Shown: piece after piece, positions 1-64,000 of the stretch
Layout: every line of letters starts with the position of its first letter
Position numbering within the stretch: position 1 is the first letter of the stretch
IMG/VR virus record: IMGVR_UViG_3300032038_000014
Location: 1-64,000 of that record
Origin: a virus
Lineage: Duplodnaviria > Heunggongvirae > Uroviricota > Caudoviricetes
Length of the DNA stretch: 64,000 nt
Direction: 5' to 3' (one strand)
Translations under genes and position numbers: made by a program
The notes under the pieces: generated by a model
Told to the model about the DNA's origin: nothing
Database searches by the model: none
Seen by the model: the letters and a program-made list of their open reading frames with translations, nothing else

Positions 1-521
1 CCAATATGTAAATTACCCGCATAACTTAATTGTTTAATCCAAGTTTGATTTGAATTATATACATGTAAACGACGATTAATACTGCCAGAATTAGTTGGTC
101 CAACTGTTCCAGTATAATATATATCTTGACCAGGAGACACAGGAATAAAATCTCCTAATTTATCATTTGCATTACTTGAATTAGTACCATTTGAACTAAT
201 ATAAAAACCAGGAGTATATGAGTTAGCATCTATTAAGTTACTTGTTCTAATTTGACTTGAAATATGCGGCATTTCTTTAATTTCAAGACTAAGGGCATTT
301 AATTGTTTTGCATTTATAATATCTAAATCTGAATTATACCAATCAGTAATATTTATAGTTACATTTGGATTTAAATTATCTATTACTTGTTTATCTGTTG
401 CCGACATTAAACCATTAGTTGATGTAGTAGCTAATGGTAATGTTTCAATCAATAATCTTGCTTCTGCATCTTTAAAATTATAAACTGTTCCGTTTAAACG
501 TACTTTTGAAAGGTCAGCCAT
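1..521 (-). CDS. Tail-fiber-like structural protein, partial (C-terminus lies beyond the window start)
   Basis: Minus-strand ATG at 519-521 preceded by AAGGAGG. The frame stays open to position 1. The N-terminus MADLSKVRLNGTVYNFKDAEAR shares the S-K-V-x-x-G-T-x-Y-x-x-K-D-A motif with the 872..2149 product. The remainder is Asn/Ser/Thr/Gly-rich. Confidence 0.5.
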   Translation of the reverse strand, partial: MADLSKVRLNGTVYNFKDAEARLLIETLPLATTSTNGLMSATDKQVIDNLNPNVTINITDWYNSDLDIINAKQLNALSLEIKEMPHISSQIRTSNLIDANSYTPGFYISSNGTNSSNANDKLGDFIPVSPGQDIYYTGTVGPTNSGSINRRLHVYNSNQTWIKQLSYAGNLHI

Positions 522-523
522 AT

Positions 524-751
524 TTAACAACCTCCTTTCGTATTAATTACTAAAGTATCACCTTCAATATCAAAATCATTATTATTAATAAATTTTAAAT
601 CATTTAATTTTGTAATTCCATCTCCTATTTTCATTCCAATAGGAATAAAATCAGTATAAATAATAATTTCATTTTTAGAAGGGATAAAATTTTTTGCTTT
701 ACTCCAATTTTCAGAAGTATCGCTTTTCATACATACAAATTCTTTTTCCAT
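524..751 (-). CDS. Hypothetical small protein (75 aa), possibly a fiber-associated or assembly protein
   Basis: ORF tightly packed between two fiber-like genes; there is no recognisable motif. Confidence 0.35.
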   Translation of the reverse strand: MEKEFVCMKSDTSENWSKAKNFIPSKNEIIIYTDFIPIGMKIGDGITKLNDLKFINNNDFDIEGDTLVINTKGGC

Positions 752-871
752 ATACTCTCCTTTAACACAAAAAATCGGGTAGAGGATATAGTATCCCCTA
801 CCCGAGTAAAATTATATCCCTTATCCTTTTCAAAGTTATATAATGAAATTAACCTTTATCATTTCAAAAGA

Positions 872-2149
872 TTAAGCATTAACTCCAAATGTAACATTTG
901 CAGTTTTTTCAGAACTTGTAAAGTCTGGAGTAATTGTTTCAGAAGCTACTGTTACAGCTCCATCTGTACCTGCTGCAGATTGAGTAGTTGCAACAGTTGG
1001 AGTAACAGATTTAGAAGTTCCATTGAAAGAAGCTGTAAATGTAGGTTGAGTCATTACAGCCTCAGAAGACGTATAAGTTGGAGTAGCAGAAAGAATTACT
1101 CCATCTCCAGAAAATGATCCAGTAGCTGATGCACTTGTAATGCCAGTAACAACATTTTCAGTTCCAAAAGTAGGAAGTGAACCAGATAATTGTGGATCAA
1201 CATAAGTAACAGCACCTGAAGCAGTTACAGCACTACTTGTTGTAGCATTAGTTAAAATTAATGTTTCTGCATCTTCTCCGGTTCCCACAGAAGCAACCAT
1301 TCCTTCAATTGCAAATGTATCAGTTGTATCTGCGGCTTGAGTACAACTACCAGCTGTAAGTTGATAAGCTGTACCAGCATTAGTAACTGTAGCTACATTT
1401 CCAGTAGATGGAGTTACAGAAACATTAGTAATAGTTACTGAACCTGTCGGAGTATAATTTGGTGTATCTGCACCAGCTGCAGCAGATGCAACGGTTACAC
1501 CTGTTGTTTTATCATAGCTTGCGGCCGCAGCTGTACCGGCCGTTAAGTCTACACTGCCCGCAGGAGTAACATCAAGAGCATCATATGTAGCTGGAACTGA
1601 AACAGGAGTAGAACTAACGTTATAAGTTCCTGCTTTACCAGTTGAAAAACTATCAATAGAATCTACTGTTGTAATTGCAACAGAGCCATTATCTTTATAA
1701 GCAAGTGCTTTTAATCCCAGTGCTGTTTGTAATTCAGCAACGGTAATATTATCTTGCATATCTACGCCAGCAATAGTGAAAGTCTTTAATACATATGCAC
1801 CTTCAGAACCAACTTCTCTCCAAGCTGTTCCATCAAATAACCATTCTGATCCATCGTCTTCAACAACAAAATCACCAGCTGCTGGAGATTCAATATCAGT
1901 ATGATCAGTTTCAGATCTTAAATTTAAAATATCACCAACCGCACCAATTTGACGGTTAACAAAATCATAAACCTGATCAGAAGTAACTAAACCTTCATTA
2001 CCATCAGCGATAGCATTAGCAACACTATAAGTTACTGAATCACCAAAAGTATCTAAAATTGCGCGTACATCAGCATCTTTTAAATAATAAGTTGTATTGC
2101 CAATTTTTACTTTAGAAAGTACTGGTGAATGAGTATAGGTTTGTGCCAT
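872..2149 (-). CDS. Putative tail fiber or receptor-binding protein (425 aa)
   Basis: N-terminal SKVKIGNTTYYLKDADVRA motif is paralogous to the 1..521 product. It has a long Thr/Ala/Ser/Gly/Val-rich beta-rich C-terminal region typical of fibers. Confidence 0.5.
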   Translation of the reverse strand: MAQTYTHSPVLSKVKIGNTTYYLKDADVRAILDTFGDSVTYSVANAIADGNEGLVTSDQVYDFVNRQIGAVGDILNLRSETDHTDIESPAAGDFVVEDDGSEWLFDGTAWREVGSEGAYVLKTFTIAGVDMQDNITVAELQTALGLKALAYKDNGSVAITTVDSIDSFSTGKAGTYNVSSTPVSVPATYDALDVTPAGSVDLTAGTAAAASYDKTTGVTVASAAAGADTPNYTPTGSVTITNVSVTPSTGNVATVTNAGTAYQLTAGSCTQAADTTDTFAIEGMVASVGTGEDAETLILTNATTSSAVTASGAVTYVDPQLSGSLPTFGTENVVTGITSASATGSFSGDGVILSATPTYTSSEAVMTQPTFTASFNGTSKSVTPTVATTQSAAGTDGAVTVASETITPDFTSSEKTANVTFGVNA

Positions 2150-2165
2150 CTTTTTATTTCCTCCT

Positions 2166-2687
2166 TTATAAAGTAAAAACTAATAACTCATTTTCTTCAT
2201 CAACATTTGTTTTAAATCTTACAGTTAATTCATCTGTAATACTTTTTTGAGTCATAGTTCCATCTATATTTTGCCCCATAGTATTATATAATTTCATGGT
2301 TCCTGCAAGATCTGCAGAAGCAGTTGTTAAGGTTGCATCTATTGGAATATACTCTGTTCCATTAAAATAAAAAATTTTACTATGGGGTTTATCAATATAA
2401 ATCTTATTTATCATTTTTTGAAATGGAGTTTGTAAAGTAATATCTTTATAAAAATTTCCTTCACTATAATATCCTTGCTGAACAGCATTACGAATATCTT
2501 CATCAGTAAAGGGTAATTCTGCATATGTATTTACACCATTTCCAACCTTTGCTCGTAAACCATTTTTAGCTGTATCTACTAATACTACTTCTCCACTTGC
2601 GGGAACAAAACTATCTTTTATGGCTTCATAATTATAATCATTATCTCGTCGAAGCCTAATTACTGCATCAATAGAGTTTTTTTTCAT
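2166..2687 (-). CDS. Hypothetical structural-module protein (173 aa)
   Basis: ORF translationally coupled (4 nt overlap) with the upstream 132 aa ORF. Confidence 0.45.
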   Translation of the reverse strand: MKKNSIDAVIRLRRDNDYNYEAIKDSFVPASGEVVLVDTAKNGLRAKVGNGVNTYAELPFTDEDIRNAVQQGYYSEGNFYKDITLQTPFQKMINKIYIDKPHSKIFYFNGTEYIPIDATLTTASADLAGTMKLYNTMGQNIDGTMTQKSITDELTVRFKTNVDEENELLVFTL

Positions 2688-3082
2688 ACGCCATTTGTTC
2701 CTCCAATAAGACTTGAAGCTGATCCACCATAAATTTCATCTATAGCTGCATCTAAATCGGCTTCAGTAATAATTGTTCCTAGTTTTTCTGCTAGAGTTTC
2801 TGCAAGTTGTGGAATAGTATTGTTAATAATTTCAATAATTTCTTCTTGTGAAATATTTTGTTGTATAACAGTTTCATTAATTACTATATTTGCAGGATTT
2901 TGATCTACTAGAGATTGTGGATACTCTTCATATGAACCTATTTGAACTGGATAATGTATTGGAACAAGAGGATCCGGCCAATAATCAAGTAATACACAAG
3001 TATCAGTATTATAGTGCGAACGATCTTCGCTCGCACAGATATAGTTTTCCATCGCTCGCGACATAATAAGAACTCCTTTCAA
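2684..3082 (-). CDS. Hypothetical protein (132 aa)
   Basis: ORF with an acidic, Ile/Glu-rich sequence; no motif recognised. Confidence 0.45.
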   Translation of the reverse strand: MKGVLIMSRAMENYICASEDRSHYNTDTCVLLDYWPDPLVPIHYPVQIGSYEEYPQSLVDQNPANIVINETVIQQNISQEEIIEIINNTIPQLAETLAEKLGTIITEADLDAAIDEIYGGSASSLIGGTNGV

Positions 3083-3160
3083 ATATTTTCATTTATATTT
3101 AAAAATATAATAATATCGTTTAAATGAAATTACCCATAACTTGGGTAATATTAAATAATC

Positions 3161-3204
3161 AGATAAAAAAGTAAAGGGGACACTCAAAAAATTGAGTGTC
3201 CCCT
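3161..3204 (-). terminator. Intrinsic terminator or attenuator hairpin inside the minus-strand operon
   Basis: GGGGACACTCAA/TTGAGTGTCCCC perfect 12 bp stem at 3177-3204, followed on the minus strand by a T-run (complement of agataaaaaagtaaa). Confidence 0.5.
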
Positions 3205-3214
3205 ATTTATTATT

Positions 3215-3400
3215 TTATAAAGTCACTTCGACCCATTCTTTTTCGCCATTAAGCATATAAGTCTTACTATTCTCAATAACAAATGCAGTACTTCCAGCAG
3301 CTGCAACAGTTGCTAAATCTTCTACATCACTATCAGTATCACAAATATACTCAATAATTCCATAAGCTTTCTTACCATTTTCAGCAAGGATATTTACCAT
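3215..3400 (-). CDS. Hypothetical small protein (61 aa)
   Basis: Small ORF lying between the lysis and fiber genes, as in the xkdX-like slot of Firmicutes phages. Confidence 0.4.
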   Translation of the reverse strand: MVNILAENGKKAYGIIEYICDTDSDVEDLATVAAAGSTAFVIENSKTYMLNGEKEWVEVTL

Positions 3401-3417
3401 AATTTATCCTCCTATTT

Positions 3418-3867
3418 TTATTTTTCTTTTGGACGAAATACATAAACATATTGTTTTCCATTTTTATTTAAACGAGTTTTTAAACTATTAGTTGTTTTTG
3501 GATAATAAGAATCATGAGAAGCCTCTTTAACTTTTCCATTAGAATAACAAATAAAAATATGTCCATGATTACCAGATACATCTTTTTTATAAAATCCTAT
3601 ATCTCCAGGTTGAGCCTTTTCAATAGGAATTTTATCAAAATGTTCTTCCATATACTTTAATTGTTTCCATAATCCACTTGGATAATTCTTATCGACTCCA
3701 GAAGAAACAATAACTGTCCATACAAAAACATCACAATTAGCACCATCTTTAGCTGCTTGACACCATTTATGCTGTGATGTAGGAAGTGCGGCCAGGGCTT
3801 CTTTATAGCTGCTAGTAGGCTTCCCATTAGGATATTGTGCTTCTTTAGAATTAGTGGCGTATGCCAA
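3418..3867 (-). CDS. CHAP/NlpC-P60-like cysteine peptidase (149 aa)
   Basis: Candidate Cys nucleophile in GANCDVFVWTV and His in GNHGHIFICYSNG, the typical C...H spacing of CHAP amidases/peptidases. Confidence 0.5.
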   Translation of the reverse strand: MAYATNSKEAQYPNGKPTSSYKEALAALPTSQHKWCQAAKDGANCDVFVWTVIVSSGVDKNYPSGLWKQLKYMEEHFDKIPIEKAQPGDIGFYKKDVSGNHGHIFICYSNGKVKEASHDSYYPKTTNSLKTRLNKNGKQYVYVFRPKEK

Positions 3868-3905
3868 TTCATTAGCTTTAGCAGCTATACGTTCTCGTTT
3901 AGAAA

Positions 3906-6590
3906 TTACTTTTTTTTTACTACTTTTTGTGCAGCGACAATTGTTTTAGGTCCAACGATTCCATCGCCTTCACCTTTACCAATTACTTCCTCTTGGAATT
4001 TCTTTGTCCATTTAAGAGTATTATCTCCAAATAAACCATCATATGGTTTACCAAGTTTTCCATCATAGTACCAATCAAGAAACTCTTGCCAATAAGCAAC
4101 ACGCTCTCCCGCTTCACCATGGCGCATTAAAATATCTGCATTAACAGAACTATTATATCTATGAACCCTTGGGAAGTTAGCATAATTAGAATCAGATAAA
4201 GTTTTTACTCTAATAGAATTATTCCATCCACTAGAATTTCTCTTATTATCATCTCCACCGCTAGCTTCAGCAATCTTACCTCCACCGATATAAAGAGCAA
4301 CATGTCCATCTCTACAAAGAACATCTCCAGCCTTAAGATTGGATTTAATTGGATGTCCTAAATTATCAAATAAGGAAGAAGTATCATATCCATGTCCTTT
4401 GTTGAAATCCCAAGAACTGCAATCTCTACATAAAGAAATAGCTTTTGGTACGCAGCCACCATGAGCCCAGGCCGCTCCTACAAATGGGTTACAGCAATAT
4501 GTAAAGTCTGGATCTAATATAGCCGGAGTACGATTCTTCTTCAATTTCTGTGTACCACAGAAATAACAACCATTATGATGTGCATGAGTGCCATATCCAT
4601 AATGAAAACGATTATCACTAGCAATCCATTTTGCCCATTTGATAGTATCAGCTATAACTTGTGAGTTAGATTTAACTACTCTATAAGAAGGTAATTTACC
4701 TGGATAATTTCCAGTAGTAGCTACTTCAAATTTTGTAGTAGAAAGAAGTTCGTTTACTTTCTTTTGTACAGCATCATAATCATAACCAGCTGCTTGTAAA
4801 TTCTTCTTTCTAGTATCTCCTGAACCCCATTTTCCATCAAGAACCTCTTTAGCAAGAGTTTCAATAGATTTAGTTGCTATCGGTGTAGCAGGTTTAAGGA
4901 GCTCATTGACTTTATTCTGAACTGCTTGATAGTCATATCCAGCAGCAGTAAGGTTTTGCTTGCGGGCATCGCCTGATCCCCACTTACCATCGAGGACTTC
5001 TTGCGCCAATTGATCAACTGTCTTTTTAGGCGTAAGAAGTTCATTTACTTTATCTTGAACTGCTTGGTAATTATAACCCGCAGCTTCTAATTTCTTTTTA
5101 CGGGTGTCTCCACTACCCCATTTTCCGTCCAAAACTTCTTTTGCAAGTTCTTCCACGGTCTTTTTAGGAGTAATATAACCAGATGAACTAGAAGAAGAAC
5201 TAGAGCTACTAGGTGAACCAAGAAGTTCATTAACTTTCGCTTGTACTTTATCATAATCATGTCCTGCTTCTTTTAATGCTACTTGTCTTGAACTACCACT
5301 TCCCCATAAACCATCAATAACTTCTTGTGCAAGTTGTTCAATAGTTCTCTTAGGAGGAGTAATTAAACCTTTACCTGTGTAACGGATTAAAATTTTTAAA
5401 CCACTAACATATCGACCTGAAAAACTTCTATCAGATCTAATATCTTCTGCTTTCGTTTTGCCATGAGAAGAATCTGCTACTTTAGAATCAGACATTATAA
5501 TATAAGTATGTTGAAATTTAGTTCCTTCCACAAACATACCAGCCATATCACCTGGTTTTGCTTGTGATTTAGGAATTCCATTCTTATTTCTGATTACTTG
5601 AATATCTTTAATACCAAGACAATTTTGTGCTTTTTTAAGAGCATCAGCATCACTTTTTGCATTAAGAATATATTCCCATTCTTCATTAGCAATTGTTCCA
5701 CAATAACATGTGGTTGGTAATCCTGCATGGTGCCATACTGCAGCAGAAAAACCAATACATTGCCAACCATGGTTGTCTCCTCCATGTGGGTGACAAATAG
5801 CACATTCATGACCATATGGTTCTGTCCAATATATGTACCACCAATTATTATTAGCAGCAATACTAGTTGCCATTGCTCTCATATTTTGAATAATATTTTC
5901 ACGACAACAAAGAAGAGTGTTTACATCACCCTGAACTTGATCAGCGTTATATCCTTCTGCTTTGAGTGCAGCTACTCTCTTATCGCCACTACCATAATAG
6001 CCAGCAATAACATCTCTTGCAATCTGTACTCTTGTTTTTTTCGCCATATTATTTCCTCCATTTAATATCATAGCAACATGATTGTTTTTACCATTAGAAT
6101 GTGCTGTAATAATTGTGTCACCACGCTTTAAAGTCATTCCTTTAGTATAAGATAAACAATCAAAATTGGAGTTATTTTTAAGGGATTTAGCAAGTTCAAG
6201 TGCTGAACCAATATAACAAGTAGATAATCCTGCATATTGATTACATAAACAGATCAAATCTCCACAAGATAAACCGCATTTAGTAGTTATCTTTGATAAA
6301 TCATAATTAACTGCTTTAGCTAATTTTGTCATAGCCTTATCTTTACCATATTCTGTCTCACCAGATTTGGAATAGCCTATATTGTTATTAGCTATTGCTT
6401 TTTCACACATCGTAGCAGCTTTTTCTGCTTTTGTAGAGTCTTTTGGTCTGAATACATAAGTCCAATTATATGGAGAAGTTGCAGAATCTACATATTTAAA
6501 AGTGGCGCATGACACTTCTTTTCCGTTGCCATCTCCAGCTTTTTTATCTAAATTTGAAGAAGCTTGTCCAATTGTTATTGTATCAGCCAT
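3906..6590 (-). CDS. Multi-domain cell-wall hydrolase (894 aa): N-terminal Cys/His peptidase-like domain, five CW_7 repeats, poly-Ser linker, second Cys/His peptidase-like domain, C-terminal PG_binding_1
   Basis: Five copies of the Cpl-7-type CW_7 motif. One is at residues ~186-227 and four are tandem at ~412-618 (consensus L-A-x-E-V-L-D-G-K-W-G-S-G-D-x-R-K-x-x-L-x-A-A-G-Y-D-Y-x-A-V-Q-x-K-V-N-E-L-L). S12 linker. Cys/His motifs: KCGLSCGDLIC...HVAMIL and NGCYFCGT...GHVALYIG. C-terminus YWQEFLDWYYDGKLGKPYDGLFGDNTLKWTKKFQ matches the PG_binding_1 pattern. Own RBS with ATG at 6590. Confidence 0.75.
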   Translation of the reverse strand: MADTITIGQASSNLDKKAGDGNGKEVSCATFKYVDSATSPYNWTYVFRPKDSTKAEKAATMCEKAIANNNIGYSKSGETEYGKDKAMTKLAKAVNYDLSKITTKCGLSCGDLICLCNQYAGLSTCYIGSALELAKSLKNNSNFDCLSYTKGMTLKRGDTIITAHSNGKNNHVAMILNGGNNMAKKTRVQIARDVIAGYYGSGDKRVAALKAEGYNADQVQGDVNTLLCCRENIIQNMRAMATSIAANNNWWYIYWTEPYGHECAICHPHGGDNHGWQCIGFSAAVWHHAGLPTTCYCGTIANEEWEYILNAKSDADALKKAQNCLGIKDIQVIRNKNGIPKSQAKPGDMAGMFVEGTKFQHTYIIMSDSKVADSSHGKTKAEDIRSDRSFSGRYVSGLKILIRYTGKGLITPPKRTIEQLAQEVIDGLWGSGSSRQVALKEAGHDYDKVQAKVNELLGSPSSSSSSSSSSGYITPKKTVEELAKEVLDGKWGSGDTRKKKLEAAGYNYQAVQDKVNELLTPKKTVDQLAQEVLDGKWGSGDARKQNLTAAGYDYQAVQNKVNELLKPATPIATKSIETLAKEVLDGKWGSGDTRKKNLQAAGYDYDAVQKKVNELLSTTKFEVATTGNYPGKLPSYRVVKSNSQVIADTIKWAKWIASDNRFHYGYGTHAHHNGCYFCGTQKLKKNRTPAILDPDFTYCCNPFVGAAWAHGGCVPKAISLCRDCSSWDFNKGHGYDTSSLFDNLGHPIKSNLKAGDVLCRDGHVALYIGGGKIAEASGGDDNKRNSSGWNNSIRVKTLSDSNYANFPRVHRYNSSVNADILMRHGEAGERVAYWQEFLDWYYDGKLGKPYDGLFGDNTLKWTKKFQEEVIGKGEGDGIVGPKTIVAAQKVVKKK
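4739..5357. repeat. Tandem ~135 bp coding repeats (four CW_7 units) plus a poly-Ser-encoding tract at ~5180-5216
   Basis: Repeated DNA segments encode GKWGSGDxRKxxLxAAGYDYQAVQxKVNELL. A fifth, diverged unit lies at ~5912-6035. Confidence 0.6.
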
Positions 6591-6610
6591 ATTTTTCCCT
6601 TTCTACTTAA

Positions 6611-6650
6611 TTAAAAAAGGGAGAAAGACTTAAAATAGTCTTTCTCCCCC
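6611..6650 (-). terminator. Rho-independent terminator downstream of the endolysin gene
   Basis: GGGAGAAAGACT ... AGTCTTTCTCCC stem at 6619-6648, followed on the minus strand by TTTTTTAA. Confidence 0.6.
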
Positions 6651-6658
6651 AATATGAA

Positions 6659-8299
6659 TTATCTAGAATACCAATAATCTAAATCAATTCGATTTCCAAT
6701 ACCAGGCACACTACCTTCTGAAGTATATTGCCACATATCATAAGCACCTTTGTATTCACACTTACTATAGTATTGAGCAACCCACTTACTGTGAGAAGCA
6801 GTAATGTTACCAATTTTATTATTAAACCAACTTAAACTAGCATATACTCCAGCTTTATAACCAGCTGCGTTTACTAAATTACAGAATTTATTACAAATAT
6901 TTGCTAATGTAGTTTTAGAAAGTTTACTTTGATATGTTGGATCTTCTACATCAAGATAAACTGGCATGTCACATTGTTTACCTTTAATATGTTCTAATGT
7001 GAATTCAGCTTCTTTCTGAGCCATTGATTCAGTTGTAGCTGTAGAGTAGAAGTAATAACCAATCTTTAATCCAGCAGCTTTTGCATTAGCATAATTATTT
7101 TCAAAACATTTATCAATAGTTGGCTTTCTAGATTCACTTCCAGTAAATCCAACTCTTAAAATAGCAAAATTAATACCATTTGCTTTAGCCTTTTGAAAAT
7201 CAGCAATACTACAATTACCTTGCCATGCTGAAATATCCATACCTTTAATACGAGTTGCACTAGCTTGTTTTATATCTCCAATACTAGTATTTTTTGGAAG
7301 AGTTGGATTAGCATTAAGCCATTTTTGCATAGCTTTAGAAGTATTTGGACCCCAAATACCATCTGGACCAGATAATCCCAGGAATTTTTGTAATGCTTTA
7401 ATTGTATTTGGACCAAGTTGTCCATCTGGACCACTTAAATTCAAATATTGCTGTAAAGCTTTAACTAAATAAGAGCCATTTACTCCATATTTAATACTAC
7501 CACTTCCAAATCCTCTATGATATGTTTTAAGTTTAGCTAATTGACCAGTGATTTTTCCATCAACAGTAGTTCCAAAAAGTTTTTGCATTTTTTTAATACT
7601 TTTTGGTCCAAAAACACCATCAACCACTAAGTTTGCTGAAGTATTTGCAGTTGAAACATTAGTTTGTTGAACTGGAGCAGGAGTAGAATCCTTAACCACA
7701 TTAATTTTCTCAACAATCCACATTTGATATACAAGACCTCTCATAGAGTTCTCATAACTATAATATCCATGTGTAGCAGAATCATTATCTCTTCCACCTG
7801 AATCTTTAGTATAAAACCAATGCTTTCCATCTTTTACATAGTAGTCAGTAAATGCTACATAATGACCACCAGCAGTCCAAACCATTCCATTTGGAGCTTT
7901 TCCACCAAGAAAAAGAATAACCCCTATACGATTTCCTTTATTTAACTCGGTCCAAGCTTTACTCATTGGATCAGCAGTTCCTATATGTACTACCTTATAT
8001 CCATAATGCTGTAAAGTTTTAGGAATGCCGCTCCATGTAGTTCCTTGATTTGCAACTGCAAATCCTTGATTAACCATCCATTGACGTACTGGTTCTGGGG
8101 TTAAATCCTTATATTGTTCTTGCTCTATGATAAGGTGTGTACATGCAACGCATCCACAACCATTACCACTGAAGGAAGACTTCTTAGTAGGATAAGGCTT
8201 AGAACCCCAACGAGAATCATATTGTTTGTATAAGTTCTTGTTCATTCCTTTCTTCCTCCTCTGCCTCAAGATTACCCATATCTTCATCAACTGTATCAT
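6659..8299 (-). CDS. Endolysin: GH25 muramidase C-terminal domain, PG_binding_1 repeats, and an N-terminal Cys-containing peptidase-like domain (546 aa)
   Basis: GH25 hallmarks IKGMDISAWQG...GINFAILRVG...AGLKIGYYFY...YLDVEDP. PG_binding_1-like segments VDGVFGPKSIKKMQKLFG and LSGPDGQLGPNTIKALQKFLGLSGPDGIWGPNTSKAMQKWL. N-terminal GNGCGCVACTH. The upstream holin ORF overlaps it. Confidence 0.8.
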   Translation of the reverse strand: MIQLMKIWVILRQRRKKGMNKNLYKQYDSRWGSKPYPTKKSSFSGNGCGCVACTHLIIEQEQYKDLTPEPVRQWMVNQGFAVANQGTTWSGIPKTLQHYGYKVVHIGTADPMSKAWTELNKGNRIGVILFLGGKAPNGMVWTAGGHYVAFTDYYVKDGKHWFYTKDSGGRDNDSATHGYYSYENSMRGLVYQMWIVEKINVVKDSTPAPVQQTNVSTANTSANLVVDGVFGPKSIKKMQKLFGTTVDGKITGQLAKLKTYHRGFGSGSIKYGVNGSYLVKALQQYLNLSGPDGQLGPNTIKALQKFLGLSGPDGIWGPNTSKAMQKWLNANPTLPKNTSIGDIKQASATRIKGMDISAWQGNCSIADFQKAKANGINFAILRVGFTGSESRKPTIDKCFENNYANAKAAGLKIGYYFYSTATTESMAQKEAEFTLEHIKGKQCDMPVYLDVEDPTYQSKLSKTTLANICNKFCNLVNAAGYKAGVYASLSWFNNKIGNITASHSKWVAQYYSKCEYKGAYDMWQYTSEGSVPGIGNRIDLDYWYSR

Positions 8300-8579
8300 C
8301 GTAACCTTCTTCAGTATAGAATTTATCTCCGATATAACCTTCTTTCTTTTCGGCCTTGAGTTGACGAGTCACTCCAGTACCTATAGCAGCCTCTGGTGAG
8401 TAGTCATTATTATAATAAGTGTTGATACCTACTATGATAGCATTAACGACAACAGACACTACTTTATACCAGAAAGTTAAAGTGTCATTCCCGAACTGTG
8501 CAACATCTGTAACAGCAAGTACAGTGTTTATAGTTACTAAAATACCTAATACAGTTCTTAATTTTGTGCCATAATTCAT
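8217..8579 (-). CDS. Holin (120 aa, two predicted transmembrane helices and a highly acidic C-terminus)
   Basis: Hydrophobic segments LRTVLGILVTINTVLAV and YKVVSVVVNAIIVGINTYY, a charged tail EEEERNEQE, and it overlaps the start of the endolysin. Confidence 0.6.
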   Translation of the reverse strand: MNYGTKLRTVLGILVTINTVLAVTDVAQFGNDTLTFWYKVVSVVVNAIIVGINTYYNNDYSPEAAIGTGVTRQLKAEKKEGYIGDKFYTEEGYDDTVDEDMGNLEAEEEERNEQELIQTI

Positions 8580-8654
8580 ATCAGTACCTCCTTTTGATAT
8601 TCCTATATATAAATGAAAAATTAAGATTTTTAGCTAATGACATTTGTCCGATAT

Positions 8655-8683
8655 TTGATTTTTTATAAATATTATCATATAAT
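8655..8683 (+). promoter_or_regulatory. Sigma70-like promoter for the plus-strand accessory operon
   Basis: TTGATT at 8655-8660, 17 bp spacer, TATAAT at 8678-8683. It lies in a divergent intergenic region upstream of an AGGAGG RBS. Confidence 0.45.
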
Positions 8684-8717
8684 TATTATATAATAAAAAT
8701 ATAAGGAGGTTTTTCAA

Positions 8718-9590
8718 ATGCCAGTTAATGATGACTTAGGAAAAAGAATGAAAGAAAATTATGAGCAAGTTTCCAAAACTCGTTTGGTAAAAAGAATGCC
8801 AGTAGCAATTAGACTGGACGGAAAAGCCTTTCATACTTTTACAAAAGGTTTTCAAAAACCATTTGATCAAATTTTAATGAGAACTATGCAAGAAACCATG
8901 AAGTATCTTTGTGAGAATATTCAAGGCTGCGTATTTGGATATACACAATCTGATGAAATTACTCTCATTCTTAAAGATTACACAAAACTTGAAACTTCTG
9001 CATGGTTTGACTATGAAGTTCAAAAAATGTGTTCTGTGTCTGCTTCAATGGCAACTATGGCTTTTAATCACATCTTTTCTCAAAAGGTTGTAGATTATAA
9101 CAACGCTCTTTATGAAGCATGGAATATATCTAATGATGATATAAAATATTCAGACACTTTACTTAATGCAGCTCAAAAAGGAGCAATGTTTGATGCTCGT
9201 TGTTTCAACATTCCAAAAGAAGAAGTTGCTAATTTAATCTATTGGCGTCAAGTTGATGCAGTTAGAAATTCTATTCAAATGGTTGGGCAAGCTAACTTTT
9301 CACAAAAACAACTTCATGGAAAATCTTGTAATATGATTCAAGATATGCTTCTTCAAGAAAAAAATATTAATTGGAATCATTTTTCAACCGATTGTAAAAG
9401 AGGAAGTTGTTGCATTAAAAATCATTATAATATAGATGGAATTTCTCTCTTTAGACCTGGAAGATTCGGAGAATGGATTATTGACCGAAATATTCCAACA
9501 TTTAAAGGTGGAGATAGATATTATATCGAAAAATTCCTTAAATCTGATGATGAAAAAACTCAAGAAGAATTAAAAATGGGAATTGTATAA
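8718..9590 (+). CDS. Thg1-like protein (tRNA-His guanylyltransferase family; 3'-5' nucleotidyl addition / tRNA 5'-end repair)
   Basis: N-terminal KRMKENYEQ...PVAIRLDGKAFHTFTKGFQKPFDQ...MQETM matches the conserved Thg1/TLP core (KxMKxYE, vRlDGraFhkF, eKPnD). Strong AGGAGG RBS. Confidence 0.65.
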   Translation: MPVNDDLGKRMKENYEQVSKTRLVKRMPVAIRLDGKAFHTFTKGFQKPFDQILMRTMQETMKYLCENIQGCVFGYTQSDEITLILKDYTKLETSAWFDYEVQKMCSVSASMATMAFNHIFSQKVVDYNNALYEAWNISNDDIKYSDTLLNAAQKGAMFDARCFNIPKEEVANLIYWRQVDAVRNSIQMVGQANFSQKQLHGKSCNMIQDMLLQEKNINWNHFSTDCKRGSCCIKNHYNIDGISLFRPGRFGEWIIDRNIPTFKGGDRYYIEKFLKSDDEKTQEELKMGIV

Positions 9591-9811
9591 TGAAAACTAA
9601 AGAACAAATTGAAAAAGAAATCGGCTTTGGAGATTGTTTTACCGTCGATGAGTTTGCAGACTATGTAACAAAGGGTTATTTTAATCGTTATGATGGAGTC
9701 GGATATTTTCATGACGGAGAAAATCAAACTAGAATTAGTGTTTGGGCTGATGTCGATACAGTACTCGAAGCAAGAGATACTTATCCGTATGTAATGTGGT
9801 ATAACAAATAG
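9590..9811 (+). CDS. Hypothetical protein (73 aa)
   Basis: Start overlaps the stop of the Thg1-like gene (TAATG). Confidence 0.4.
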   Translation: MKTKEQIEKEIGFGDCFTVDEFADYVTKGYFNRYDGVGYFHDGENQTRISVWADVDTVLEARDTYPYVMWYNK

Positions 9812-9826
9812 AAGAAAGGAGTTATT

Positions 9827-10624
9827 ATGACAGTTCAAGATAGAGTAATAGATCATTTAGTAGAAGCATCTGATATGTTTGCTTCTGATAGAATAGTTGG
9901 AATATTCCTTCAAGGAAGCCAAAACTATGGTCTTGAATTGCCTACTTCTGATGTAGACACAAAACTCATAGTAACTCCTTCCTTTGAAGAAATAGCTCTT
10001 AATAAAAAACCTCGTAGCACAACTCATATACGAGCCAATAACGAACATACTGATATAAAAGATATAAGACTTTATATGGATACTTTCAAGAAACAGAATC
10101 TTAATTTCCTTGAAATATTATTTACTCCATATAAATCTGTTAATGTTATGTATGAAGATCAGTGGGATCGTCTTGTTACCAGAAAAGAAGATATAGCAAG
10201 AATGAATCCTTATAGAGCGGTAAAATCTATGAAGGGTATAGCTATGGAGAAATGGCATGCTATGGAGCATGAATATCCAAGTAAAGTTGATGTTCTCGCT
10301 AAATTCGGTTATGATCCGAAACAGCTTCATCATCTTCTTCGTGTTGAAGATTATATAGAACGCTATATAGCTGGAGAACCATATGCGGATTGCTTGCGGC
10401 CATCCGATCCTGGGTATCTCATGGACGTGAAAATCGGAGTATTAAATTTAGATCTTGCCCGTCGTATAGGCCAACGAGCAATTGATCATGTAATAGAAAT
10501 GGCAGATAATTTTTGTAATAATATTGAGCCAAGTGAAGATCCGGATTGCGTTGAACTTCTTCGCGATGTTCAAATGGAAATAATGAAAAGGTCAATAAAA
10601 AAGGAGATAGCACATGGGATATAA
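9827..10624 (+). CDS. Pol-beta-superfamily nucleotidyltransferase (RNA-repair-associated predicted NTase type)
   Basis: GS-x10-DVD motif (GSQNYGLELPTSDVDTKL) = hG[GS]x9-13Dh[DE]. ~265 aa with a helical C-terminal domain. GAAGGAG RBS. Confidence 0.55.
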   Translation: MTVQDRVIDHLVEASDMFASDRIVGIFLQGSQNYGLELPTSDVDTKLIVTPSFEEIALNKKPRSTTHIRANNEHTDIKDIRLYMDTFKKQNLNFLEILFTPYKSVNVMYEDQWDRLVTRKEDIARMNPYRAVKSMKGIAMEKWHAMEHEYPSKVDVLAKFGYDPKQLHHLLRVEDYIERYIAGEPYADCLRPSDPGYLMDVKIGVLNLDLARRIGQRAIDHVIEMADNFCNNIEPSEDPDCVELLRDVQMEIMKRSIKKEIAHGI

Positions 10625-11396
10625 TAAGTGGTATGTTTCCGGCGATACACATGCAAATTTTTCTCGGTTTCATGCTTTAAAAGAGGAGAAAGATATTGCA
10701 GTAATCGTTCTTGGAGATACTGCTCTTAATTGGAATCTTAATGAGCATGATACCAGCCTAAAAGCATCTCTCAGTAAACGCTGGCCTGAGATTACATGGT
10801 ACATCCTTCGTGGAAACCATGATGCAAGGCCATCCGCAGTCCAAAATATAAAAACAGATTGGGACGATGAAGTTCAAGGATATGTAATGTATGAGCCAAA
10901 TTTTCTCAATATTCGTTATCTACTGGATGGAGGTGAATATATTATAGATGGCTATTCTGTTCTTACTATTGGAGGGGCTTATTCAGTAGATAAATATTAT
11001 CGTCTTGAAAATGGTTTTAGATGGTTTTCTGATGAACAATTAACTGAAAAAGAAATGAGAAATATCGAAAACATTGTTCGTAGTAAAAACTATGACTTTG
11101 TTATGACTCATACTTGTCCATATTCTTGGCGTCCTGTAGATTTATTCCTATCTGGATTAGATCAATCAACAGTTGATAATACTATGGAATTATGGTTGGA
11201 AGGATTAAAAGATGCTTTTACTTGGAATATTTGGTTGTTTGGTCATTATCATGCAGATCGTCTTGAGCGTCCGCATGTAGAGCAGTACTTTAATACAATA
11301 GAAGAATTATCTACTATATGGAATCGTTGGAACGATGAAAGTCGAGAATTAGAATGGTGGATAAGAAAAGCTCCTAATTATTATATGGGTGCTTAA
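10614..11396 (+). CDS. Calcineurin-like metallophosphoesterase
   Basis: Motifs GDTHAN, GDTALN, RGNHD, GHYH. Confidence 0.65.
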   Translation: MGYNKWYVSGDTHANFSRFHALKEEKDIAVIVLGDTALNWNLNEHDTSLKASLSKRWPEITWYILRGNHDARPSAVQNIKTDWDDEVQGYVMYEPNFLNIRYLLDGGEYIIDGYSVLTIGGAYSVDKYYRLENGFRWFSDEQLTEKEMRNIENIVRSKNYDFVMTHTCPYSWRPVDLFLSGLDQSTVDNTMELWLEGLKDAFTWNIWLFGHYHADRLERPHVEQYFNTIEELSTIWNRWNDESRELEWWIRKAPNYYMGA

Positions 11397-11427
11397 AAAG
11401 GAAGGGTTGAAACCTTCCTTTTATTTA
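11396..11427 (+). terminator. Rho-independent terminator
   Basis: GGAAGGGTT gaa AACCTTCC stem followed by TTTTATTTATT; the T-run doubles as the upstream part of the next promoter. Confidence 0.6.
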
Positions 11428-11456
11428 TTGATTTTTTATTAAAAATTTGTTATAAT
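11428..11456 (+). promoter_or_regulatory. Sigma70-like promoter (TTGATT, 17 bp spacer, extended -10 TGTTATAAT)
   Basis: TTGATT at 11428-11433, TATAAT at 11451-11456. Confidence 0.5.
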
Positions 11457-11490
11457 AAATTATAAGAAAAAATTAAGGATAGAGATTTTT

Positions 11491-12279
11491 ATGAAATATT
11501 TTATTGACTTTGAAGCAACTCAGTTTTCTAACGAAATCATCTCGATTGGTTGCGTTAGAGAAAACGGAGATGAATTTTATTCATTAGTAAATCCAAAAAA
11601 GAAAATAACTGCTTTTATTACGGAGTTAACTGGTATTACAGATGAAATGCTCCAGACAGCTCCTACACCAGAGCAGGTTTTTAGTCAGTTTTTTGATTGG
11701 TGTGCAGAAGTCGAAGATGATTTACCTATTTTTTATTGCTATGGTAATTCAGATATTCATTTTGTACAAAAGAATTTTAGCAAGTCAAAGAATTTTAAAG
11801 CCAAGAATATTCTTGGGTATCTCTATTCCGATCTTTATGACTATGAGCCTATGGTCAGAAAGCATTTTGGTTTAATTCAAGCTGTAAGTTTAATTAAAGT
11901 TACTAATTATTACAAGCAGGAAGAAATAACTCAAAATCATAATGCTTTATCAGATGCTAAAATGTTAAAGTTTGTTTATGAACAGATACAAGAACACACT
12001 CCATCTGAAGATAGAGATGCTTTTCCAGAATATCAGAGTAAACAGACTCAGCCTCAGGAAGATTGGTCTAAATATACCGTTCATAGAATCAAAAAAGGAA
12101 AAATTGAAGAAACTTTTGTTGGCATGGATGCGGCCGTTGATTGGGTATTTAATCAGCTTCCAGATAATGGTGAAAAAGATAAAGTTATTCGTAAAAATTT
12201 AGCAAATAAGATTAAAAATTCTAGTAATACACGAAAGAAATATTTAACTTATCGTTGGAAAGTGGAAAAAAAGAAATAA
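11491..12279 (+). CDS. DEDD-family 3'-5' exonuclease (DnaQ/RNase T-like)
   Basis: Exo I motif FIDFEAT near the N-terminus, Exo II-like YGNSDIHF, Exo III-like HNALSDA. Confidence 0.6.
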   Translation: MKYFIDFEATQFSNEIISIGCVRENGDEFYSLVNPKKKITAFITELTGITDEMLQTAPTPEQVFSQFFDWCAEVEDDLPIFYCYGNSDIHFVQKNFSKSKNFKAKNILGYLYSDLYDYEPMVRKHFGLIQAVSLIKVTNYYKQEEITQNHNALSDAKMLKFVYEQIQEHTPSEDRDAFPEYQSKQTQPQEDWSKYTVHRIKKGKIEETFVGMDAAVDWVFNQLPDNGEKDKVIRKNLANKIKNSSNTRKKYLTYRWKVEKKK

Positions 12280-12302
12280 ATTATAGAAAGGAGAATTATT
12301 AA

Positions 12303-13742
12303 ATGAGTGAGCATGTAGGTTACATTGTAGAAGTTAAGCAGCTTCGTGAACACTCTAATGCAGATCGTATGCGTGTAGCAACTTTCTTCGGAAATGATAC
12401 TTGCGTAGATTTGAATGTTAAGATTGGTGATAAAGGAATTTATTTTCCAACTGACCTTCAGCTTTCTGTAGAGTTTTGTGAACAGAATAATCTCGTTCGT
12501 AAAAAGGACGAAAATGGAAACAACATTGGTGGATATATGGATCCTTCCAAGAGAAATGTTTCAACTATTAAGCTGCGTGGAGAAAAGTCTGATGGACTAT
12601 ATCTTCCAATTGAATGTCTTGCTTATACTGGAATTGATCTTAATTCCCTTTCTGTAGGAACTCCAATTGATGTAATTAATGCACATGAAATTTGTTGCAA
12701 ATATATCCCTCGTGGAAAAGTGCGTCATAGTAACAAGGAAGGTAATAGAACTCGTAAAAAGAAAGTTCCAGTAGCACCTCTATTTACAGAGCATGCAGAT
12801 ACAGAACAGCTTGCATATAATCTTGGAGAATTCCACCCTGGAGATCTTCTTGAAATCACTCTTAAAATGCACGGAACTTCACAGCGTACAGCATATGTTC
12901 CAGTTTTGAAAGGTTTTAAGAAAACTTTTTGGGAGAAAATCTGCGGGAAGCCAGGTCAGCCGATCTATGATTGGGGATATGTTTCTGGAACTCGTAGAAC
13001 TGTTCTTGACAACTTTGATGGTGGATTTTATGGATCTAATGACTTCCGTGAACCTCATTCTAAATTCTTTGAGGGAAAACTCCATAAGGGAGAAGAAGTA
13101 TATTATGAAGTAGTAGGTTTCCAGACTTCTGGAGCACCTATTATGGGATCTGCTGCAAACAAGAAAACTGCTGATAAGGAATTCATCAAACAGTATGGAG
13201 ATACAACTGTATTCTCTTATGGTTGCTCTCCAGAAGGATATAAGACAATGTATGGAAATGATGATATGGGAGCTTTTGAACTTCCAGTTGCTCTTCCTCA
13301 GTCTGATTTCTATGTATATAGAATGACTATGACAAATGAGGACGGGGATGTTATCGAATACACTCCAGAATATATGCGTTACCGTTGTGAGCAGATGGGA
13401 TGTAAAACAGTACCAGTTCTTGCAAAGGCATATGTTGATGAAAATTGTGTAGAAATTCTATGGGCTGCTAATCCTGCGGCCATCGATCATGCGATCACAT
13501 CAGCGGAGTCTCTTGGAGACGGAGTGCGTCAGGTAGCAGAATATTTCTACGATGGTCCAGATCCAGTTGGAAAGACTCATGTTCGTGAGGGTGTAGTTGT
13601 TAGAATTGTAAATAAACCAAAATTCTGTGCGTTTAAACATAAGAATTTCTACTTCAAGGCTCTTGAAGGAATCATAAAAGCAAGCGCTGAAGCACCAGAT
13701 ATGGAAGAAGCAGAAGAGGTTCTTAATGAAACAGCAGAATAA
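12303..13742 (+). CDS. ATP-dependent RNA ligase (Rnl2-like nucleotidyltransferase) fused to an N-terminal tRNA-binding OB-fold domain
   Basis: N-terminal VGYIVEVKQLREHSNADRMRVATF resembles EMAP/Trbp111-type tRNA-binding domains. KMHGTS matches the KxHGT(N) motif I of T4 Rnl2-type ligases. GC3-richer codon usage than neighbouring genes. Confidence 0.55.
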   Translation: MSEHVGYIVEVKQLREHSNADRMRVATFFGNDTCVDLNVKIGDKGIYFPTDLQLSVEFCEQNNLVRKKDENGNNIGGYMDPSKRNVSTIKLRGEKSDGLYLPIECLAYTGIDLNSLSVGTPIDVINAHEICCKYIPRGKVRHSNKEGNRTRKKKVPVAPLFTEHADTEQLAYNLGEFHPGDLLEITLKMHGTSQRTAYVPVLKGFKKTFWEKICGKPGQPIYDWGYVSGTRRTVLDNFDGGFYGSNDFREPHSKFFEGKLHKGEEVYYEVVGFQTSGAPIMGSAANKKTADKEFIKQYGDTTVFSYGCSPEGYKTMYGNDDMGAFELPVALPQSDFYVYRMTMTNEDGDVIEYTPEYMRYRCEQMGCKTVPVLAKAYVDENCVEILWAANPAAIDHAITSAESLGDGVRQVAEYFYDGPDPVGKTHVREGVVVRIVNKPKFCAFKHKNFYFKALEGIIKASAEAPDMEEAEEVLNETAE

Positions 13743-13920
13743 ACTTTGCCCCTATAGAAAAGAAATCATAGTAACTGATTATCACTGGGAGGGGAATACT
13801 CCTCTTCCAGGAGCTTACTATGAAAGTTTTGGAGAATGTTATGGTGAATTATGTGCGGCCTGGCTTGAAGATCATTTTACTGGTTTTGAAGGTTGTGCAT
13901 TAGCGAGGAAAATGAAATGA
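13726..13920 (+). CDS. Hypothetical Cys-rich small protein (64 aa) overlapping gene ends
   Basis: ORF overlaps the ligase stop and the NADAR start; uncertain whether it is translated. Confidence 0.3.
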   Translation: MKQQNKLCPYRKEIIVTDYHWEGNTPLPGAYYESFGECYGELCAAWLEDHFTGFEGCALARKMK

Positions 13921-14354
13921 ATAAAATAGATTGTTTTGATGGAGATTTTGCTTTTTTAAGTAACTTCTATCCTTCTCTTATTAAGGAGGATGGATTAGAG
14001 TATCCTACTGTGGAGCATTATTTTCAAGCAATGAAAACTAATGATATATATGGTCGAAGACTTGTAGCAGTAGCTAGTACTCCTGGTAAAGCAAAACGAA
14101 TCGGACGCAATCTTCGTTTACGCAGAGATTGGGAAAATGTGAAATATGATGTAATGAAACATGCTGTTCATGAAAAATTTCTTGATGCAACTCTACGTAA
14201 ACAACTTCTCTCTACTGGAGATGCATATCTTGAAGAAGGAAACACTTGGCATGATAATATATGGGGCAATTGTCATTGTGAAAAATGTAAAGATATTCAA
14301 GGTACAAATTGGTTAGGAACTATTCTGATGGAAGAACGAAAAAATTGTCAATAG
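13917..14354 (+). CDS. NADAR (YbiA/DUF1768) domain protein
   Basis: DGDFAFLSNFYPS...LEYPTVEHYFQAMK matches the NADAR signature (F-x-x-x-x-x-LSNFYP ... EH-x-FQ-x-x-K). Start chosen at ATG 13917 with a GAGGAAA RBS; the upstream TTG at 13893 is less likely. Confidence 0.65.
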   Translation: MNKIDCFDGDFAFLSNFYPSLIKEDGLEYPTVEHYFQAMKTNDIYGRRLVAVASTPGKAKRIGRNLRLRRDWENVKYDVMKHAVHEKFLDATLRKQLLSTGDAYLEEGNTWHDNIWGNCHCEKCKDIQGTNWLGTILMEERKNCQ

Positions 14355-14376
14355 GAGGGAGCTTAAAACCTCCTAT

Positions 14377-14404
14377 TGATTTTTTTATAAAATTTTGTTA
14401 TAAT
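14377..14404 (+). promoter_or_regulatory. Sigma70-like promoter overlapping the preceding terminator hairpin (14352-14376)
   Basis: TAGGAGGGAGCTTAAAACCTCCTA hairpin, then TTGATTTTTTT ... TTGTTATAAT. Confidence 0.5.
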
Positions 14405-14433
14405 ATATATGATAAAAAGAGAGAAAAAGAAAA

Positions 14434-15177
14434 ATGACATATACAACTAATATAACAGATGTTAATCCATATCATATTTGGATTGGTGATTATGGATTAA
14501 CAACAGATAATAAAACAACACAATTAGTAAATACTTATTTAAGCAATATTACTTATAAAGACCTCGAAGAAAAATTCGAGAGAAAGGAGTCAGATATAAT
14601 GAGTTTTGATTTTGGTAACATGTTTAATGGTATGTTCAAGCCTGTTGGACGTGGAATGTGTAAAATCGGAATGAATGGCAAGGTTGCTATTAAGACTTCT
14701 TCTGGTTACAAAACCTTTGACATTGATAAGAGAAAACTCGTTAACTGTGATAGTTTCGCTTTCGACATGGATGGTGCTTTTTGGGTAGTCCCAACATTTA
14801 AAGTCGAAAAGGGAGACATTATTCTCGTTAATGGAAAACCTCGTAGTGTCATTGAAGTAAAGGAAAATTCAATCAAAACTTTCTCTTATGAGGATAGTAC
14901 AATTGATGAAATTATTCCAGAACATCACGTCTTCCTTGGCAAAACTTACTGCTACGGCAAAATCTTCAGTCCTTTCATGAATATGGCTAAGGACAATGGA
15001 GAAGGTATGTCATCACTTATGAACATGATGATGATGAGTCAGATGTTTAGCGGAAACTCCAATGATGGAATGAATCCATTTATGATGATGATGCTTATGA
15101 ATGGAAATGATAACCCATTTGCAAATCTTTTTGAAGGAGCATTTAACTTTGGAGTAGATGAAGAAAGTGAGGGTTAA
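14434..15177 (+). CDS. Hypothetical protein with Met-rich low-complexity C-terminus (247 aa)
   Basis: C-terminal MNMMMMSQMF...PFMMMMLMNG tracts. 3 nt from the downstream vWA gene, so translational coupling is likely. Confidence 0.5.
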   Translation: MTYTTNITDVNPYHIWIGDYGLTTDNKTTQLVNTYLSNITYKDLEEKFERKESDIMSFDFGNMFNGMFKPVGRGMCKIGMNGKVAIKTSSGYKTFDIDKRKLVNCDSFAFDMDGAFWVVPTFKVEKGDIILVNGKPRSVIEVKENSIKTFSYEDSTIDEIIPEHHVFLGKTYCYGKIFSPFMNMAKDNGEGMSSLMNMMMMSQMFSGNSNDGMNPFMMMMLMNGNDNPFANLFEGAFNFGVDEESEG

Positions 15178-15179
15178 TT

Positions 15180-16064
15180 ATGGGAAGCGGAAGTTGGTCA
15201 AGTACGGTATATGATAGTTATACAACTGCAACAAAAGGAATGAGCACTGCTGCATATGCATCAGCAGTAAATCTTTCAACACAAGACATTTTCAAAAGCG
15301 TTAGCCTTCATAAGGATCTCAATCCAATGAATGTAATACGTGAGTGTTGCGATAGCGAGGAGCATCCAAACACTTTTCCAGTTATCCTCGCTCTTGATGT
15401 AACTGGAAGTATGGGCCAAGCCGCTATTAAAACTGCTCAGAAGCTCAATGATATTATGACTGATTTATATGCAGATAAAGATCTTCCAGATATTGAATTC
15501 TGCATTATGGGAATCGGAGATTGTTCTTGCGATAGATTTCCAATTCAAATTTCTCAGTTTGAATCTGATATTCGTATTGCTGAACAGCTTGACCAGATTT
15601 TCTTTGAATTTGGTGGTGGCGGAAATAAATACGAAAGCTATACTGCGGCTTGGTATATGGGGGCTAGACATTGTAAACTTGATTGCTGGGAGAGAGGTCA
15701 AAAAGGTTTAATTATTACCATGGGTGATGAACTTCCTAATCCTTATATTCCAATTAGAGGAATGAGAGATGGAGGCCTCAATGAGGTAACGGGTGATTCC
15801 CTTCAGGATGATATTGAAACTAAAGATCTTCTTCCAGAAGTACTTGAAAAGTTTAATGTATATCATCTTTCAATAGATGATTCAAGTTCGTCATATAGCT
15901 ATCATCAGAGACTTGGAATTGATGAAGAATGGACAGAGTTACTTGGAGACCATTACCAAGTATGCAATCTTGATAATCTCCCAAAAGTAATTACTGAAAT
16001 TGTTATAGCCAATAGCAAAGGAGGAGGAATTACTGTTAATTCTGATTCTGAAATAGTTTGGTAA
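15180..16064 (+). CDS. von Willebrand factor A (vWA) domain protein
   Basis: MIDAS motif D-x-T-G-S-M in VILALDVTGSMGQAA, downstream ITMGDE. Confidence 0.6.
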   Translation: MGSGSWSSTVYDSYTTATKGMSTAAYASAVNLSTQDIFKSVSLHKDLNPMNVIRECCDSEEHPNTFPVILALDVTGSMGQAAIKTAQKLNDIMTDLYADKDLPDIEFCIMGIGDCSCDRFPIQISQFESDIRIAEQLDQIFFEFGGGGNKYESYTAAWYMGARHCKLDCWERGQKGLIITMGDELPNPYIPIRGMRDGGLNEVTGDSLQDDIETKDLLPEVLEKFNVYHLSIDDSSSSYSYHQRLGIDEEWTELLGDHYQVCNLDNLPKVITEIVIANSKGGGITVNSDSEIVW

Positions 16065-16076
16065 GGAGGGTTTGCG

Positions 16077-17243
16077 ATGAAAGATATTAAGATTGTCATC
16101 GGCGCCAATTATGGTGATGAGGGTAAAGGATTAGTTACTAGGCACTTTGTTCGAGAAGCTAGTAATCCAATTGTTATACTTCATAATGGAACCGCACAGA
16201 GAGGACATACTGTTGATTATGGTCCAAACTGTCGCCATATATACCATCATTTTGGTAGCGGCACAGCTGACAATACACCTACCTTCTTCGCAGATACTTT
16301 CTGGATTCATCCAATGAGTTTTACTCTTGAGTGGAAAGAATTGGAATATAAAGGTGTTAAGGTACCTAGGTCTTTTGCAGATGATAAATGTAGAGTAGTT
16401 ACTCCATTTGATATGTTTGCAGACCATGCAACTGAAGCATATATTCAGTTAGAAAGAGGCGAACGAGAATTCGGTTCTTGCGGCCTAGGTACCTGGTGCG
16501 CGACGGATAGGTTTCCAGTTCATTCTTATTTGCTTAAATCTTGGTATAAAGCCGTACAAGGTTGTCTTAATAATCAAGAAGCATATTATGTTAGTTTAAT
16601 GGAACACTCTCTTGACGAGTGTTTAAAAGTATTAAAATCTCGTAAGGTTGATTTAGAAAAATTACCTACTTATAAAAGATATTTTGATAAAACAGATGGT
16701 CTTTTTAAATATCTGTGCAATAACTTTTTAAGAGATTTAATTTTCTTCTTTGGTCATTGTGAGCGTATTAGCTTTGATAATATTTATGATAGATATAACA
16801 CTTTAATTTTTGAAAATGGACAGGGTCTTGGTCTTGATATGGATGTCGACAATGATTGGCATACTACTTCGCATACGGGTTTGGTAAATCCTATGGCGTT
16901 ACTTGCGGGCAGGACCGATCCTCAAGTCGAGGTATGTTATGTTACACGCTCATATCTTACTCGTCATGGAGTAGGACCGTTAGAAGAAACGGTTAAAAAA
17001 ACAGAAATAAATGCAACAATGCATGATTTAACCAATGTACCAAATGAATTTCAGGGCACTCTTCGATATGGTTATCTAGATGATGTTGCACAAGCAGCTA
17101 GAATAGAAAAGGATTGGAATCTGGCCGCAGGTTTATCGAATTTTAAAAAGACAATGGCAGTAACTCATTGTAATGAGTTTGAGGATCTTTATCAGAAAGC
17201 AAATTATGTTAGTTATAATCCATATAGTATATTAAAACGGTAA
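16077..17243 (+). CDS. Adenylosuccinate synthetase family protein (PurA-like; PurZ-like candidate)
   Basis: N-terminal P-loop IVIGANYGDEGKGL (PurA GxxWGDEGKGK), GTAQRGHT (PurA GGHNAGHT), and GSCGLGTW in the GTTGRGIGP position. Shorter than bacterial PurA (388 aa). Confidence 0.65.
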   Translation: MKDIKIVIGANYGDEGKGLVTRHFVREASNPIVILHNGTAQRGHTVDYGPNCRHIYHHFGSGTADNTPTFFADTFWIHPMSFTLEWKELEYKGVKVPRSFADDKCRVVTPFDMFADHATEAYIQLERGEREFGSCGLGTWCATDRFPVHSYLLKSWYKAVQGCLNNQEAYYVSLMEHSLDECLKVLKSRKVDLEKLPTYKRYFDKTDGLFKYLCNNFLRDLIFFFGHCERISFDNIYDRYNTLIFENGQGLGLDMDVDNDWHTTSHTGLVNPMALLAGRTDPQVEVCYVTRSYLTRHGVGPLEETVKKTEINATMHDLTNVPNEFQGTLRYGYLDDVAQAARIEKDWNLAAGLSNFKKTMAVTHCNEFEDLYQKANYVSYNPYSILKR

Positions 17244-17281
17244 AATAAAATAATTGCTATCACTAGCAATTATTTTATTTA

Positions 17282-17310
17282 TTGATTTTTTTATAAAAAT
17301 ATATTATAAT
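17282..17310 (+). promoter_or_regulatory. Sigma70-like promoter after a terminator hairpin (17251-17274)
   Basis: ATAATTGCTATCACTAGCAATTAT hairpin; TTGATT at 17282-17287, 17 bp spacer, TATAAT at 17305-17310. Confidence 0.5.
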
Positions 17311-17359
17311 TATTATAGAAAATGAAAAATATGTAAAATAGAAAGAGGTGAGTTATTCT

Positions 17360-17740
17360 ATGAAAGATAAAAAAAGAAGAAAAGCACAAAGTAAAATTAA
17401 TAAAAGTGTAAGACTTCTTAATAAAAACATTCATGATGATTACCTTTGGCGTGGACGTTTTTATGTGCGTCAAACGGATGCTCATTGGGAACGTTTTGAA
17501 GATGGTTCTGGTGGAATTCTTACTGTATGGCTAGAAATTAGAGATAAAAAAACTGGCCGTTATATGGGATTTTCAGTAGATAATTATGCTTCTAGAGGTT
17601 GGAAACTTTTTGAAGCTGGAAATCAGTTTATTGCTGAATATTCTGGTGTATGGGATAATATTGATGCTGTAAAAGCAGATACAACAAATTGGGATAAAGT
17701 GGATTGGGTTCCAAAAGAAGAGATTTATTATAGGGGGTAA
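17360..17740 (+). CDS. Hypothetical protein (127 aa)
   Basis: ATG at 17360 with a GAAAGAGGTG RBS; the ORF-track GTG at 17348 is less likely. Confidence 0.45.
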   Translation: MKDKKRRKAQSKINKSVRLLNKNIHDDYLWRGRFYVRQTDAHWERFEDGSGGILTVWLEIRDKKTGRYMGFSVDNYASRGWKLFEAGNQFIAEYSGVWDNIDAVKADTTNWDKVDWVPKEEIYYRG

Positions 17741-17744
17741 TATT

Positions 17745-18479
17745 ATGGCAAAACATTATGCAATAGCAGATATTCATGGTATGTATGATATTTATACACA
17801 AGTATGTGATATGCTAGAGCCAGATGATGTCGTATATTTCCTTGGAGATGCTGGAGATCGTGGATATGATTGTTTCCGTTGTGTGAAAGAAATTTATGAG
17901 AATCCACAATGGATTTATATGAAAGGTAATCATGAAGATCTTATGGTTAAAGGACTTCGTGAACAAATGTATCATGGTCTTAAAGGAACTGAAGATTTTC
18001 AGCTTTGGCATTATAATGGTGGAGGAGCCACTTTTTATGATTGGGTAAATGATGGAGAAGATTGGACTTGGATAGAACGCCTTGATAGTTTACCAGTCCT
18101 TCTAGAATACACAAATCCAAAAGGAATCACTTTTCATATGAGCCATGCTGGTTATACCTGTGGTCATAAAGATGAAATGTGGAATGATGAATTAGTTTGG
18201 TCTAGAAATCATTTCGCAGATTCTTGGGACGGAGAATTTTATCCAAACGATATATGTATTCATGGTCATACTCCAATTGAATATCTAGTTAGAAAACTAA
18301 ACTGGCTCGAAAAAGGTACAAAACCTTATTATGTTGGACAACCAGAAGCAAGAAGTTATTGTAATGGACATAAGATTTGTATTGATAATGGAGTTTTTTA
18401 TACAAAATCAACTGTTTTATATGATTTAGATGAAATGGTAGCAATACCGCTATATAGCAATTCTGACTTTGAATGGTAG
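17745..18479 (+). CDS. PPP-family Ser/Thr phosphoprotein phosphatase (lambda-phosphatase / ApaH-like)
   Basis: GDIHG, GDAGDRGYD, GNHE motifs with the canonical spacing. Confidence 0.7.
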   Translation: MAKHYAIADIHGMYDIYTQVCDMLEPDDVVYFLGDAGDRGYDCFRCVKEIYENPQWIYMKGNHEDLMVKGLREQMYHGLKGTEDFQLWHYNGGGATFYDWVNDGEDWTWIERLDSLPVLLEYTNPKGITFHMSHAGYTCGHKDEMWNDELVWSRNHFADSWDGEFYPNDICIHGHTPIEYLVRKLNWLEKGTKPYYVGQPEARSYCNGHKICIDNGVFYTKSTVLYDLDEMVAIPLYSNSDFEW

Positions 18480-18488
18480 GAGGGAACC

Positions 18489-18773
18489 ATGGGAAGATCA
18501 AATGTAGAACAACATAAATTCTTTTGTATTCAGTGTGGGCAGGAGGGTATCCCACTAGCCCGCAAGAAAAATCGTAAGAGAGAGCGTTTTCATCGCAAAG
18601 TAATGTATTGTTATCATTGTCACGAAGATATTAATCATGTTGAATGTCGCGATGAAGAAGATATAAGAATTTTTAAAGAGAATTTTAGAAATGGGGTGTA
18701 TCAGAATGAGTGCAAAGAATCTTTGGATCATGTGCGGAATACCAGGCAGTGGCAAGTCAACTTGGTGCTCTAA
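18489..18773 (+). CDS. Zinc-ribbon protein (94 aa)
   Basis: CIQCG ... CYHCHEDINHVEC. Its 3' end overlaps the PNK gene by ~68 nt. Confidence 0.4.
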   Translation: MGRSNVEQHKFFCIQCGQEGIPLARKKNRKRERFHRKVMYCYHCHEDINHVECRDEEDIRIFKENFRNGVYQNECKESLDHVRNTRQWQVNLVL

Positions 18774-19209
18774 GGCTGCAAAAAAACCAGGAGCAATAAG
18801 AGTATCTCGTGACGTTATTCGTTTTAATATGCTTGAAGAAGATGAAGATTATTTTGCTCATGAGTTTGATGTATTTAGAGAATTTATTAAGCAGATTAAT
18901 GAAGGGTTAGCTGATGAAAAGGTTAAAGATATTTTTGTTGATGCAACTCATTTAAATGAAAAGTCTAGAAATAAGGTGCTTGATCGCCTTATTAATCTTG
19001 ATGGAGTAGCAATTAATGCGGTTAATTTCTTAATTGATTTCGATCTCGCGTGGGAAAGAAATAACTTGCGGAAAGGCCGCGCTGTGGTTCCATATGGTAA
19101 ACTTTGCGGTATGAATAAAATTTTCAATCCTGCAAAAGAAGGCGAAAAGTATCATTATGACAATATTATAAATATTAATGTTGCAAAGGACGGTGATGAA
19201 ATAGTATGA
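18706..19209 (+). CDS. Polynucleotide 5'-kinase (T4 Pnk-like P-loop kinase domain)
   Basis: IMCGIPGSGKSTW ... VSRDVIR parallels T4 Pnk TIGCPGSGKSTW ... NRDDYR. Start chosen at ATG 18706; the alternative is ATG 18691. Confidence 0.6.
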   Translation: MSAKNLWIMCGIPGSGKSTWCSKAAKKPGAIRVSRDVIRFNMLEEDEDYFAHEFDVFREFIKQINEGLADEKVKDIFVDATHLNEKSRNKVLDRLINLDGVAINAVNFLIDFDLAWERNNLRKGRAVVPYGKLCGMNKIFNPAKEGEKYHYDNIININVAKDGDEIV

Positions 19210-19760
19210 TATATGTAACTTCAGATTTGCATTTTTGTCATGATAGAGAATTTCTCTATAAGCCAAGAGGTTTTGACAATGTTTACGATATGAATAAAGC
19301 TATTGTTCAAAATTGGAATTCAATAGTACAGCCAGAAGATGATGTATATCTTCTTGGTGATATTATGTTGAATGATAATGAACTCGGTCGTAAACTGCTA
19401 TGCGATCTGAAAGGTAATATACATATTGTCATTGGAAATCATGATACAGATGCAAGAGTAGAAATTTACAATAACTGCTGGAATGTAGTAGAAATTGCTT
19501 ATGCTTTGAGATTGAAATATAGAAAACATACTTTCTTTCTTTCTCACTTCCCTTGTATGACCGCAAATCTTGAAAAAGAGTCTTTGCGTCAATGTACTTG
19601 CAATTTGTACGGACATACGCATCAAAGAACTAATTTTTATCAAGACATTCCATTTATGTATCATGTTGGAGTAGATTCTCATAATTGTACTCCAGTATCT
19701 ATGGATCAAGTCTTGTTAGATATGTATGCTAAAGCTGATGAATGTAAGAAACAGCTATGA
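19206..19760 (+). CDS. Calcineurin-like metallophosphoesterase (candidate 2',3'/3'-phosphatase partner of the kinase)
   Basis: SDLHF, GDIMLND, GNHD, GHTH motifs; translationally coupled to the kinase (ATGA overlap). Confidence 0.6.
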   Translation: MIYVTSDLHFCHDREFLYKPRGFDNVYDMNKAIVQNWNSIVQPEDDVYLLGDIMLNDNELGRKLLCDLKGNIHIVIGNHDTDARVEIYNNCWNVVEIAYALRLKYRKHTFFLSHFPCMTANLEKESLRQCTCNLYGHTHQRTNFYQDIPFMYHVGVDSHNCTPVSMDQVLLDMYAKADECKKQL

Positions 19761-19809
19761 CATAAATAAATAATTTTTACAACTTAATAAGAGAAAAAGG
19801 AGAAATTAG

Positions 19810-21201
19810 ATGAATTTTTTGACTAGTCATTTAACCCTAATTCCGATTGTTATAGTTGCCGTTTTGGTGATTATACTCCTAATTACAGGATATGTAAAAG
19901 CACCGCCTGATATGGCTTATATTATTTCAGGATTGCATAAAAAGCCTCGTATCCTTATAGGAAAAGCCGGAATTAAGATTCCATTCCTCGAGAGACTTGA
20001 TAAACTTTCTCTTGGAGCGATTCAGATTGATGTAAAAACTGGATCCGCCGTTCCAACAGCAGAGTATATCAATGTTAGAGTCGATTCGACGGTTTCAGTT
20101 CGAATTGGTCAAAGTCCAGAGATGATTACTCTTGCAGCACAAAACTTCTTAAATGTTGGAAGAGATGTAATTGCGGCCAAGGTCAATGATCTCCTCGAGG
20201 GTAACATTCGTGAGATTGTAGGCCAGATGAAACTGACAGAAATGGTAAGTGACCGAAAAGCATTTAGTGAAAAGGTACAAGAAAATGCTGTACCAGATCT
20301 TCAGCGCTTTGGTCTTGAACTAGTATCCTTCAATGTACAGAACTTCTCTGATGATAGTGATGTTATTAATAACCTCGGTATTGATAATGTATCACAGATT
20401 AGTAAGGCTGCAGCTATCGCTAAGTCTAATGCCGAACGAGAAGTTGAAGTTGCAAAAGCTGCCAATGCAAAGGCTGCGAATGATGCTAAAACGGACGCAG
20501 CAGAGCAGATTGCAATTCGAAATAATGACTTTGCAGTAAAGCAGGCAGAACTTCAGAAAATTGCTGATACACAGAAAGCACAGGCTGAAGCAGCTAAAGA
20601 TATTGAGGCAGAAAATCAGCGTAAAATTCGTGATGTTGCAGCAACAAATGCAGATATTGCGAAGGCTGAGCGTGAAGCAGATCTGAAACAAAAACAGATT
20701 GAACTGAAAGAGTATGAACTTGATGCTCTGGTTCGTAAGCAGGCTGATGCTGACAAATATGCTGCTGAACAGAAGGCTGCTGCAGATCTTATTCGTCGTC
20801 AGAAAGACGCAGAAGCTGCTGCATATGAAATTAAGCAGAAAGCAGATGCTCTAAAAGCAGAGGCTGAAGCTAAACGATTTGCAGCAGAGCAAGAGGCTGC
20901 AGGTATTGCCGCAGTTGGAGAAGCCGAAGCTACAGCCATTGAGAAAAAAGCAGAAGCACAGAAAAAGATGGGAGAGGCTTCAGTCCTCGACATGTATTTC
21001 CAGGTACTCCCAGAAATTGTTACCGCTGCTGCTCAACCTCTTGGCAATGTAGACGCAATCACTATGTATGGTGATGGAAATTCTACAAAACTCGTTAAGG
21101 ATGTTATGAATTCTACTAATCAAGTACTTGAGGCAATTAAGTCTACTACTGGAATTGATATTAACAATCTTATTAACGTAGTTTCTAAAACAAAAGAGTA
21201 A
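19810..21201 (+). CDS. SPFH/Band-7 (flotillin/YqiK-like) membrane protein
   Basis: N-terminal TM helix, PHB-domain core (ISGLHKKPRILIGKAGIKIPFLERL...), and a long Ala/Glu/Lys-rich flotillin-type coiled coil. Confidence 0.7.
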   Translation: MNFLTSHLTLIPIVIVAVLVIILLITGYVKAPPDMAYIISGLHKKPRILIGKAGIKIPFLERLDKLSLGAIQIDVKTGSAVPTAEYINVRVDSTVSVRIGQSPEMITLAAQNFLNVGRDVIAAKVNDLLEGNIREIVGQMKLTEMVSDRKAFSEKVQENAVPDLQRFGLELVSFNVQNFSDDSDVINNLGIDNVSQISKAAAIAKSNAEREVEVAKAANAKAANDAKTDAAEQIAIRNNDFAVKQAELQKIADTQKAQAEAAKDIEAENQRKIRDVAATNADIAKAEREADLKQKQIELKEYELDALVRKQADADKYAAEQKAAADLIRRQKDAEAAAYEIKQKADALKAEAEAKRFAAEQEAAGIAAVGEAEATAIEKKAEAQKKMGEASVLDMYFQVLPEIVTAAAQPLGNVDAITMYGDGNSTKLVKDVMNSTNQVLEAIKSTTGIDINNLINVVSKTKE

Positions 21202-21265
21202 AAATTAAAACTTAATTTAATATTTAGTTTAAAGCCTAGAAGTATTACTTCTGGGCTTATTGTCG

Positions 21266-21294
21266 TTGACTTATATTATTTTTTATGGTATAAT
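21266..21294 (+). promoter_or_regulatory. Consensus sigma70 promoter
   Basis: TTGACT at 21266-21271, 17 bp spacer, TATAAT at 21289-21294; preceded by the AGCCTAGAAGTA...TACTTCTGGGCT hairpin. Confidence 0.55.
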
Positions 21295-21316
21295 TAATCA
21301 ATGAAGGAGAGAACAT

Positions 21317-21400
21317 ATGATTATTAAACTATTTGGAGGCACCATAATTTCTATTTTATGGCTTGCCCTAATTATTTATGTAATTAATGGAGAAGAATAA
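21317..21400 (+). CDS. Putative 27-aa membrane micropeptide
   Basis: GAAGGAG RBS, then MIIKLFGGTIISILWLALIIYVINGEE; the stop overlaps the start of the next gene. Confidence 0.3.
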   Translation: MIIKLFGGTIISILWLALIIYVINGEE

Positions 21401-21841
21401 ATGAAAAATGAACCTATGTTTGAATGGGACCCAGAATCAGGTACAGCAACCTGTGTTTTAACAGATGGGCAAAATATTTTTTTAGGAATTGCTACATGCG
21501 GACCGGAGGATCGAGACATGATGAACGAGAAAACTGGTTGTCAAATTGCTATGCAGCGAGCCAAAATTGATTATTTAAAGCATATCCGAGATAATGAATT
21601 AAAACCACGATTATCTGCTTTAAAACAATTATATTATAGTATAAATAAAAGTAAACATTTTAATGAAAATGCTTATGAAACTAAAATGTTGTGTAGACAG
21701 ATATATCTGACTAAATCTGACTTAGATATGATTAAAGACGAAATAACTCAAACAAAGCAAGAATTAAAACTCTATCTTGAAGAAAAAGGTAAATTTTATC
21801 AGAGAATTAGAGAGCAACGCCAAAAGGACAAAAATAATTAA
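21401..21841 (+). CDS. Hypothetical protein (146 aa)
   Basis: ORF with an RBS; coiled-coil C-terminus. Confidence 0.45.
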   Translation: MKNEPMFEWDPESGTATCVLTDGQNIFLGIATCGPEDRDMMNEKTGCQIAMQRAKIDYLKHIRDNELKPRLSALKQLYYSINKSKHFNENAYETKMLCRQIYLTKSDLDMIKDEITQTKQELKLYLEEKGKFYQRIREQRQKDKNN

Positions 21842-21898
21842 AAAACTATCATTATTCTTCATATCCCAATAGGGAACCTTTTAAAAGGAGGGAAGAAT

Positions 21899-22135
21899 AT
21901 GATTCAATATTTCGTATTAGGAGTGTTAACAGTCTATATTGTACTTCCCATCATCGACTCAGTTCTTGGTATTATTCTTAGCTTATTAGAAGTTATTAAA
22001 GGGTTATTAGCTTTAAAAGTAGCAGATATTAATGCTAAAATAATAACCACAGAAGATCCTTATGCAACCCGCAATCCAATTGGGTTCTTAAGTCACATTG
22101 AAGAAGAAGCGGAGGAATATGATAGTGAAGCATAA
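21899..22135 (+). CDS. Small membrane protein (78 aa)
   Basis: AAGGAGGG RBS; one or two hydrophobic helices and an acidic tail. Confidence 0.45.
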   Translation: MIQYFVLGVLTVYIVLPIIDSVLGIILSLLEVIKGLLALKVADINAKIITTEDPYATRNPIGFLSHIEEEAEEYDSEA

Positions 22136-23369
22136 GTTTTACGACACAAGCAGTTTATTGGAACAAGTTCAAAATCCATTCCAGGAGGAAGATGAACTAA
22201 TCCACATTTCTTCTATCACGCTTGAAGAATTAGAAAATATAAAAACTGCTGCCAATAAAGATTTTGAAATTAAATATAGAGCAAATCAACTAGTAAAATT
22301 ACTAGATAAAAATGAAGATAAATATATATGTCATATATTTACAACTGATCTGCTTGATATTATTACAGCAAATGCTTTAAGTGCTAATAATGATGCAAAA
22401 ATTTTAGCAACTGCAATTGAAGCTCAAAAACAATATCCAGATTTAATCTTTGTAACTAATGACATGTGTTTAAAAAGGATTGCAAGATTATTCTTTTTGC
22501 AAGTAGAATCTGTAACTGAAAAAGAAGATACTTATTACGGATATATTGAAAAATCATTAAATGAAGAAGAAATGGCATGGTTTTATTCTCATTTAAATGA
22601 AAATATTTATGAATTAAAAATAAATGAATATTTAATTATTAAAGATGCTAATAGCGGAGAAGTCGTAGATTCTAGATGCTGGACAGGAGAAGAATATCGT
22701 ACTTTGAGATATTTTAATTGTGAATCTAAATGGTTTGGTAAAGTAAAACCAAAAGCCGGAGATACTCCACAAGCTATGGTATTAGATAGTTTTACAAATA
22801 ATCGTATTACCTTGGTAAAAGGACCTGCGGGATCTGGAAAAACTTTCTTAAGTTTAGGGTTTTTAATGCATATGCTTGAAAAAGGAAAGATTGATAAAAT
22901 TGTAATATTCTGTAATACAGTAGCAACTAAACATTCAGCTAAATTAGGATATTATCCAGGAGATAAAGATGAAAAACTTCTTGATTCTCAAATTGGAAAT
23001 CTTTTAATTAGTAAATTTGGTAGTCGTATTGAAGTAGAAAGATTAATGGTTGATGAAAAATTAATTTTGTTACCATTTTCTGATATTAGAGGTTACGATA
23101 CTTCTGGAATGAATGCGGGAGTCTATATATCTGAAGCTCAAAACTTGGATATTGATTTAATGAAACTCGCACTTCAAAGAGTCGGAGAAGACTGTATTGT
23201 TATTATAGATGGTGATGAAAAAACACAAGTGGATGATATTAACTTTGCGGGACATCGTAATGGTATGAGACGAGTTTCTCAAGTATATAGAGGTGAAGAT
23301 CTATATGGAGAAGTTACTTTAACAAAAATTCATCGTTCTCGTATCGGTCAAATTGCAGAGAAAATGTAA
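22119..23369 (+). CDS. PIN-domain + PhoH-like ATPase (PhoH2-type)
   Basis: PIN-like N-terminus (FYDTSSLL ... FVTNDMCLKRIA); PhoH Walker A LVKGPAGSGKTFL. Start ambiguous (ATG 22119, GTG 22125, TTG 22098). Confidence 0.7.
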   Translation: MIVKHKFYDTSSLLEQVQNPFQEEDELIHISSITLEELENIKTAANKDFEIKYRANQLVKLLDKNEDKYICHIFTTDLLDIITANALSANNDAKILATAIEAQKQYPDLIFVTNDMCLKRIARLFFLQVESVTEKEDTYYGYIEKSLNEEEMAWFYSHLNENIYELKINEYLIIKDANSGEVVDSRCWTGEEYRTLRYFNCESKWFGKVKPKAGDTPQAMVLDSFTNNRITLVKGPAGSGKTFLSLGFLMHMLEKGKIDKIVIFCNTVATKHSAKLGYYPGDKDEKLLDSQIGNLLISKFGSRIEVERLMVDEKLILLPFSDIRGYDTSGMNAGVYISEAQNLDIDLMKLALQRVGEDCIVIIDGDEKTQVDDINFAGHRNGMRRVSQVYRGEDLYGEVTLTKIHRSRIGQIAEKM

Positions 23370-23415
23370 ATAAAAATTTCAGAGTGTCTGAAGTTTTTAT
23401 CGAAAGGAGATATAG

Positions 23416-24630
23416 ATGAAGTATAAAGTAAAAAAGAAAACAAAATTTGTAAAAGGTGACTTAGTAGACTTCATCGGAAAAAGACACTATACTACCTCTA
23501 ATGGAAAAGTATATTTTAGTGTTGGACCTGGCGTTGCTAAAGTCACAGCAGTATCAAAAGATGCTAAACATCCTTATCATTTAGTTGCTACTGAAAATAG
23601 TAAGTCTAAAGTAGATGGATGGGTAGAAGAAAAAGATATTCAAGGTATTCATAAAACTGAATCTATTAAACCAGTATCTTTTGAAAACAATAAAAAAGTA
23701 AAAATATGTACAGCTGCAGCTAAAGATGAAAATATTGAAATTGAGGCTTTTGATTGGATTAATGCAGGATGGATTGCAGTTTGTCGTCCAAAAAAGAGCG
23801 AAGAAGCTGAAGCATTAGCTAAAGCTGCAGAAACTTGTTGTGCTAAAAAGAATATTGAAGATATTAAAATGACAACTACTGTTTTATTAGATATATGCAC
23901 AGAAGCTGCAAGCCTTCCAATTAATGGAAATATTAATAAAAACAGTTTAGTTAATAGTGGAATGTTTAATGCATTTACTAGTGATGATTATCTTAAATCT
24001 GCTGATTATTTAAGACGTGGAGACATTCTTTTAAGTGGAACAAATAGTGCAATTGTCCTTTCTAATGGTAAAAAGAGTAAAGAGCTTGCTCGTACTGTAA
24101 ATCCAGAAGAGAAAAAGAAAAATGAAAGTTTAGTTGGTAAAGGAATCGGTTTTGTATCTGCTAGTGAAAATATTGTAGTATATTCTGGAGCAGATAAGAA
24201 ATTTGCTATTATTGGTTCTCTCGCGGCTAATACTAAAGCAGAAGCACTTGCTGTTGATATTAATAATTGGTATAGAATTGTATGGGTTGATAATGATTTA
24301 GGTTATGCATATGTTTGCGGCGATGATGTAAAATATGAAGAAAAGCCTAAAGCTAAAAAAGAGCCAATGGAAATTATAAATGCATTGGGAGCTCCAGCAG
24401 AAAAAGATAATGAAATTGCTGGATCTTATAAGGCTGTAGTACCAATTCATATGAGAGCTGATGCTGGTATCCAAGCACCATTACTTGCTAAATTACCAAA
24501 AGGAATTATTGTTGAAAACTATGGATATTATACTGAAATAGATAATGTAAAATGGTTATATGTTCAAGCAACTTATAAAAATACTGTTTATAATGGATTT
24601 GTATCTAGTAACTGTTTTATAGATAATTAA
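23416..24630 (+). CDS. Hypothetical protein with SH3b-like terminal domains (404 aa)
   Basis: GAAAGGAG RBS; Lys-rich N-terminus; no catalytic motif seen. Confidence 0.4.
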   Translation: MKYKVKKKTKFVKGDLVDFIGKRHYTTSNGKVYFSVGPGVAKVTAVSKDAKHPYHLVATENSKSKVDGWVEEKDIQGIHKTESIKPVSFENNKKVKICTAAAKDENIEIEAFDWINAGWIAVCRPKKSEEAEALAKAAETCCAKKNIEDIKMTTTVLLDICTEAASLPINGNINKNSLVNSGMFNAFTSDDYLKSADYLRRGDILLSGTNSAIVLSNGKKSKELARTVNPEEKKKNESLVGKGIGFVSASENIVVYSGADKKFAIIGSLAANTKAEALAVDINNWYRIVWVDNDLGYAYVCGDDVKYEEKPKAKKEPMEIINALGAPAEKDNEIAGSYKAVVPIHMRADAGIQAPLLAKLPKGIIVENYGYYTEIDNVKWLYVQATYKNTVYNGFVSSNCFIDN

Positions 24631-24636
24631 AAATTT

Positions 24637-24673
24637 GCCCCAGAGAGTTTAAGTACTCTCTGGGGCTTTTTTT
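24637..24673 (+). terminator. Rho-independent terminator
   Basis: GCCCCAGAGAG tttaagtac CTCTCTGGGGC, then TTTTTTT. Confidence 0.65.
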
Positions 24674-24675
24674 AG

Positions 24676-24704
24676 TTGAAAAATTAAAAATTTTTTGATA
24701 TAAT
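24676..24704 (+). promoter_or_regulatory. Sigma70-like promoter for the replication module
   Basis: TTGAAA at 24676-24681, 17 bp spacer, TGATATAAT with TATAAT at 24699-24704. Confidence 0.5.
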
Positions 24705-24749
24705 ATATATATAATAAGGAATAATATAAAAATTTATTAGGTGTATTAA

Positions 24750-26675
24750 ATGAAAAAGAAACAAGATATTTTGAATTATGGAGTTGAAGATATTAAAACT
24801 CTTGAAGGTATTGAAGCTATAAGATTGCGACCTGGTATGTATATCGGTTCAGTTGGCCCATCTGGAGTAAAACAGATAACCCTTGAAATTATATCTAATG
24901 CTGTAGATGAATATTTAAATGGGTATTGTACAGAATGTTCAGTAATCATTGGAAAAGACAACGATGTAGATATAATTGATAATGGTCGAGGTGTTCCATT
25001 CGGTCCTGCAGAAGATGGCTCTGAGACTTTAGTTAATATCTTTACTAAACTTCATACTGGAGCTAAATTTGATAGTGATGGTAAAACTGGATATAATACA
25101 TCTGGAGGAATGAATGGAGTAGGTGCAAAAGCGACTAATGCTCTTTCTTTTTTCTTTAATGTAAGTTCAATTAGAGATGGTAAAAGATGTATTGCTCATT
25201 TTGAAAAAGGTGAATTAAAAAGTAAGGTTAGTGTAGAAAAATGGCCTGCTTCAAATCCTTATCAACATGGAACAAGAATTCAGTTTTTACCAGATGAAGA
25301 GATTTTTAAAGAAGGAATTGAATTAGATTATAAAGATTTAAGAAAAACACTTCAAGAATTAGCTTATTTATCACCTGGATTAGTTTTTACTTTAAAATAT
25401 AAAGATAAACCTGAAGAAGTAATTACTTCTAAAAATGGTATTTTAGATTATATTAAAGATTTAAATGCCAATAAGAATGTATTAACTTCTACTTTTTATG
25501 CTGAAACTTTAGAGGATAAAATTGGTGTTAAAATAGCTATGGAGTATAATGATAATTATACTGATACTTATAGACTTTATACTAATTCTATACCTAACAC
25601 AGCTGGAACTCATTTAACAGGATTTAGAACAGCTCTTACGCAGCAAATTAACGAGTATGCAAGAGCTAATGGACTTTTAAAGGAAAAAGATGCGAATATT
25701 ACTGGTGATGAATTAAAAGAAGGATTAACTCTTGTTCTCTCCTTTATCATGCCAGACCCAGTATTTAGTGGTCAAACTAAGGAGGTTCTATCCAGTAGTG
25801 AGGCGAGAACCGCAGTTCAAAGATTAACAGCTAAAGAACTTGCAACTTGGTTCAATTCTAATCCAAAAGATGCTAAAGCTATAATTGACAAGGCGCTTTT
25901 GGCTCGGGCGGCAAGAGAAAAAGCAAAGAAAGCTAAAGAAACTGTGCGGAAAGCCGATGTGAAGAAGCGTGCGGTGATGCCTGGAACCCTCGCAGATGCT
26001 AGCTCTAAGAATCGTAAAGACTGTGAAGTCTTTATAGTAGAGGGTAAATCTGCTGCTGGTTCAACTAAAGAAGCTAGAAATAGAACTACTCAAGCAGTAT
26101 TTCCAGTTCGAGGAAAAATTCTGAATGTTCTTAAAGCCGATTTGCATAAAGCTATGAAAAATGCTGAAATTGATGGCATGATTAATGCTTTTGGCTTAGA
26201 GGTTAAAGATGGCAAAGTTATTGTAGATGAAGATAAACTTCGTTATGGTAAAATTGTAATCACAGCTGATGCGGATGTTGATGGTAGTCACATTAGAGCA
26301 TTATTTCTTACTTTTATTTGGAAATTTGCTCCAGAATTAATTGAAAAAGGATATATATATGCTGCAGTTCCTCCTTTGTATAAAATTACACAAGGAACGA
26401 AAATTCAGTATCTTAAAGACGATGCAGCTTTAGAAGAATTTAGAAAATCAACGAAACGATCTTTTGATCTAGGCCGCATGAAAGGTCTTGGAGAGATGGA
26501 TCCATCGGAGATGGCTGAAACAGTAATGAATCCAGAAACAAGAACTCTTAAACAAATCACAATGGAAAACGCAGAAGAGGCTGCAAAAGTATTTTTGAAT
26601 CTAATGGGAGAAAGTACTGAGCCTAGAAAAAGATTTATATCTGAAAATGCGGGAAAGGCGAACATAGATGTCTAA
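24750..26675 (+). CDS. gyrB: Type IIA topoisomerase ATPase subunit (GyrB/ParE-like)
   Basis: GHKL ATPase N-terminus (EAIRLRPGMYIGS, ISNAVDE), Toprim (EVFIVEGKSAAGS ... ADADVDGSHI), and the PLxGKxLN-like FPVRGKILNV. Confidence 0.85.
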   Translation: MKKKQDILNYGVEDIKTLEGIEAIRLRPGMYIGSVGPSGVKQITLEIISNAVDEYLNGYCTECSVIIGKDNDVDIIDNGRGVPFGPAEDGSETLVNIFTKLHTGAKFDSDGKTGYNTSGGMNGVGAKATNALSFFFNVSSIRDGKRCIAHFEKGELKSKVSVEKWPASNPYQHGTRIQFLPDEEIFKEGIELDYKDLRKTLQELAYLSPGLVFTLKYKDKPEEVITSKNGILDYIKDLNANKNVLTSTFYAETLEDKIGVKIAMEYNDNYTDTYRLYTNSIPNTAGTHLTGFRTALTQQINEYARANGLLKEKDANITGDELKEGLTLVLSFIMPDPVFSGQTKEVLSSSEARTAVQRLTAKELATWFNSNPKDAKAIIDKALLARAAREKAKKAKETVRKADVKKRAVMPGTLADASSKNRKDCEVFIVEGKSAAGSTKEARNRTTQAVFPVRGKILNVLKADLHKAMKNAEIDGMINAFGLEVKDGKVIVDEDKLRYGKIVITADADVDGSHIRALFLTFIWKFAPELIEKGYIYAAVPPLYKITQGTKIQYLKDDAALEEFRKSTKRSFDLGRMKGLGEMDPSEMAETVMNPETRTLKQITMENAEEAAKVFLNLMGESTEPRKRFISENAGKANIDV

Positions 26676-26970
26676 TAAAGAACCTAAAACCGAGTTTTTC
26701 GGTCCAAAACCTGGAGACTATATTATTGTTAAATGTCCTTTTGACCAGGGTGATGGAAAAGGGTATACAGAACAAGAAATTAAAGACTTACAAGAAGGAC
26801 TACAAGATAAGTTTTGTAATAATATAGTAATTGTTATTCCAGATAATATAGATTTAAATGTTTATGAAAAAGAAGAATTAATAGAACAACTAACTAATTT
26901 ATTAAAACAATTAGAGGAAAAAGTTAAAGATGACAATTTACACGGACGGATCGTGCCGCTCGAATGGTAA
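26668..26970 (+). CDS. Hypothetical protein (100 aa)
   Basis: ORF overlapping the gyrB stop. Confidence 0.4.
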   Translation: MSNKEPKTEFFGPKPGDYIIVKCPFDQGDGKGYTEQEIKDLQEGLQDKFCNNIVIVIPDNIDLNVYEKEELIEQLTNLLKQLEEKVKDDNLHGRIVPLEW

Positions 26971-27403
26971 TCCAGATGCTATTGGAGGATTTGGTGTTGT
27001 TGCAGTTAGCGAAGAAAAAGGGTTATTTACTTACGCTCATCAAGAAATAGGGACAACTAATAATCGACAAGAAATTAAAGGTGTTTTATATGCTTTGTTT
27101 AATTTTGGAGATAAAGAATTTGCACCTACTGTTTATTGCGATTCAGCATATGTAGTAAACACTTTTAATGATTGGATGTTTAAATGGGCAGCTAATGATT
27201 GGAAAACTTCTACAAATAAAACTCCTGAAAATCTTGATTTAATTCAAGCATATTATGAATATTGGATGGAGGGTTATCGAATTAATCTTCAAAAAATCAC
27301 AGGTCATTCTGGAAATAAATGGAATGACTTAGCAGATAGATTAGCAACTGGTAAAGAATCAGCAAGTTATGAATGGAGGCCATATGGCGACAGATATTAT
27401 TAA
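26930..27403 (+). CDS. rnhA: Ribonuclease H (RNase HI-like)
   Basis: IYTDGSCRSNG ... TTNNRQEIKGVLYAL ... YCDSAYVV ... HSGNKWNDLADRLA (DEDD catalytic pattern). Confidence 0.75.
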   Translation: MTIYTDGSCRSNGNPDAIGGFGVVAVSEEKGLFTYAHQEIGTTNNRQEIKGVLYALFNFGDKEFAPTVYCDSAYVVNTFNDWMFKWAANDWKTSTNKTPENLDLIQAYYEYWMEGYRINLQKITGHSGNKWNDLADRLATGKESASYEWRPYGDRYY

Positions 27404-29762
27404 AGTAGATATAAAAGCAGAAATAGAACAAAGTTTATTAGACTATGGAATGAGTATTATAACAGATCGTGCTCTCCCTTCTGCAGAAGATGGTTTAAAA
27501 CCAGTAAACCGTCGTATCCTTTATGATATGTTTGATAAAGGATATATGAATAATAAAAAATTCGTTAAATGTGCACAGCCAGTAGGAGATACAATGGGTA
27601 GATTTCACCCTCATGGTGATTCTTCTATCTATGGAGCTTTGGCAGCAATGTCCCAAGAGTGGAATATGCGCTATCCTCTTATCTCTTGGCATGGTAATAA
27701 TGGTAGTAGAGATGGTGATGAACCTGCTGCTTATCGTTATACTGAGTGTAAATTATCAAAAATTGGCGAAGAAATGCTCGCTGATATTAAAAAGAATACA
27801 GTAGATTGGCAAAATGCTTATACTGATGAAGAAGAAGAACCGATCTATCTTCCAGGTAAATTACCTAATTTAATTGTAAATGGTACTTCTGGAATTGCAT
27901 GGGCCATGGCGTGTTCTTTTGCTCCTCATAATTTGAATGAGGTAATGGATGCAGCAACTTATCTGTTAGAAAATAAGGAGTGCGAAGTTAAAGAACTCTT
28001 ACAATTTATTAAAGGACCAGATTTTCCGACTGGAGGTCAATTAATTAATAAAAACGAATTGGCTACTGCTTATTTAACTGGAAGGGGTAGAGCGAGAGTT
28101 CGTGGAGAGTATACTATTGAATCATCCAGAAGTGGAGATTCGATTGTATTTACAAGTATTCCTTATAAAATATCAAAAGAAAAACTTATTGTTGATATAG
28201 ATAAATTATGTGAATCTGGAGAGATTAATGGAATTAAAACGATTCGCGATGAAACGAATCAGGAAGGCGTTCGATTTGTCATTGAACTGGAAAAAAGTGC
28301 TTCTGCCGATCCTATTATTGCTAAGCTTTTCAAAAAGACACAATTAGAAGATACATATAGTTTTAATCAAGTAGCTCTTTTGGATAAAAAACCAAGATTG
28401 TTAAATATTAAACAATTATTAGAGAGTTATATAGAACATCAACAAGATGTACTTTTAAGAAAATCTCAATTTGAATTAGATAAAGCCCAGAAGAGAGCAC
28501 ATATTCTTCAAGGATTGTTGAAAGCACTTGAAGATATTGATAATATTATTGCATTAATTAAAAAGTCTGAATCTGCGGCAAAGGCTAAAGAGCAGCTAAA
28601 GGTTCAGTATGGATTCTCTGAAGAACAAGCAAAAGCAATTCTTGATATGAAATTAAGTAAACTTGCTAATCTTGAAAAAGTAGAGATTCAAAATGAGTAT
28701 AATGATAAACTCGCTCTTATGGAGAAGTTATCTGCAATAATTTTAGATCCAACTCCAGAACTAAAAAAGATTTTTACTGAGCTTAAAGAGAAATATGGTG
28801 ATGCTCGCCGCACAAAAATTACACAAGTAGATGTTCCAAAAGAAGAAAAGGAAACTATTTATGTAGAACCAGAAAAGTGTGTTGTAGTTATGAGTGAAAC
28901 TGGAATAATTAAGAGAATTCCAAGCTCTAGTTTTAGAACTCAAAAACGCAATGGAAAAGGAGTAAAAACGCAAGGAGAAATTACTTCAGCAATTATTCGA
29001 ACTAATACAGTAGATAGCCTTATGGTATTTACTAATAGAGGAAAAATGTATCGTATACTTGTAGATGATATCCCTGTTGGAACTAATGTAACAGGCGGAC
29101 AGTCTATTAAGTCATTAATCGCTATGGATGCTGGTGAAGAACCGACTTTAATTTACTCTATATATCGTGATACAGACGCTAAATATATTCTTTTCACAAC
29201 TAAACAAGGATTGATTAAAAAGACTTCTTTAGAAGAATATATTAATACTAAAAAGAAAACTGGTATTATAGCGATTAATTTGCGGGAAGGCGACTCTTTA
29301 GCATCAGTGAACTTAGTTAAAGATGAAGAAATTGTCGTGATTACTAAAAACGGAATGGGAATTCGTATGAGTTCTCTTGATGCGTCTGCGACTTCAAGAG
29401 CCACAGTTGGTGTTAAAGGAATTACATTAAAAGAAGGTGATGAAGTAGCAAGTACTTTAGTAGTACGACATCCAACCGATCAAATAGCAATTTTCACAGA
29501 AAAAGGATTAGGAAAGAAAATTGCTATGTCAGAATTACCAGTGCAAAAGCGTGGTGGAAAAGGTTTAATTGTTTATAAACCTGATCAAGCTACTGGACAA
29601 ATAATTGGTTCTGCATTGGTATCTGATGAAGATCAAATATTAATAACTGGTTTAGTAGCATCTATATGTATTTCTGCAAAAGATATTCCTTTATTGAGTA
29701 GAGGATCGATCGGAAATCAATTAATAAAGGGCAGTAGTGCTACATCAGTGAGTAAAGTATGA
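27384..29762 (+). CDS. gyrA: Type IIA topoisomerase DNA breakage-reunion subunit (GyrA/ParC-like)
   Basis: RFHPHGDSSIYGAL signature, active-site region AAYRYTECKL, and C-terminal beta-pinwheel repeats. ATG 27384 follows a GGAGG RBS. Confidence 0.85.
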   Translation: MATDIIKVDIKAEIEQSLLDYGMSIITDRALPSAEDGLKPVNRRILYDMFDKGYMNNKKFVKCAQPVGDTMGRFHPHGDSSIYGALAAMSQEWNMRYPLISWHGNNGSRDGDEPAAYRYTECKLSKIGEEMLADIKKNTVDWQNAYTDEEEEPIYLPGKLPNLIVNGTSGIAWAMACSFAPHNLNEVMDAATYLLENKECEVKELLQFIKGPDFPTGGQLINKNELATAYLTGRGRARVRGEYTIESSRSGDSIVFTSIPYKISKEKLIVDIDKLCESGEINGIKTIRDETNQEGVRFVIELEKSASADPIIAKLFKKTQLEDTYSFNQVALLDKKPRLLNIKQLLESYIEHQQDVLLRKSQFELDKAQKRAHILQGLLKALEDIDNIIALIKKSESAAKAKEQLKVQYGFSEEQAKAILDMKLSKLANLEKVEIQNEYNDKLALMEKLSAIILDPTPELKKIFTELKEKYGDARRTKITQVDVPKEEKETIYVEPEKCVVVMSETGIIKRIPSSSFRTQKRNGKGVKTQGEITSAIIRTNTVDSLMVFTNRGKMYRILVDDIPVGTNVTGGQSIKSLIAMDAGEEPTLIYSIYRDTDAKYILFTTKQGLIKKTSLEEYINTKKKTGIIAINLREGDSLASVNLVKDEEIVVITKNGMGIRMSSLDASATSRATVGVKGITLKEGDEVASTLVVRHPTDQIAIFTEKGLGKKIAMSELPVQKRGGKGLIVYKPDQATGQIIGSALVSDEDQILITGLVASICISAKDIPLLSRGSIGNQLIKGSSATSVSKV

Positions 29763-29767
29763 CAATT

Positions 29768-29820
29768 AGGGGAGGAAGTAAGTTCCTCCCCTTGATTTTT
29801 TTATAAAATTATTATATAAT
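29768..29820 (+). promoter_or_regulatory. Terminator hairpin (AGGGGAGGAAGTAAGTTCCTCCCCT) fused to a sigma70-like promoter
   Basis: Hairpin, then TTGATTTTTTT; TATAAT at 29815-29820. Confidence 0.5.
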
Positions 29821-29859
29821 ATTAATATAATATAAAGGAAAAAGGAAAGAGATAAACTA

Positions 29860-31815
29860 ATGCAAGATATTCAAAAAATTGAATTATTAGTTGATCAGTT
29901 GAATCAAGCTACACAAGCCTATGATGAAGGCAAACCAATAATGACTGATAAAGATTGGGATAAAATGTATTTTACACTTCAATCTTTAGAAAGAGAAACG
30001 GGAATAATTTTACCAAATTCTCCAACTCAAAAAGTTGTTTATCAAGTGGTTAATAAATTAGAAAAAGTTAAACATAGTCATGCTATGCTTTCTTTAGATA
30101 AATCTAAAGAATTAAGCGACATAGCAGAGTTTTTAGGTACAGAGCAACCTTGGGTTGCAATGATGAAGCTCGATGGTTTAACTTGCTCTCTTACTTACGA
30201 GGGTGGTCAATTGGTATCTGCTGAAACTCGTGGAGATGGAGAAGTTGGAGAGAATATTTTGCACAATGCGTTCGTTATTAAATCAATTCCAAAACGCATT
30301 TCCTATCTTGATCGTTTTGTAGTAGATGGAGAGATTATTTGTACAGAACAGGACTTTGAAGAGTTTAAGGACGAGTATAAAAATCCTCGAAACTTTGCTG
30401 CTGGAAGTATTCGGCTTTTAGATTCTAAGGAATGTGAATCAAGAAAGCTTTCTTTTGTTGTATGGGATGTAATTGAAGGATTGCCTCATGCTAATTCATT
30501 TGTAGATAGACTTCTAATTGCAAATACTTTAGGATTTTATACTGTTCCAACATATCTCTCAAAAGGTCAAACATTAGAAGAGTTAGTTTCCACTATACAA
30601 CTCGTAGCTAGAAATATAGGATATCCAATAGATGGAGTAGTATTTAAATTTAATGATGTTGAGTACGGAAAAACTCTTGGACGCACATCACATCACTTCA
30701 AAAACGCAATTGCTTATAAGTTTTATGATGAAACTTATAAAACTCATCTACTGGATATAGAATGGACAATGGGACGTACTGGAGTTCTTACTCCAGTAGC
30801 CGTATTTGAACCAATCTGGATCGATGGTAGTTTAATAGAACGAGCAAATTTACATAATATTAGTGTAATGAAAACCCTTTTAGGGAAACCTTTTAAAGGA
30901 CAAACTTTATATATTTATAAAGCAAATCAAATTATTCCACAAGTGAAATCTGCGGATAATACAGATGAAAATGAAGTATTTTATATGGGACAGACTTTAT
31001 TTGAGCCTCCAAAAGAGTGTCCTATTTGCGGCCAGGCGGTACAAATTACTACACAATCTAATGGGGTAGAATTTGCAATTTGTAGCAATTCAGCTTGTGA
31101 AGGAAAGTTTATTAATCAACTTGACCATTTTTGTGGTAAAAAAGGATTAGATATTAAAGGTATTTCAAAAGCAACTCTTGGTAAATTAATTGAATGGAAT
31201 TGGGTTAATAGTTTATCTGATATATTTAAGCTAGATGAACATCGAACAGAATGGATGAATAAACCAGGATTTGGTCAAAAATCTGTTGATAAAATTCTTA
31301 ACTCTATTCAGGCCGCAAGATATACAACTTTAGAAAAGTTTATCTCTTCTCTTGGAATTCCATTTATTGGGCAAACGGTTTCAAAAGATTTAGTAAAAGT
31401 AATTCCGACATATAAAGAATTTAAAGAAAAAGCACAAAATAAATTTGATTTTGCCCAGTATCCTGGATTTGCAAGTTCTAAAACACTTGCAATATGGAAT
31501 TATAATTTTTCAGAAGCAGATAAAATTTATCCATATTTAATTTTTGAAGAACAAATAAAAGAAGAAACTAATAATAATCTTGAAGGAATTACTGTTTGTA
31601 TTACTGGAAAATTAAACCTTTATAAAAATAGAGCAGCTTTACAAGAGGCGATTGAAGCTGCTGGAGGTAAGGTTTCTAGTTCCGTTTCTGGAAAAACAAA
31701 TTATTTAATTAATAATGATATTACTTCCACTTCATCAAAGAACTTAACGGCTCAAAAACTTGGGGTTAAAATAATAACTGAACAAGACTTTTTCGACCAG
31801 TTCTTGACAAAATAA
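29860..31815 (+). CDS. ligA: NAD-dependent DNA ligase
   Basis: KxDG adenylation motif (MMKLDGLT), Cys4 zinc finger (CPICGQ ... CSNSAC), HhH region and C-terminal BRCT (ITGKLNLYKNRAALQEAIEAAGGKVSSSVS). Confidence 0.9.
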   Translation: MQDIQKIELLVDQLNQATQAYDEGKPIMTDKDWDKMYFTLQSLERETGIILPNSPTQKVVYQVVNKLEKVKHSHAMLSLDKSKELSDIAEFLGTEQPWVAMMKLDGLTCSLTYEGGQLVSAETRGDGEVGENILHNAFVIKSIPKRISYLDRFVVDGEIICTEQDFEEFKDEYKNPRNFAAGSIRLLDSKECESRKLSFVVWDVIEGLPHANSFVDRLLIANTLGFYTVPTYLSKGQTLEELVSTIQLVARNIGYPIDGVVFKFNDVEYGKTLGRTSHHFKNAIAYKFYDETYKTHLLDIEWTMGRTGVLTPVAVFEPIWIDGSLIERANLHNISVMKTLLGKPFKGQTLYIYKANQIIPQVKSADNTDENEVFYMGQTLFEPPKECPICGQAVQITTQSNGVEFAICSNSACEGKFINQLDHFCGKKGLDIKGISKATLGKLIEWNWVNSLSDIFKLDEHRTEWMNKPGFGQKSVDKILNSIQAARYTTLEKFISSLGIPFIGQTVSKDLVKVIPTYKEFKEKAQNKFDFAQYPGFASSKTLAIWNYNFSEADKIYPYLIFEEQIKEETNNNLEGITVCITGKLNLYKNRAALQEAIEAAGGKVSSSVSGKTNYLINNDITSTSSKNLTAQKLGVKIITEQDFFDQFLTK

Positions 31816-31832
31816 AAAAAATTTAATATAAT
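31804..31832 (+). promoter_or_regulatory. Consensus sigma70 promoter overlapping the ligA 3' end
   Basis: TTGACA at 31804-31809, 17 bp spacer, TATAAT at 31827-31832. Confidence 0.55.
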
Positions 31833-31864
31833 GCTATCGTAAATTTAAGGAAGAAAAATTTCAT

Positions 31865-32050
31865 ATGACTAATAAACAGTTAAAAAATCTCGCTAAACAA
31901 ATCGCTAAGTTAGAATTAAAAATGCAAAAAACAAATGATATACAAGAAAGAGCGAATTTAGAAGCAGAGATGACTAAATTAGCAAGTGGACTCAATTTAA
32001 ATGATTTAATATTTTTAGATGAATGTATTCAAAAGAAGTTACTTGACTAA
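31865..32050 (+). CDS. Hypothetical coiled-coil protein (61 aa)
   Basis: Small ORF with an RBS. Confidence 0.4.
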   Translation: MTNKQLKNLAKQIAKLELKMQKTNDIQERANLEAEMTKLASGLNLNDLIFLDECIQKKLLD

Positions 32051-32071
32051 AAGAAATTTTTTTGATATAAT
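32043..32071 (+). promoter_or_regulatory. Sigma70-like promoter
   Basis: TTGACT at 32043-32048, 17 bp spacer, TGATATAAT. Confidence 0.5.
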
Positions 32072-32118
32072 ATTTACATCTTGAAGCAAATGAAAGAATT
32101 AAAAGGAGAATATTAATT

Positions 32119-32391
32119 ATGGCTATGAAGGAAAATTCAAAGAAAGTATTTAATTATCTTAAGCAAATCAATGGAACAGACGTTACTGCAGCTGACGTAG
32201 CTGAGGCTCTTGGTCTTGAAAAGAGAAGCGTTGATGGTATCTTCACTTCTGCTATTCAGAGAAAAGGTCTTGGAGTTAGAACTCCTGCTGAAATCGAGCT
32301 TGAAGACGGATCTCATAAGGCTGTTAAGTTCCTCTCCCTCACTGAAGCTGGTATGAGTTTCGATCCAGACGCTGAGGAAGCTGCTAACTAA
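32119..32391 (+). CDS. Small (90 aa), probably highly expressed protein of unknown function
   Basis: Strong AAAGGAG RBS, own promoter, followed by a strong hairpin (GGGGTAGAATAATCAACATTATTCTACCCC). Markedly GC3-richer codon usage than its neighbours. Confidence 0.5.
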   Translation: MAMKENSKKVFNYLKQINGTDVTAADVAEALGLEKRSVDGIFTSAIQRKGLGVRTPAEIELEDGSHKAVKFLSLTEAGMSFDPDAEEAAN

Positions 32392-32453
32392 TTCGATAAT
32401 TGATTATACATGAGGGGTAGAATAATCAACATTATTCTACCCCGCTTTCTTCT

Positions 32454-33452
32454 ATGTGGACTTATTTATTAATAACACTAATTTTTGGATTAATAATTGG
32501 TTTTGTAATTACAAGACTAATTCTTTCCAAAAAACTAAGAAATGTAGCAGAAATCAATCAAGCGGTCAAAGAGGAAAATGATCGAGCTCAAATTGAACTT
32601 AATCGTACACAAGTCGAGTTAGAATCTGCCCGAAAACAACAATCGGATTTACGCCAACAGCAAAATGAATTAAGTACTACATTATCTGAATTATCGGCTA
32701 AAATTTTAACAAGCCAGGAGGAAGCAGATACTGCGGTAAAAACTTATTACGATAGAATTCTTAATGCTGCTAAACACAATATTCAACTTGATATTGAACA
32801 ATTAGAAGCTGATTATACTAAAGCAGAACAAGAATATCAACAAGAATATTTAACAGTATTAAATGAAGCTGTCGAATCTTTAAAACAAGAAATAGATTGT
32901 AAAACTACAATCACTTATGAGTTAACACAACAATTAAATGAGCTTCAAGATAAAGTTAATGCTGCTGTTGAAGCAAGTAAACGAGCAGTTGAATTAGAAC
33001 AGAAAAAAGATTTTTATCGACTCGTTATTTCAGATATTGATGCTGAAGAAATAAGGAGATTGCGGGAAGTGGTTCCATATCTGCGCAATAGTGAACCACT
33101 AAATAAAGTAATATGGAAGGTTTATTATGAACGCCCTTATACAGACTTAATTGGAAGAGTTGTAGGATCGGGTGTTCATTGTGGCATTTACAAGATTACT
33201 AATATAGAAAATAATATGTGTTATGTTGGTCAAGCTGTTAATATAGCTGATCGATGGAAACAACATATCAAAAGAGGCCTGGGTGCAGACACGCCAACAA
33301 GAAATAAGCTATATCCTGCTATGATGGCTTTTGGAGTAGAAAATTTCACTTTTGAAATAGTAGAAGAGTGTACAAGAGATAAATTAAATGAAAGAGAGGA
33401 CTATTGGCAGGATTATTTTAAAGCAAAAGAATTTGGATATAGTATTAAATAG
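32454..33452 (+). CDS. Membrane-anchored coiled-coil protein with C-terminal GIY-YIG nuclease domain
   Basis: N-terminal TM (LLITLIFGLIIGFVITRLIL), ~200 aa Gln/Glu-rich coiled coil, C-terminal GIYKITNIENNMCYVGQAVNIADRWKQHIKRG ... EREDYWQDYF. Confidence 0.6.
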   Translation: MWTYLLITLIFGLIIGFVITRLILSKKLRNVAEINQAVKEENDRAQIELNRTQVELESARKQQSDLRQQQNELSTTLSELSAKILTSQEEADTAVKTYYDRILNAAKHNIQLDIEQLEADYTKAEQEYQQEYLTVLNEAVESLKQEIDCKTTITYELTQQLNELQDKVNAAVEASKRAVELEQKKDFYRLVISDIDAEEIRRLREVVPYLRNSEPLNKVIWKVYYERPYTDLIGRVVGSGVHCGIYKITNIENNMCYVGQAVNIADRWKQHIKRGLGADTPTRNKLYPAMMAFGVENFTFEIVEECTRDKLNEREDYWQDYFKAKEFGYSIK

Positions 33453-33466
33453 GAGTATTTCTATTA

Positions 33467-33765
33467 TGGTTAGAATTATAGATAATAAATCTACTGGAAA
33501 AACAGGTAGATTAATGCTTCTTGCCAAGGATACTGGCGCTTTATTCGTTTGCGGAAATCCATATGCTATGAAAGAAAAGGCTCATGCATATGGAATTACT
33601 GGCATAAATTTTATTAGCTATAACGACTTTCTTGATTCTAAAAAATGGAAAGGCGAACATGGTACACAGCCAGTAGTAATAGATGAAATGGAAGCCATGG
33701 TTAGGTATCAAAATCCTAATCTAAATGTTATAGGCTACTCCATTAGCGAAGATGATGAACAATGA
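33467..33765 (+). CDS. Hypothetical protein (99 aa)
   Basis: ORF between the GIY-YIG and ThyX-like genes. Confidence 0.35.
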
Positions 33766-34586
33766 AATTTGAAAATATAAGAGTTTATAATTTTGAATGT
33801 GCATTACGTGGTATGAGAAACCCAAAGAATTCTTGGGGTCGAAGCGATAGTGAGTTCGGGATTAAAAAGTTAGACGCTAATTGCGGCCAGGCTGTTGCGA
33901 AGAAGTGGGCGCAAGAAGTCGATCCTAAAGCAATAGAAGATTATGTTTCAAATGAAGATTTGATAACAGATTATTCTTATTGGCTATGGAGAAATGGAAT
34001 TCTTCAAGTTGATAAAGATGACCGATATGCAGAAGTAGCTTTTATTGGTCCACAAGACTTGAAACTAGCTATGATACTAACTAAGGCTGGCCCGGAGCAC
34101 AGAAAATTTCTTCGACAGATTTTTGTGTCTGTAGATATTACAGCTCCTCTTTATTGGTGGAAAGAATTTGATACTTATAAAGTAGGAACTGTCGCAAATT
34201 CAACATCTACTATGCACAAACTTGCTGAAACTCCAATCACATTTGAATGTTTTGAAACTGGGGATTATCAAGAATCGTATGCGATTCCAGATAAAGAAGA
34301 GGAGAAATTGCCATATCCAGATCAATTTATTAAGTATCTTGAGTATCTTCGTCAGAAATACCTTGAAACTCAAGAGATTGGCTACTGGAAAGAGCTAATT
34401 CGTTGGTTACCAGAATCTTGGCTTCAGACTAGAACTGTAACAATGAACTATGAAAACCTTTTAGCTATGTGTTCAAAAGGTCAACGTAGATATCATAAAT
34501 TAACAGAATGGTCTGATAGCTTTATAAAGTTTGCAAGGAAACTACCATATGCACAACAATTAATCTTTTTGGACGAGATCGTATAA
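33762..34586 (+). CDS. ThyX-like (Thy1 fold) protein lacking the canonical RHR motif
   Basis: Segments ITAPLYWWKEFDTYKVGTVANSTS and TVTMNYENLLAMCSKGQRRYHKLTEW resemble the ThyX regions AP(I/L)FVxRQWFRHR...S and [23 protein letters not shown], but RHR is replaced by DTY. Confidence 0.5.
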   Translation: MKFENIRVYNFECALRGMRNPKNSWGRSDSEFGIKKLDANCGQAVAKKWAQEVDPKAIEDYVSNEDLITDYSYWLWRNGILQVDKDDRYAEVAFIGPQDLKLAMILTKAGPEHRKFLRQIFVSVDITAPLYWWKEFDTYKVGTVANSTSTMHKLAETPITFECFETGDYQESYAIPDKEEEKLPYPDQFIKYLEYLRQKYLETQEIGYWKELIRWLPESWLQTRTVTMNYENLLAMCSKGQRRYHKLTEWSDSFIKFARKLPYAQQLIFLDEIV

Positions 34587-34600
34587 TAAGTCTTCTTTAG

Positions 34601-34629
34601 TTGATTTTTTATTTAAAATTTGATATAAT
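34601..34629 (+). promoter_or_regulatory. Sigma70-like promoter
   Basis: TTGATT at 34601-34606, 17 bp spacer, TGATATAAT. Confidence 0.5.
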
Positions 34630-34662
34630 ATAAGTAAAGAAATAAGAAAGAGAGTTTTTATT

Positions 34663-35022
34663 ATGAGTAAAAAGCAGGAATTTATAACTTATATAGAAGA
34701 TAATTTAATGTCTAAAGTTGATGAAAATGAAATCCCAGATGGCGTTCGAGTTTATTGGGAAACTTTTAAAGGAAAGAATGAAGAAGATAAACCTCTCTTT
34801 ACAGAAACAGGTAAGCTGATTCTTGGTTATCTCCAAGACCATCAGAAAGATATGCCGATTGCGAAAGCAAAGGATATAGGAGAAGGTTTGTTTGTTTCTT
34901 CAAGAAAAGTTTCTGGTTCAATTCGTAAACTTGTCGCAGAAGGGTATGTAGAAAAAATTGGTCAGGATCCAGTTGTTTATGAATTAACTGAAAAAGGTAG
35001 AACAGCGAATATTAATGAATAA
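34663..35022 (+). CDS. Putative winged-helix DNA-binding regulator (119 aa)
   Basis: C-terminal SSRKVSGSIRKLVAEGYVEKIG resembles a wHTH recognition helix and wing. Confidence 0.4.
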   Translation: MSKKQEFITYIEDNLMSKVDENEIPDGVRVYWETFKGKNEEDKPLFTETGKLILGYLQDHQKDMPIAKAKDIGEGLFVSSRKVSGSIRKLVAEGYVEKIGQDPVVYELTEKGRTANINE

Positions 35023-35040
35023 TTAAGGAGAATAAAAACA

Positions 35041-35976
35041 ATGAAAAATATGATTAATAGAACACACATTGAAGGATGGCTTTATGATAACGATCTTGCA
35101 CTGAAGGAGTCTGGACCAACTTCAAAAAATCCTGGAACTCAGTTCATTAGCGGTACAATTCAGATTGCTACTGATGATGAGCAGACAAATATTGTTCCAG
35201 TACATTTCACATATGTTACTGCAACAACTTCAAAGGGTAATCAGAATGCGACATTTGGTATTCTGAATGATATTATAAATGGTAAATATAAGAGCGTTAT
35301 GAAGGATGATGCTGCAAGCGCAACTAAACTTCGTATTGATTCTGCAATTGGTCTTAATGACTTCTATACAGATCGTAATGGAGAAGAAATCCTTGTAAGC
35401 GCAAAGAGAAATGAGGGTGGATTTGTTCATGTAACAAATGAGCTCGCAGAGGACGAAAAGGCTCGTAACACATTTGAGGCAGATATGCTCATTACTGGTG
35501 TTACAAGAGTTGAGGCTGATGAAGAGCGTCAGCTTCCAGAGAAGGTTATCGTAAAGGGAGCTATTTTTGACTTCCGTAAGGCACTTCTTCCTCTTGAGTT
35601 CAGTGCAACAAATCCTAATGCAATGAATTACTTCGAAGGACTTGGTGCTTCTTCTAAGGAGCCTGTATTCACAAAGGTTTGGGGTCGTCAGATCTCTGAA
35701 ACAATCACTAAGACATATGTAGAAGAGTCTGCTTTTGGTGAGGATAGTGTAAGAGAGGTTAAGTCTTCTCGTAAGGATTTTGTAATCACAGGTGCTGCAA
35801 GAGAGCCATATGTATGGGATGATGCAGAAACAATCACTGCTGCAGAGCTTACTCAGGCTATGCAGGATCGTGAGGTTTATCTTGCAACTGTTAAGCAGCG
35901 TTATGATGAGTATCAGGCTACAAAGGGCCAGGCTGCTCCAGCTGCAACAGCTAAGTCCGGAGCATTTAATTTCTAA
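35041..35976 (+). CDS. Abundant-protein candidate, possibly an ssDNA-binding protein (311 aa)
   Basis: Strong RBS, GC3-rich codon usage, followed by the GGGAAAGTCTGGGC...GCCCAGAC...TTCCC hairpin. It lies immediately upstream of a recombination-type ATPase. No SSB motif was identified, so the call is low-confidence. Confidence 0.35.
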   Translation: MKNMINRTHIEGWLYDNDLALKESGPTSKNPGTQFISGTIQIATDDEQTNIVPVHFTYVTATTSKGNQNATFGILNDIINGKYKSVMKDDAASATKLRIDSAIGLNDFYTDRNGEEILVSAKRNEGGFVHVTNELAEDEKARNTFEADMLITGVTRVEADEERQLPEKVIVKGAIFDFRKALLPLEFSATNPNAMNYFEGLGASSKEPVFTKVWGRQISETITKTYVEESAFGEDSVREVKSSRKDFVITGAAREPYVWDDAETITAAELTQAMQDREVYLATVKQRYDEYQATKGQAAPAATAKSGAFNF

Positions 35977-36061
35977 TTTGAAGAACTGTATTTCGTTATA
36001 ATAGGGAAAGTCTGGGCTTTATGCCCAGACATTTCCCATCTAAAAAGAAAGAGAGGAAGAT

Positions 36062-37060
36062 ATGGGTAATTCACTATTAGAGATTAAACCACATGAAGTA
36101 AGTAGAGATTTAAGAGGTTATTCTGTATTCTTTTATGGAGCTGCAAAAACTGGAAAAACTACAAATGCAACAAAGTTTCCAGATGCACTTCTTTTAGCTT
36201 TTGAAAAGGGTTATAATGCACTTCCTGGAATTATGGTAAAAGATATTAATTCTTGGAATGAATTTAAGAAAACTCTTTCTGAGTTAAAAGATCCAGAAGT
36301 TCAAAACACATTTAAAACAGTTATTATTGATACAGCAGATTATGCTTATCAATTCTGTGAAAAATATATATGTAATCGAGAAAGTACAGCTTCTCAAACT
36401 TATGAGAATATTGGTGATATTCCTTATGGAAAAGGATATAAACTTACCCAAGCAGAATTTGATGAAGCTATTAGAAGAATTCTCCAAATGAATTATGGTT
36501 TAGTACTTATAAGCCACGATATAGAAAAAACTGTAAAAAATGAAAAAGGAGAAGAAGTTAGTAAGTTTATTCCAACTATAGATGCTCGTGGCAGATTAGT
36601 TTGTGAAAGAACTTGTGATATTATTGGATATGCTCGTCAAATAGAAGATGAAGATGGTAATGAAAAAACTCTTCTCTTTATGAGGGGTACACCAAGATTT
36701 GATGCTGGTTCTAGATTTAAATATATTCCAGATTATATTGAGTTTACTTATGATAATCTTGTAAACGCAATTTCTGAAGCGATTGATAAAGAAGCAGCTA
36801 TGCATGATAATAAATTTGTTACAGATGAATCTATAAATAAGGCAGAACTTTATGCCGGAGAAAAAGAATATGATTTTCCTGCTCTTATGGATGAATTCCA
36901 TGAATTAGTGGGAAATCTTATGACAAAGGATCAAAGTATCGCTCCAAAAATTACTAAAATTGTTGAGAGCTATCTCGGCAAAGGTAAAAAAGTAGGCGAA
37001 TGCACTCCTGATCAAGCTGCACAGTTAGATCTTATCATATATGATTTGAAAAAACTGTAA
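36062..37060 (+). CDS. AAA_24 / Sak4-like RecA-fold ATPase
   Basis: Walker A FFYGAAKTGKTT; Walker B VIIDTAD; phage-typical position next to the helicase/primase genes. Confidence 0.55.
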   Translation: MGNSLLEIKPHEVSRDLRGYSVFFYGAAKTGKTTNATKFPDALLLAFEKGYNALPGIMVKDINSWNEFKKTLSELKDPEVQNTFKTVIIDTADYAYQFCEKYICNRESTASQTYENIGDIPYGKGYKLTQAEFDEAIRRILQMNYGLVLISHDIEKTVKNEKGEEVSKFIPTIDARGRLVCERTCDIIGYARQIEDEDGNEKTLLFMRGTPRFDAGSRFKYIPDYIEFTYDNLVNAISEAIDKEAAMHDNKFVTDESINKAELYAGEKEYDFPALMDEFHELVGNLMTKDQSIAPKITKIVESYLGKGKKVGECTPDQAAQLDLIIYDLKKL

Positions 37061-37075
37061 AGCTGTGGTTTCCAT

Positions 37076-37136
37076 CAAGTCAAGCCTTCTCGCATAGAAG
37101 ACTTGACTTGATTTTTTTATTATTTTATTGTATAAT
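37076..37136 (+). promoter_or_regulatory. Terminator hairpin plus sigma70-like promoter
   Basis: CAAGTCAAGCCTTCT...AGAAGACTTGACTTG hairpin overlapping TTGATT at 37108-37113; TATAAT at 37131-37136. Confidence 0.5.
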
Positions 37137-37159
37137 ATAATTAGAAAGGAGATTTTTGC

Positions 37160-37672
37160 ATGGCACATATCGTAACTTGCGTATATTGTAAAAAAAAGTT
37201 TGATAGAGATAAGCTTCCATTCGTACAAGTGTCACAAAGACGTTATGCTCATAAAGAGTGTGCCGAGTCAGAAACTCAAAGACTATTCAAAGAAGAAGCT
37301 GACAAACTCGCGTTAGAGAATTATATTATACAGTTATTAAAAATAGAGTATATTACTCCTAGAATAAGAAAACAATTAAATACATATATAGAACAATATG
37401 GGTATACTTATTCCGGTATGCACAAGGCTTTAATTTACTTTTATGAGATTAAAGGTAATTCAGTTGAGAAAGCAAATGGCGGAGTAGGTATAATTCCTTA
37501 TGTCTATCAAGACGCATATAATTATTACTATGCTTTGTGGGAGGCTAATCAAGCCAATAAGGAAAAGGTTATTAAGAACTATGTGCCTGAACAAATAGAG
37601 GTTACGATATCAAGCCCGCAAAGAAAACTTAAAAAAAGAAAACTATTTTCATTTTTAGATGAGGAGGAATAA
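37160..37672 (+). CDS. Zn-finger protein, possibly a helicase loader or accessory protein (170 aa)
   Basis: CVYC ... H..C motif; sits directly upstream of the DnaB-like helicase. Confidence 0.35.
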   Translation: MAHIVTCVYCKKKFDRDKLPFVQVSQRRYAHKECAESETQRLFKEEADKLALENYIIQLLKIEYITPRIRKQLNTYIEQYGYTYSGMHKALIYFYEIKGNSVEKANGGVGIIPYVYQDAYNYYYALWEANQANKEKVIKNYVPEQIEVTISSPQRKLKKRKLFSFLDEEE

Positions 37673-37675
37673 TAC

Positions 37676-39205
37676 ATGGCTAGTAAATATTATGACACAA
37701 CGGCAGTAATGCAGATTATAGGCTGTGTGTTTAATAATCCTCAACTATTGGATTATACAGATAAATATTCAATAACTGATGAAGATTTTGCAAATGAATT
37801 TCATAAAGTAATGTTTGGTGCAATTTATAAAATTCATGAGCTTGGAGCCAATGTTATAACTTTAGAAAATTTAGCAGATTTTTTCTCCACTCGACCAAAA
37901 AGTGGAGCAATTTATAAGAAAGAAAATGGTGAACAATGGATATTAAGAGTTGCAGACAATGCAATGCCAAGTTCATTTGATTTTTATTATAATAGATTGA
38001 AAAAAATGAGTTTGCTACGTGCTTATGATAATTATGGAATTGATGTATCAGATATATACGATCCCGATAATATCTTAGATACAAAGAAAAAGCAACTCCA
38101 GGAAGACATTCTTGATAATTCTACTCTGGAAGATATCGCGGCAAAGGTAGATCGGAAGATCGATGAGATTCGTTTAAAATATGTAGATGATGAATTTGGA
38201 GAGGCATCACAAGCTGGAGAAGGAATTGAAGATTTAATAGATAAATTTAAAGAACATCCAGAAGTCGGAGTTCCTCTTTATGGGCCTCTTGTAAATACAG
38301 TAACGCGTGGGGCAAGATTAAAGAAATTTTACTTGCGGTCAGCCGCTACTGGAGTCGGAAAGACGCGTTCTATGATAGCAGATGCTTGCTACATAGCTTG
38401 TAATAAAATCTATGATGAATCATTCGGTTGGATTAAAAATGGTACTTGTGAACCAACTCTATATATCACAACTGAGCAAGAACTTGATGAAATTCAGACT
38501 ATGATGTTAGCGTTCTTGTCTAATGTAGATGAAGATCATATCCTAAATGGTCATTATGAAGGAGATGAAGAAGATCGGGTACGTGAAGCCGCAAAAATTC
38601 TTAAAAATAGTCCTCTTTATATAGAAGAATTGCCAGATTTTTCTCTTAAAGATGTTGAAAATAAGATTAAGAAGAATTTGCGTGATCATGATGTTAAATA
38701 TGTTTTTCATGATTATATCCATACTAGTTTAAAGATTTTGGAAGAAATTACTCGTAGAAGTGGTGGTATTAAACTTCGTGAAGATAATATTCTATTTATG
38801 TTATCTAATAAGTTAAAAGATATATGTAATACCTATGGAGTGTTCATTATGTCTGCCACTCAATTAAATGGAGATTATCAAGACGCAAAAACTCCAGATC
38901 AAAATCTTCTTCGTGGAGCTAAAGCGATTGCAGATAAGATTGATTATGGTTCAATCTTATTAAATGTAAAAGAAGAAGATTTAGAAGCGTTAGAAACAAT
39001 TCTTGCTTCAAATATGTTTGATACTCCAACGATTAAAATGTCAGTATATAAGAATCGTCGTGGAAGATACAAAGGAGTAGTTCTATGGTGCAAAGCTGAT
39101 TTGGGAACTTGTCGAATTCAACCAATGTTTTGTACTACTTATGGATATGAAATCATTCAAATGAATGATATTAAAATTATAGTAGAGGAAGAATCAGCTT
39201 TCTAA
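37676..39205 (+). CDS. DnaB-like replicative helicase
   Basis: C-terminal RecA-like domain with Walker A RSAATGVGKTRSMIADACY, preceded by the linker/GxxxLD-like VPLYGPLVNTVTRGARL. Confidence 0.7.
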   Translation: MASKYYDTTAVMQIIGCVFNNPQLLDYTDKYSITDEDFANEFHKVMFGAIYKIHELGANVITLENLADFFSTRPKSGAIYKKENGEQWILRVADNAMPSSFDFYYNRLKKMSLLRAYDNYGIDVSDIYDPDNILDTKKKQLQEDILDNSTLEDIAAKVDRKIDEIRLKYVDDEFGEASQAGEGIEDLIDKFKEHPEVGVPLYGPLVNTVTRGARLKKFYLRSAATGVGKTRSMIADACYIACNKIYDESFGWIKNGTCEPTLYITTEQELDEIQTMMLAFLSNVDEDHILNGHYEGDEEDRVREAAKILKNSPLYIEELPDFSLKDVENKIKKNLRDHDVKYVFHDYIHTSLKILEEITRRSGGIKLREDNILFMLSNKLKDICNTYGVFIMSATQLNGDYQDAKTPDQNLLRGAKAIADKIDYGSILLNVKEEDLEALETILASNMFDTPTIKMSVYKNRRGRYKGVVLWCKADLGTCRIQPMFCTTYGYEIIQMNDIKIIVEEESAF

Positions 39206-40311
39206 TGATTGCTTATAATAAAAAAGAAATTCGAGATCAACTCGAAACTGAACATATATTTGAATTATTACAAGAATGGGGCGGAGAGCCAGAATATACT
39301 AATTTTGGTATTTTATCCGCCACCATTTGTCATAATGAGCCAGGAGTAGGAAGTCGTAAACTGTATTACTATAATAACTCTGGATTGTTCAGATGTTATA
39401 CAGGGTGCGATTCCTTCTTTGATGTGTTTGAACTCTGTTCAAAAGTTCAAAAGATTCAATTTAATAGAGATTTTGATTTGAATGATTCGGTTCGCTGGAT
39501 TGCGCAAAGATTTGGAATCTCTGGATCAGTAGAAGATAATAGTGTTGATTCAGAATTAGAAGATTGGAAAACTCTTGCAGGTTATGATAGAATAAAAGAT
39601 GTAACTTTAAAAGTTACTCCAGAAGTAGTATTAAAAGAATATGATGATAAGATTTTAGATAATTTTAATTATCGAATTAAGATTGCTCCTTGGTTACATG
39701 AAGGAATTACTCAAGAGGCTTTAAATGAAGCAAGAATTGGTTTTTATCCAGGAGGCGATCAAATAACAATACCACACTTTGATGAAAATGGTAGATTTAT
39801 AGGCCTACGTGGACGAACTCTTTGTAAAGAAGAAGCAGACCTATATGGAAAGTATCGTCCACTTAAAATTTGCGGCCAGGCATACAATCATCCATTGGGC
39901 ATGAATTTGTACAATTATAACCAGGCTAAAGAGAATATTAAAACGATGGAAAAAGCTATCGTTTTTGAGGGAGAAAAAAGTGTTTTAAAATATAAATCAT
40001 ATTTTGGAATTAACAACGATATTTCAGTTGCTTGTTGCGGCAGTAGCGTTTCTAATTATCAGATACATATGCTGCAGAGAGCCGGTGCTAAGGAAATAAT
40101 TATAGCATTTGATAGACAATTTCAAGAGATAGGAGATATAGAATATAAACATTTAACAAAGAATTTATTAAAATTAGCTAATAAATATAGAAATGAAGTT
40201 GTAATATCTTGTATCTTTGATAAAAATATGATTACGGGATATAAAGATTCACCTATAGACTGCGGAAAAGAAACATTTTTGAAATTATTTAAAGAAAGAA
40301 TTGTATTATAA
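39205..40311 (+). CDS. DnaG-type primase (TOPRIM)
   Basis: TOPRIM E...DxD: IVFEGEKSV ... IIIAFDRQ; translationally coupled to the helicase gene. Confidence 0.65.
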   Translation: MIAYNKKEIRDQLETEHIFELLQEWGGEPEYTNFGILSATICHNEPGVGSRKLYYYNNSGLFRCYTGCDSFFDVFELCSKVQKIQFNRDFDLNDSVRWIAQRFGISGSVEDNSVDSELEDWKTLAGYDRIKDVTLKVTPEVVLKEYDDKILDNFNYRIKIAPWLHEGITQEALNEARIGFYPGGDQITIPHFDENGRFIGLRGRTLCKEEADLYGKYRPLKICGQAYNHPLGMNLYNYNQAKENIKTMEKAIVFEGEKSVLKYKSYFGINNDISVACCGSSVSNYQIHMLQRAGAKEIIIAFDRQFQEIGDIEYKHLTKNLLKLANKYRNEVVISCIFDKNMITGYKDSPIDCGKETFLKLFKERIVL

Positions 40312-40342
40312 AGAGGTGAATGTATGAAAGGAGAATGAGAAC

Positions 40343-42118
40343 ATGAATTATCAATTGATAACACCACTGCTCCCACTCAAAGATGAATATACTGTGGTAG
40401 AACGGGTGTTCGCAGCAAGGGGAATACCCCCAGAACAATTAGATCATTATTTACACACTTCAGTAGAAGATATAATTGATCCAGCTACCATTGACAGAAT
40501 TGACGATGGTATTAAAATGTTAATATCGCATATTTCAAATGAAGATAGAATATTTATTCAAGTTGATAGTGATTGCGATGGATATACATCAGCAGCACTA
40601 TTAATTAATTATATAAATGCATTATTTCCTGGATTTGCTCAAAATAATATCGTATACAGTCTTCATGAAGGGAAACAGCATGGACTTGCAGATGCTACCA
40701 TTCCCGCAGACATAAAATTAGTTATTGCTCCGGATTCAAGTTCTAATGATTATGAAATTCATAAAAAATTGCATGACGCTGGAGTAGATGTATTAGTAAT
40801 TGATCACCATGAAGCTGAAAAAATTTCAGAGGATGCTTGTGTAATTAATAATCAACTTTGTGATTATCCAACTAAATCTCTTTCCGGAGTTGGTATGGTT
40901 TACAAGTTTTGTTGCCGAATAGATCAGGTTATGGGAGGAGATTTAGCGAATGAATTTCTTGACTTAGTGGCTCTTGGACTTATTGGAGATATGATGGATG
41001 TCCGAGATTTTGAAACAAAAGAATTAATTGAAAGAGGATTAAATGGTCGCATTAGAAATCCATTCTTTAGACAAATGAATTCTGTTCAAAATTATTCTAT
41101 TTCAAAAGCAGGAGGTCTTAATCCTTTCTCTATTGGATTTTATATAGCTCCAGCCATTAATGCTATGAACCGCTTTGGCAGTCAAGAACAGAAAAAGTTA
41201 TTGTTTGATTCTATGCTAGAATTTAAAGCATATGAAATGATTCCTTCAACTAAAAGAGGGTGTCGCGGTCAGTTTGAAACGAGAGTAGAACAAGCATGTC
41301 GAACAGCAACTACTGTTAAAAGACAGCAAGATAAAACCGTTGAAGCAAGCTGTGAAGTAATTGAAAGAATTATTAAAGAAAAAGGCTTATTAAAGAATAA
41401 ACTGTTAATTATAACTCTGGATAAAAGTCATGCTATAAATAGAAATTTAACTGGTTTAATTGCTAATAAGTTTTGTGCAAAATATCAGCGTCCTACTATT
41501 CTACTAATGGAGTCAAAAGATAAAGAAACTGAAAAGTTGCTCTGGTCAGGTTCTGGTCGTGGATATGTAACTGCAGATTTTAATGATTTACGAACTTTTT
41601 GTAAAGAATCCGGTCTTTGTGCCTTAGCAGAAGGTCACGCTAATGCATGTGGAATTATAATTGAAGATGCAAAACTTGCACAATTTATTGATTATTCAAA
41701 TGCAAAACTTGCAGATTGTGAATTTACACCTTGCACTCTTGTAGACTTCATATGGCATGGATATGATTTTTCAAGCCATGATGTATTAGCTATTGCAGAA
41801 CTTGATTCATTATGGGGTCAAAGCTTACCTCGTCCAATAATATGTTTGGAAGACTTACATATTACTCCTGCTAATATTACTTTAATGTCTAGGGATAAAA
41901 AACCTACTTTAAAGATAACTTTATCTAATGGAGTAAGTATTATAAAATTTGGTTCATCTGTAGATGAATATGAATCTCTTACAAATGTTCCAGATGGCGG
42001 AAGTGTTATTTTAAATATTATAGGAAAGTGTGCTATAAATGAATGGAATGGTATTATTACTCCGCAGATTCTTACAGATGAAATGGAAGTTGTTGGGCAG
42101 ACAATGTATTATTTCTGA
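40343..42118 (+). CDS. DHH-family phosphoesterase (RecJ-like exonuclease)
   Basis: DHH motifs QVDSDCDGYTSAALL, APDSSSND, VIDHHE. Confidence 0.7.
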   Translation: MNYQLITPLLPLKDEYTVVERVFAARGIPPEQLDHYLHTSVEDIIDPATIDRIDDGIKMLISHISNEDRIFIQVDSDCDGYTSAALLINYINALFPGFAQNNIVYSLHEGKQHGLADATIPADIKLVIAPDSSSNDYEIHKKLHDAGVDVLVIDHHEAEKISEDACVINNQLCDYPTKSLSGVGMVYKFCCRIDQVMGGDLANEFLDLVALGLIGDMMDVRDFETKELIERGLNGRIRNPFFRQMNSVQNYSISKAGGLNPFSIGFYIAPAINAMNRFGSQEQKKLLFDSMLEFKAYEMIPSTKRGCRGQFETRVEQACRTATTVKRQQDKTVEASCEVIERIIKEKGLLKNKLLIITLDKSHAINRNLTGLIANKFCAKYQRPTILLMESKDKETEKLLWSGSGRGYVTADFNDLRTFCKESGLCALAEGHANACGIIIEDAKLAQFIDYSNAKLADCEFTPCTLVDFIWHGYDFSSHDVLAIAELDSLWGQSLPRPIICLEDLHITPANITLMSRDKKPTLKITLSNGVSIIKFGSSVDEYESLTNVPDGGSVILNIIGKCAINEWNGIITPQILTDEMEVVGQTMYYF

Positions 42119-42287
42119 TTTTTTATCGAAACTTGGGATCTTTAAGACTGAGTCGGCCGGTGCCAGTCCAGAACATCGTGAGCCAGAACAAGAATTGGTT
42201 TTAGAAATTTTTGAACCAATTAGTTGGTTTAAATATTTTACAGATTCAGAAGGGTATATAATTGGAGAAAACCCTTATTGGAAAGGT

Positions 42288-42316
42288 TTGAAAAACAATA
42301 AATAATATGTTATAAT
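42288..42316 (+). promoter_or_regulatory. Sigma70-like promoter
   Basis: TTTGAA/TTGAAA at 42288-42293, 17 bp spacer, TGTTATAAT. Confidence 0.45.
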
Positions 42317-42336
42317 ATAATATATAGGAGAAAAAT

Positions 42337-42507
42337 ATGTTCAATTCAGATCCTCACTATTTCAAGGGAATTGATGGAAAATATTATGTTACAAAGATCA
42401 GTCTTTCTGGTCAATATGAAACATTTTTAATTACAGACAAGGCTCAACAAGAATTATTAAAAGATAGTGAAGAATTTAGAAAATTTTTTGAGGAATATAA
42501 ACAATGA
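42337..42507 (+). CDS. Hypothetical small protein (56 aa), not in the ORF track
   Basis: TAGGAG RBS, ATG at 42337; the stop overlaps the helicase ATG (ATGA). Confidence 0.4.
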   Translation: MFNSDPHYFKGIDGKYYVTKISLSGQYETFLITDKAQQELLKDSEEFRKFFEEYKQ

Positions 42508-43691
42508 CTTTAACTAAGAAACAGGAAGAGGGTTTAAACATAGCAATAGAACGACATAAACTTGGCGAGAAGTATACAGTCATTAGCGGCTATGCCGGTA
42601 CTGGTAAATCTACTCTCGTTAAGTTTATAATTGCGGCCTTGGATGTCCAACCGGACAGAGTGGCATATGCGAGCTTCACAGGCAAGGCCGCAGAAGTTCT
42701 TCGTAAAAAAGGCAATAAAAATTCGATGACAATGCATCGCCTTCTTTATGAGAGTATTCCAAAACCAGGAGGCGGGTTTTTTCATAAACCAAAACCTCAT
42801 CTTGATTATGATATTGTAGTAGTTGATGAGATTTCAATGGTGCCAAAAAAATTAGTTGACCAGTTATTCAAACATAAAATTTATGTTATTTGCCTTGGTG
42901 ACCCGTTCCAGCTTCCTCCAGTAGATAAAGATGAAGATAATCACCTTTTGGATAATCCTCACATTTTTCTTGATGAAATTGTGCGTCAAGAAGAAAATTC
43001 AGAGATTATTCAATTGACAATGAAAATTCGTGAACAGAAACCTCTTGAACTTTATAAAGGTAGTGAGGTACAAATTCTTCCTAAATCTAGTCTCAACACT
43101 GGAATGTTAATGTGGGGTGACCAGATTATTACTGCTACTAATTCCAAGCGTACTTCTATTAATAATCAAGTTCGTACATTACTTGGAAAGGGAACTCAAC
43201 CAGAAGATGGTGATAAGATTATTTGTTTGCGGAACTACTGGGAAAGCTTCAATGATGCAGGAGACCCATTGGTAAATGGAACAATAGGTATTTTAACCAA
43301 TAGTTATCCAGACGTTGTTAAAATCCCTCCTTTTGTTGCAAGAGATAGTAAAGTTAAACAGTTTGATGTTTTATATGGAGACTTTTGTGCAAATGATAGT
43401 GTCTATCCTATGATAGATATTGATCGTAATATGCTTCTTACGGGAGAGAAATGTTGTGATTGGAGGCTCTCTTATAAGCTGGGAAAATTAAGACCTCGAA
43501 TTGGCGACATCATACCTAAAGAATTTGCTTATGGATACGCGATTACCGCACATAAGAGTCAAGGTTCTGAATGGGATAAAGTCTTGGTAATTGAAGAAAA
43601 TTTCCCGTTCGTTCCTATTGAACATGCTCGATGGTTATATACAGCTGCAACTCGAGCAGTTAATAAATTAGTAATAATAAGGAATTATTAA
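42504..43691 (+). CDS. SF1 RecD/Dda-like DNA helicase
   Basis: Walker A SGYAGTGKST, Walker B VVVDEISM, motif V/VI AITAHKSQGSEWDKV. Confidence 0.75.
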   Translation: MTLTKKQEEGLNIAIERHKLGEKYTVISGYAGTGKSTLVKFIIAALDVQPDRVAYASFTGKAAEVLRKKGNKNSMTMHRLLYESIPKPGGGFFHKPKPHLDYDIVVVDEISMVPKKLVDQLFKHKIYVICLGDPFQLPPVDKDEDNHLLDNPHIFLDEIVRQEENSEIIQLTMKIREQKPLELYKGSEVQILPKSSLNTGMLMWGDQIITATNSKRTSINNQVRTLLGKGTQPEDGDKIICLRNYWESFNDAGDPLVNGTIGILTNSYPDVVKIPPFVARDSKVKQFDVLYGDFCANDSVYPMIDIDRNMLLTGEKCCDWRLSYKLGKLRPRIGDIIPKEFAYGYAITAHKSQGSEWDKVLVIEENFPFVPIEHARWLYTAATRAVNKLVIIRNY

Positions 43692-43692
43692 T

Positions 43693-44334
43693 ATGAATAA
43701 AGTAGTAACAATAGATTTTGATATTATAATGTCTCCTAGTATATTTTTATATAATGATTATGTGCCAAGAAGTACATGGGATTTTTTATTAAATAATCCT
43801 TATGACCCTAATATGCATTTATTGAGAATTAATGCAAATTATTATCAACGACTTTTTAATTTTGTAATGGAATGTACAAAAGTATTACCTGCTAATAAAA
43901 TTCATTTTTGTGAAGATCATGGGCAAACAGTAGATTTCATTACAGAAAAAAGTGATGTGGTTAATATTGATTTTCATCATGATTTAGGATATCCTAATGG
44001 CGGAGATCATATTAATATAGACGAATGTCCAACTTGTGCAAATTGGGTATATTACTTAAATGATAAAAATTTGCTTAATTCTTATGTTTGGATTCATGAT
44101 ATAGATAGATGGGATGATCCTTTAGAAGAAAATCAAATTGATTATTTAGACTATAATTTAGAAGAGTTTGATTTAGCTACTTTATTTCCAATAGATGAAT
44201 TAGTTATTGTATTATCAGAACCTTGGGTACCTCCATATATTCAACCTCTTTATTTTACACTAATGGATTATTGTCAAAGTTATTATTTTAAAAATTTTGA
44301 TTATATACAAGGCACTTATTTAGATACTCACTAA
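43693..44334 (+). CDS. Unknown-family protein, paralog A of 55180..55809 (D-x-D ... DFHHD motif protein)
   Basis: Shares IDFDIIM-P-I-LYND-V, NIDFHHDLGY, CxxW, and EPWVPPY motifs with the minus-strand paralog. Confidence 0.5.
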   Translation: MNKVVTIDFDIIMSPSIFLYNDYVPRSTWDFLLNNPYDPNMHLLRINANYYQRLFNFVMECTKVLPANKIHFCEDHGQTVDFITEKSDVVNIDFHHDLGYPNGGDHINIDECPTCANWVYYLNDKNLLNSYVWIHDIDRWDDPLEENQIDYLDYNLEEFDLATLFPIDELVIVLSEPWVPPYIQPLYFTLMDYCQSYYFKNFDYIQGTYLDTH

Positions 44335-44335
44335 A

Positions 44336-44363
44336 TTTACAAAAATAAAAAAATATAGTATAA
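44336..44363 (+). promoter_or_regulatory. Sigma70-like promoter upstream of the polymerase gene
   Basis: TTTACA at 44336-44341, 16 bp spacer, TAGTATAAT. Confidence 0.4.
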
Positions 44364-44382
44364 TAAAAAGAAAAGGAATATT

Positions 44383-47300
44383 ATGCAAAAATATTTTAAT
44401 TGCCATAATCATACTGAGTATTCAAACATTCGATTAATTGATTGTATTAATCGACCAAAAGATTTAATAAATAAAGCAATAGAATTAGGGCTTAGTGGCA
44501 TTGCGATAACAGACCATGAGGCCCTCTGTTCGCATGTAGAAGTAAATAAAATTGCGGCTAAATTAAGAGAAACGAATCCAGATTTTACAATTGCTCTTGG
44601 AAATGAAATTTATCTTACAGATACAAGAGAAAAGGGTCAAAGATATTGGCACTTCATTTTGATCGCTAAAGATGCAATTGGGCACAAGGCACTTCGTGAA
44701 CTTAGTTCAACTGCATGGTTTAATATGTATGCAGACAGAGGTCAGCAAAGAGTACCGACTCTTAAGTCTGAACTTGTAGAAATTGTAAACAAGTATCCTG
44801 GTCACTTAATAGCAACGAGCGCATGTATTGGTGGAGAATTATCTGCAAATGCATTTTTGAAATCACAAGCGCTTGAAGTTAATGATCAAGTAAATGCAAA
44901 TAGATTTGAACAGAATATTGATAACTTTATGAAATTCTGTACTGATTTATTTGGAGACGATTTTTATATTGAATGCGCGCCGTCGTCTAGTGACGACCAG
45001 GTGTCTGTAAATAAAGAATTATTAAAGATAGCGAAAAAGTGGAGCGTAAAGATGACAGTGGGCACAGACTCACATTATCTTACAGCTGCGGATCGTCCAG
45101 TTCATAAAGCGTATCTTAACTCTAAAGATGGAGAAAGAGAAGTTGATGCTTTCTACAGTTTTACTTACTTGATGGATAGTCAGGAGGTAGACAAACTATT
45201 ACGGTTTAGTTTTGACTTTGATACAATTAATTGGATCTTAGCTACGAGTTTAGAAATTCAGCAAAAGATAGAGTTTTATTCTTTATTCCATAAACAGGAT
45301 ATTCCTTATGTAGAAGTAAAAGATTATCCAAAGGGTGGAGGCTGGATGCTTGAACATCTTGATTCATATGAAGATAAATATGACCATCTTAAAAATATGT
45401 TAGTAGATGATGATGTTCAAAATAGATATTGGATAAATGAATGTCTTAATAAGTTAAACGATATTGACAAGTTTAATGAAGAATATCTTAATGAACTTGA
45501 AGAAGAAGCTAGGGTCAAGAGCGTAATTAGTGAAAAGCTTGAAACTAATATGTTCCGTTATCCTAACACTCTTCAGCATTATATTGATTTGATTTGGGAT
45601 TGTGGTTCAATGGTAGGAGCTGGACGTGGTTCAAGCTGTGCCGCACTTAACCATTATCTTATGGGTATTACGCAGCTCGATCCGATTGAATGGAATCTTC
45701 CATTCTTCCGTTATCTTAATGATGAGCGTGTAGAACTTGGTGATATTGATATCGACATATGTCCATCAAAGAGACCAATGATTCTTCAGAAGATTAGAGA
45801 AGAGCGTGCTCTAATGTTTAAGGAAGAGATTGCGGGCTGGGCTAAAGAGCATTTAGGCTGCACCCTTATCTCTACATTTGGAACAGAAGGTACAAAATCT
45901 GCTGTCTTAACTGCATGCCGTGGTTATAGAAGTGAAGACTATCCCGATGGAATTGAAATTGATGAAGCGCAATTTATGTCTTCATTGATTCCTCAAGAGC
46001 GTGGTTTTTTATGGTCTATTAAAGATGTAGTATATGGTGATAAAGATAAAGGTCGCCGTCCAGTTCAAGCGTTTATTAGAGAAGTAGAAAAATATCCAGG
46101 TCTTCTTGATATTATAGTTGCAATTGAAGGTCTAGTTAATAAAAGAAGTTCTCATGCTTCTGGAGTTATTTTATTTGATGGAGATCCATTTGAACATAGT
46201 GCGTTTATGAAAACTCCTCATGGAGAAATTATTACACAGTTCAATCTGCATGATGCAGAGTTTATGGGATTAACAAAGTATGACTTCCTGGTAACAGAAG
46301 TTCAAGACAAATTAGTTCAAGCAATTAAATTAATGCAAGCTGATAATGTTTTGGAACCAAATTTATCATTAAGAGCAATTTATGATAAGTACTTCCATCC
46401 AAATGTAATTCCTTTAGAAGATCCAAAGATTTGGGAGGCTCTTGGAAATGTATCTGTTTTAAACACATTCCAGTTTGATTCTCAGGTTGGAGCACAAGCT
46501 GCAAAAAAGATTCGTCCACATAATGTATTAGAAATGGCCGATGCAAATGGTTTGATGCGTCTAATGGGAGAAGAAGGACAAGAGCGTCCACTAGATAAAT
46601 ATGTAAGGTTTAAAAGAAATATTGGTCTTTGGTATAAAGAAATGACCAACTTTGGTTTGACAAAAGAAGAACAAAAATATCTTGAACCTTACTTTAAAAG
46701 CTCATATGGAGTTCCACCAAGTCAGGAGCAGCTTATGAGAATGTTGATGGATGAACATATTTGTAACTTCTCATTGGGTGAAGCAAATGCGGCTCGTAAA
46801 ATAGTTGGTAAGAAACAGATGTCAAAGATTCCAGAATTGAAAAAACAAGTTCTGGAAAGGGCGTCAAGTGCAAAATTAGGCGAGTATGTGTGGCGTTTTG
46901 GAGCAGGCCCGCAGATGGGTTATTCGTTCTCTGTAATTCATGCGTTAGCATATAGTTTCATTGGAGTGCAAACTTTATACATCGCAACAAATTGGAATCC
47001 AATTTATTGGAATACAGCTTGTTTGATTGTTAACTCTGGTGCAACTGATCCAGAGAACGGAGGAGCAACTGATTATTCCAAAATTGCAAAAGCGATGGGA
47101 GATATTATTGGTGCAGGAATTAAAATTAGTCTGGTAGATATTAATAAGTCTGGATATGGTTTTGAACCAGATGCAGAAAATAATCAGATTCTGTATGGAA
47201 TGAAAGCGATGTTAAATGTTGGTGATGATATTATTGATTCAACAATTAACAATCGTCCATATGTATCTCCAAAAGACTTTTTAAATAAAGTAAAGCCAAA

Positions 47301-48303
47301 CAAACAAGCGATGATATCTCTTATTAAAGGCGGAGCTTTTGATAATATGATGGATCGAAAAGAATGTATGGCTTGGTATATCTGGGAAACTTGTGATAAA
47401 AAGAAAAGATTGACTTTGCAGAATATGCCAGGATTAATGCGGCATGAACTTCTTCCAGAAGAAACAGAAGAACAAATAACTGCGAGAAGAATTTATGAAT
47501 TTAATCGTTATCTAAAAGCGTGTTGTAAAAGCACTATTGATAAAGATAATTATTATCTTGATGATAGAGCAGTAGCATTCATGGATGAAATGGATTATTT
47601 AGGTATGTTAATTGTTATGGGAACTAATTACATCTTAAATGTCAAAGAGTGGGATAAACAAATTTATCAGCCATGGATGGATGTATTTAGAAATTGGATT
47701 GCAGAGAATAAAGAACAGATTCTTGATGAATTAAATTATCGAATTTTTAAAGATGATTGGGATAAATATGCTCAAGGAAGTTTATCTGCATGGGAAATGG
47801 AATCATTGTGTTTCTATTATCATGAACATGAATTAGCAGGTATAAATAATGGAATTTATGGATTTAAGAATTTCTTTGATCTACCAGAGATTCCAGTAGT
47901 AGAAAAGTCATTCCCGCGTGGTGGAGTAATGATAAACATGTTCAAATTATCAAAGATATGCGGAACATGTATCGCAAAGAATAAAATAAAAAGTACTGTT
48001 AGTTTATTAACAACCAATGGAGTTGTTGAAGTAAAGTTCCGTAAAGAGTACTTCTCCTTGTTTGATAAACAAATATCTGAAAGACAAGCAGATGGAACAA
48101 AGAAGATTAAAGAGAAATCTTGGTTTAATCGAGGAAGTATGATTATTGTTACAGGAATGCGTTCAGGAGATGAATTCATCTCAAAGAAATATGCATCTAC
48201 TGGCGGACATCAATTGTATAAGATTGATGGAATTAATGATGATGGAACTTTAGTAATTAGAAGCGAAAGATATAAAGGCATAGCCGAGGACGAATATGTA
48301 TAA
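44383..48303 (+). CDS. dnaE: DNA polymerase III alpha-type replicative polymerase (DnaE/PolC family, N-terminal PHP domain)
   Basis: PHP motif CHNHTEYSNIRLIDCI...ITDHEA, 1306 aa, central palm/fingers; C-terminal OB-like region. Confidence 0.85.
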   Translation: MQKYFNCHNHTEYSNIRLIDCINRPKDLINKAIELGLSGIAITDHEALCSHVEVNKIAAKLRETNPDFTIALGNEIYLTDTREKGQRYWHFILIAKDAIGHKALRELSSTAWFNMYADRGQQRVPTLKSELVEIVNKYPGHLIATSACIGGELSANAFLKSQALEVNDQVNANRFEQNIDNFMKFCTDLFGDDFYIECAPSSSDDQVSVNKELLKIAKKWSVKMTVGTDSHYLTAADRPVHKAYLNSKDGEREVDAFYSFTYLMDSQEVDKLLRFSFDFDTINWILATSLEIQQKIEFYSLFHKQDIPYVEVKDYPKGGGWMLEHLDSYEDKYDHLKNMLVDDDVQNRYWINECLNKLNDIDKFNEEYLNELEEEARVKSVISEKLETNMFRYPNTLQHYIDLIWDCGSMVGAGRGSSCAALNHYLMGITQLDPIEWNLPFFRYLNDERVELGDIDIDICPSKRPMILQKIREERALMFKEEIAGWAKEHLGCTLISTFGTEGTKSAVLTACRGYRSEDYPDGIEIDEAQFMSSLIPQERGFLWSIKDVVYGDKDKGRRPVQAFIREVEKYPGLLDIIVAIEGLVNKRSSHASGVILFDGDPFEHSAFMKTPHGEIITQFNLHDAEFMGLTKYDFLVTEVQDKLVQAIKLMQADNVLEPNLSLRAIYDKYFHPNVIPLEDPKIWEALGNVSVLNTFQFDSQVGAQAAKKIRPHNVLEMADANGLMRLMGEEGQERPLDKYVRFKRNIGLWYKEMTNFGLTKEEQKYLEPYFKSSYGVPPSQEQLMRMLMDEHICNFSLGEANAARKIVGKKQMSKIPELKKQVLERASSAKLGEYVWRFGAGPQMGYSFSVIHALAYSFIGVQTLYIATNWNPIYWNTACLIVNSGATDPENGGATDYSKIAKAMGDIIGAGIKISLVDINKSGYGFEPDAENNQILYGMKAMLNVGDDIIDSTINNRPYVSPKDFLNKVKPNKQAMISLIKGGAFDNMMDRKECMAWYIWETCDKKKRLTLQNMPGLMRHELLPEETEEQITARRIYEFNRYLKACCKSTIDKDNYYLDDRAVAFMDEMDYLGMLIVMGTNYILNVKEWDKQIYQPWMDVFRNWIAENKEQILDELNYRIFKDDWDKYAQGSLSAWEMESLCFYYHEHELAGINNGIYGFKNFFDLPEIPVVEKSFPRGGVMINMFKLSKICGTCIAKNKIKSTVSLLTTNGVVEVKFRKEYFSLFDKQISERQADGTKKIKEKSWFNRGSMIIVTGMRSGDEFISKKYASTGGHQLYKIDGINDDGTLVIRSERYKGIAEDEYV

Positions 48304-48844
48304 AATCATAGTATTAATAGGCGAAGCTGGAAGCGGTAAAGATACACTTATGCAAGGGGTTCTACAACAGAACCCCGACTTGCATGAGATTGTAAGCTGT
48401 ACCACAAGACCTCCAAGAGAAGGTGAGTTAGATGGAATTAATTATCACTTTATGACGGGAGAAGAATTTGGGGACAAAGTCTTAAATGGTGAAATGATAG
48501 AAGTAGCTTGTTTTAATAATTGGTTTTATGGAACAGGTTATGAGAGTCTAAGATCAGATTGTGTAAACATCGGAGTATTTAATCCAGAAGGGGTTGAATC
48601 ACTACTTGTTGCAAAAGATGTAGAAATTAAAGTCTTTTATGTGCGGGCAGCCGATAAAGAGCGTCTATTACGCCAGCTTAACAGAGAGGAAAATCCTGAT
48701 TGTTTAGAAATTATTAGGCGTTTTAGAACAGATCTTTTTGATTTTGAAGATTTAAACTTTGATTATACCGAATTAAAAAATGATACCATGGAAGATTTTG
48801 AGCGCAATGTACAGATCATAGGAGCCAGCGCCGCAGTCTTTTAA
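48296..48844 (+). CDS. gmk: Guanylate kinase-like nucleoside monophosphate kinase
   Basis: P-loop LIGEAGSGKDTL and the GMP-binding signature SCTTRPPREGELDGINYHF (cf. SxTTRxxRxGExDGxDYxF). Confidence 0.7.
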   Translation: MYKIIVLIGEAGSGKDTLMQGVLQQNPDLHEIVSCTTRPPREGELDGINYHFMTGEEFGDKVLNGEMIEVACFNNWFYGTGYESLRSDCVNIGVFNPEGVESLLVAKDVEIKVFYVRAADKERLLRQLNREENPDCLEIIRRFRTDLFDFEDLNFDYTELKNDTMEDFERNVQIIGASAAVF

Positions 48845-48931
48845 GGGCAAAAAAGGACAAAAAATTAGAAATAAAATCCATATATAGTGATAGGCAGTTT
48901 CTGCCTTACTACATTTAGATGGAGGATTTAT

Positions 48932-51208
48932 ATGTTAATAGAAAAAAGAGATTGTCAATTCGTAGAATTTGATAAAAATAAAATAGAAAATGCTATTAAT
49001 AATGCATTTCTTGAAGTAGATAATATACTGTATGAAACAGATACAGCACATGATATTGCAGAAGAAATTGAAAAGATTGCTGCAACAAATGAAGAGTATA
49101 AAGGACACCCTATTACAGTAGAGCAGGTTCAAGATTTAGTAGAAGATTATCTTATGCGTTCCGAGCGAAAGGATGTAGCACGTGCTTACATTCGTTATCG
49201 TTTTAAGAGAGAGGCAGCTCGTAATGCAAAGACAGTTTTCATAGATGCTATTGCAGAGAAACTTGAGGCTCGTAATGTTCAGAACCAAAATGCAAATATA
49301 GATGAGCGTTCATTTGGAGGAAGAATTGGTGAGGCTTCTGGAGTAATGACAAAGCAATATGCTTTGGATAATATTGTTTCTAGAATGTCTAGAGAGAACC
49401 ATTTGAATAATAGAATCTATATTCATGACCTTGATTCATATGCTGTAGGTATGCATAACTGTTTATCTATTCCATATGATGATTTACTCGCAAAGGGTTT
49501 TAATACACGTCAGACAGATGTGCGTCCTGCTAATTCTGTAAATACTGCTATGCAACTTGTTGCAGTTATTGCACAATTGCAATCACTTCAACAGTTTGGT
49601 GGAGTATCTGCAACTCATCTTGACTGGACTATGGTTCCATATGTTCGCAAATCCTTTAAGAAGCATTTAAAAGATGGTGCAACTTATATAGCTCGTCCAG
49701 ATGCAGCGCTTGAGAATCTTCTCAATTCAGAAGAAGAAATTGGATTTGATTATCCAGGTCTTAAAGATAATTATCCAAAGATTTATCAATATGCAATAGA
49801 TATGACAGAAAGAGAAATTCATCAAGGAGTAGAAGGATTGTATCATAATCTTAATACTCTTCAGAGCCGCTCTGGAAATCAGTTACCTTTTACTTCCATT
49901 AATTATGGAACTTGTACTCTTCCAGAGGGTAGAATGGTAACTAAAGCTCTTCTTGAAGTATCTATTGAAGGATTAGGCAAATTACATAAAACATCAATAT
50001 TCCCTTGTGGAATTTTCCAAATGATGAAAGGAGTTAATCGTGAGCCGGGTGATCCTAATTATGATTTGTATCGTTTGGCTCTGCAATCTACTGCTAAACG
50101 CTTATATCCTAATTATGCTAACGTCGATTGGTCCGGTAATGCGGGATATGATCGCGAAGATCCGAGAACATATTTCAGCACAATGGGATGCAGAACGACG
50201 AACGGATTAGATATTAATGCCGAGGAAGGTACAAATCCACAAATTAAAGACGGTCGTGGAAATATTTGTCCAGTAACAATTATTATGCCAACTCTTGCTA
50301 TGGAAGCAAAGAAGCTGGTTAAAGATGAATTGGCTGGTTCAATGGTTCCTCAAAGCATTGGTTGGAGACAAGACCAAGAAGTTAAGAAGTTTATGAATTT
50401 ACTTGATGATGCAATTCATGATGCTAAAGATATGCTGATTGAAAGGTTTGAGTATATTTGTTCACAAGATGCGGCCAGCGCTAAATTTATGTATGAAAAT
50501 GGCACTATGCTTGGCTATCATCCAGAGGAAGGTATTCGTTCTGCACTTAAGCATGGAACCATTGTAATTGGCCAACTGGGATTAGCTGAAACACTTCAAA
50601 TTTTATTACATACAGACCATACAACTGAAGAAGGTATGAAGTTAGCAAAAAGAATAGAGCAGTTATTTAAAGATAGATGCGCTGAATTCAAGCAAACTTA
50701 TAAATTAAACTTTGGTGTATATTATACTCCTGCAGAAAACCTTTGCTATACAGCAATGAAAAAGTTTAAAGAAAAATATGGAGAAATTCCTGAAGTAAGC
50801 GATCGTGAATACTTCACTAATTCAATCCATGTTCCAGTTTGGAAAGAGATTTCACCTTTCGATAAAATTGATATTGAGAGTCAATTAACTGGTTATTCCA
50901 ATGCGGGATGTATTACTTATGTTGAATTGGAAGGAGCAGTGTTAAAAAACCTCGATGCTTTGGAACAAATTGTAAATTATGCGATGGATAAAGATATTCC
51001 TTATTTTGCAATTAATGTCCCAAATGATACTTGTCTTGAATGTGGTTGGACTGGAGAAATAGAGAATGAATGTCCAGAATGTGGTTCAACTAATATTCAA
51101 AGATTAAGACGTGTAACAGGTTATCTTACTGGTGACTATAAAACAGCATTTAATAAAGGTAAGATTGCCGAAACCGAAGAGAGGTTTAAACATAGTAAAA
51201 AGTTATGA
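48932..51208 (+). CDS. nrdD: Anaerobic (class III) ribonucleoside-triphosphate reductase
   Basis: N-terminal ATP-cone-like region, C-terminal Zn ribbon (CLECG...CPECG) and glycyl-radical motif RVTGYLTG. ATG 48932 follows a GGAGG RBS. Confidence 0.9.
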   Translation: MLIEKRDCQFVEFDKNKIENAINNAFLEVDNILYETDTAHDIAEEIEKIAATNEEYKGHPITVEQVQDLVEDYLMRSERKDVARAYIRYRFKREAARNAKTVFIDAIAEKLEARNVQNQNANIDERSFGGRIGEASGVMTKQYALDNIVSRMSRENHLNNRIYIHDLDSYAVGMHNCLSIPYDDLLAKGFNTRQTDVRPANSVNTAMQLVAVIAQLQSLQQFGGVSATHLDWTMVPYVRKSFKKHLKDGATYIARPDAALENLLNSEEEIGFDYPGLKDNYPKIYQYAIDMTEREIHQGVEGLYHNLNTLQSRSGNQLPFTSINYGTCTLPEGRMVTKALLEVSIEGLGKLHKTSIFPCGIFQMMKGVNREPGDPNYDLYRLALQSTAKRLYPNYANVDWSGNAGYDREDPRTYFSTMGCRTTNGLDINAEEGTNPQIKDGRGNICPVTIIMPTLAMEAKKLVKDELAGSMVPQSIGWRQDQEVKKFMNLLDDAIHDAKDMLIERFEYICSQDAASAKFMYENGTMLGYHPEEGIRSALKHGTIVIGQLGLAETLQILLHTDHTTEEGMKLAKRIEQLFKDRCAEFKQTYKLNFGVYYTPAENLCYTAMKKFKEKYGEIPEVSDREYFTNSIHVPVWKEISPFDKIDIESQLTGYSNAGCITYVELEGAVLKNLDALEQIVNYAMDKDIPYFAINVPNDTCLECGWTGEIENECPECGSTNIQRLRRVTGYLTGDYKTAFNKGKIAETEERFKHSKKL

Positions 51209-51708
51209 GCAGATATAACACTATATTAACAAATGATGTAGTGAACGGAGAAGGAGTTTGTGTCTCCTTCTTCGTTCAAGGTTGTCCTCATCATTGTCCT
51301 GGATGTTTCAATGAGGAAACTTGGGATTTTAAAGGAGGTCAACCTTATACCGAACATACTAAATGGGAAATTATAGAAGCCATTGGAGCAAACGGTATAC
51401 AGAGAAATTTTTCAGTCTTGGGCGGAGAACCTCTTGATGAACATAATCTGAAAATGACAGAAGAAGTAATTAGTGCGGTTCGAGCAGCATATCCAAATAT
51501 AAAGATCTTTTTATGGACTGGATATACGATTGAAGAATTATCATCTTCATTTGATAATAAGTTAGGAAAAATTTTAAATACAGTAGATGTTCTTATTGAT
51601 GGACCTTTTATCGAAGAACAAAAAGACTTGTCCTTAAAGTTAAGGGGGAGCAAAAATCAACGAATCTTTAGAAGAGATAGTGGAAGATTAGAGGAATCAG
51701 AAGAATAA
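51205..51708 (+). CDS. nrdG: Class III RNR activating enzyme (radical SAM)
   Basis: CPHHCPGC cluster, GGEP motif; coupled to nrdD. Confidence 0.85.
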   Translation: MSRYNTILTNDVVNGEGVCVSFFVQGCPHHCPGCFNEETWDFKGGQPYTEHTKWEIIEAIGANGIQRNFSVLGGEPLDEHNLKMTEEVISAVRAAYPNIKIFLWTGYTIEELSSSFDNKLGKILNTVDVLIDGPFIEEQKDLSLKLRGSKNQRIFRRDSGRLEESEE

Positions 51709-51962
51709 TGGGTATTAAAAAAAATGTAGTTATTTGTGATTGTTGCAAAGAAGAAATAGATGGAAAATGGCTTCCTGCAAAATTGCCAAAACTTTTTGGT
51801 GAATTTAAAAATAGATACTATAAAATTCCTGGCTATATGACATATTTAGGTACTGAAGGACCTAGAATGGATGATTTAATTATTTGTAGAGAATGCATGG
51901 ATCAAATTATACAAATAGTAAAAAATAAACAGGAAGTTAATTTTAATATAGAGATTGAATAA
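51708..51962 (+). CDS. Small zinc-ribbon protein (84 aa)
   Basis: CDCC ... CREC Cys pairs. Confidence 0.4.
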   Translation: MGIKKNVVICDCCKEEIDGKWLPAKLPKLFGEFKNRYYKIPGYMTYLGTEGPRMDDLIICRECMDQIIQIVKNKQEVNFNIEIE

Positions 51963-51964
51963 AA

Positions 51965-51993
51965 TTGATTTTATGTTAAAAATATAGTATAAT
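51965..51993 (+). promoter_or_regulatory. Sigma70-like promoter
   Basis: TTGATT at 51965-51970, 17 bp spacer, TAGTATAAT. Confidence 0.5.
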
Positions 51994-52024
51994 AATATAA
52001 AGAAGAGAAAAAGGAGTTTTCATA

Positions 52025-52543
52025 ATGAATGAAATAATTGAGGTCCCTAATAAAGCAGCTTTAGATGCTTTACAAAATCATTCTGATGGAGAAATTGCTT
52101 TCTGTGAAGAAGAAGGTATATATTTCTCTTATCATAATGAAGAATGGGTTCCAGTTCCAATAGAGCGAAATGCTAAAGGAGAATTTTCTCTAAATCTTTA
52201 TGCTTTGAATAAACAGATTGTGGCTCAGTTACCACCTTTTGATATTCAAAGACTTCAAGATGCAAAAGAAACTCTTGAGAACTGGCATAAGGATAATTGT
52301 CCTTATTTGTTGTATGGTAAAGAAATGAGTTACTTTACTCTCTTTATTCCAACAGATGATAAAGAAGAAGATAGTTTTGTAGATTGTGTATTTGATTGTC
52401 TTGCTTCAATTAGTAACACTATCTACAGTTTTGACGTTGCATCAGAAAATGCTATCGAAATCTGGATGGATAATGGAGACGGTGAAGCAACTGCTTTATA
52501 TCTTTTTGATTATTCAGAAGGAATGGTATATTATCATGGATAA
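52025..52543 (+). CDS. Hypothetical protein (172 aa)
   Basis: AAAAGGAG RBS. Confidence 0.45.
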   Translation: MNEIIEVPNKAALDALQNHSDGEIAFCEEEGIYFSYHNEEWVPVPIERNAKGEFSLNLYALNKQIVAQLPPFDIQRLQDAKETLENWHKDNCPYLLYGKEMSYFTLFIPTDDKEEDSFVDCVFDCLASISNTIYSFDVASENAIEIWMDNGDGEATALYLFDYSEGMVYYHG

Positions 52544-52802
52544 TCCAATACTTGTAGATATTAATATGTTTGCTATGAATCAGCGTATCTATATGCCAGA
52601 CGGTGAGCAAATTGTTGTAACAATGAAAGAGCTTCCAGAAGCAATAGTAAAAGCTTGTTATGCTTCTAATAACTTTTTTGTAGAAATAGTTAGAGGCAAT
52701 ACAATTCATACAAAAAGAATGTCAAAACTTGTAGCTGAAAAAGAAAATGCTAAATATAATAGCGCAAAGATAAAATTTAAGGAGTATGGAAAGAATGAAT
52801 GA
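52536..52802 (+). CDS. Hypothetical protein (88 aa)
   Basis: ATG overlapping the upstream stop; the longer ORF-track start is inside the previous gene. Confidence 0.35.
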   Translation: MDNPILVDINMFAMNQRIYMPDGEQIVVTMKELPEAIVKACYASNNFFVEIVRGNTIHTKRMSKLVAEKENAKYNSAKIKFKEYGKNE

Positions 52803-53049
52803 GTATCTGTTAAAAGTAACTAATGTATATAGAGTTCCAACAGTGGAGGATGCATTAGAATTGAGGGAAAGACTACAAGAAACAAAATGTGGAGAACTTC
52901 AATCATTTAGTTATACCACTAAGTATATTAAAGCTAAAGGTGAGATTATTGAAGAATATCAACTTGTAAAGGCTACTATTGCATTTACAGAGGAGAAAGA
53001 TCCTGACCTCCACGTAACGGCAAAATATGATGAAGGAGTACTGTTCTAA
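52786..53049 (+). CDS. Hypothetical protein (87 aa)
   Basis: AAGGAG RBS. Confidence 0.4.
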   Translation: MERMNEYLLKVTNVYRVPTVEDALELRERLQETKCGELQSFSYTTKYIKAKGEIIEEYQLVKATIAFTEEKDPDLHVTAKYDEGVLF

Positions 53050-53624
53050 TGGCAAAGTTTGAGTTTATTGAAAAATACAAAGACTGCGGGCTGGCCCTTC
53101 CGATCAGAAAAACTGCCCAAGCCGCAGGTTATGATTTTCAAGTTGCAGAAGATACTTTAATTCCTCCATATGATAATCTGTGGGAAGATATGTATATAGA
53201 TGGCGTTCAAAATGAAGTTGTTTGCATCGAACAAGAATTAGGTGGAGATTTACGTTGTCCACTTACTCTAGATGAAGTGAGCAATTTAACGAAGGCCGCA
53301 GATGCTCGTCCAACATTGGTTCCTACTGGAGTTAAATGTCAATTAGATCCAAATACATATCTTGAACTTTCAGTTCGTAGTTCATGTCCTCTTAAATATT
53401 GGCTTGTACTTGGGAATGGAGTTGGAGTAATTGATGCAGATTATTATAATAATCCAGATAATGAAGGGCATATATTCTTCCAGATTATTAATATGAGTCC
53501 ATTTCCAATTATTCTTAAGAAAGGTGATACGATCGGTCAAGGGATTATCAAGCCTTATCTTGTAACTGAAGATGATATGGCTTCTGGTGATCGACAAGGC
53601 GGATTTGGTTCTACTGGAAATTAA
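53049..53624 (+). CDS. dut: Trimeric dUTPase-superfamily protein (dUTP diphosphatase, or dCTP deaminase-like)
   Basis: Motifs AAGYDF, VPTG, SVRSS, GVIDADY, and the C-terminal RQGGFGSTG. Confidence 0.7.
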   Translation: MAKFEFIEKYKDCGLALPIRKTAQAAGYDFQVAEDTLIPPYDNLWEDMYIDGVQNEVVCIEQELGGDLRCPLTLDEVSNLTKAADARPTLVPTGVKCQLDPNTYLELSVRSSCPLKYWLVLGNGVGVIDADYYNNPDNEGHIFFQIINMSPFPIILKKGDTIGQGIIKPYLVTEDDMASGDRQGGFGSTGN

Positions 53625-54118
53625 TGAGATTATTAGCATTAGATCAAGCAAGTAGAACCTCTGGATGGGCAGTATTTGTAGATGGTGAATTAACAGAGCA
53701 TGGTACTTTTACGGTTACAAGTGATAATATAGGAGAGCGATTATTTAAAATTCGTGAAAAGGTTGCTCAATTAATTGCTGATTATGGAATTAATTATATA
53801 GCTTTTGAAGATATACAACTTCAGCAAGGAAAAATGAATAATGTACAAACTTTCAAAATTTTAGCAGAAGTATTTGGAGTTATTTATGAACTTGCTACAG
53901 AATTAGAAATTCCAAATGAAGCTGTTTTTTCCAACTCCTGGAAATCTACTTGTGGAATAAAAGGTCGGACTAGGCCAGATCAAAAGAAAAATGCTCAAGC
54001 ATTTGTAGCATCTACTTATGGAATTAAGGCTTCTCAAGATGAAAGTGATGCTATTTGTATTGGAACTCATACTTTATTACAATTAGATAAAAAACCTGAT
54101 TATGATTGGTCAGAGTGA
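53624..54118 (+). CDS. RuvC-like Holliday-junction resolvase
   Basis: N-terminal MRLLALDQASRTSGWAVF (catalytic Asp), FEDIQ (Glu), and C-terminal DESDAICIG. Confidence 0.65.
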   Translation: MRLLALDQASRTSGWAVFVDGELTEHGTFTVTSDNIGERLFKIREKVAQLIADYGINYIAFEDIQLQQGKMNNVQTFKILAEVFGVIYELATELEIPNEAVFSNSWKSTCGIKGRTRPDQKKNAQAFVASTYGIKASQDESDAICIGTHTLLQLDKKPDYDWSE

Positions 54119-54130
54119 ATTAGATAAATT

Positions 54131-54178
54131 AATCCTATTTTTAAATCTATATGGAGATAAAAATAGGATTTTTTATTT
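54131..54178 (+). terminator. Rho-independent terminator
   Basis: ATCCTATTTTT...AAAATAGGAT stems, then TTTTTTATTT. Confidence 0.55.
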
Positions 54179-54211
54179 CTTTATGGGAATTTGAAAAAGG
54201 AGGTAACTAAT

Positions 54212-54754
54212 ATGTGGGATTGGGTAATCACATATTGGGTACAGGTATTGTTCGGATTAATTGCAGCCGGTTTTGGTTGTTTAGCTAAAAAATTCTGGAC
54301 AATGTACCAAAATGAAAAAGTGCATGATGTTGAAGCTAATATGGCTGCATGTTATGAAAGAGTCAAAGGTGAAATTCAAGAAGTTGAAAGTATGGTTTTA
54401 AAACAAGAAGATTTATTTGAAAATAAAATTACTAAAGCATATAATAATGCTCGAGAACATGATAAAAATATTGAAGGTAATATTGATAGCATGTCTAAAT
54501 ATATCAATGTTTTAAAAGACGGAGTTCTTTCTATTCAAGGTGCTCACTTTAGACAACAATGTAAAGCTTTATTACAAGATGAAACTCGTTTTATTTCAAT
54601 TGATGAATTCGAACAATTAACTTTTGACCATAACATTTATAACCAATTAGGCGGAAACCACTTAGGAGATGCGCTCTTTGCTGCAGTAGAAGCCCGTTTT
54701 AAGGCTCAACAACTAAGTATGGGTGGTAAAGATAAAAAAGCTGGTGACTTATAA
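54212..54754 (+). CDS. Membrane protein (181 aa, one N-terminal TM helix)
   Basis: AAAAAGGAGG RBS; WDWVITYWVQVLFGLIAAGFGCLA helix. Confidence 0.45.
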   Translation: MWDWVITYWVQVLFGLIAAGFGCLAKKFWTMYQNEKVHDVEANMAACYERVKGEIQEVESMVLKQEDLFENKITKAYNNAREHDKNIEGNIDSMSKYINVLKDGVLSIQGAHFRQQCKALLQDETRFISIDEFEQLTFDHNIYNQLGGNHLGDALFAAVEARFKAQQLSMGGKDKKAGDL

Positions 54755-54775
54755 TAGTCACCAGCTTTTTTTTTG
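54738..54775. terminator. Bidirectional intrinsic terminator at the convergent junction
   Basis: AGCTGGTGACT tataat AGTCACCAGCT flanked by an A-run and a T-run. Confidence 0.65.
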
Positions 54776-55177
54776 TTATCCAAATAATTGTTGTTTATTG
54801 GCTTTTACTACAAATTCAATTTGTTGTTTAATATAAGCATCTAAATCTTCATAAACTAAAGATAAAATAGCTTGAGCTTCTTCTGTAAGAATTTCTTTAA
54901 TTGCGTTAAATGTCATTTCAAATGCTTTCTTTTGAGCTTCTTCAGTAAATGCATTTTGATCTTTAAGTGCATCTACATAAGTTTGATTAGTAGCCATGAC
55001 ACATGCTACAATCAAGTCATTAAGAATTGTTACATACTTTTGTACTAATTCATTATCAGTAGATTCTTTAATCTTTTCAGTTTGAGCATTTACTAACTTG
55101 ATAACATAAGTAGTTAAAATAGCAAGAAGTGGTACAAGCACTAAATTAAAAATTTGTTGTAATAATTCAATAGTCAT
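54776..55177 (-). CDS. Holin-like protein (phiLC3/LL-H holin family-like; N-terminal TM + coiled coil)
   Basis: N-terminal TM (LVLVPLLAILTTYVI) then ...NQTYVDALK...; architecture recalled as typical of the Lactococcus phiLC3 holin family. Confidence 0.45.
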   Translation of the reverse strand: MTIELLQQIFNLVLVPLLAILTTYVIKLVNAQTEKIKESTDNELVQKYVTILNDLIVACVMATNQTYVDALKDQNAFTEEAQKKAFEMTFNAIKEILTEEAQAILSLVYEDLDAYIKQQIEFVVKANKQQLFG

Positions 55178-55179
55178 AA

Positions 55180-55809
55180 TTATTTCCCCTCTATAATATT
55201 TTGAATTAATTCATAAAAAACTGCATATTTTCTTGGCACCCATTGTGGAGAAAGACAAAAATATATTTCATCAAATTCTATTTCATGTAATTGGTCAAAA
55301 TCTCTAATTTTTAAAAGGTTGAGTTTATAATCTCCACCATAAGTATCAAATTCTGGCATAGTTGAATTAGGTGCTTTAAGCCAAGTCATTGATGCAATTT
55401 TCTTTTTTAAATATAAATAACCTAACCAATCTGAACAATCATACTCATTATTATGAGTAATTTCTGTAAAATCAGTATCTCGATACCATAAATCATGGTG
55501 AAAATCTACATTATAAATATGATATTTACTTTGTTCATAATTAGATTGTTCTTTTAATATATCGACAATTTGCTCATGACTTTCTATAAAATAAATTGGT
55601 TTCTTTTTATTTGCTCCTATTAATCGTCCTATCTCTAATAATACTTTAGCATCATATGAAAGAATATTATAATTTTCTAATCCATATTCATCTTCTAATC
55701 TTTCCCAAATCTCAGCTGGATTATCATTACCTTCAACATCATCATTATATAAATTAATACAAGGATACATAATAATATCAAAATCTATACTTAAAATAGT
55801 CTTCTCCAT
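55180..55809 (-). CDS. Unknown-family protein, paralog B of 43693..44334
   Basis: SIDFDIIMYPCINLYNDDV, NVDFHHDLWY, CSDWLGYLY, SPQWVPRKY conserved with paralog A; 10 nt downstream of the rSAM gene. Confidence 0.5.
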   Translation of the reverse strand: MEKTILSIDFDIIMYPCINLYNDDVEGNDNPAEIWERLEDEYGLENYNILSYDAKVLLEIGRLIGANKKKPIYFIESHEQIVDILKEQSNYEQSKYHIYNVDFHHDLWYRDTDFTEITHNNEYDCSDWLGYLYLKKKIASMTWLKAPNSTMPEFDTYGGDYKLNLLKIRDFDQLHEIEFDEIYFCLSPQWVPRKYAVFYELIQNIIEGK

Positions 55810-55818
55810 TTTCCCTCC

Positions 55819-56727
55819 TTAAATATCTGCAAAATATAAACAACCACCTTGACATTGAAAAAAATCTCCTTGTTTACAAATAGTACATTTACCAGTATTG
55901 TTTGCAATAGTACGAGGATAAATTGATTTATATTGAAGATATCTTTCTACTTCTTCTATTCTATCAAATGATGATAAGTTAACCTGTTCTTTACAACCCC
56001 AACACATACGAGCATTCCAATCTGGATCAATAATAATATCTGGTTGACATATTTTAAGATCTTTTAATCCAGCCCCGCAAGCCTCATTTACAATTTCTCG
56101 TTCTTCTAAAGTAAAATAACAATAAGGAATATGATTACATACTAAATTAATTTTACATTTATTTTTGATAGAATCTTTACAAAATTGTAAAAAAATTGGT
56201 TTAATTTTAATATAATATTTTTCTTTATCAAATATATATTGATCTATCGGTAGCATAAGAGACAATTGTATTTCTTGAAGTCTATATTCTTTTACTATAT
56301 TCCAAAAAGAAGAATAGTCAGTAATATTATTTTGTAAATTGCATTTATAAGCTACTTTACGATTTACTCTTGGAAGTAAATCTAAAATTTCTTTTTGTTG
56401 TTGATTATCTACGCTACAATTAAGTACAATTAAATCATTATTAGAAATATAAGGAAGATATGGTTTTAAATTAATTCCATTAGTAAAAATAGTTGTATGT
56501 GTTCCAGTAGTATCATTATAATAATTGATTTGAGCTAAGAAATCTTCAAACTCTGGATGTTCAGTTGGCTCTCCTCCGGTAATACCTAAATTTACTTTAG
56601 AAGGAGATAAATATTCTAAAAGATTACAAAAATCTTCTAAATCCATATTCTGGTTTTTAGAAGTTTTTTGAGATATACAATAAGAACAATTAAGACTGCA
56701 TGAATCTGTAATTTGTATATTTACCAT
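55819..56727 (-). CDS. Radical SAM enzyme with C-terminal SPASM-like Cys-rich domain
   Basis: CxxxCxxC (CSLNCSYC), GGEP; the C-terminal half has 7+ Cys (CNHIPYC, CGAG...C, CWGC, CTIC...CQGGC). Confidence 0.7.
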   Translation of the reverse strand: MVNIQITDSCSLNCSYCISQKTSKNQNMDLEDFCNLLEYLSPSKVNLGITGGEPTEHPEFEDFLAQINYYNDTTGTHTTIFTNGINLKPYLPYISNNDLIVLNCSVDNQQQKEILDLLPRVNRKVAYKCNLQNNITDYSSFWNIVKEYRLQEIQLSLMLPIDQYIFDKEKYYIKIKPIFLQFCKDSIKNKCKINLVCNHIPYCYFTLEEREIVNEACGAGLKDLKICQPDIIIDPDWNARMCWGCKEQVNLSSFDRIEEVERYLQYKSIYPRTIANNTGKCTICKQGDFFQCQGGCLYFADI

Positions 56728-56814
56728 TTAATTTTAATCCTTTTTCTCCTTTTATTGTGAATATTATACCAAAAAAAATAAGGGAAGTCAAAATTATTGA
56801 CTTCCCTTAAAGTT

Positions 56815-57129
56815 TTATGAATTTGAAACAACATTTTTTAAAAATGTGATACTATATGCAGGTCTATCATAAGCATCTAAAATTACATTGAGTGAAGAAA
56901 ATTCATAATCAACTCCATTAAATATAGTATCGTTTCCATAAGTAATTTCAAAAGATCCACCAAAATCAGTTAACATAATATCTCCCATTTGATTTATATT
57001 AACTGCATTAGTAAATTCACAATCTATATTTTTTTGTAATTGTGAAGGATTTTCATCATCATGATCTACTCTGTAATTAAGCGTATTGATATCATATTCA
57101 TAAGTATCAAAAGTTAACTTCATAGACAT
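56815..57129 (-). CDS. Hypothetical protein (104 aa), possible rSAM substrate or fiber accessory protein
   Basis: ORF between the giant fiber and the rSAM genes. Confidence 0.4.
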   Translation of the reverse strand: MSMKLTFDTYEYDINTLNYRVDHDDENPSQLQKNIDCEFTNAVNINQMGDIMLTDFGGSFEITYGNDTIFNGVDYEFSSLNVILDAYDRPAYSITFLKNVVSNS

Positions 57130-57157
57130 ATATATTCTCCTTTCTAGAAAGGTTTGT

Positions 57158-60100
57158 TTATTTTATACGAATCCAAATTCGTCCATTAACATCCACATTA
57201 TTAGTACCCCAAGTTTCATAATCTGGAATTGCAGATATAGTACCAATAATACAATGTGGATATTCTCGAATTTCTTCTTTAGTCATTATAGAAACTGTTC
57301 CGTTTGGTCCGGAACAAACCGGTTCACCTATATGATTACGGAATTCTTCTCTATCTTCCAATGGATAAGCAAGAACTCGTCCTGAAGCTGCAATTGGAGT
57401 TTGTGCTTTTTTAGTTTCACCAATTGCGAAACCAAAAGTATCAGAAACTATTTCACAACCTGGCTGGAGTCGTTCAGTTGAAAGTACAAGAGTATCATCT
57501 CCAACTTCTTTAACACAACGACCTGGTTCTGTAACTGTAGATATACGATATTCTGCATAGTCATTCCAAGCTGCTCCAAATAATACAGATCCTTGAGTAT
57601 ATACTGAAGCATTATAAACAGTCGCATGATTTGCAGAAGAAGCAGTTGTAGTTCCTAATACATAAGCCTTTGTACTAGAAGCAGATGAATAGATATTCGT
57701 AGCATTATTAGCGGTTTGAACAATACCACCATCGGTAGCTACAGTACCAGTAATAGAAGCAACTACTTCTGTACTTGTTTTTTTATCAGATGTAGTAGTA
57801 TCATTTACTTCATTAGAATTAATTAATGACCATCCATTATTAGATCCTTCTAATATATAAGCATATCTTCTTGGATATGTTCCACATTTAATATAAGCAT
57901 TAAATCTTGTATCAGTTCCAGTTGTAGTTGTTCCAGTGGCAGGGGTAATAATAACATCTTCTGCCCCAAATCCATATCTAATTATCCATGTTGCACTACA
58001 ATTCATTGCTGCATTAGTAGCATTAGTACGAACACTTAATTTAATTATGCCATATGGACCTCCATTATATCTACTGCGAATTATTACAATTACATCTTTG
58101 TCTTGCCATTGTCCAGTTCCTGTTGTACAAGTAGCAAATCTATGCCAAGAATAATTAGCTGTATTTCCTCCATTTATAGTACAATAATTAGGGTACCAAG
58201 ATAAAGCTGTAAGAGTTCCAGCATTTAAATAAACTCCACAAGTTCCATTACCAACTGTACTTCCACTAGTACTTACTTTACCAGTATTACTTATTGTTAA
58301 TAAATTAGTACCATTGCCCATAGCAGTAGCTGCTGCAGTAGTAACCACTTCTCGCCATGCAGTACCATTACTTACTTGCGATCTAATTTGCATTCGTGAA
58401 TCACTAGTAGAAATAGCTAATTGAGAATCATAACCACCATTATTGTCCCAGTTCATTTGAAGTACATTGGCATCAAAACTACATTTTCCAGTAGTAGTAG
58501 AACTAGATGCTACTAAATGGAATAAAGCTCCAGCTGCAACATAATTTGCAGCTTTATTTAAATTAGTAGTAGTTCCTCGCGCTTCATATAAATTAAGATA
58601 ATTTGCTCTTGCTGCAGTTCCACTTAAGGTTCCATAAAATGTAACATTATTGTTGGTGTCTACAGTAAAAACAGAATGTGCTGTTCCAGAACCATGAGCA
58701 GGTAGCCAAATTCCACGAGCCCCATCTGTCGCCGCGGCAGCCCACATATGCATTTGTCCAGCTCCAGATTGTACACCAACTTGAGCTTCTCTTGCAGTAT
58801 TTCCATTAACACCTGCCCAAAATCTACTTGCGGTCATTGTTAATAAAGCAGAAGCATCATAACTATTTTGACCAGGTAAAAATTCAATTGTACCATCTGA
58901 TGCAACAACCATAACCTCTGCACCATTAGCACCATTATATTTATTAGCAACTATTGTATCAGCAGATTCTCCACCACCAATAATAGTAGTTCCTCCACCA
59001 CCAATAGCAATACCATTACCATATTCATCTGCAGTATTTTCTAAAAAGCGTATCATACGATTTGTTGATTTAGAACCTGTATAATAAATCCCAGTTCCAT
59101 TCGTACCTTTTATATGTAAATTACCATTTAAAGTAATTTTACCATTTGCAAAATTAGCTACTTGAGTTCCATTAGTTTGTCTAACAGCATCCCAAGCACC
59201 AGATAAAGCAGAAGTATAAACTTGAATATCTACTTGACTAGCTAATAAACGTATTCTATCTGGACCAGAGCTTGCATTAGGATCATTGCCTTTAAACAAT
59301 AACAATTCTGAAGTTTCATGAGTAGTTGTTTTATCGCCATAAATAGATTCACCTATATAAGTATGATTATAACTACCTGCACCATCTGCATTTAATCCAT
59401 AAAAAGCAATATAATTATTTGATCCAACATTATCAGTAGCATATCCAGTATTTGCAGCAGTATCAGCTTTTCCTACTCTAAGAGGTCCATATGCAGTAGT
59501 TAAGCCATTAATATAAGCTGTACCATTTACATACAACTTATAAGAAGTATTAGTACCACCAATACCTAATGTATTACTAAAATAACCATTACCAGAACTA
59601 TTAGCATAAAATTTTTCTCCACTGCTACCAACTTGTAATTGTTCATCGGTTCTAACAATGGAGCTACCAAAATAAACTCCAGAAGTAAAACCGCCTCCAT
59701 CATTAATTCTTAACCAAGTATCATTAATAGTAAAAGCTTTTTTACTATTTAAATAAATATAATAAGGTGAACAAATATTAATAACATCACCAGAATCATT
59801 GGCCTGAGAAATTCTTAGTTCAGTACCTCCAGCAACACCAGATTTAATTTGATAAATAGCAGATACATCAGAAGCATCAGTAGCACTTTCAACATAAGGA
59901 TTCCAATATACTCCTGGATTAGCAGTACTTGTAACAGCTCCTAAATAAAGTTTTCCTTCACCATTAATTGAAGCAACATTAGTACTACCTCTACGAAAAA
60001 TCCATCCTCGAGTAGTAGCATCATTCATAGTGAAATAAGTTGCCCAATCACTAGTAACTCCACCATGTGTACCAAATGTTGCAGTTCCTGCAAACATTAA

Positions 60101-61978
60101 ACCATAAGTAGGAGCTCCAGTAGTAGGACCTCCATAAAGAGAGATACCTATTCCTAAAGAAGCATTGGTATTAGCTAAACCAATACCTCCTTTAGTTGTA
60201 CCTACATTAAGACTGCCTCGAAGAGCTATATTTCCAGAATCATAATTAGCAGTTAATACATTATAATAAGCACCTTTTGCAGTAGTATAATCTGATTGAA
60301 GATAAAATGTTCCTTCAGAGTTTAAAAAACGCCAATTTGCATTTCCATTTCTATTAAACTCTAAATAAGCATCTCCACCATCTTTATTAATAATCTTTAA
60401 ATAACCATCTTGCCAATCACCATGTCCATCATAAATAGCAAAACCAGTAGCAGCTTGAACTTTTTTATTAAAATAAAATGCTATATTAGCACTATTTTCA
60501 AAATGGCACCAACCACTATTGTTAGAACCAATAGTAACAGTATTGCCATTATTTGTAATTTTTAAAAGACTTCCATTTATATGTAATTTAGAAGCTGGAC
60601 TAGAAGTACCTATACCAACATTAGCATTAAATACAGCCAATCCACCAACTGTAATTGTATTAAAATTAGCATGATTTGCAAAACTAGCTGCACCAGTAAC
60701 AACTAATTCTCTAATAGTAGCAGAATCAATATTTACTGTATTTCCAAAATTAACATGACCAGTTACATTACCACCAATTAAAGGTAACCAAGGTGAATTA
60801 ATTGTTTCAGTAGCTCCTGATCCTTTTTCAACAGTAATTACTGTATCAGTAGTTGACCATCCAGAAATATATTTATCTTTAATATTAGTAGTATCTTCAT
60901 AAATTTCTTCAGCATAAATAGCTGCCCATCTATTAGAACTAGTTCCTAAATAACCAGTTTTATTATTAATAGGATATATATATCTACTTTGAGAATTTAT
61001 AGCAAAAAAATCACCATTAGAAGAAGTTGTTCTAAAAATAACTTTTTCATTACTGTCATCTGTAGTTTGAATAATTAAATTACCTTCATCACTAGCATCA
61101 ATTCGATAAAAAATTCTAGCTCCATCTGAACTACCTGACCAATTAATACCTTTAGAACTAATAGGATATGTTTCTCCAGCTACTGTAGGCCAAGTTCCAA
61201 TAGAAGCAAAACTTAAATCACCTGTCATAATATCGCCAGACAATCTAACAAAATTTAATTGTTTATCAGTAGATCCACCATCGCCTTTATAAAAGGTTAA
61301 TTTATGATTAGCTGAATCAGTAGTAATATTGCTTATATAAGTAGTTTTAATACTAGTAGAATCCCCAGTTGCCTTAGTTGCGTATTCAGCAGTACCAGCA
61401 ACATTAGTAACTGTTAAAGTATTAGTTGAAGGATTATAAATAAAATCATTATCATAAACTGGTTTTCCTTTTGTAGTATTATCAGAAAACCATACTACAG
61501 TAGCAACATCATTACTTCTAGCTTCAAAACCAGAATAATTAAAACTGGCATTAGAAAAAGTAACTCCTCCAGAAGCAGTAAAAGCTCCCGTAAAAGTTTT
61601 CGCACCAGCTATTGTTTGCGCGCCAGCTGTTATGACACCTGCGGAACTGGCTCCAGCGTTCGGGAGGAGTACTGTTGTAGATGTATCACCGCTACCTCTT
61701 TCCAAAATGGCAGTAACCTTAGCTGTATCTGTCGTACCATCAAATTCAATTCCTTTGATATAAGTATTTACGATAGATTGTGTTCCTGTGGAATCATAAG
61801 TCGCTTTTCCAGCTTCTGCCGCATAGTGTTCACTCATTAAAATACGATGAGTAGCATCAAAGTCTAAATAAAGCGATCCTTTATCGCCGTCTATAGCAAA
61901 ATAGACAGTACCAGGTACAATTTGACTAGGTATATTATTTTTATTACCTGACTTAAATTGTACGATATCGTAAGCCAT
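57158..61978 (-). CDS. Giant tail fiber / receptor-binding protein (1606 aa)
   Basis: Extremely Gly/Thr/Asn/Ser/Ala-rich repetitive beta-structure; own RBS (GGAAAGGGAGGT); preceded by a minus-strand terminator. Confidence 0.6.
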   Translation of the reverse strand: MAYDIVQFKSGNKNNIPSQIVPGTVYFAIDGDKGSLYLDFDATHRILMSEHYAAEAGKATYDSTGTQSIVNTYIKGIEFDGTTDTAKVTAILERGSGDTSTTVLLPNAGASSAGVITAGAQTIAGAKTFTGAFTASGGVTFSNASFNYSGFEARSNDVATVVWFSDNTTKGKPVYDNDFIYNPSTNTLTVTNVAGTAEYATKATGDSTSIKTTYISNITTDSANHKLTFYKGDGGSTDKQLNFVRLSGDIMTGDLSFASIGTWPTVAGETYPISSKGINWSGSSDGARIFYRIDASDEGNLIIQTTDDSNEKVIFRTTSSNGDFFAINSQSRYIYPINNKTGYLGTSSNRWAAIYAEEIYEDTTNIKDKYISGWSTTDTVITVEKGSGATETINSPWLPLIGGNVTGHVNFGNTVNIDSATIRELVVTGAASFANHANFNTITVGGLAVFNANVGIGTSSPASKLHINGSLLKITNNGNTVTIGSNNSGWCHFENSANIAFYFNKKVQAATGFAIYDGHGDWQDGYLKIINKDGGDAYLEFNRNGNANWRFLNSEGTFYLQSDYTTAKGAYYNVLTANYDSGNIALRGSLNVGTTKGGIGLANTNASLGIGISLYGGPTTGAPTYGLMFAGTATFGTHGGVTSDWATYFTMNDATTRGWIFRRGSTNVASINGEGKLYLGAVTSTANPGVYWNPYVESATDASDVSAIYQIKSGVAGGTELRISQANDSGDVINICSPYYIYLNSKKAFTINDTWLRINDGGGFTSGVYFGSSIVRTDEQLQVGSSGEKFYANSSGNGYFSNTLGIGGTNTSYKLYVNGTAYINGLTTAYGPLRVGKADTAANTGYATDNVGSNNYIAFYGLNADGAGSYNHTYIGESIYGDKTTTHETSELLLFKGNDPNASSGPDRIRLLASQVDIQVYTSALSGAWDAVRQTNGTQVANFANGKITLNGNLHIKGTNGTGIYYTGSKSTNRMIRFLENTADEYGNGIAIGGGGTTIIGGGESADTIVANKYNGANGAEVMVVASDGTIEFLPGQNSYDASALLTMTASRFWAGVNGNTAREAQVGVQSGAGQMHMWAAAATDGARGIWLPAHGSGTAHSVFTVDTNNNVTFYGTLSGTAARANYLNLYEARGTTTNLNKAANYVAAGALFHLVASSSTTTGKCSFDANVLQMNWDNNGGYDSQLAISTSDSRMQIRSQVSNGTAWREVVTTAAATAMGNGTNLLTISNTGKVSTSGSTVGNGTCGVYLNAGTLTALSWYPNYCTINGGNTANYSWHRFATCTTGTGQWQDKDVIVIIRSRYNGGPYGIIKLSVRTNATNAAMNCSATWIIRYGFGAEDVIITPATGTTTTGTDTRFNAYIKCGTYPRRYAYILEGSNNGWSLINSNEVNDTTTSDKKTSTEVVASITGTVATDGGIVQTANNATNIYSSASSTKAYVLGTTTASSANHATVYNASVYTQGSVLFGAAWNDYAEYRISTVTEPGRCVKEVGDDTLVLSTERLQPGCEIVSDTFGFAIGETKKAQTPIAASGRVLAYPLEDREEFRNHIGEPVCSGPNGTVSIMTKEEIREYPHCIIGTISAIPDYETWGTNNVDVNGRIWIRIK

Positions 61979-62085
61979 ACGTTACCTCCCTTTCCTCTAT
62001 ATTTTTAAATCAACTCAAAAGTTGATATAATTATCTCATTATACATAAGAAATCTTTAAAACCAATTGTCTGCTTTTGGCCTATA

Positions 62086-62122
62086 AACAAAAAAATAGGG
62101 GAGATGAAAAATTCATCTCCCC
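62086..62122 (-). terminator. Rho-independent terminator (minus strand)
   Basis: GGGGAGATGAA aaatt CATCTCCCC, followed on the minus strand by TATTTTTTT. Confidence 0.6.
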
Positions 62123-62131
62123 AAGTTTAGA

Positions 62132-62890
62132 TTAATCTAATAAATCAATCCAATATATATCTCTTTCAGCAGCTTGTCTGCTTAAATCCATAATTTGTTC
62201 CAAAAATGTTGCGGCATGGTCGTCCCTATCTATATTATTCAAGATATAATAAGTCTCCCCAGCATGAAACTCATCCCTATCATCAATAACATAGTCGCCG
62301 TTTTCATTTTTGATATAATAACTACTAGGTTCGTAGTTATTTTCAGTTAAAGTCATAACTGAATAAAGTGTATCATCACTAAGATCAATACCGTGTAAAA
62401 TCTTACTTTCTGCCGGTAAAGTATTTAAGCTATAAATGACATGATTTTCAGAAGCTAATTCATAGAAGCGTATATTATATTTTACAGAACCTGCGGCCTT
62501 GGCTACATTGTGGTCAATAAGCCAAGGGAAAAGTACGGTTTGTCTAATACCATCTCCTAAATTAATCTCAAGTCTATCAGCTGTTTCTACATCGTAGAAA
62601 GGTACTACATAGACATGTCCCTCTCCTGCAGCATTTTCATATTGAATTACTGCGGTCTTAGAGGTTAAATCAACTCCATCATAATAACGAGGCATTTTAA
62701 AATAAATAGCCTCTGCTCTATGGTCTGTCTCTACGCTCAAATATTCAGGCGCTTCAATTGTTCTAGCATTTAAGTTAATCTCATAGATTCTCTCTGTACT
62801 AGGTAACAATAAAGCTAAAGTAGGTGGGTTTTCATCTTGAATGCGATACAAATTGCTATAATATTCTTTAGCTGAAGTAATCATCTTCAA
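62132..62890 (-). CDS. Hypothetical tail/baseplate-module protein (252 aa)
   Basis: ORF in the structural block. Confidence 0.45.
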   Translation of the reverse strand: MKMITSAKEYYSNLYRIQDENPPTLALLLPSTERIYEINLNARTIEAPEYLSVETDHRAEAIYFKMPRYYDGVDLTSKTAVIQYENAAGEGHVYVVPFYDVETADRLEINLGDGIRQTVLFPWLIDHNVAKAAGSVKYNIRFYELASENHVIYSLNTLPAESKILHGIDLSDDTLYSVMTLTENNYEPSSYYIKNENGDYVIDDRDEFHAGETYYILNNIDRDDHAATFLEQIMDLSRQAAERDIYWIDLLD

Positions 62891-62926
62891 ACCCTCCTTC
62901 CTTTAACGTTATGCCTAAACCAGCGA

Positions 62927-64000
62927 TTAGTCAACAACGGTATAGAAAGGTGAGATTGTTGTTGCAGAAGTTCCATTAAAGATATTTGTAACTTCGCAGA
63001 AATAAACACCAGCAATAGGTGGAGTTAAGTCAGGAGTCTTTGAACTAGTAATAATAGGATCACTTAAATGATCTCCAATACCAGTTAAATTCTCAATCTT
63101 AACATCATTCTTAATAGTATATTCTCCTCTTTCTGCAGCAGCTTTATCAGCCTCTACAGTAGAATCAACAGAAGAATAATATCTATACCATTGATAGATA
63201 ACATCATCGCCCATTAATCTTTCTCTATTTGGTTCTAAACCAGCAACATCTACATGAAGTCCATTGCTTTGTGCAGAAGCTAAACTAATATCGTCATCAT
63301 TATCAATAGTTAATATCAATTTAGCAGCAGGATTAGTAATACGAACTTCATTACTTGTAGTTTCAAAGTGCTCTTTATTTAAGTTATTACTTACAATTAC
63401 ACTATAGAAACCTTCTTCATCTTCTCCAGGTACAAGAATTAATTCTGCATCAGTATCATTTTCTAATACTTCTGGAGTTGGATCTCCAAGACCACGACGA
63501 CGCCATACATATGTAGCTTTACCACCTTGTCCAGCAACATCATTACCAAATTCATCTTTAAGAGTAACTTCAAGGTCTAATGTAACAGGAATTGGTTGAT
63601 CAGTACTCTTGTCAAAACGAAGAATAGGTCCAGTTGAGTCGCCCGCCGCAAGTTCTCCAAGTTCTGGAGCTACTGGCATTGGTACATAAATTGCAGTTGC
63701 AACAAGATCATCAGAGAATACTTTACCAACTCTATTTCTAGCTTTAGCAACATATTTACCAACTTCATCAAGAGTTGCTTCAGATACCAATTCATAAATA
63801 TCCTTATCTTCTGCAATTAAAGTAGAGAACTCAGTAGAATTTGGAATTGGTTTATATCTATCATTTTCTAAAGTATAATAAGTCTTATGAGTAAGACGTG
63901 GAGAAGCAAGTGGATCATCAATTCTTCTATACACTACAGGAAGATAGAATTTTGTTTCTCCATCAGCTCTATAAAGACTACCTACTCCGTGTTTATCAAC
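62927..64000 (-). CDS. Structural protein with Ig-like domains, partial (N-terminus lies beyond the window end)
   Basis: The frame stays open to position 64000 (the ORF-track start at 63934 is a GTG). The C-terminus has an Ig-like signature: YFCEVTNIFNG. Confidence 0.45.
   Translation of the reverse strand, partial: VDKHGVGSLYRADGETKFYLPVVYRRIDDPLASPRLTHKTYYTLENDRYKPIPNSTEFSTLIAEDKDIYELVSEATLDEVGKYVAKARNRVGKVFSDDLVATAIYVPMPVAPELGELAAGDSTGPILRFDKSTDQPIPVTLDLEVTLKDEFGNDVAGQGGKATYVWRRRGLGDPTPEVLENDTDAELILVPGEDEEGFYSVIVSNNLNKEHFETTSNEVRITNPAAKLILTIDNDDDISLASAQSNGLHVDVAGLEPNRERLMGDDVIYQWYRYYSSVDSTVEADKAAAERGEYTIKNDVKIENLTGIGDHLSDPIITSSKTPDLTPPIAGVYFCEVTNIFNGTSATTISPFYTVVD

Follow-up and report, generated by a model that had tools for sequence, protein, structure and literature searches.

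Does the 11-kb interval at positions 8718-19760 of this window (the whole stretch of 64 kb that was analysed, from a tailed phage) encode one tRNA-repair pathway, as an earlier note on its sequence had proposed, or a set of separable functions? We consider it probable that this is a modular early counter-defence region, with an RNA end-healing and sealing system as its core and lineage-specific additions around it, rather than one integrated 11-kb pathway; the interval would then form the first part of a rightward early region, driven by the host RNA polymerase, in a ~154-kb phage of gut Clostridia.

Promoter-delimited units and an unrelated cassette

The span 8718-21201 consists of four units, each delimited by a promoter and a terminator. 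A sigma-A-type promoter-like site, TTGATT-17-TATAAT (8655..8683, plus strand), heads unit 1, and equivalent sites lie at 11428-11456, 14376-14404, 17282-17310, 21266-21294 and 24676-24704. The 64-kb window contains 18 copies of the pattern TTGA-N19-TATAAT, against 1.1 expected (pattern count); each intergenic gap of the island holds one copy, with a hairpin 5' of most copies. Because the same promoter type stands 5' of all four units and of the next unit downstream, the units are not divided into obviously different temporal classes. The downstream replication genes have this promoter too, on the same strand. All genes given below up to position 23369 are on the plus strand.

One unit falls outside RNA repair. 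It encodes a 247-aa protein (14434-15177), a vWA-fold protein with a MIDAS (15180-16064) and a divergent enzyme of the adenylosuccinate-synthetase (PurA) superfamily (16077-17243). These three genes travel alone in phages and Clostridia genomes; the cassette, about one third of the flagged region, is an independent passenger unrelated to RNA repair. With the 130-aa ORF that follows, it accounts for four genes (14434-17740, ~3.3 of the 11 kb) that the earlier note had left out and in which no test applied could detect an RNA-repair signature.

Genes for a proposed restoring, sealing and healing of RNA ends

Unit 1 (8718-11396) opens with a Thg1-like protein of the TLP type, a 3'-5' template-dependent nucleotidyltransferase (8718..9590; PF04446 3.5e-31; phrog_4717 1e-86), whose nearest solved relative is a bacterial TLP, that of B. 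thuringiensis (BtTLP, 4KGK, 8e-60). Carboxylates D34, D79 and E80 can be read in its sequence, and the TLP-type 'WRQVDAVRNSI' replaces the eukaryotic HINNLYN motif. A 73-aa ORF (9590..9811; phrog_14149 2e-6), which overlaps the Thg1-like stop by 1 nt and is also among the called genes of the near-identical contig L050, leads to an RlaP-like nucleotidyltransferase (NTase) of the Pol-beta fold (9827..10624; phrog_388 4e-20). By its own sequence this protein is sub-threshold for PF10127/RlaP (19.3 bits, cutoff 23); 14 of 20 family members match RlaP (best 4e-7), and G30-S31, D42xD44 and D76/D79 are invariant in the family. Metallophosphoesterase 1 (MPE1, 10614..11396; PF00149 2.3e-10; phrog_1649) carries, on sequence reading, all five MPE motifs, including D11xH13, GD35, GNHD70 and GHYH, and weakly matches PdeM (TIGR04123), a ligase-associated DNA-damage phosphoesterase. 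RlaP enzymes add one or two nucleotides to damaged RNA 3' ends and restore the aminoacylation of over-trimmed tRNAs (PMC12776372). The NTase could similarly put back 1-2 nucleotides at a 3'-OH, the Thg1-like enzyme would refill base-paired 5'-truncated ends in the 3'-5' direction, and this restoring unit would also contribute a third phosphoesterase.

Unit 2 (11491-14354) starts with a DEDDh 3'-5' exonuclease that has a basic extension at its C terminus (11491..12279; PF00929 4.4e-18; Rv2179c-like 1.2e-7), which lies directly 5' of the ligase in seven related loci. It could serve DNA, since DnaQ/PolC proofreading models and phrog_192 ('DNA polymerase exonuclease subunit') match it as well. The ligase that follows (12303..13742; phrog_968 1e-63; TIGR02306 (DraRnl) 1.8e-11) is an ATP-dependent RNA ligase of the DraRnl/NgrRnl (Rnl5) type, composed of an N-terminal OB domain and a nucleotidyltransferase domain, with K188-x-H-G (motif I), E269 and K445xK447 invariant. 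Foldseek with its AF2 model (pLDDT 74.5) places NgrRnl (6VT4/5COT) on top at 2e-13 and T4 Rnl2 next, and the predicted OB domain taken alone resembles Trbp111/EMAP tRNA-binding domains. The ligase and its tRNA-binding-like OB domain had been recognised correctly in the earlier note; its label Rnl2-type needs correction, the architecture being that of Rnl5 and not of Rnl2 in the strict sense. A 64-aa Cys-rich ORF (13726..13920), called in L050 and with an equal-sized counterpart 3' of the ligase in two further loci, had no family match. The unit ends with a NADAR domain protein of the ADP-ribosyl N-glycohydrolase family (13917..14354, the start called in L050, with 13893 as alternative; PF08719 1.7e-25; phrog_1017 4e-41). 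In sealing, the exonuclease would trim 3' ends and the ligase would close the 3'-OH/5'-phosphate nick. Experiments have established NADAR as a guanine de-ADP-ribosylase that counters DarT1 (PMC11543638, PMC11257639, PMC11833690), not as an end-healing enzyme; here it may be a separate countermeasure that takes ADP-ribose off guanine in DNA or RNA.

The 'healing' unit (17348-21201) begins with the 130-aa ORF (17348..17740), which matches neither Pfam nor PHROG and has homologues 5' of the PPP gene in two loci. The PPP-family, lambda-phosphatase-like metallophosphoesterase (17745..18479; lambda phosphatase 1G5B 1.4e-10; phrog_246 6e-31) displays D9xH11, GD35xxDRG and GNHE64 and aligns with the phosphatase segment of the Pnkp-like kinase-phosphatase-ligase profile phrog_8238; both lambda phosphatase and CthPnkp can act as 2',3'-cyclic phosphodiesterases (PMC2190708). 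A 94-aa zinc-ribbon protein (18489..18773; phrog_1257 1e-9) overlaps the start of the kinase ORF, and its gene is directly 5' of the kinase in six related loci too. The kinase (18706..19209, alternative start 18691; PF13671 9.5e-18; phrog_505 2e-20) is a T4-Pnk-like 5'-OH polynucleotide kinase reduced to the kinase domain, with the P-loop GIPGSGKS and RD41xxR44, and it matches T4 Pnk (1LY1, 2e-5) and the CthPnkp kinase (4GP7, 1e-3). The ORF of metallophosphoesterase 2 (MPE2, 19206..19760; PF12850 3.6e-7; phrog_547 4e-43; 1XM7 1.5e-6) overlaps the kinase stop with its start. In related loci MPE2 invariably accompanies the standalone kinase, which it follows in the near clade. The kinase homologues of distant loci measure 300-340 aa and adjoin the ligase, and the one in Bacillus phage PBC2 is annotated as a polynucleotide kinase; judged from length and annotation only, MPE2 may take the place of the phosphatase half in a fusion of the Pnkp type. 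An SPFH/flotillin-like membrane protein (19810-21201) is the last gene of the unit, followed by a 146-aa ORF, a 78-aa ORF and a PIN-PhoH protein (22098-23369); this context (19810..23369) is kept in related loci and is syntenic with the kinase/MPE2 pair in six of them. In the proposed scheme the kinase would act on the 5'-OH, and the lambda-phosphatase-like and aq_1665-like binuclear metallophosphoesterases would open and strip the cyclic or 3'-phosphate. Three phosphoesterases exceed the need of one healing step, and some may act on other phosphorylated targets.

Profile, structure and motif checks upheld the families named in the earlier note, PF10127 staying sub-threshold as described: the Thg1-like polymerase, the Pol-beta-fold NTase, the DEDD exonuclease, the NADAR protein and the T4-Pnk-like kinase with its adjacent metallophosphoesterase were all recovered. 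Its list of two calcineurin-like phosphoesterases, a PPP phosphatase and an adjacent metallophosphoesterase makes four, which is too high, with three Metallophos-type enzymes in the interval; the PPP and the kinase-adjacent enzyme were rightly identified.

Gene linkage and competing readings

Linkage was assessed in 40 non-redundant loci from IMG/VR that encode a related ligase, each fetched to within about 10 kb of that gene. At a distance of up to 5 kb from the ligase, 22 of them have the Pnk-like kinase and 19 the RlaP-like NTase; one or both occur anywhere in the fetched locus in 33/40, an association that exceeds chance, and only the ligase with kinase and/or RlaP recurs. Many phage lineages conserve ligase, kinase, phosphoesterase and RlaP-like NTase together. 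The modular character of the region is visible in relatives that have cREC, a sigma factor or DUF2828 in exchange, or are without Thg1, NADAR or the cassette. A Thg1-like gene and a related ligase are neighbours in 1/40 ligase loci and in 6/80 Thg1 loci, rates close to expectation for a 20-kb span in a ~150-kb genome if both are merely early-region genes, which we count against our own reading; a minority of lineages have it within the island, at three different positions by lineage.

That all RNA-related genes of the 11 kb constitute one integrated pathway, rebuilding tRNAs 5' and 3' of the break, appears doubtful. The Thg1-like and RlaP enzymes would fill in, the exonuclease trim, the phosphatases and kinase heal and the ligase seal; every component is indeed present with intact motifs, a single promoter class serves all units, and the Thg1-like gene would share a transcript with RlaP and MPE1, in an order repeated in two other loci (L072, L098) and with different positions inside the island in three (L125, L128, L129). 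Against this, the region is divided into separate units of which one is the unrelated cassette, and NADAR has another established activity (PMC11543638, PMC11257639). Most ligase islands are without Thg1, and most Thg1 loci have no ligase, kinase or NTase nearby.

A role in phage DNA transactions is very improbable. The exonuclease would proofread or repair, in keeping with its DnaQ/PolC and phrog_192 matches, and the kinase, phosphoesterases and ligase would process 3'-phosphate/5'-OH nicks in DNA; T4 Pnkp acts on DNA too, MPE1 weakly resembles PdeM, and the replication genes come next on the same strand with the same promoter type, an adjacency that would reflect the DNA role. However, the phage already encodes an NAD-dependent DNA ligase (29860-31815), the nearest relatives of the ligase are RNA-specific nick sealers (PMC4408790), and RlaP and Thg1-like enzymes act on RNA (PMC12776372, PMC4820378). 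Also very improbable, in our view, is routine maturation or take-over of phage or host RNAs, for example of tRNA ends, instead of reversal of defence damage. Thg1-like proteins and DEDDh (RNase T-like) enzymes have cellular maturation roles, and the host-type promoters look constitutive, with the genes apparently expressed from them; yet the 64-kb window is without a tRNA gene or Rfam match, and patchy gene content that varies by lineage characterises conflict systems and not core maturation functions.

The modular counter-defence reading draws on family assignments, intact catalytic motifs, cross-lineage linkage and common promoters; from these we infer, as probable, the substrates, the order of steps, the early timing and the defence countered. 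The Rnl5-type ligases characterised so far act on nicks within duplex RNA and not on open anticodon loops (PMC4408790), so the real substrate may differ; we count this against the reading, together with the sub-threshold RlaP score and the DnaQ/PolC matches of the exonuclease.

Relation to known repair systems

The T4 system, Pnkp plus Rnl1, also from a lytic phage, combines a 5'-kinase, 3'/cyclic-phosphate removal and an ATP-dependent RNA ligase to reverse PrrC anticodon-nuclease damage. The same activities are represented here, and the kinase is a recognisable relative of T4 Pnk with the same P-loop and Asp/Arg motifs. It is nevertheless standalone, without the fused HAD phosphatase, whose role calcineurin-type metallophosphoesterases would take; the ligase, with its N-terminal OB domain, is of the Rnl5 and not the Rnl1 type, and an RlaP-like NTase, a TLP and a DEDDh exonuclease are extra. 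In Clostridium thermocellum Pnkp (with or without Hen1), kinase, binuclear metallophosphoesterase and ligase chemistry are likewise combined, and the PPP protein and kinase align with successive segments of phrog_8238, the latter matching 4GP7; here, however, the activities are on separate polypeptides, the ligase is of another family, and no Hen1 methyltransferase was found among the ORFs scanned (8718-23369). Deinococcus radiodurans DraRnl and Naegleria gruberi NgrRnl, the top matches of the ligase by sequence model and fold, share its domain architecture; identity is nonetheless 14-16%, the phage protein exceeds them by 140 residues, having insertions and an extended C terminus, and its 43.6 bits fall below the TIGR02306 equivalog cutoff of 151.

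RlaP RNA-repair operons (Burroughs & Aravind 2016, as cited in PMC12776372 and PMC7824862; biochemistry in PMC12776372) similarly join a GS...DxD...D Pol-beta NTase to an RNA ligase and a polynucleotide kinase, and their proposed role, as relayed there, is to give back nucleotides cut off by RloC-type 'smart' ribotoxins. The present NTase is from a divergent clade of phage proteins that scores under the Pfam RlaP threshold, and it accompanies a 5'-phosphate-dependent Rnl5-type ligase, whereas the characterised Pseudomonas enzymes are paired with RtcB/RtcA.

The earlier note had called the set far more complete than described phage systems, but such kits were already catalogued: comparative genomics of large phages lists RNA ligases, Pnk, calcineurin-like phosphatases, RlaP, a CCA-adding enzyme, Thg1 and PhoH-PIN (Iyer et al. 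2021, PMC7824862 section 3.4.9), and NADAR is found in early regions adjoining RNA-repair genes of phages, among NAD/ADPr systems (PMC9503650). The parts list is that of the jumbo-phage complements; this phage differs in its size, under the jumbo class, in the physical clustering of the parts in neighbouring operons that open the early region, and in a DEDDh exonuclease closely tied to the ligase and a split kinase/phosphoesterase pair. The RNA-mending gene cluster of this large gut-bacterial virus is real, but of a kit type already known from phage comparative genomics (PMC7824862, PMC9503650).

Genomic setting and organisation

Interval 8718-19760 is a + strand region directly to the right of a divergent junction. 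To the left of 8718 is a leftward lysis module with multi-domain endolysins at 3906-8299. These endolysin-like proteins (- strand; 894 and 546 aa) are very large, carry GH25, amidase and cell-wall-binding repeats, and would fit a Gram-positive host; a third protein with the phrog_14030 domain that they have in common is encoded in the early block, at 23416-24630. The rightward block starts with the interval and extends to about 54.7 kb, encoding further on a topoisomerase II, a NAD-dependent DNA ligase, a DnaB-type helicase, a primase, RecJ, a PolC/YorL-like polymerase, an anaerobic ribonucleotide reductase and a dUTPase. A 1606-aa ORF at 57158-61978 (- strand) has no PHROG match at E<=1e-5. 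The G+C content of the window is 30-37%. No tRNA or tmRNA gene and no Rfam family was found in the 64 kb, and the window therefore gives no support to a role in maturation of phage tRNAs. Among GenBank phages no near-identical DNA was found, and the closest isolates are similar at the protein level only (Enterococcus and SPbeta-like DNA polymerases, 38-41%; Bacillus phage RNA ligases, 47-48%). A 98%-identical ligase is present, in the same gene order, on contigs of 153,765 and 157,762 bp.

A promoter-like element, TTGAttttttt...TGnTATAAT, occurs in every intergenic gap of the region, mostly right after a hairpin. The window holds 18 copies against 1.1 expected, almost all of them intergenic and on the + strand and several 3' of hairpins (8655, 11428, 14376, 17282, 21266, 24676, 29792, 31804, 32043, 34601, 37108, 42288, 51965 and others). 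Because all gaps contain the element, we read the region as separate + strand units: 8718-11396 (Thg1-like gene, 73-aa ORF, nucleotidyltransferase, first metallophosphoesterase), 11491-14354 (DEDDh exonuclease, ligase, 64-aa ORF, NADAR), 14434-17243 (a three-gene cassette), 17348-21201 (130-aa ORF, PPP phosphatase, zinc ribbon, kinase, second metallophosphoesterase, SPFH protein) and 21401-24630 (including PIN-PhoH). The element divides the whole 46-kb rightward block into such short units. A common host-type promoter would fit early co-expression of the units; the element also lies upstream of the replication genes, and promoter type does not distinguish the island from them.

Predicted end-healing and sealing enzymes

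The gene cluster described in the earlier note is real, with minor errors: its ORF assignments were almost all borne out by sequence searches of Pfam, PHROG, NCBIfam and the PDB and by a single structure prediction. The ligase (12303-13742), which had been called Rnl2-type, is one of the exceptions. Among sequence models the DraRnl family fits it best (TIGR02306, residues 8-199; 43.6 bits, below the equivalog cutoff of 151), PF09414 scores 23.6 bits, below its cutoff of 27, and a Foldseek search with the AF2 model places NgrRnl of Naegleria on top (2e-13, across both domains) and T4 Rnl2 second; strictly speaking, it is not an Rnl2 ligase. The modelled architecture, with the OB domain at the N-terminus and the adenylyltransferase domain after it, is the one by which Rnl5 ligases (DraRnl/NgrRnl) are recognised; motif I (Kx(D/H)G in these ligases, here K188-M-H-G) is invariant, and the E and KxK motifs are intact. 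Taken alone, the OB domain resembles the tRNA-binding domains of Trbp111 and EMAP in Foldseek, which makes its earlier description as a tRNA-binding OB reasonable. NgrRnl seals 3'-OH/5'-PO4 nicks of duplexes with RNA as the 3'-OH strand (PMC4408790). Ligase matches are abundant in public protein collections (at least 8000 at E<=1e-10). One comparison locus, L047, encodes a 786-aa version (9998-12358) in which similarity to the query ends at residue ~240, suggesting an intein or a large insertion; a Thg1-like gene lies ~5 kb downstream of it.

The kinase (18706-19209) aligns with T4 Pnk at the P-loop (GxxGxGKS), with GIPGSGKST for G-CPGSGKST of T4, and at the RDxxR motif with its catalytic Asp and Arg, where SRD41VIR44 stands for NRDDYR of T4. 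T4 Pnkp is fused to a HAD 3'-phosphatase, whereas the window protein, at 167-172 aa, is a kinase domain only, and a metallophosphoesterase gene (19206-19760) lies 3' of it in place of the fused HAD domain. The homologue in more distant loci is longer (300-340 aa); in Bacillus phage PBC2 it is annotated as polynucleotide kinase and encoded directly 3' of the ligase. The clade closest to the window has the ~170-aa kinase followed by the metallophosphoesterase; this difference in length and annotation suggests that the phosphatase part of a Pnkp-type fusion gave way to a metallophosphoesterase. The kinase ORF (18691/18706-19209) overlaps a zinc-ribbon ORF (18489-18773) by 68-83 nt in a different frame. 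The overlap recurs in L006, L008, L009, L010 and L018, where the protein sequences of the two frames are both conserved, and is due either to genuine dual coding or to fusion by a +1 frameshift. On L050, a near-identical contig, the zinc-ribbon gene was missed by the gene caller.

The calcineurin-like binuclear metallophosphoesterases (10614-11396, 17745-18479 and 19206-19760) are indeed Metallophos-type proteins with intact motifs, although there are three genes and not the four claimed. All three match Pfam models above threshold and contain DxH, GD, GNH[DE], H and GHxH, and 17745-18479 adds the PPP-specific GDxxDRG. A PDB sequence search with the first of them returned no match. Lambda phosphatase and CthPnkp are known to have 2',3'-cyclic phosphodiesterase activity (PMC2190708). 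The motifs of the DEDDh exonuclease (11491-12279) are intact, and the NADAR protein (13917-14354) scores 90.6 bits with PF08719 against a cutoff of 35.1. NADAR enzymes take ADP-ribose off guanine in DNA and RNA, and phage NADARs neutralise DarTG1 (PMC11543638, PMC11257639, PMC11833690); their genes are found in early regions, adjoining RNA-repair functions (PMC9503650).

The nucleotidyltransferase (9827-10624) scores 19.3 bits with PF10127 (RlaP; E 1e-3), below the cutoff of 23, and 14 of 20 homologues match the family at E<=0.01 (best 4e-7). By these profile scores it is a divergent relative of RlaP, not a certified member. Its Pol-beta signature, hG[GS]...DxD with a third carboxylate (G30, S31, D42, D44, D76/D79), is invariant across the 20 homologues, and PDB sequence searches with the single sequence and with a profile gave no match. 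RlaP, which owes its name to an association with RNA ligases, extends damaged RNA 3' ends by one or two nucleotides and rescues aminoacylation of over-trimmed tRNA (PMC12776372).

How far these genes belong together can be judged from relatives. An IMG/VR scan with the ligase recovered 47 loci, in 40 clusters at 90% ligase identity. Among these 40 non-redundant loci, 22 have a Pnk-like kinase and 19 the nucleotidyltransferase within 5 kb of the ligase, and 33 have one or both in the fetched locus. The order nucleotidyltransferase, first metallophosphoesterase, DEDDh, ligase, NADAR, PPP, zinc ribbon, kinase, second metallophosphoesterase, SPFH, p146, PhoH is wholly or largely syntenic in L006 and L008 and partly so in L009, L010, L018 and L021; the Thg1-like gene and the cassette are absent from all six. 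In L052 and L053 (6111-7648), whose ligase is 73% identical, a cREC_REC protein, which we take to be a cyclic-phosphate-processing enzyme, and a different 316-aa metallophosphoesterase stand upstream of the DEDDh-ligase pair and seem to be alternative modules for end processing at that site; both loci also carry a sigma-70 family gene and a DUF2828 protein. The syntenic order and the exchanged genes thus indicate a conserved core with a modular periphery. An SPFH/flotillin-like membrane protein (19810-21201) is encoded 3' of the kinase-phosphoesterase pair, likewise in L006, L008, L021, L128, L129 and L135, and Fusobacterium phage Fnu1 (L001, 16389-17198) has a prohibitin-family gene two genes past its Thg1-like gene; SPFH proteins may be recurrently associated with these genes. 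PADLOC defence models gave no meaningful match on the unknown proteins, the cassette, the SPFH protein or the phosphatases.

The Thg1-like protein and the cassette

The Thg1-like protein (8718-9590) is firmly placed by PF04446, the model of the catalytic palm domain (108 bits, cutoff 29.2), and aligns over nearly its full length with BtTLP of B. thuringiensis (4KGK, 8e-60). Its carboxylates, D34 (RLDGKAFH) and D79-E80 (QSDEIT), match those of BtTLP in the alignment; in hThg1 the metal-binding carboxylates are D29, D76 and E77. Because the protein is nearer to bacterial TLPs than to eukaryotic Thg1 and has no HINNLYN motif, it is predicted to be of the TLP subtype, which would act in template-dependent 5'-end repair of truncated tRNA. 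About 12 of 80 viral loci with a Thg1-like gene (59-67% identity) contain at least two further island genes, and the gene sits upstream of the nucleotidyltransferase and first metallophosphoesterase in L066, L072 and L098, like in the window, between the PPP and kinase genes in L125, L128 and L129, and 4-10 kb downstream of a ligase-kinase pair in L047, L086 and L124. Recurrent juxtaposition at differing positions argues for a functional tie. The raw frequency, for its part, is close to what chance would give for a span of 20 kb in genomes of ~150 kb when both genes lie in the early region. The commonest neighbours of the Thg1-like genes in the 80 loci are mostly unannotatable proteins. We found nothing specific in the literature on an operon of Thg1-like, ligase and Pnk genes. 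A functional link is plausible, not established.

The earlier gene list passed over 14434-17740, most of which is the cassette (14434-17243). It encodes an unknown protein (~200 aa, Met-rich tail), a vWA protein and a PurA-like enzyme (16077-17243). The vWA protein (294 aa) has a predicted vWA/MIDAS fold (AF2 pLDDT 82.9) matched in Foldseek by integrin I-domains, TFIIH p44 and Ku80, with an invariant N-terminal MGxGSW and C-terminal Trp; its family profile found no match in the PDB. The 388-aa PurA-like protein is a divergent enzyme of the adenylosuccinate-synthetase superfamily. It retains PurA's P-loop Asp as well as its His and Gln, has ITHCNE in place of LTKLD, the GTP-specificity (N/T)KxD motif, and lacks the C-terminal ~100 residues. 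Two more specific identities were rejected. In PurZ, of the 2-aminoadenine pathway of Z-genomes, the catalytic Asp of PurA is changed to Ser; here GDEGKG is kept, the score with NF038379 is 19.3 bits (cutoff 300), and no PurZ structure is among the PDB matches. As a housekeeping PurA the protein falls equally short, at 61 bits with TIGR00184 against an equivalog cutoff of 395.

The trio is fixed in 78-80 of 80 viral loci (L135-L214). The vWA family also has 383 matching stretches in bacterial genomes, almost all of gut or rumen Clostridia, and of the 80 of these that were fetched (L217-L296) 71-80 have the complete trio and 60 a Nudix + NrtR-winged-helix gene 3' of it, a gene that none of the viral loci examined carries. 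In the bacterial loci the neighbouring genes on either side are unrelated. The cassette is independent of RNA repair and points to a Lachnospiraceae-type host, and the NrtR link together with the adjoining NADAR suggests NAD/ADP-ribose or purine-nucleotide chemistry. We found nothing specific in the literature on a vWA/PurA-like/NrtR cassette; as an uncharacterised and very widespread set of genes it offers a lead of its own. The RNA-repair reading is right for the core and was over-extended to the whole 11 kb.

Predicted pathway and significance

Family assignments and linkage are observed; from them we infer a heal-restore-seal scheme. The kinase would phosphorylate 5'-OH ends, and the PPP phosphatase, the second metallophosphoesterase or both would take off 2',3'-cyclic or 3'-phosphates. 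Lost nucleotides would be restored on the 3' side by the nucleotidyltransferase and, templated, on the 5' side by the TLP; DEDDh would shorten 3' ends, and the Rnl5-type ligase would do the final sealing. MenT/AbiEii-type toxins extend tRNA 3' ends and CapRel-type toxins pyrophosphorylate them; more speculatively, the exonuclease and nucleotidyltransferase could counter the former and the phosphoesterases the latter. Bolder still, and in our estimate rather unlikely, is a two-sided tRNA reconstruction by the Thg1-like protein, nucleotidyltransferase, DEDDh and OB-fused ligase, with the cassette forming, separately, an undescribed nucleotide/NAD-linked pathway that could be common to gut Clostridia and their phages. 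The targets of reconstruction might be tRNAs from which a cut has cost nucleotides on its two sides, or acceptor ends shortened or extended by toxins. If true, a viral 3'-5' polymerase would have its first demonstrated biological role, and phage RNA repair would go further than simple heal-and-seal.

Experimental proof that phages repair defence-inflicted RNA damage comes mainly from T4, richer phage kits being so far comparative-genomic predictions, and we know of no reconstituted phage system of this composition. The claim that the set is far more complete than described phage systems holds against the experimentally studied ones only, and not against the large-phage RNA repair complements of Iyer et al. 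2021 (PMC7824862, section 3.4.9), which comprise RNA ligases, Pnk, HAD, calcineurin-like and HD phosphatases, RlaP, a CCA-adding enzyme, sporadic Thg1 and PIN-PhoH. Given such catalogues and biochemistry, the concept is known from comparative genomics and some of the parts from biochemistry. The cluster is compact, well delimited and abundant, and since each predicted step has a small protein of its own, with its motifs intact, it is convenient for in vitro reconstitution. It could reveal the purpose of viral Thg1-like enzymes and of ligase-coupled DEDDh exonucleases, and also which tRNA-targeting defences are at work in gut Clostridia.

Follow-up and report, generated by a model that had tools for sequence, protein, structure and literature searches.

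A gene for a bacterial-type Thg1-like protein at the head of a cluster of predicted RNA-repair genes in a phage genome fragment

The open reading frame at positions 8718-9590 (plus strand) of a 64-kb stretch of viral DNA, the whole of which is called the window below, was confirmed by its sequence to encode a bona fide Thg1-like protein (TLP) of the bacterial type. The family, the intact active site and the fold of the protein were established directly, as were the gene order, the recurrence of a promoter-like motif and the terminator-like hairpins in its surroundings. In our preferred reading, to which we give a probability of about 60%, the protein is an active TLP and part of a toolkit for healing, restoring and sealing RNA that would keep tRNAs usable against host RNases or toxins.

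The window appears to come from the large genome of a virulent phage. A megablast search with positions 8000-16000 against deposited phages produced no match, indicating that this phage is undeposited, while its DNA polymerase shared only about 41% identity with the enzymes of Enterococcus and SPbeta-like phages. The host setting was that of a large virus of gut bacteria.

Identity, active site and fold of the Thg1-like protein

The ORF starts with ATG, encodes 290 aa over exactly the span given in the ORF list (8718..9590, +) and is a predicted template-dependent 3'-5' RNA polymerase. It scored 108.3 bits with the Pfam Thg1 profile PF04446 (cut-off 29.2; E=3.5e-31), from position 2 to the end of the 130-position profile, and matched PHROG 4717 with E=1.4e-86 and the B. 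thuringiensis TLP (BtTLP, PDB 4KGK) with E=8.1e-60, all of which far exceed chance. The Thg1/TLP core motifs recognized in the earlier note proved to be real. The family has three conserved carboxylates (D29/D76/E77 in hTHG1, equal to D30/D75/E76 in BtTLP), two of which bind two Mg2+ ions (PMC3701042); according to the alignment with 4KGK the catalytic carboxylates of the phage protein are D34, D79 and E80, invariant across 28 aligned sequences. The activation step in BtTLP depends on K43 and S74, and nucleotidyl transfer on R28, K99 and R131, plus E12 and R147 (PMC3701042). In the same alignment, BtTLP residues E12, R28, D30, H35, T38, K43 and S74 were identical to E16, R32, D34, H39, T42, K47 and S78 of the phage TLP, and D75, E76, K99, R131, R147 and M158 to its D79, E80, K103, R161, R177 and M188. 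Judged by sequence, every functionally mapped BtTLP residue is kept, including the catalytic carboxylates and the lysine of the activation step (K47). The mapped residues were also invariant in a 26-sequence subfamily alignment, except for K47, which was either K or R, and H39 conservation was at least 90% after two distant phage copies had been added.

Within the family, the protein grouped with the TLPs and not with Thg1 proper: its match to BtTLP (8e-60) was far stronger than those to yeast, human and Candida Thg1 (7e-9 to 1e-6, around 1e-7), and M188, corresponding to BtTLP M158, replaced the Asn of the Thg1 motif HINNLYN (ScThg1 N161, hTHG1 N158), the local sequence being RNSIQM instead of INNLYN. 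This speaks against a true tRNA-His guanylyltransferase adding G-1 to phage or host tRNA-His for charging by HisRS, as would be expected from the GenBank annotations and from the name of PHROG 4717, the phage 'tRNA-His guanylyltransferase' family. BtTLP can place a templated N-1 on tRNA-His and can weakly stand in for thg1 in yeast lacking that gene (PMC3061083), and the phage tRNA-His at one locus (L065) has an atypical U-1/G73 end. Yet BtTLP favours 5'-truncated tRNAs 5-160-fold over -1 addition and is not specific for tRNA-His (PMC3061083), while tRNA-His accounted for just 2 of the 163 tRNAs near TLP genes, one of which (L133) encodes G-1 opposite C73, as in bacteria. A tRNA-His-specific role was rejected on the basis of the TLP-type residues and the few tRNA-His genes near TLP genes; support for G-1 addition was not found, and we regard it as very unlikely.

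An AlphaFold (AF2) model, built from an alignment that left out two GenBank phage sequences, reached a pLDDT of 86 and a pTM of 0.86 and contained a polymerase-like palm and fingers fold. All 32 Foldseek matches in the PDB with E<=1e-3 were Thg1/TLP structures, the best being 4KGM (E=1.8e-22), and the TM score of the top matches, 4KGM and 4KGK, was 0.85 when normalised to the target. In MaTLP, a conserved Arg of the flexible beta-hairpin R198-R215 reads the tRNA elbow and measures the length of the acceptor stem; the phage model has a variable loop with R246 and R249 between the predicted strands 230-234 and 253-256, close to the invariant W253, and this beta-hairpin may be the equivalent tRNA-elbow reader.

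The most distinctive part of the protein is a subfamily-specific, hypervariable helical insertion of about 35 aa (residues ~121-155; 9078..9182, +), which fell into a gap of the BtTLP alignment, was also absent from Bacillus phage FADO and varied in both sequence and length among 26 relatives. In the model, it lengthens helix 97-133 and then forms helix 139-154 (pLDDT 85-94); being without counterpart in the characterised TLPs, it could alter the choice of substrate. The insertion might even mark a changed function, in which the palm domain would produce nucleotide signals or decoys, or act on DNA ends, instead of repairing RNA; Thg1 is kin to GGDEF and Cas10-type / CRISPR (mCpol) palm domains (PMC2904730), and Foldseek returned weak matches to GGDEF and Csm1 (E ~0.06). 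Such a departure from RNA repair seems extremely improbable for a protein with a candidate tRNA-elbow hairpin and with RNA-end enzymes as its neighbours.

Gene neighbourhood and predicted transcription units

The TLP gene is preceded by a promoter-like sequence, TTGATT-N17-TATAAT (8655..8683, +), and by a ribosome-binding site, AAGGAGG (8703..8709, +), located 8 nt 5' of its ATG. The exact promoter-like pattern occurred in eight copies in the window, all on the plus strand, against 0.42 expected, and four aligned copies had a common extended TTGATTTTTT...TATAAT core.

The predicted first unit consists of four genes. The TLP gene is followed by an ORF of 73 aa (9590..9811, +; phrog_14149, unknown function), the ATG of which shares 1 nt with the TLP stop codon (TAATG); it was present in a relative with 88% TLP identity (L003) and missing from another with 67% (L004). 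The third gene (9827..10624, +; phrog_388, E=4e-20) encodes a predicted nucleotidyltransferase of the Pol-beta superfamily, probably a divergent member of the RlaP family, scoring 19.3 bits with PF10127 (RlaP), i.e., under the cut-off of 23, while 19 of its 23 close homologues matched this profile (best 1.2e-6); a GS...DVD motif is located at residues 30-44. The start of the fourth gene (10614..11396, +) overlaps the nucleotidyltransferase gene, and its product is a calcineurin-like metallophosphoesterase, MPE1 (Pfam Metallophos, E=2.3e-10; phrog_1649), with the motifs GDTH, GD and GNHD. The unit ends at a terminator-like hairpin with a 10-bp stem and a T run (11396..11422, +).

Directly 3' of this hairpin lies a promoter-like site (11428-11456), from which the predicted second unit starts. 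It comprises a DEDDh (RNase T / DnaQ-like) 3'-5' exonuclease (11491..12279, +; Pfam RNase_T, E=4.4e-18; motifs DFE and HNALSD), an ATP-dependent RNA ligase with an N-terminal OB fold of the DRB0094 / PHA02142 type (12303..13742, +; phrog_968, E=9.5e-64) and a NADAR domain protein (13917..14354, +; Pfam NADAR, E=1.7e-25), for which the ATG start called in L003 was adopted in place of the TTG at 13893 in the ORF list. The ligase possesses the motif I lysine (KMHG, residues 188-191), and its assignment is at the superfamily level only, since its scores with Pfam RNA_ligase, the PHA02142 OB profile and TIGR02306 (E=1.8e-11) were all under the curated cut-offs. A sequence search of the PDB gave no useful match for the nucleotidyltransferase, the ligase or MPE1. 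Another hairpin (14357-14374) is present 3' of the NADAR gene.

End-healing enzymes, as predicted from sequence, include three phosphoesterases, all with intact motifs, and a polynucleotide 5'-kinase-like protein; the kinase and the two further phosphoesterases are encoded 8-10 kb downstream. MPE2 (17745..18479, +) is of the lambda-phosphatase type (Pfam Metallophos; phrog_246; lambda phosphatase, PDB 1G5B, E=1.4e-10). The P-loop kinase (18691..19209, +) matched AAA_33 (E=9.5e-18), phrog_505 'polynucleotide kinase' (E=2.2e-20), T4 Pnk (PDB 1LY1, E=2e-5) and the kinase domain of C. thermocellum Pnkp (4GP7, E=1e-3) and has the Walker A sequence GIPGSGKS, while MPE3 (19206..19760, +), a Metallophos_2 phosphoesterase, has a start that overlaps the kinase stop codon.

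The repair genes are thus predicted to form several tandem units with one type of promoter and with terminator-like hairpins in between, and co-transcription of the TLP with the ligase is not predicted because of the hairpin separating their units. The single RNA-repair operon suggested in the earlier note consequently has to be replaced by several predicted units, while the TLP gene does stand first in a repair-rich cluster, which is larger than initially thought. As a locus, it is of value for its unusually complete repair neighbourhood and its clear promoter and terminator layout.

The order TLP-nucleotidyltransferase-metallophosphoesterase-exonuclease-ligase-NADAR was retained in both L003 and L004, and in L004 the pair of kinase and Metallophos_2 genes was found two genes (~230 nt) 3' of the NADAR gene. 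Beyond these relatives, TLP and the repair genes are linked in a modular way. Of the 80 closest viral relatives, 21 had a repair-type gene at a distance of up to 5 kb from TLP and none had one directly next to it, while in a diverse set a ligase, PNK, MPE or RlaP gene was within 5 kb at 53 of 80 loci, with frequent direct adjacency, as in L153, where the ligase gene is directly upstream of TLP; these counts came from iterated profile searches, the associations being underestimated by tblastn with the window proteins. A Schlafen AlbA_2 protein near TLP in L109 was considered as a link to defence and dropped. Its combination of AlbA_2 with HATPase_c_4 is presumably a regulator-like architecture and not a Schlafen nuclease.

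[quoted passage not shown]

The earlier note correctly stated that bacterial and archaeal TLPs mend 5'-truncated tRNAs by templated 3'-5' addition; the kinetic preference of BtTLP and MaTLP for such tRNAs is independent of the anticodon (PMC3061083). By analogy, we infer that the phage protein is enzymatically active, that its substrate would be tRNA, that it would co-operate with its neighbours and that the purpose may be counter-defence. Its gene would be transcribed from the recurrent sigma-70-like promoter of the phage, at the head of its unit. Judged by the homologous enzymes BtTLP and MaTLP, the TLP would bind RNAs whose 5' end is recessed, be they tRNAs or others. It would use ATP or GTP to activate the 5'-monophosphate and then extend the RNA in the 3'-5' direction by Watson-Crick pairing, reading the opposite (3') strand of the acceptor stem as its template, until the stem is complete. 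Of its partners in the first unit, the RlaP-type nucleotidyltransferase would extend damaged RNA 3' ends, RlaP being known to add 1-2 NMPs without a template (PMC12776372), and the metallophosphoesterase probably removes a 3'-phosphate or cyclic phosphate. The next unit would contribute the exonuclease, the RNA ligase and NADAR, and the nearby unit the T4-Pnk-like 5'-kinase and two phosphoesterases. In this scheme, the TLP would cover the sole lesion that the other enzymes cannot fix, i.e., nucleotides missing from a base-paired 5' end, and the protected tRNAs would be those of the host and, in related phages, also those encoded by the phage.

The attacker is the most conjectural part of the scheme. 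The earlier note named host nucleases acting on tRNA 5' ends; cleavage of the 5' acceptor strand was not described in the anti-phage tRNase reports consulted, which place the cuts in anticodon arms or 3' CCA tails, and such a target is hypothetical. The TLP, the RlaP-like nucleotidyltransferase and the phosphoesterase might be seen as a 'nucleotide-restoration' module, with a templated 5' strand and an untemplated 3' end, implying an as yet undescribed defence system or toxin of gut Clostridia that trims the tRNA 5' end or acceptor stem. We consider this extension unlikely; if it were true, the hypervariable insertion would record an arms race in which the opponent was that defence or an inhibitor.

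The most probable alternative, though clearly less likely than the preferred reading, is a housekeeping role that has nothing to do with defence and little to do with the repair cluster, in which the TLP would mend 5'-truncated tRNAs left by imprecise RNase P cleavage within the dense tRNA arrays of the phage. RNase P miscleavage was proposed as a source of TLP substrates by Rao et al. (PMC3061083), and tRNA genes were located within 8-10 kb of 35 of 166 TLP loci, some in arrays of 7-13. The gene is, moreover, conserved in its phage group while the repair neighbours vary: the other 59 of the 80 close relatives had no repair-type gene within 5 kb, implying that TLP is kept whether or not the repair cluster is nearby and that its role may be broader. 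Against this, neither a tRNA gene (tRNA scan) nor an Rfam match at the gathering threshold was found in the 64-kb window, leaving the TLP without a local RNA substrate or partner, and the gene stands amid repair enzymes in the window and in both the 88% and the 67% relative. In the diverse set, it is frequently next to a ligase, PNK or MPE gene. The two roles are not mutually exclusive and can coexist.

Which substrates bacterial-type TLPs use in the cell has yet to be settled (PMC6471195), and the review from the TLP field itself does not mention phages. Phage copies placed among healing, restoring and sealing enzymes provide a natural setting for this question. Loss of such a phage TLP gene should give a measurable phenotype, expected in the integrity of tRNA 5' ends and in plating on hosts with tRNA-targeting defences, and could reveal the purpose of 3'-5' polymerisation outside eukaryotes.

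Comparison with known phage proteins and repair systems

The activity had been presented in the earlier note as one not classically attributed to phages, which did not hold: the viral TLP is already catalogued and discussed, and the window gene is a sound but ordinary example. PHROG 4717 includes Bacillus phages Bcp1, BM15 and FADO, Fusobacterium phage Fnu1, Pseudomonas phage 201phi2-1 and the Lak megaphages, and homologues were found in 162 GenBank phage records, all deposited phage copies being less than 60% identical to the window TLP. A counter-defence RNA-repair role of phage Thg1 was proposed by Anantharaman et al. in 2010 (PMC2904730) and again by Iyer et al. in 2021 (PMC7824862), while enzymatic or genetic data for a phage TLP were not found in our literature search. 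For such work, the window gene adds little beyond the copies in culturable Bacillus, Fusobacterium and Pseudomonas phages. In contrast to the window TLP, which heads a repair cluster, the genes in Fnu1 and FADO are not beside ligase or RlaP genes.

Among the proteins with known structure, the closest is BtTLP (PDB 4KGK/4KGM; Rao et al., 2011; Hyde et al., 2013). The likeness extends over the full length outside the insertion (query 5-126 and 156-274 against BtTLP 2-122 and 126-237) and concerns the fold as well as the active-site and nucleotide-binding residues, including the TLP-type Met, while the phage protein differs in the insertion, in the greater length of its beta-hairpin loop and in a short tail at the C-terminus. 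It is phage-borne and surrounded by repair genes; the TLPs of B. cereus-group myophages, for their part, share ~75% identity with BtTLP.

In the 5'-editing of Dictyostelium mitochondrial tRNAs, DdiTLP3 uses the same chemistry to rebuild 5'-truncated acceptor stems on a template (PMC6471195). A similar process in phages would have mismatched 5' ends of phage tRNAs excised, perhaps by the phosphoesterase, and remade by the TLP, with which the recurring order of TLP and metallophosphoesterase (the window, L109, L153; seven downstream adjacencies) would agree. The tRNAs of TLP-bearing phages, however, are rarely mismatched at the 5' end: a mismatch at pairs 1:72-3:70 was present in just 6 of the 163 nearby tRNAs, two of them tRNA-Met with the initiator-typical 1:72 mismatch and others resembling boundary calls, so that no requirement for editing is apparent. 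Acceptor-stem pairing in the 163 tRNAs has largely refuted this explanation, support for which was not found; it was rejected and is hardly credible.

In its gene content, the cluster resembles the RNA-repair systems centred on RlaP and RNA ligase (Burroughs and Aravind, 2016, in the part cited in PMC7824862), which likewise combine an RlaP-like nucleotidyltransferase, an ATP-dependent RNA ligase, phosphoesterases and a polynucleotide kinase. TLP was only sporadic in such combinations in the 2021 survey of jumbo phages (PMC7824862). The window cluster differs from these systems by its divergent nucleotidyltransferase, which on its own remained below the family cut-off, and by the addition of the TLP as the predicted restoring enzyme of the 5' side.

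Phage T4 counters the anticodon nuclease PrrC by tRNA repair with Pnk and Rnl1. The window cluster shares this phage-encoded heal-and-seal logic, and T4 Pnk is the closest solved structure to its kinase, while its ligase, with an N-terminal OB domain and DRB0094-like, is of a different type from that of T4. The T4 enzymes heal and seal a clean cut only, whereas the window cluster could, by analogy, restore lost nucleotides on both sides, with the TLP acting at the 5' and the RlaP-like enzyme at the 3' end.

The Thg1-like protein and its active site

The gene for the Thg1-like protein (TLP) was confirmed in position, strand and start at 8718–9590 on the plus strand, where the earlier note had placed a 3'-5' polymerase; it begins with ATG, is preceded by the ribosome-binding site AAGGAGG (8703–8709) and encodes 290 aa. 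The product covered the entire Pfam Thg1 profile (108.3 bits against a cut-off of 29.2, E=3.5e-31) and matched PHROG 4717 'tRNA-His guanylyltransferase' (E=1.4e-86). Its best match in a sequence search of solved structures was the Bacillus thuringiensis TLP (BtTLP; PDB 4KGK, 8.1e-60), while archaeal TLP and eukaryotic Thg1 structures reached only 1e-8 to 1e-6, which identifies the protein as a bacterial-type TLP. The AlphaFold2 model (pLDDT 86, pTM 0.86) matched exclusively Thg1/TLP chains in the PDB at E<=1e-3, with 4KGM at the top (E=1.8e-22, TM 0.85 normalised to the target).

In the alignment to 4KGK, with residue roles taken from Hyde et al. 2013 (PMC3701042), all mapped BtTLP residues corresponded to identical residues of the query: the metal and structural carboxylates D30/D75/E76 (query D34/D79/E80), K43/S74 of the activation site (K47/S78), R28/K99/R131 of the incoming-NTP site (R32/K103/R161), E12, R147, H35 and T38 (E16, R177, H39 and T42), and M158, a residue typical of TLPs where Thg1 has Asn (M188). 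The metal-binding Asp/Glu are thus present and the original observation stands. The mapped residues were invariant across 26–28 subfamily members, except for K47 (K/R), and H39 was conserved at >=90% once two distant phage copies had been added to the alignment.

Two regions set the protein apart from BtTLP. The first, of about 35 aa (roughly 121–155; DNA 9078–9182), is missing from both BtTLP and the TLP of Bacillus phage FADO and varied strongly between relatives, in length as well as sequence; it was modelled confidently as an extension of helix 97–133 plus a second helix at 139–154. The second variable region (about 235–252) lies between predicted strands 230–234 and 253–256 and, judged by its position in the model, is probably the counterpart of the flexible beta-hairpin with which MaTLP, an archaeal TLP solved with tRNA, reads the tRNA elbow, and which shows little conservation beyond a single Arg (PMC4820378).

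Predicted transcription units and the putative repair gene set

The exact motif TTGATT-N16-18-TATAAT occurred eight times in the window against 0.42 expected, always on the plus strand, with N17 copies starting at 8655, 11428, 14376, 17282, 29792, 34601, 37108 and 51965; the four copies that were aligned had an extended T-rich core in common. It probably represents an early or middle phage promoter class delimiting short transcription units. The copy at 8655–8683 precedes the TLP gene, the one at 11428–11456 directly follows a hairpin (10 bp plus a T run, 11396–11422) behind the fourth gene, and the one at 14376–14404 follows the NADAR gene, behind which a weaker hairpin was found (14357–14374). 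The first predicted unit (8718–11396) comprises TLP, a 73-aa ORF whose start overlaps the TLP stop (TAATG), an RlaP-like Pol-beta nucleotidyltransferase and the metallophosphoesterase MPE1. The second (11491–14354) encodes a DEDDh exonuclease, an RNA ligase, a 64-aa ORF and NADAR, the third (14434–17243) two unknown genes and an adenylosuccinate-synthase-like gene, and the fourth (from 17348) includes the lambda-phosphatase-type MPE2, a P-loop polynucleotide kinase and MPE3. The claim that TLP stands first in an RNA-repair operon was therefore right in spirit, as it heads the first unit, but the genes are predicted to form several co-oriented units of one promoter class rather than a single operon. 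The repair set is also larger than formerly listed, because it includes the 5'-kinase required by TLP and ATP-dependent ligases.

Catalytic motifs were intact in all repair enzymes of the first, second and fourth units. The kinase was nearest to T4 Pnk and the C. thermocellum Pnkp kinase domain, MPE2 was nearest to lambda phosphatase, and the nucleotidyltransferase, taken alone, fell slightly under the cut-off of Pfam RlaP, a family matched by 19 of its 23 close homologues. Both BtTLP and MaTLP rebuild tRNAs truncated at the 5' end, whatever the tRNA's identity, and prefer this 5–160-fold to -1 addition (PMC3061083, PMC4820378). RlaP enzymes extend damaged 3' ends of RNA by one or two nucleotides, improving the function of tRNAs short of a nucleotide before ligation (PMC12776372). 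The simplest integrated model would be one of healing by the kinase and phosphoesterases, trimming by the DEDDh exonuclease, restoration by TLP at 5' ends and RlaP at 3' ends, and sealing by the RNA ligase; what the sequence shows is the gene content and the intact motifs, and from these the activities, substrates and cooperation of the enzymes are inferred. By homology, TLP would use ATP or GTP to activate the 5'-monophosphate and then build on nucleotides in the 3'-5' direction, templated by Watson-Crick pairing, until the acceptor stem is complete, and NADAR may clear ADP-ribose adducts, removal from nucleic-acid ends being one possibility.

Several other features of these units were recorded. 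In NCBIfam, the NADAR protein (13917–14354, plus strand) weakly matched 'NADAR family anti-phage protein', with a score under the cut-off (E=3e-14). An SPFH/Band 7 (flotillin-like) gene (19810–21201, plus strand) sits just after the kinase-phosphoesterase pair, and Fusobacterium phage Fnu1 has a prohibitin-family gene three genes 3' of its TLP (L001, 8389–9198). The adenylosuccinate-synthase-like gene (16077–17243, plus strand) gave as best PHROG the PurZ-type 1211 '2-aminooxy adenylosuccinate synthetase' (E=1.6e-38), while NCBIfam favoured PurA (8e-17) over PurZ (5.5e-4); it could serve 2-aminoadenine (Z) DNA or purine salvage. About 20 related phages in IMG/VR carry it together with the ORFs at 14434–16064, in most cases on the upstream side of TLP at a distance of a few kb.

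Repair and tRNA genes around related TLPs

The order TLP, nucleotidyltransferase, metallophosphoesterase, exonuclease, ligase, NADAR was retained in relatives at 88% and 67% TLP identity, the latter with a kinase and Metallophos_2 pair two genes 3' of NADAR. Iterated profile searches for repair-type genes covered 80 IMG/VR loci (59–67% identity) and 80 more diverse loci from GTDB genomes and MAGs (39–77%). Such a gene lay within 5 kb of TLP in 21/80 of the former, directly adjoining in 0/80, and in 53/80 of the latter, where direct adjacency was frequent: seven loci had a ligase immediately upstream, seven a phosphoesterase immediately downstream and four a PNK immediately upstream. Since the figures are raw counts and phage contigs binned wrongly probably account for many of the 'genome' loci, the association is read as real but modular; this fits a 2010 report of Thg1-PNK-ligase neighbourhoods in bacteria (PMC2904730). 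Repair genes were absent from the TLP neighbourhoods of phages Fnu1 and FADO.

On two cellular/MAG contigs, both adjacency cases confirmed by Pfam, a metallophosphoesterase gene directly follows TLP (L109, 7998–9583; L153, 7285–9710). In L153 an RNA-ligase-domain gene directly precedes TLP, which seems split in two ORFs (8001–8498 and 8532–8771) and may be a pseudogene. A 214-kb relative carries an OrfB_IS605/Cas12f-like TnpB gene 1.4 kb 3' of TLP (L006, 10193–11866).

Quality control of phage-encoded tRNAs is a plausible role that would be compatible with repair: tRNA genes occurred within 8–10 kb of TLP in 35/166 loci, some as arrays of 7–13, and most close relatives keep TLP without repair neighbours, while a tRNA scan of the 64-kb window found none. 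A true tRNA-His G-1 transferase is unlikely, as the residues are TLP-type and only 2/163 tRNAs near TLPs were tRNA-His, one of which already encodes G-1 opposite C73. A role in signalling or as a DNA-directed enzyme found no support. Editing of tRNA 5' ends was rejected, with any mismatch at pairs 1–3 in only six of the 163 tRNAs, two of these being tRNA-Met with an initiator-type 1:72 mismatch.

Among individual tRNAs, a phage tRNA-His (L065, 17444–17519) was drawn with an 8-bp acceptor stem topped by U-1/G73 rather than the bacterial G-1/C73, and another (L133, 688–761) encodes G-1 and C73, yet has two T-T mismatches in its acceptor stem. One tRNA in the phage arrays near TLP genes resembles a suppressor (anticodon CTA, called 'Pyl'), and for several others the anticodon could not be assigned (L018, 312–401; L095, 11709–11800; L122, 11453–11545; L136, 5953–6026), a possible sign that some relatives recode a stop codon.

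The virus and known phage TLPs

Coding strand and GC skew sign both switch at the TLP gene. Upstream, on the minus strand, lie a holin-like gene (weak, sub-threshold Holin_SPP1 match) and two lysins (GH25/PG_binding_1; CW_7/NlpC-P60, 894 aa). The window also encodes a Pol III-alpha-type DNA polymerase, topoisomerase II subunits, NAD-dependent DNA ligase, NrdD, a DnaB-like helicase, primase, RecJ, a Dda-like helicase and PhoH, and looks like part of a large virulent phage genome. A nucleotide search found no near-identical relative among deposited phages; its polymerase shared about 41% identity with the polymerases of Enterococcus and SPbeta-like phages. Two sources held most of the TLP relatives, namely gut Clostridia MAGs/genomes (Lachnospiraceae, Ruminococcus, Oscillospiraceae) and 90–200-kb contigs of IMG/VR, which makes a gut Firmicute the probable host. 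A 1606-aa ORF in the minus-strand arm (57158–61978) had no PHROG match at E<=1e-5 and may be structural. In the gap after the NAD-dependent ligase gene, a 332-aa protein (32454–33452, plus strand) matched GIY-YIG-type homing endonucleases with its C-terminal third.

The interpretation in the earlier note was partly supported. The anti-phage tRNases covered by our reading of the literature cut anticodon arms or 3' CCA tails; a host defence attacking tRNA 5' acceptor strands is hypothetical. If the TLP-RlaP-phosphoesterase unit should prove to counter a new class of tRNA-end-trimming defence, its interest would rise; otherwise it is modest. The activity had been called one not classically attributed to phages, a view that does not hold: phage TLPs constitute PHROG 4717, and a homologue occurs in 162 phage records of GenBank, including 46 of Bacillus phages, 15 of Prevotella Lak phages, 13 of Caulobacter phages and 11 of Mycobacterium phages, with many of the homologues annotated as tRNA-His guanylyltransferase. 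Anantharaman et al. (2010) had described phage Thg1 and suggested that it repairs RNA as a counter to host defence (PMC2904730). Iyer et al. (2021) listed Thg1, RlaP, CCA-adding enzyme and RNA ligases as jumbo-phage RNA-repair adaptations (PMC7824862); a 2019 TLP review does not mention phages (PMC6471195), and our literature search found no biochemical or genetic study of any phage TLP. BtTLP, the best-characterised 'bacterial' TLP and the structural and biochemical model for the group, shares 74–76% identity with the TLPs of myophages of the B. cereus group (Hobo, BM15, Bcp1, Bc431v3; records H41–H52, e.g., MH638309.1, 114206–114916). Characterisation of BtTLP therefore amounts to that of an enzyme close to the phage ones, and BtTLP itself may be of phage origin or recently exchanged with phages. 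By sequence identity, below 60% to any deposited phage copy, the TLP of the window is a divergent addition to the known phage TLPs, with an unusually complete repair neighbourhood.

Follow-up and report, generated by a model that had tools for sequence, protein, structure and literature searches.

In the present study, we analysed a stretch of 64,000 nucleotides from IMG/VR virus record IMGVR_UViG_3300032038_000014 (positions 1 to 64,000, hereafter the window) and found that positions 13917-14354 are a real, intact NADAR-enzyme gene of an uncultured large phage. On balance, the evidence tilts towards a protein that would undo the attack of a host ADP-ribosyltransferase by taking ADP-ribose off the bases of single-stranded nucleic acid, in a counter-defence like that of the AdfN proteins. 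The idea that phage NADARs serve in counter-defence is already in print (PMC11825919, PMC9503650). Publications of 2012 to 2022 tied phage NADARs by context to RNA repair, NAD salvage and macrodomains; the activity on guanine-linked ADP-ribose (G-ADPr) was published in 2023, orphan anti-DarTG1 phage NADARs from several unrelated phage groups in 2025, the activity on RNA in 2025 and that on cytidine in 2026. Current understanding is not overturned by the NADAR of the window. The lead to follow lies not in the domain call but in the stable placement of the gene by RNA end-healing and end-sealing enzymes, together with the NAMPT/NAPRT-macrodomain-NadE-NADAR cassette of sister phages.

An earlier note, made from the letters of this DNA, had identified the reading frame as a NADAR gene from the motifs LSNFYP and EHYFQAMK. 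Its coordinates proved exact and the family call was borne out; in the translation the two motifs occupy residues 14-19 and 33-40. As read from the sequence, the start codon of the NADAR gene shares bases with the TGA stop of a Cys-rich upstream ORF (ATGA), and this overlap suggests translational coupling of the two. The small ORF adjoins the RNA ligase gene also in two related loci (L003 and L005). Against orthologues 85% and 68% identical, the dN/dS of the NADAR gene was 0.12-0.15; hence, the gene is under purifying selection.

The features of the region are collected in Table 1. Four intergenic gaps share one cassette, in which a GC hairpin is followed by TTGATT-N17-TATAAT, and these hairpin-promoter cassettes make the NADAR gene the last of a predicted unit (11491-14354) that also holds the exonuclease, the ligase and the 64-aa ORF. 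By this consensus pattern, expression of the NADAR gene probably starts at a host-type promoter, behind which it is the fourth and last gene of an early unit. The earlier note had placed the gene inside a repair island. Repair genes do surround it, but the island (8718-21201) is one of RNA (tRNA) repair and not of DNA repair, as judged from its Thg1-like protein, nucleotidyltransferase, RNase T-like exonuclease, RNA ligase, polynucleotide kinase and three metallophosphoesterases. Three lineage-specific genes lie between the NADAR gene and the second metallophosphoesterase. A Z-genome (PurZ) assignment was considered for the adenylosuccinate-synthetase-like gene at 16077-17243 and rejected; the gene keeps GDEGKG and scores 61 bits with PurA and 19 with PurZ, both far under their cut-offs.

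Table 1. Positions of the NADAR gene and of other features in the window
Feature	Position	Strand	Remark
Thg1-like 3'-5' polymerase	8718-9590	+	upstream RNA-repair unit 8718..11396
RlaP-like nucleotidyltransferase	9827-10624	+	upstream RNA-repair unit
Metallophosphoesterase	10614-11396	+	upstream RNA-repair unit
Terminator-like hairpin	11396-11422	+	ahead of the predicted promoter of the NADAR unit
TTGATT-N17-TATAAT promoter	11428-11456	+	predicted start of the unit ending with NADAR
RNase T-like DEDD 3'-5' exonuclease	11491..12279	+	first gene in the NADAR unit
RNA ligase, 479 aa	12303..13742	+	PHA02142 OB domain and RNA_ligase; phrog_968; in the NADAR unit
Cys-rich ORF, 64 aa	13726..13920	+	no family match
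GAGGA ribosome-binding site	13905..13909	+	7 nt 5' of the NADAR ATG; read from the sequence
NADAR gene, YbiA-type, 145 aa	13917..14354	+	ATG at 13917, stop TAG at 14352-14354
Terminator-like hairpin with T-run	14357-14374	+	directly 3' of the NADAR stop
TTGATT-N17-TATAAT promoter	14376-14404	+	next promoter after the NADAR terminator hairpin
Downstream unit kept beside NADAR in relatives	17348..21201	+	begins with a 130-aa ORF
Second metallophosphoesterase	17745-18479	+	downstream unit; followed by a Zn-finger ORF
Polynucleotide kinase, AAA_33	18691-19209	+	downstream unit
Third metallophosphoesterase	19206-19760	+	downstream unit
Band_7/flotillin protein	19810-21201	+	downstream unit
NAD-dependent DNA ligase	29860-31815		window phage

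The window (33% GC) also encodes a holin, GH25/CW_7 endolysins, gyrase-like topoisomerase subunits, a DnaB helicase, a primase, a PolIII-alpha-type polymerase and the anaerobic ribonucleotide reductase NrdD/NrdG; no tRNA genes were found in it. Megablast of positions 11000-17000 against 50,697 phage records gave zero matches, and the phage therefore has no close cultured relative. The source is an uncultured AT-rich phage of about 155 kb, and NrdD/NrdG, the GH25/CW_7 endolysins and the occurrence of the closest phage-like loci on contigs binned with Clostridia, Acutalibacteraceae and Ruminococcus MAGs hint at an anaerobic Firmicute host, probably of the Clostridia.

The 145-aa protein belongs to the NADAR superfamily, as its profile, core fold and active-site residues all fit. 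The Pfam NADAR profile (PF08719) matched with E 1.5e-25 and 90.8 bits (cut-off 35.1) over HMM positions 10-160 of 163, and phrog_1017 matched with E 1.4e-40. NCBIfam TIGR02464 reached 93.7 bits against a cut-off of 73.7, so that an NCBIfam name would follow the riboflavin function, and PF08010 (T4-type) gave 16.2 bits, under its cut-off of 36. Among PDB sequences, E. coli YbiA (2B3W) was matched with E 6.9e-18 and the Phytophthora NADAR (8BAU) with E 1.1e-9. The AlphaFold (AF2) model, built on 40 homologues, has a pLDDT of 94.3 and displays the YbiA-like alpha-helical core with small flanking beta sheets; in Foldseek, it fitted 2B3W with TM 0.83 and 8BAU with TM 0.82, and the DarT1-linked G. 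lovleyi NADAR (8BAT) poorly (TM 0.48, E 0.18). The family is very large. A threshold of E <= 1e-3 gave 14,641 cluster representatives and one of E <= 1e-10 gave 8,106, and 754 of the 50,697 phage records carried a homologue by tblastn.

The active-site residues were mapped through a HMMER alignment to 8BAU (PnNADAR), indexed to the roles given by Schuller et al. 2023. In this alignment, E33 of the window protein corresponds to E43 of PnNADAR, K40 to K50, K60 to K75, R64 to R79, D71 to D86, W72 to W89, K76 to R93, E107 to E125, D113 to D130 and W116 to W133. The full active-site set defined in 2023 (E33, K40, K60, R64, W72, E107, D113 and W116) is thus present. E33, K40, R64, W72 and D113 are invariant in both of our alignments (A1 and A2); in A2, which holds 40 database homologues, K60, K76 and E107 are invariant as well. 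W116 is conserved to at least 90%. An alignment of the catalytic Glu to E. coli YbiA, proposed as a check in the earlier note, gave E33 = YbiA E48, with K40, E107 and D113 also conserved.

The column of PnNADAR E125 is known to split the superfamily, with Glu in the YbiA type, Asp in the DarT1-linked antitoxins and His in the T4-type phage NADARs. In our own alignment it is Glu in the window protein (E107) and in YbiA, and His in T4 gp30.3. By this Glu, the protein has a YbiA-type core and is neither of the DarT1-linked antitoxin type nor of the T4 gp30.3 type. Its N-terminus opens at the YbiA core, residue 10 aligning with YbiA residue 25. It lacks the N-terminal beta1-beta2-alpha1 extension of the DarT1-linked NADARs, which Schuller et al. 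linked to ssDNA binding, and has Glu107 in place of their Asp.

NADARs hydrolyse guanine-ADP-ribose and neutralise DarT1 (PMC11543638), and what the earlier note had stated of their action on guanine bases and DarT toxins is correct for DarT1. All NADAR families tested so far, YbiA-type enzymes and three phage NADARs included, remove G-ADPr from ssDNA and RNA. Those of the YbiA type act on cytidine-linked ADP-ribose (C-ADPr) as well, and E. coli YbiA favours RNA and cytidine substrates. Johannesman et al. 2025 described AdfN-Bas32, an identical NADAR shared by phages Bas32 and Bas33, which alone neutralises DarT1 toxicity and restored the plating of three phages on DarTG1 hosts (PMC11825919). 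One of our 754 tblastn records, Escherichia phage HildyBeyeler, is by its locus tags BASEL phage Bas33, and the sequence for our comparison was taken from the Bas33 record (bas33_0070); AdfN-Bas60 was left out.

AdfN-Bas32/33 is 44% identical to the window protein over the full length (E 5e-32). Both are stand-alone phage NADARs of about 145-150 aa without the N-terminal extension, and they have a common catalytic set with Glu at the E107 and Lys at the K60 position; the window protein is thus a stand-alone phage NADAR with a validated AdfN among its homologues. The CxCxxC insert and H112 of the window protein are missing from AdfN-Bas32, in which residue 112 is replaced by Gly. The AdfN-Bas32 gene lies among nucleotide-metabolism genes of a T5-like phage and the window gene in an RNA-repair island. 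In addition, the anti-DarTG1 activity of AdfN-Bas32 has been demonstrated, while the window protein is likened to it by sequence.

E. coli YbiA is 42% identical to the window protein (E 7e-25) and shares with it the core without extensions and the Glu that defines the subfamily. In vitro, it is active on both G-ADPr and C-ADPr; it is encoded on the chromosome in a LexA-controlled operon, where it has been tied to the clearance of riboflavin intermediates as a housekeeping N-glycosidase. YbiA does not rescue DarT1 toxicity; in its sequence, Ala and Asn stand at the positions of K60 and H112, respectively, and the Cys motif is lacking. Since Bas33 AdfN and YbiA are 40% identical to each other and the window protein is nearly equally similar to both, the two identities are too close for sequence distance to decide between a housekeeping YbiA and an AdfN label.

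The remaining tested relatives are more distant. The Phytophthora nicotianae NADAR with bound ADP-ribose (8BAU) has the same fold at 27% identity, and all its contacts to ADP-ribose are kept in the window protein except Y84, which is Arg, and R93, which is Lys; the eukaryotic protein carries an N-terminal extension of its own and, behind the WG motif, a long insert. DarG1 (E. coli C7; G. lovleyi 8BAT) is of the same superfamily, and the equivalents of C7 E88, K95 and K115 are present in the window protein. DarG1 has a catalytic Asp171 and the beta1-beta2-alpha1 extension, unlike the window protein with its Glu, and the DarG1 gene adjoins DarT1, whereas the window NADAR has no adjacent DarT1. 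T4 gp30.3 (AdfN-T4; PF08010) is 22% identical over a partial alignment (E 2e-4). It is likewise an early-expressed orphan phage NADAR and is an anti-DarTG1 factor, with His in place of E107 and Gln in place of K60.

The column of K60 deserves mention. K115 of the C7 NADAR (PnNADAR K75) is dispensable for catalysis and needed in vivo against DarT1. In this column the window protein and AdfN-Bas32 have Lys, YbiA has Ala and T4 gp30.3 has Gln, and neither YbiA nor T4 gp30.3 rescues DarT1 toxicity alone. A Lys at this position would seem to track DarT1 rescue, a suggestive pattern that, coming from four proteins, is a lead rather than a rule.

The neighbourhood of the gene was followed in relatives through the gene tables of contigs with 99-58% identical NADARs and a homology census of 80 IMG/VR loci. 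The order metallophosphoesterase, polynucleotide kinase, metallophosphoesterase and Band_7 lies downstream of NADAR in about 30 of the 80 loci, and NAMPT/NAPRT, a 170-aa protein and NadE, often with PncA, lie directly upstream in 12 of the 80; these counts come mostly from related phages, so that the loci are not independent and shared ancestry inflates the evidence. For the 170-aa protein, macrodomain structures were matched with E 4e-9 to 2e-6, and the cassette would thus place a second ADP-ribose eraser and NAD re-synthesis alongside the NADAR. In other loci, the NADAR is preceded by an RNase T-like exonuclease and an RNA ligase, or by a nucleotidyltransferase and a metallophosphoesterase. 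In a 247-kb phage, it is flanked by a metallophosphoesterase on one side and an RNA ligase on the other, with PnuC, an NMNAT-like gene and a YAcAr SLOG domain close by. The link of NADAR with RNA-repair and NAD/ADP-ribose genes is kept through at least five gene orders.

Partners of the enzyme were sought in the window by Pfam and/or PHROGs scans of most ORFs of at least 90 aa and by tblastn with the proteins of relatives. Genes for KptA/Tpt1, sirtuin, ART, DarT, macrodomain, Nudix or NAD salvage were not found in the 64 kb. KptA/Tpt1 and sirtuin genes were absent also from six related loci, and no ART or DarT gene was found among the NADAR-neighbouring genes of relatives. We also took a census of 67 cellular loci from the Pfam matches of 139 flanking or fused proteins. 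ART and DarT were not among the 25 commonest of the 110 families flanking or fused to NADAR there; the commonest were MauE, Rhodanese and DSPc, which come from a Desulfobacterota operon with a NADAR fusion of about 330 aa.

The mechanism that we propose is drawn from two sources, homology to the Phytophthora NADAR with bound ADP-ribose and the mutagenesis of the E. coli C7 NADAR. K40, R64, W72, K76, D113 and W116 would hold the diphosphate, and E33 and E107 would flank the distal ribose. The bond to be hydrolysed would join C1'' of this ribose to the exocyclic amine of the base, namely N2 of guanine and, with enzymes of the YbiA type, that of cytosine too; with the release of ADP-ribose, the base would be restored on single-stranded DNA or RNA. 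In the infected cell, phage nucleic acid would be marked by a host ADP-ribosyltransferase, possibly a DarT1-like or a pierisin/YarT-like toxin, and the NADAR would erase the marks.

We lean towards this AdfN-like role because family and fold agree with it, because the active-site residues map one-to-one onto PnNADAR, because the tested NADAR families all act on G-ADPr in ssDNA and RNA, and because the protein resembles AdfN-Bas32/33 over its full length with a K60 that matches C7 K115. The selection on the gene, its promoter and terminator layout, its persistence beside RNA end-healing and end-sealing genes through several rearrangements and its place behind NAMPT/NAPRT-macrodomain-NadE in 12 of the 80 viral loci argue in the same direction. 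Against it stand the non-rescuing YbiA, which is almost as similar as AdfN-Bas32, the riboflavin name of TIGR02464, the lack of the ssDNA-binding extension, the lack of an ART, DarT, KptA, sirtuin or macrodomain gene in the window, the absence of ART and DarT from the 25 commonest families of the cellular census, and the shared ancestry behind much of the neighbourhood evidence. The earlier note had suggested that the protein reverses host ADP-ribosylation in an anti-defence context. The neighbourhood is plausibly one of counter-defence, and nucleic-acid de-ADP-ribosylation is the best explanation of the gene, but no ADP-ribosyltransferase of host or phage was tied to it.

A narrower form of this proposal, which we hold to be possible but rather unlikely and which takes up a lesser share of it, is that the enzyme is an RNA-only eraser in a phage RNA-repair pathway. 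It would take ADP-ribose off tRNA or mRNA bases after an RNA-directed ADP-ribosyltransferase of the host had modified them, and the mending of cleaved RNA would fall to the nuclease, kinase/phosphatase, ligase, Thg1-like protein and nucleotidyltransferase encoded nearby. The predicted co-transcription with the RNase T-like exonuclease and the RNA ligase is an operon structure that favours RNA, and the linkage to polynucleotide kinase, metallophosphoesterases and RNA ligase through the different gene orders agrees with it; however, clustering in the early accessory region of a phage is weak evidence of a shared pathway. NADARs clear G-ADPr from RNA, E. coli YbiA prefers RNA and cytidine, and the extension that serves ssDNA binding is missing here. 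On the other side, AdfN-Bas32, the closest tested phage homologue, counters a DNA-modifying toxin, and our literature search found no NADAR reversal of an RNA-ADP-ribosylating defence mentioned in PMC11825919. It is slightly more doubtful still that the NADAR is an integral eraser step working with the exonuclease and the ligase, in which the Cys3His knuckle described below could aid RNA recognition. If true, this would extend phage RNA repair from end healing and sealing to the reversal of base modification.

That the substrate is instead a soluble ADP-ribose derivative seems improbable to us. Following the proposal of de Souza, Iyer and Aravind, the NADAR would work alongside the macrodomain and NAD salvage enzymes on NAD-derived immune signals, toxic by-products or the products of NAD-dependent RNA-end processing. 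The contextual argument has been published (PMC9503650 and PMC7824862), and the direct succession of NADAR to NAMPT/NAPRT-macrodomain-NadE in relatives, or its place near PnuC, NMNAT and YAcAr SLOG, is what such a role would predict; the window phage also uses an NAD-dependent DNA ligase. Yet the gene is kept though the window holds no NAD-salvage or macrodomain gene, and KptA/Tpt1 and sirtuin, the sources of ADPr>p in RNA repair, are missing from it and from the six related loci. Our literature search, moreover, turned up no NADAR acting on such a molecule.

Very unlikely is a housekeeping N-glycosidase acting on riboflavin intermediates in the manner of YbiA, or an eraser for a phage-encoded ADP-ribosyltransferase: for the former speak the TIGR02464 score above cut-off and the identity and TM of YbiA, but there were no riboflavin genes or ribA/ribD fusions in the window or the related phage loci and a metabolite-damage role fails to explain why hundreds of lytic phages have kept the gene next to those for RNA repair and NAD, and for the latter the window yielded no ART gene.

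If the enzyme is active as predicted in the AdfN-like role, it adds one more phage lineage, large, uncultured and from gut or rumen samples, that carries an orphan ADP-ribose eraser, which suggests that base ADP-ribosylation is a defence met by such phages. The clade is a good test case for two questions, namely whether RNA rather than DNA is the substrate of YbiA-type NADARs in phages, and whether NAD re-synthesis and ADP-ribose erasure are deployed as one module.

A minor new detail, for which no earlier description was found, is a Cys motif specific to this clade. The motif W-H-D-N-x-W-G-x-C-x-C-x-x-C was present in all 120 of the 120 nearest database clusters and in 75 of the 80 viral loci; in the window protein, it comprises H112, C119, C121 and C124. 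Where CxCxxC is present, 175 sequences have His and 3 have Cys at position 112, and in the four scorable sequences without it, the position varies between Gly, Lys, Cys and His. From this covariation we predict a Cys3His metal site beside the catalytic D113 and W116, and the H-CxCxxC motif, which adjoins the active site, probably binds zinc.

The window's NADAR protein has a clade-specific motif in residues 112-124, in which H/C112 and C119-x-C121-x-x-C124 covary among homologues (120 database homologues together with the related loci L011-L090). From this pattern in the sequences, the four residues are predicted to form a Cys3His metal site adjoining the catalytic D113 and W116. H/C112 and the CxCxxC motif are absent from both E. 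coli YbiA and the phage protein AdfN-Bas32. In some relatives, the RNA ligase and NADAR flank a 177-aa protein (L005:2516-3049, also in L029 and L032) that likewise has a C-x-C-x-x-C motif (CRCNAC).

In the RNA-repair island, an intergenic cassette recurs, consisting of a GC hairpin and then TATTGATTTTTT..TAAAA..TGTTATAAT. The copies split the island into four units, which by their sequence look like early transcription units. Immediately 3' of NADAR is a distinct unit of three genes, of which a 247-aa ORF has no family match, and a PurZ identity was rejected for the unit's 388-aa protein, in which GDEGKG is retained. This unit is restricted to the window lineage (L003, L005) and was found in 0 of the 80 IMG/VR relatives.

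Coordinates of the features
Feature	Location	Remarks
Intergenic cassette copies	window 8620-8690, 11396-11456, 14357-14404, 17260-17310	
Three-gene unit	window 14434-17243	
vWA-like protein	in three-gene unit	294 aa; DVTGSMG motif, phrog_2971
Adenylosuccinate-synthetase-like protein	in three-gene unit	388 aa; highly divergent
PncA-to-NADAR cassette	L001:6536-10453; L006:4895-8441; L012, L015-L020, L022, L023, L029, L030	
Guanylate kinase	window 48296-48844	
Anaerobic RNR NrdD/NrdG	window 48887-51708	
dUTPase-family protein	window 53049-53624	

In sister phages, NADAR belongs to a compact gene set with PncA, a NAMPT/NAPRT-like protein, a macrodomain and NadE, and thus NAD re-synthesis is placed beside two different ADP-ribose eraser folds. 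The window phage itself has a nucleotide-metabolism set fuller than usual (guanylate kinase, dUTPase-family protein and NrdD/NrdG), and this set, with its anaerobic RNR, points to an anaerobic host.

Among cellular relatives, a three-gene operon is conserved in Desulfobacterota MAG contigs (L098-L102, L110, L111, L119), and one of its proteins, of about 330 aa, has some 180 N-terminal residues fused to NADAR. Matches among the neighbours and fusions include MauE (8), Rhodanese (7) and DSPc (6). In the sister-phage locus L001, translating the gene called 3' of NADAR (L001:10437-10856) with genetic code 11 gives an in-frame stop at codon 9; a start at another position, an artefact of gene calling or recoding of the stop codon could each account for it.
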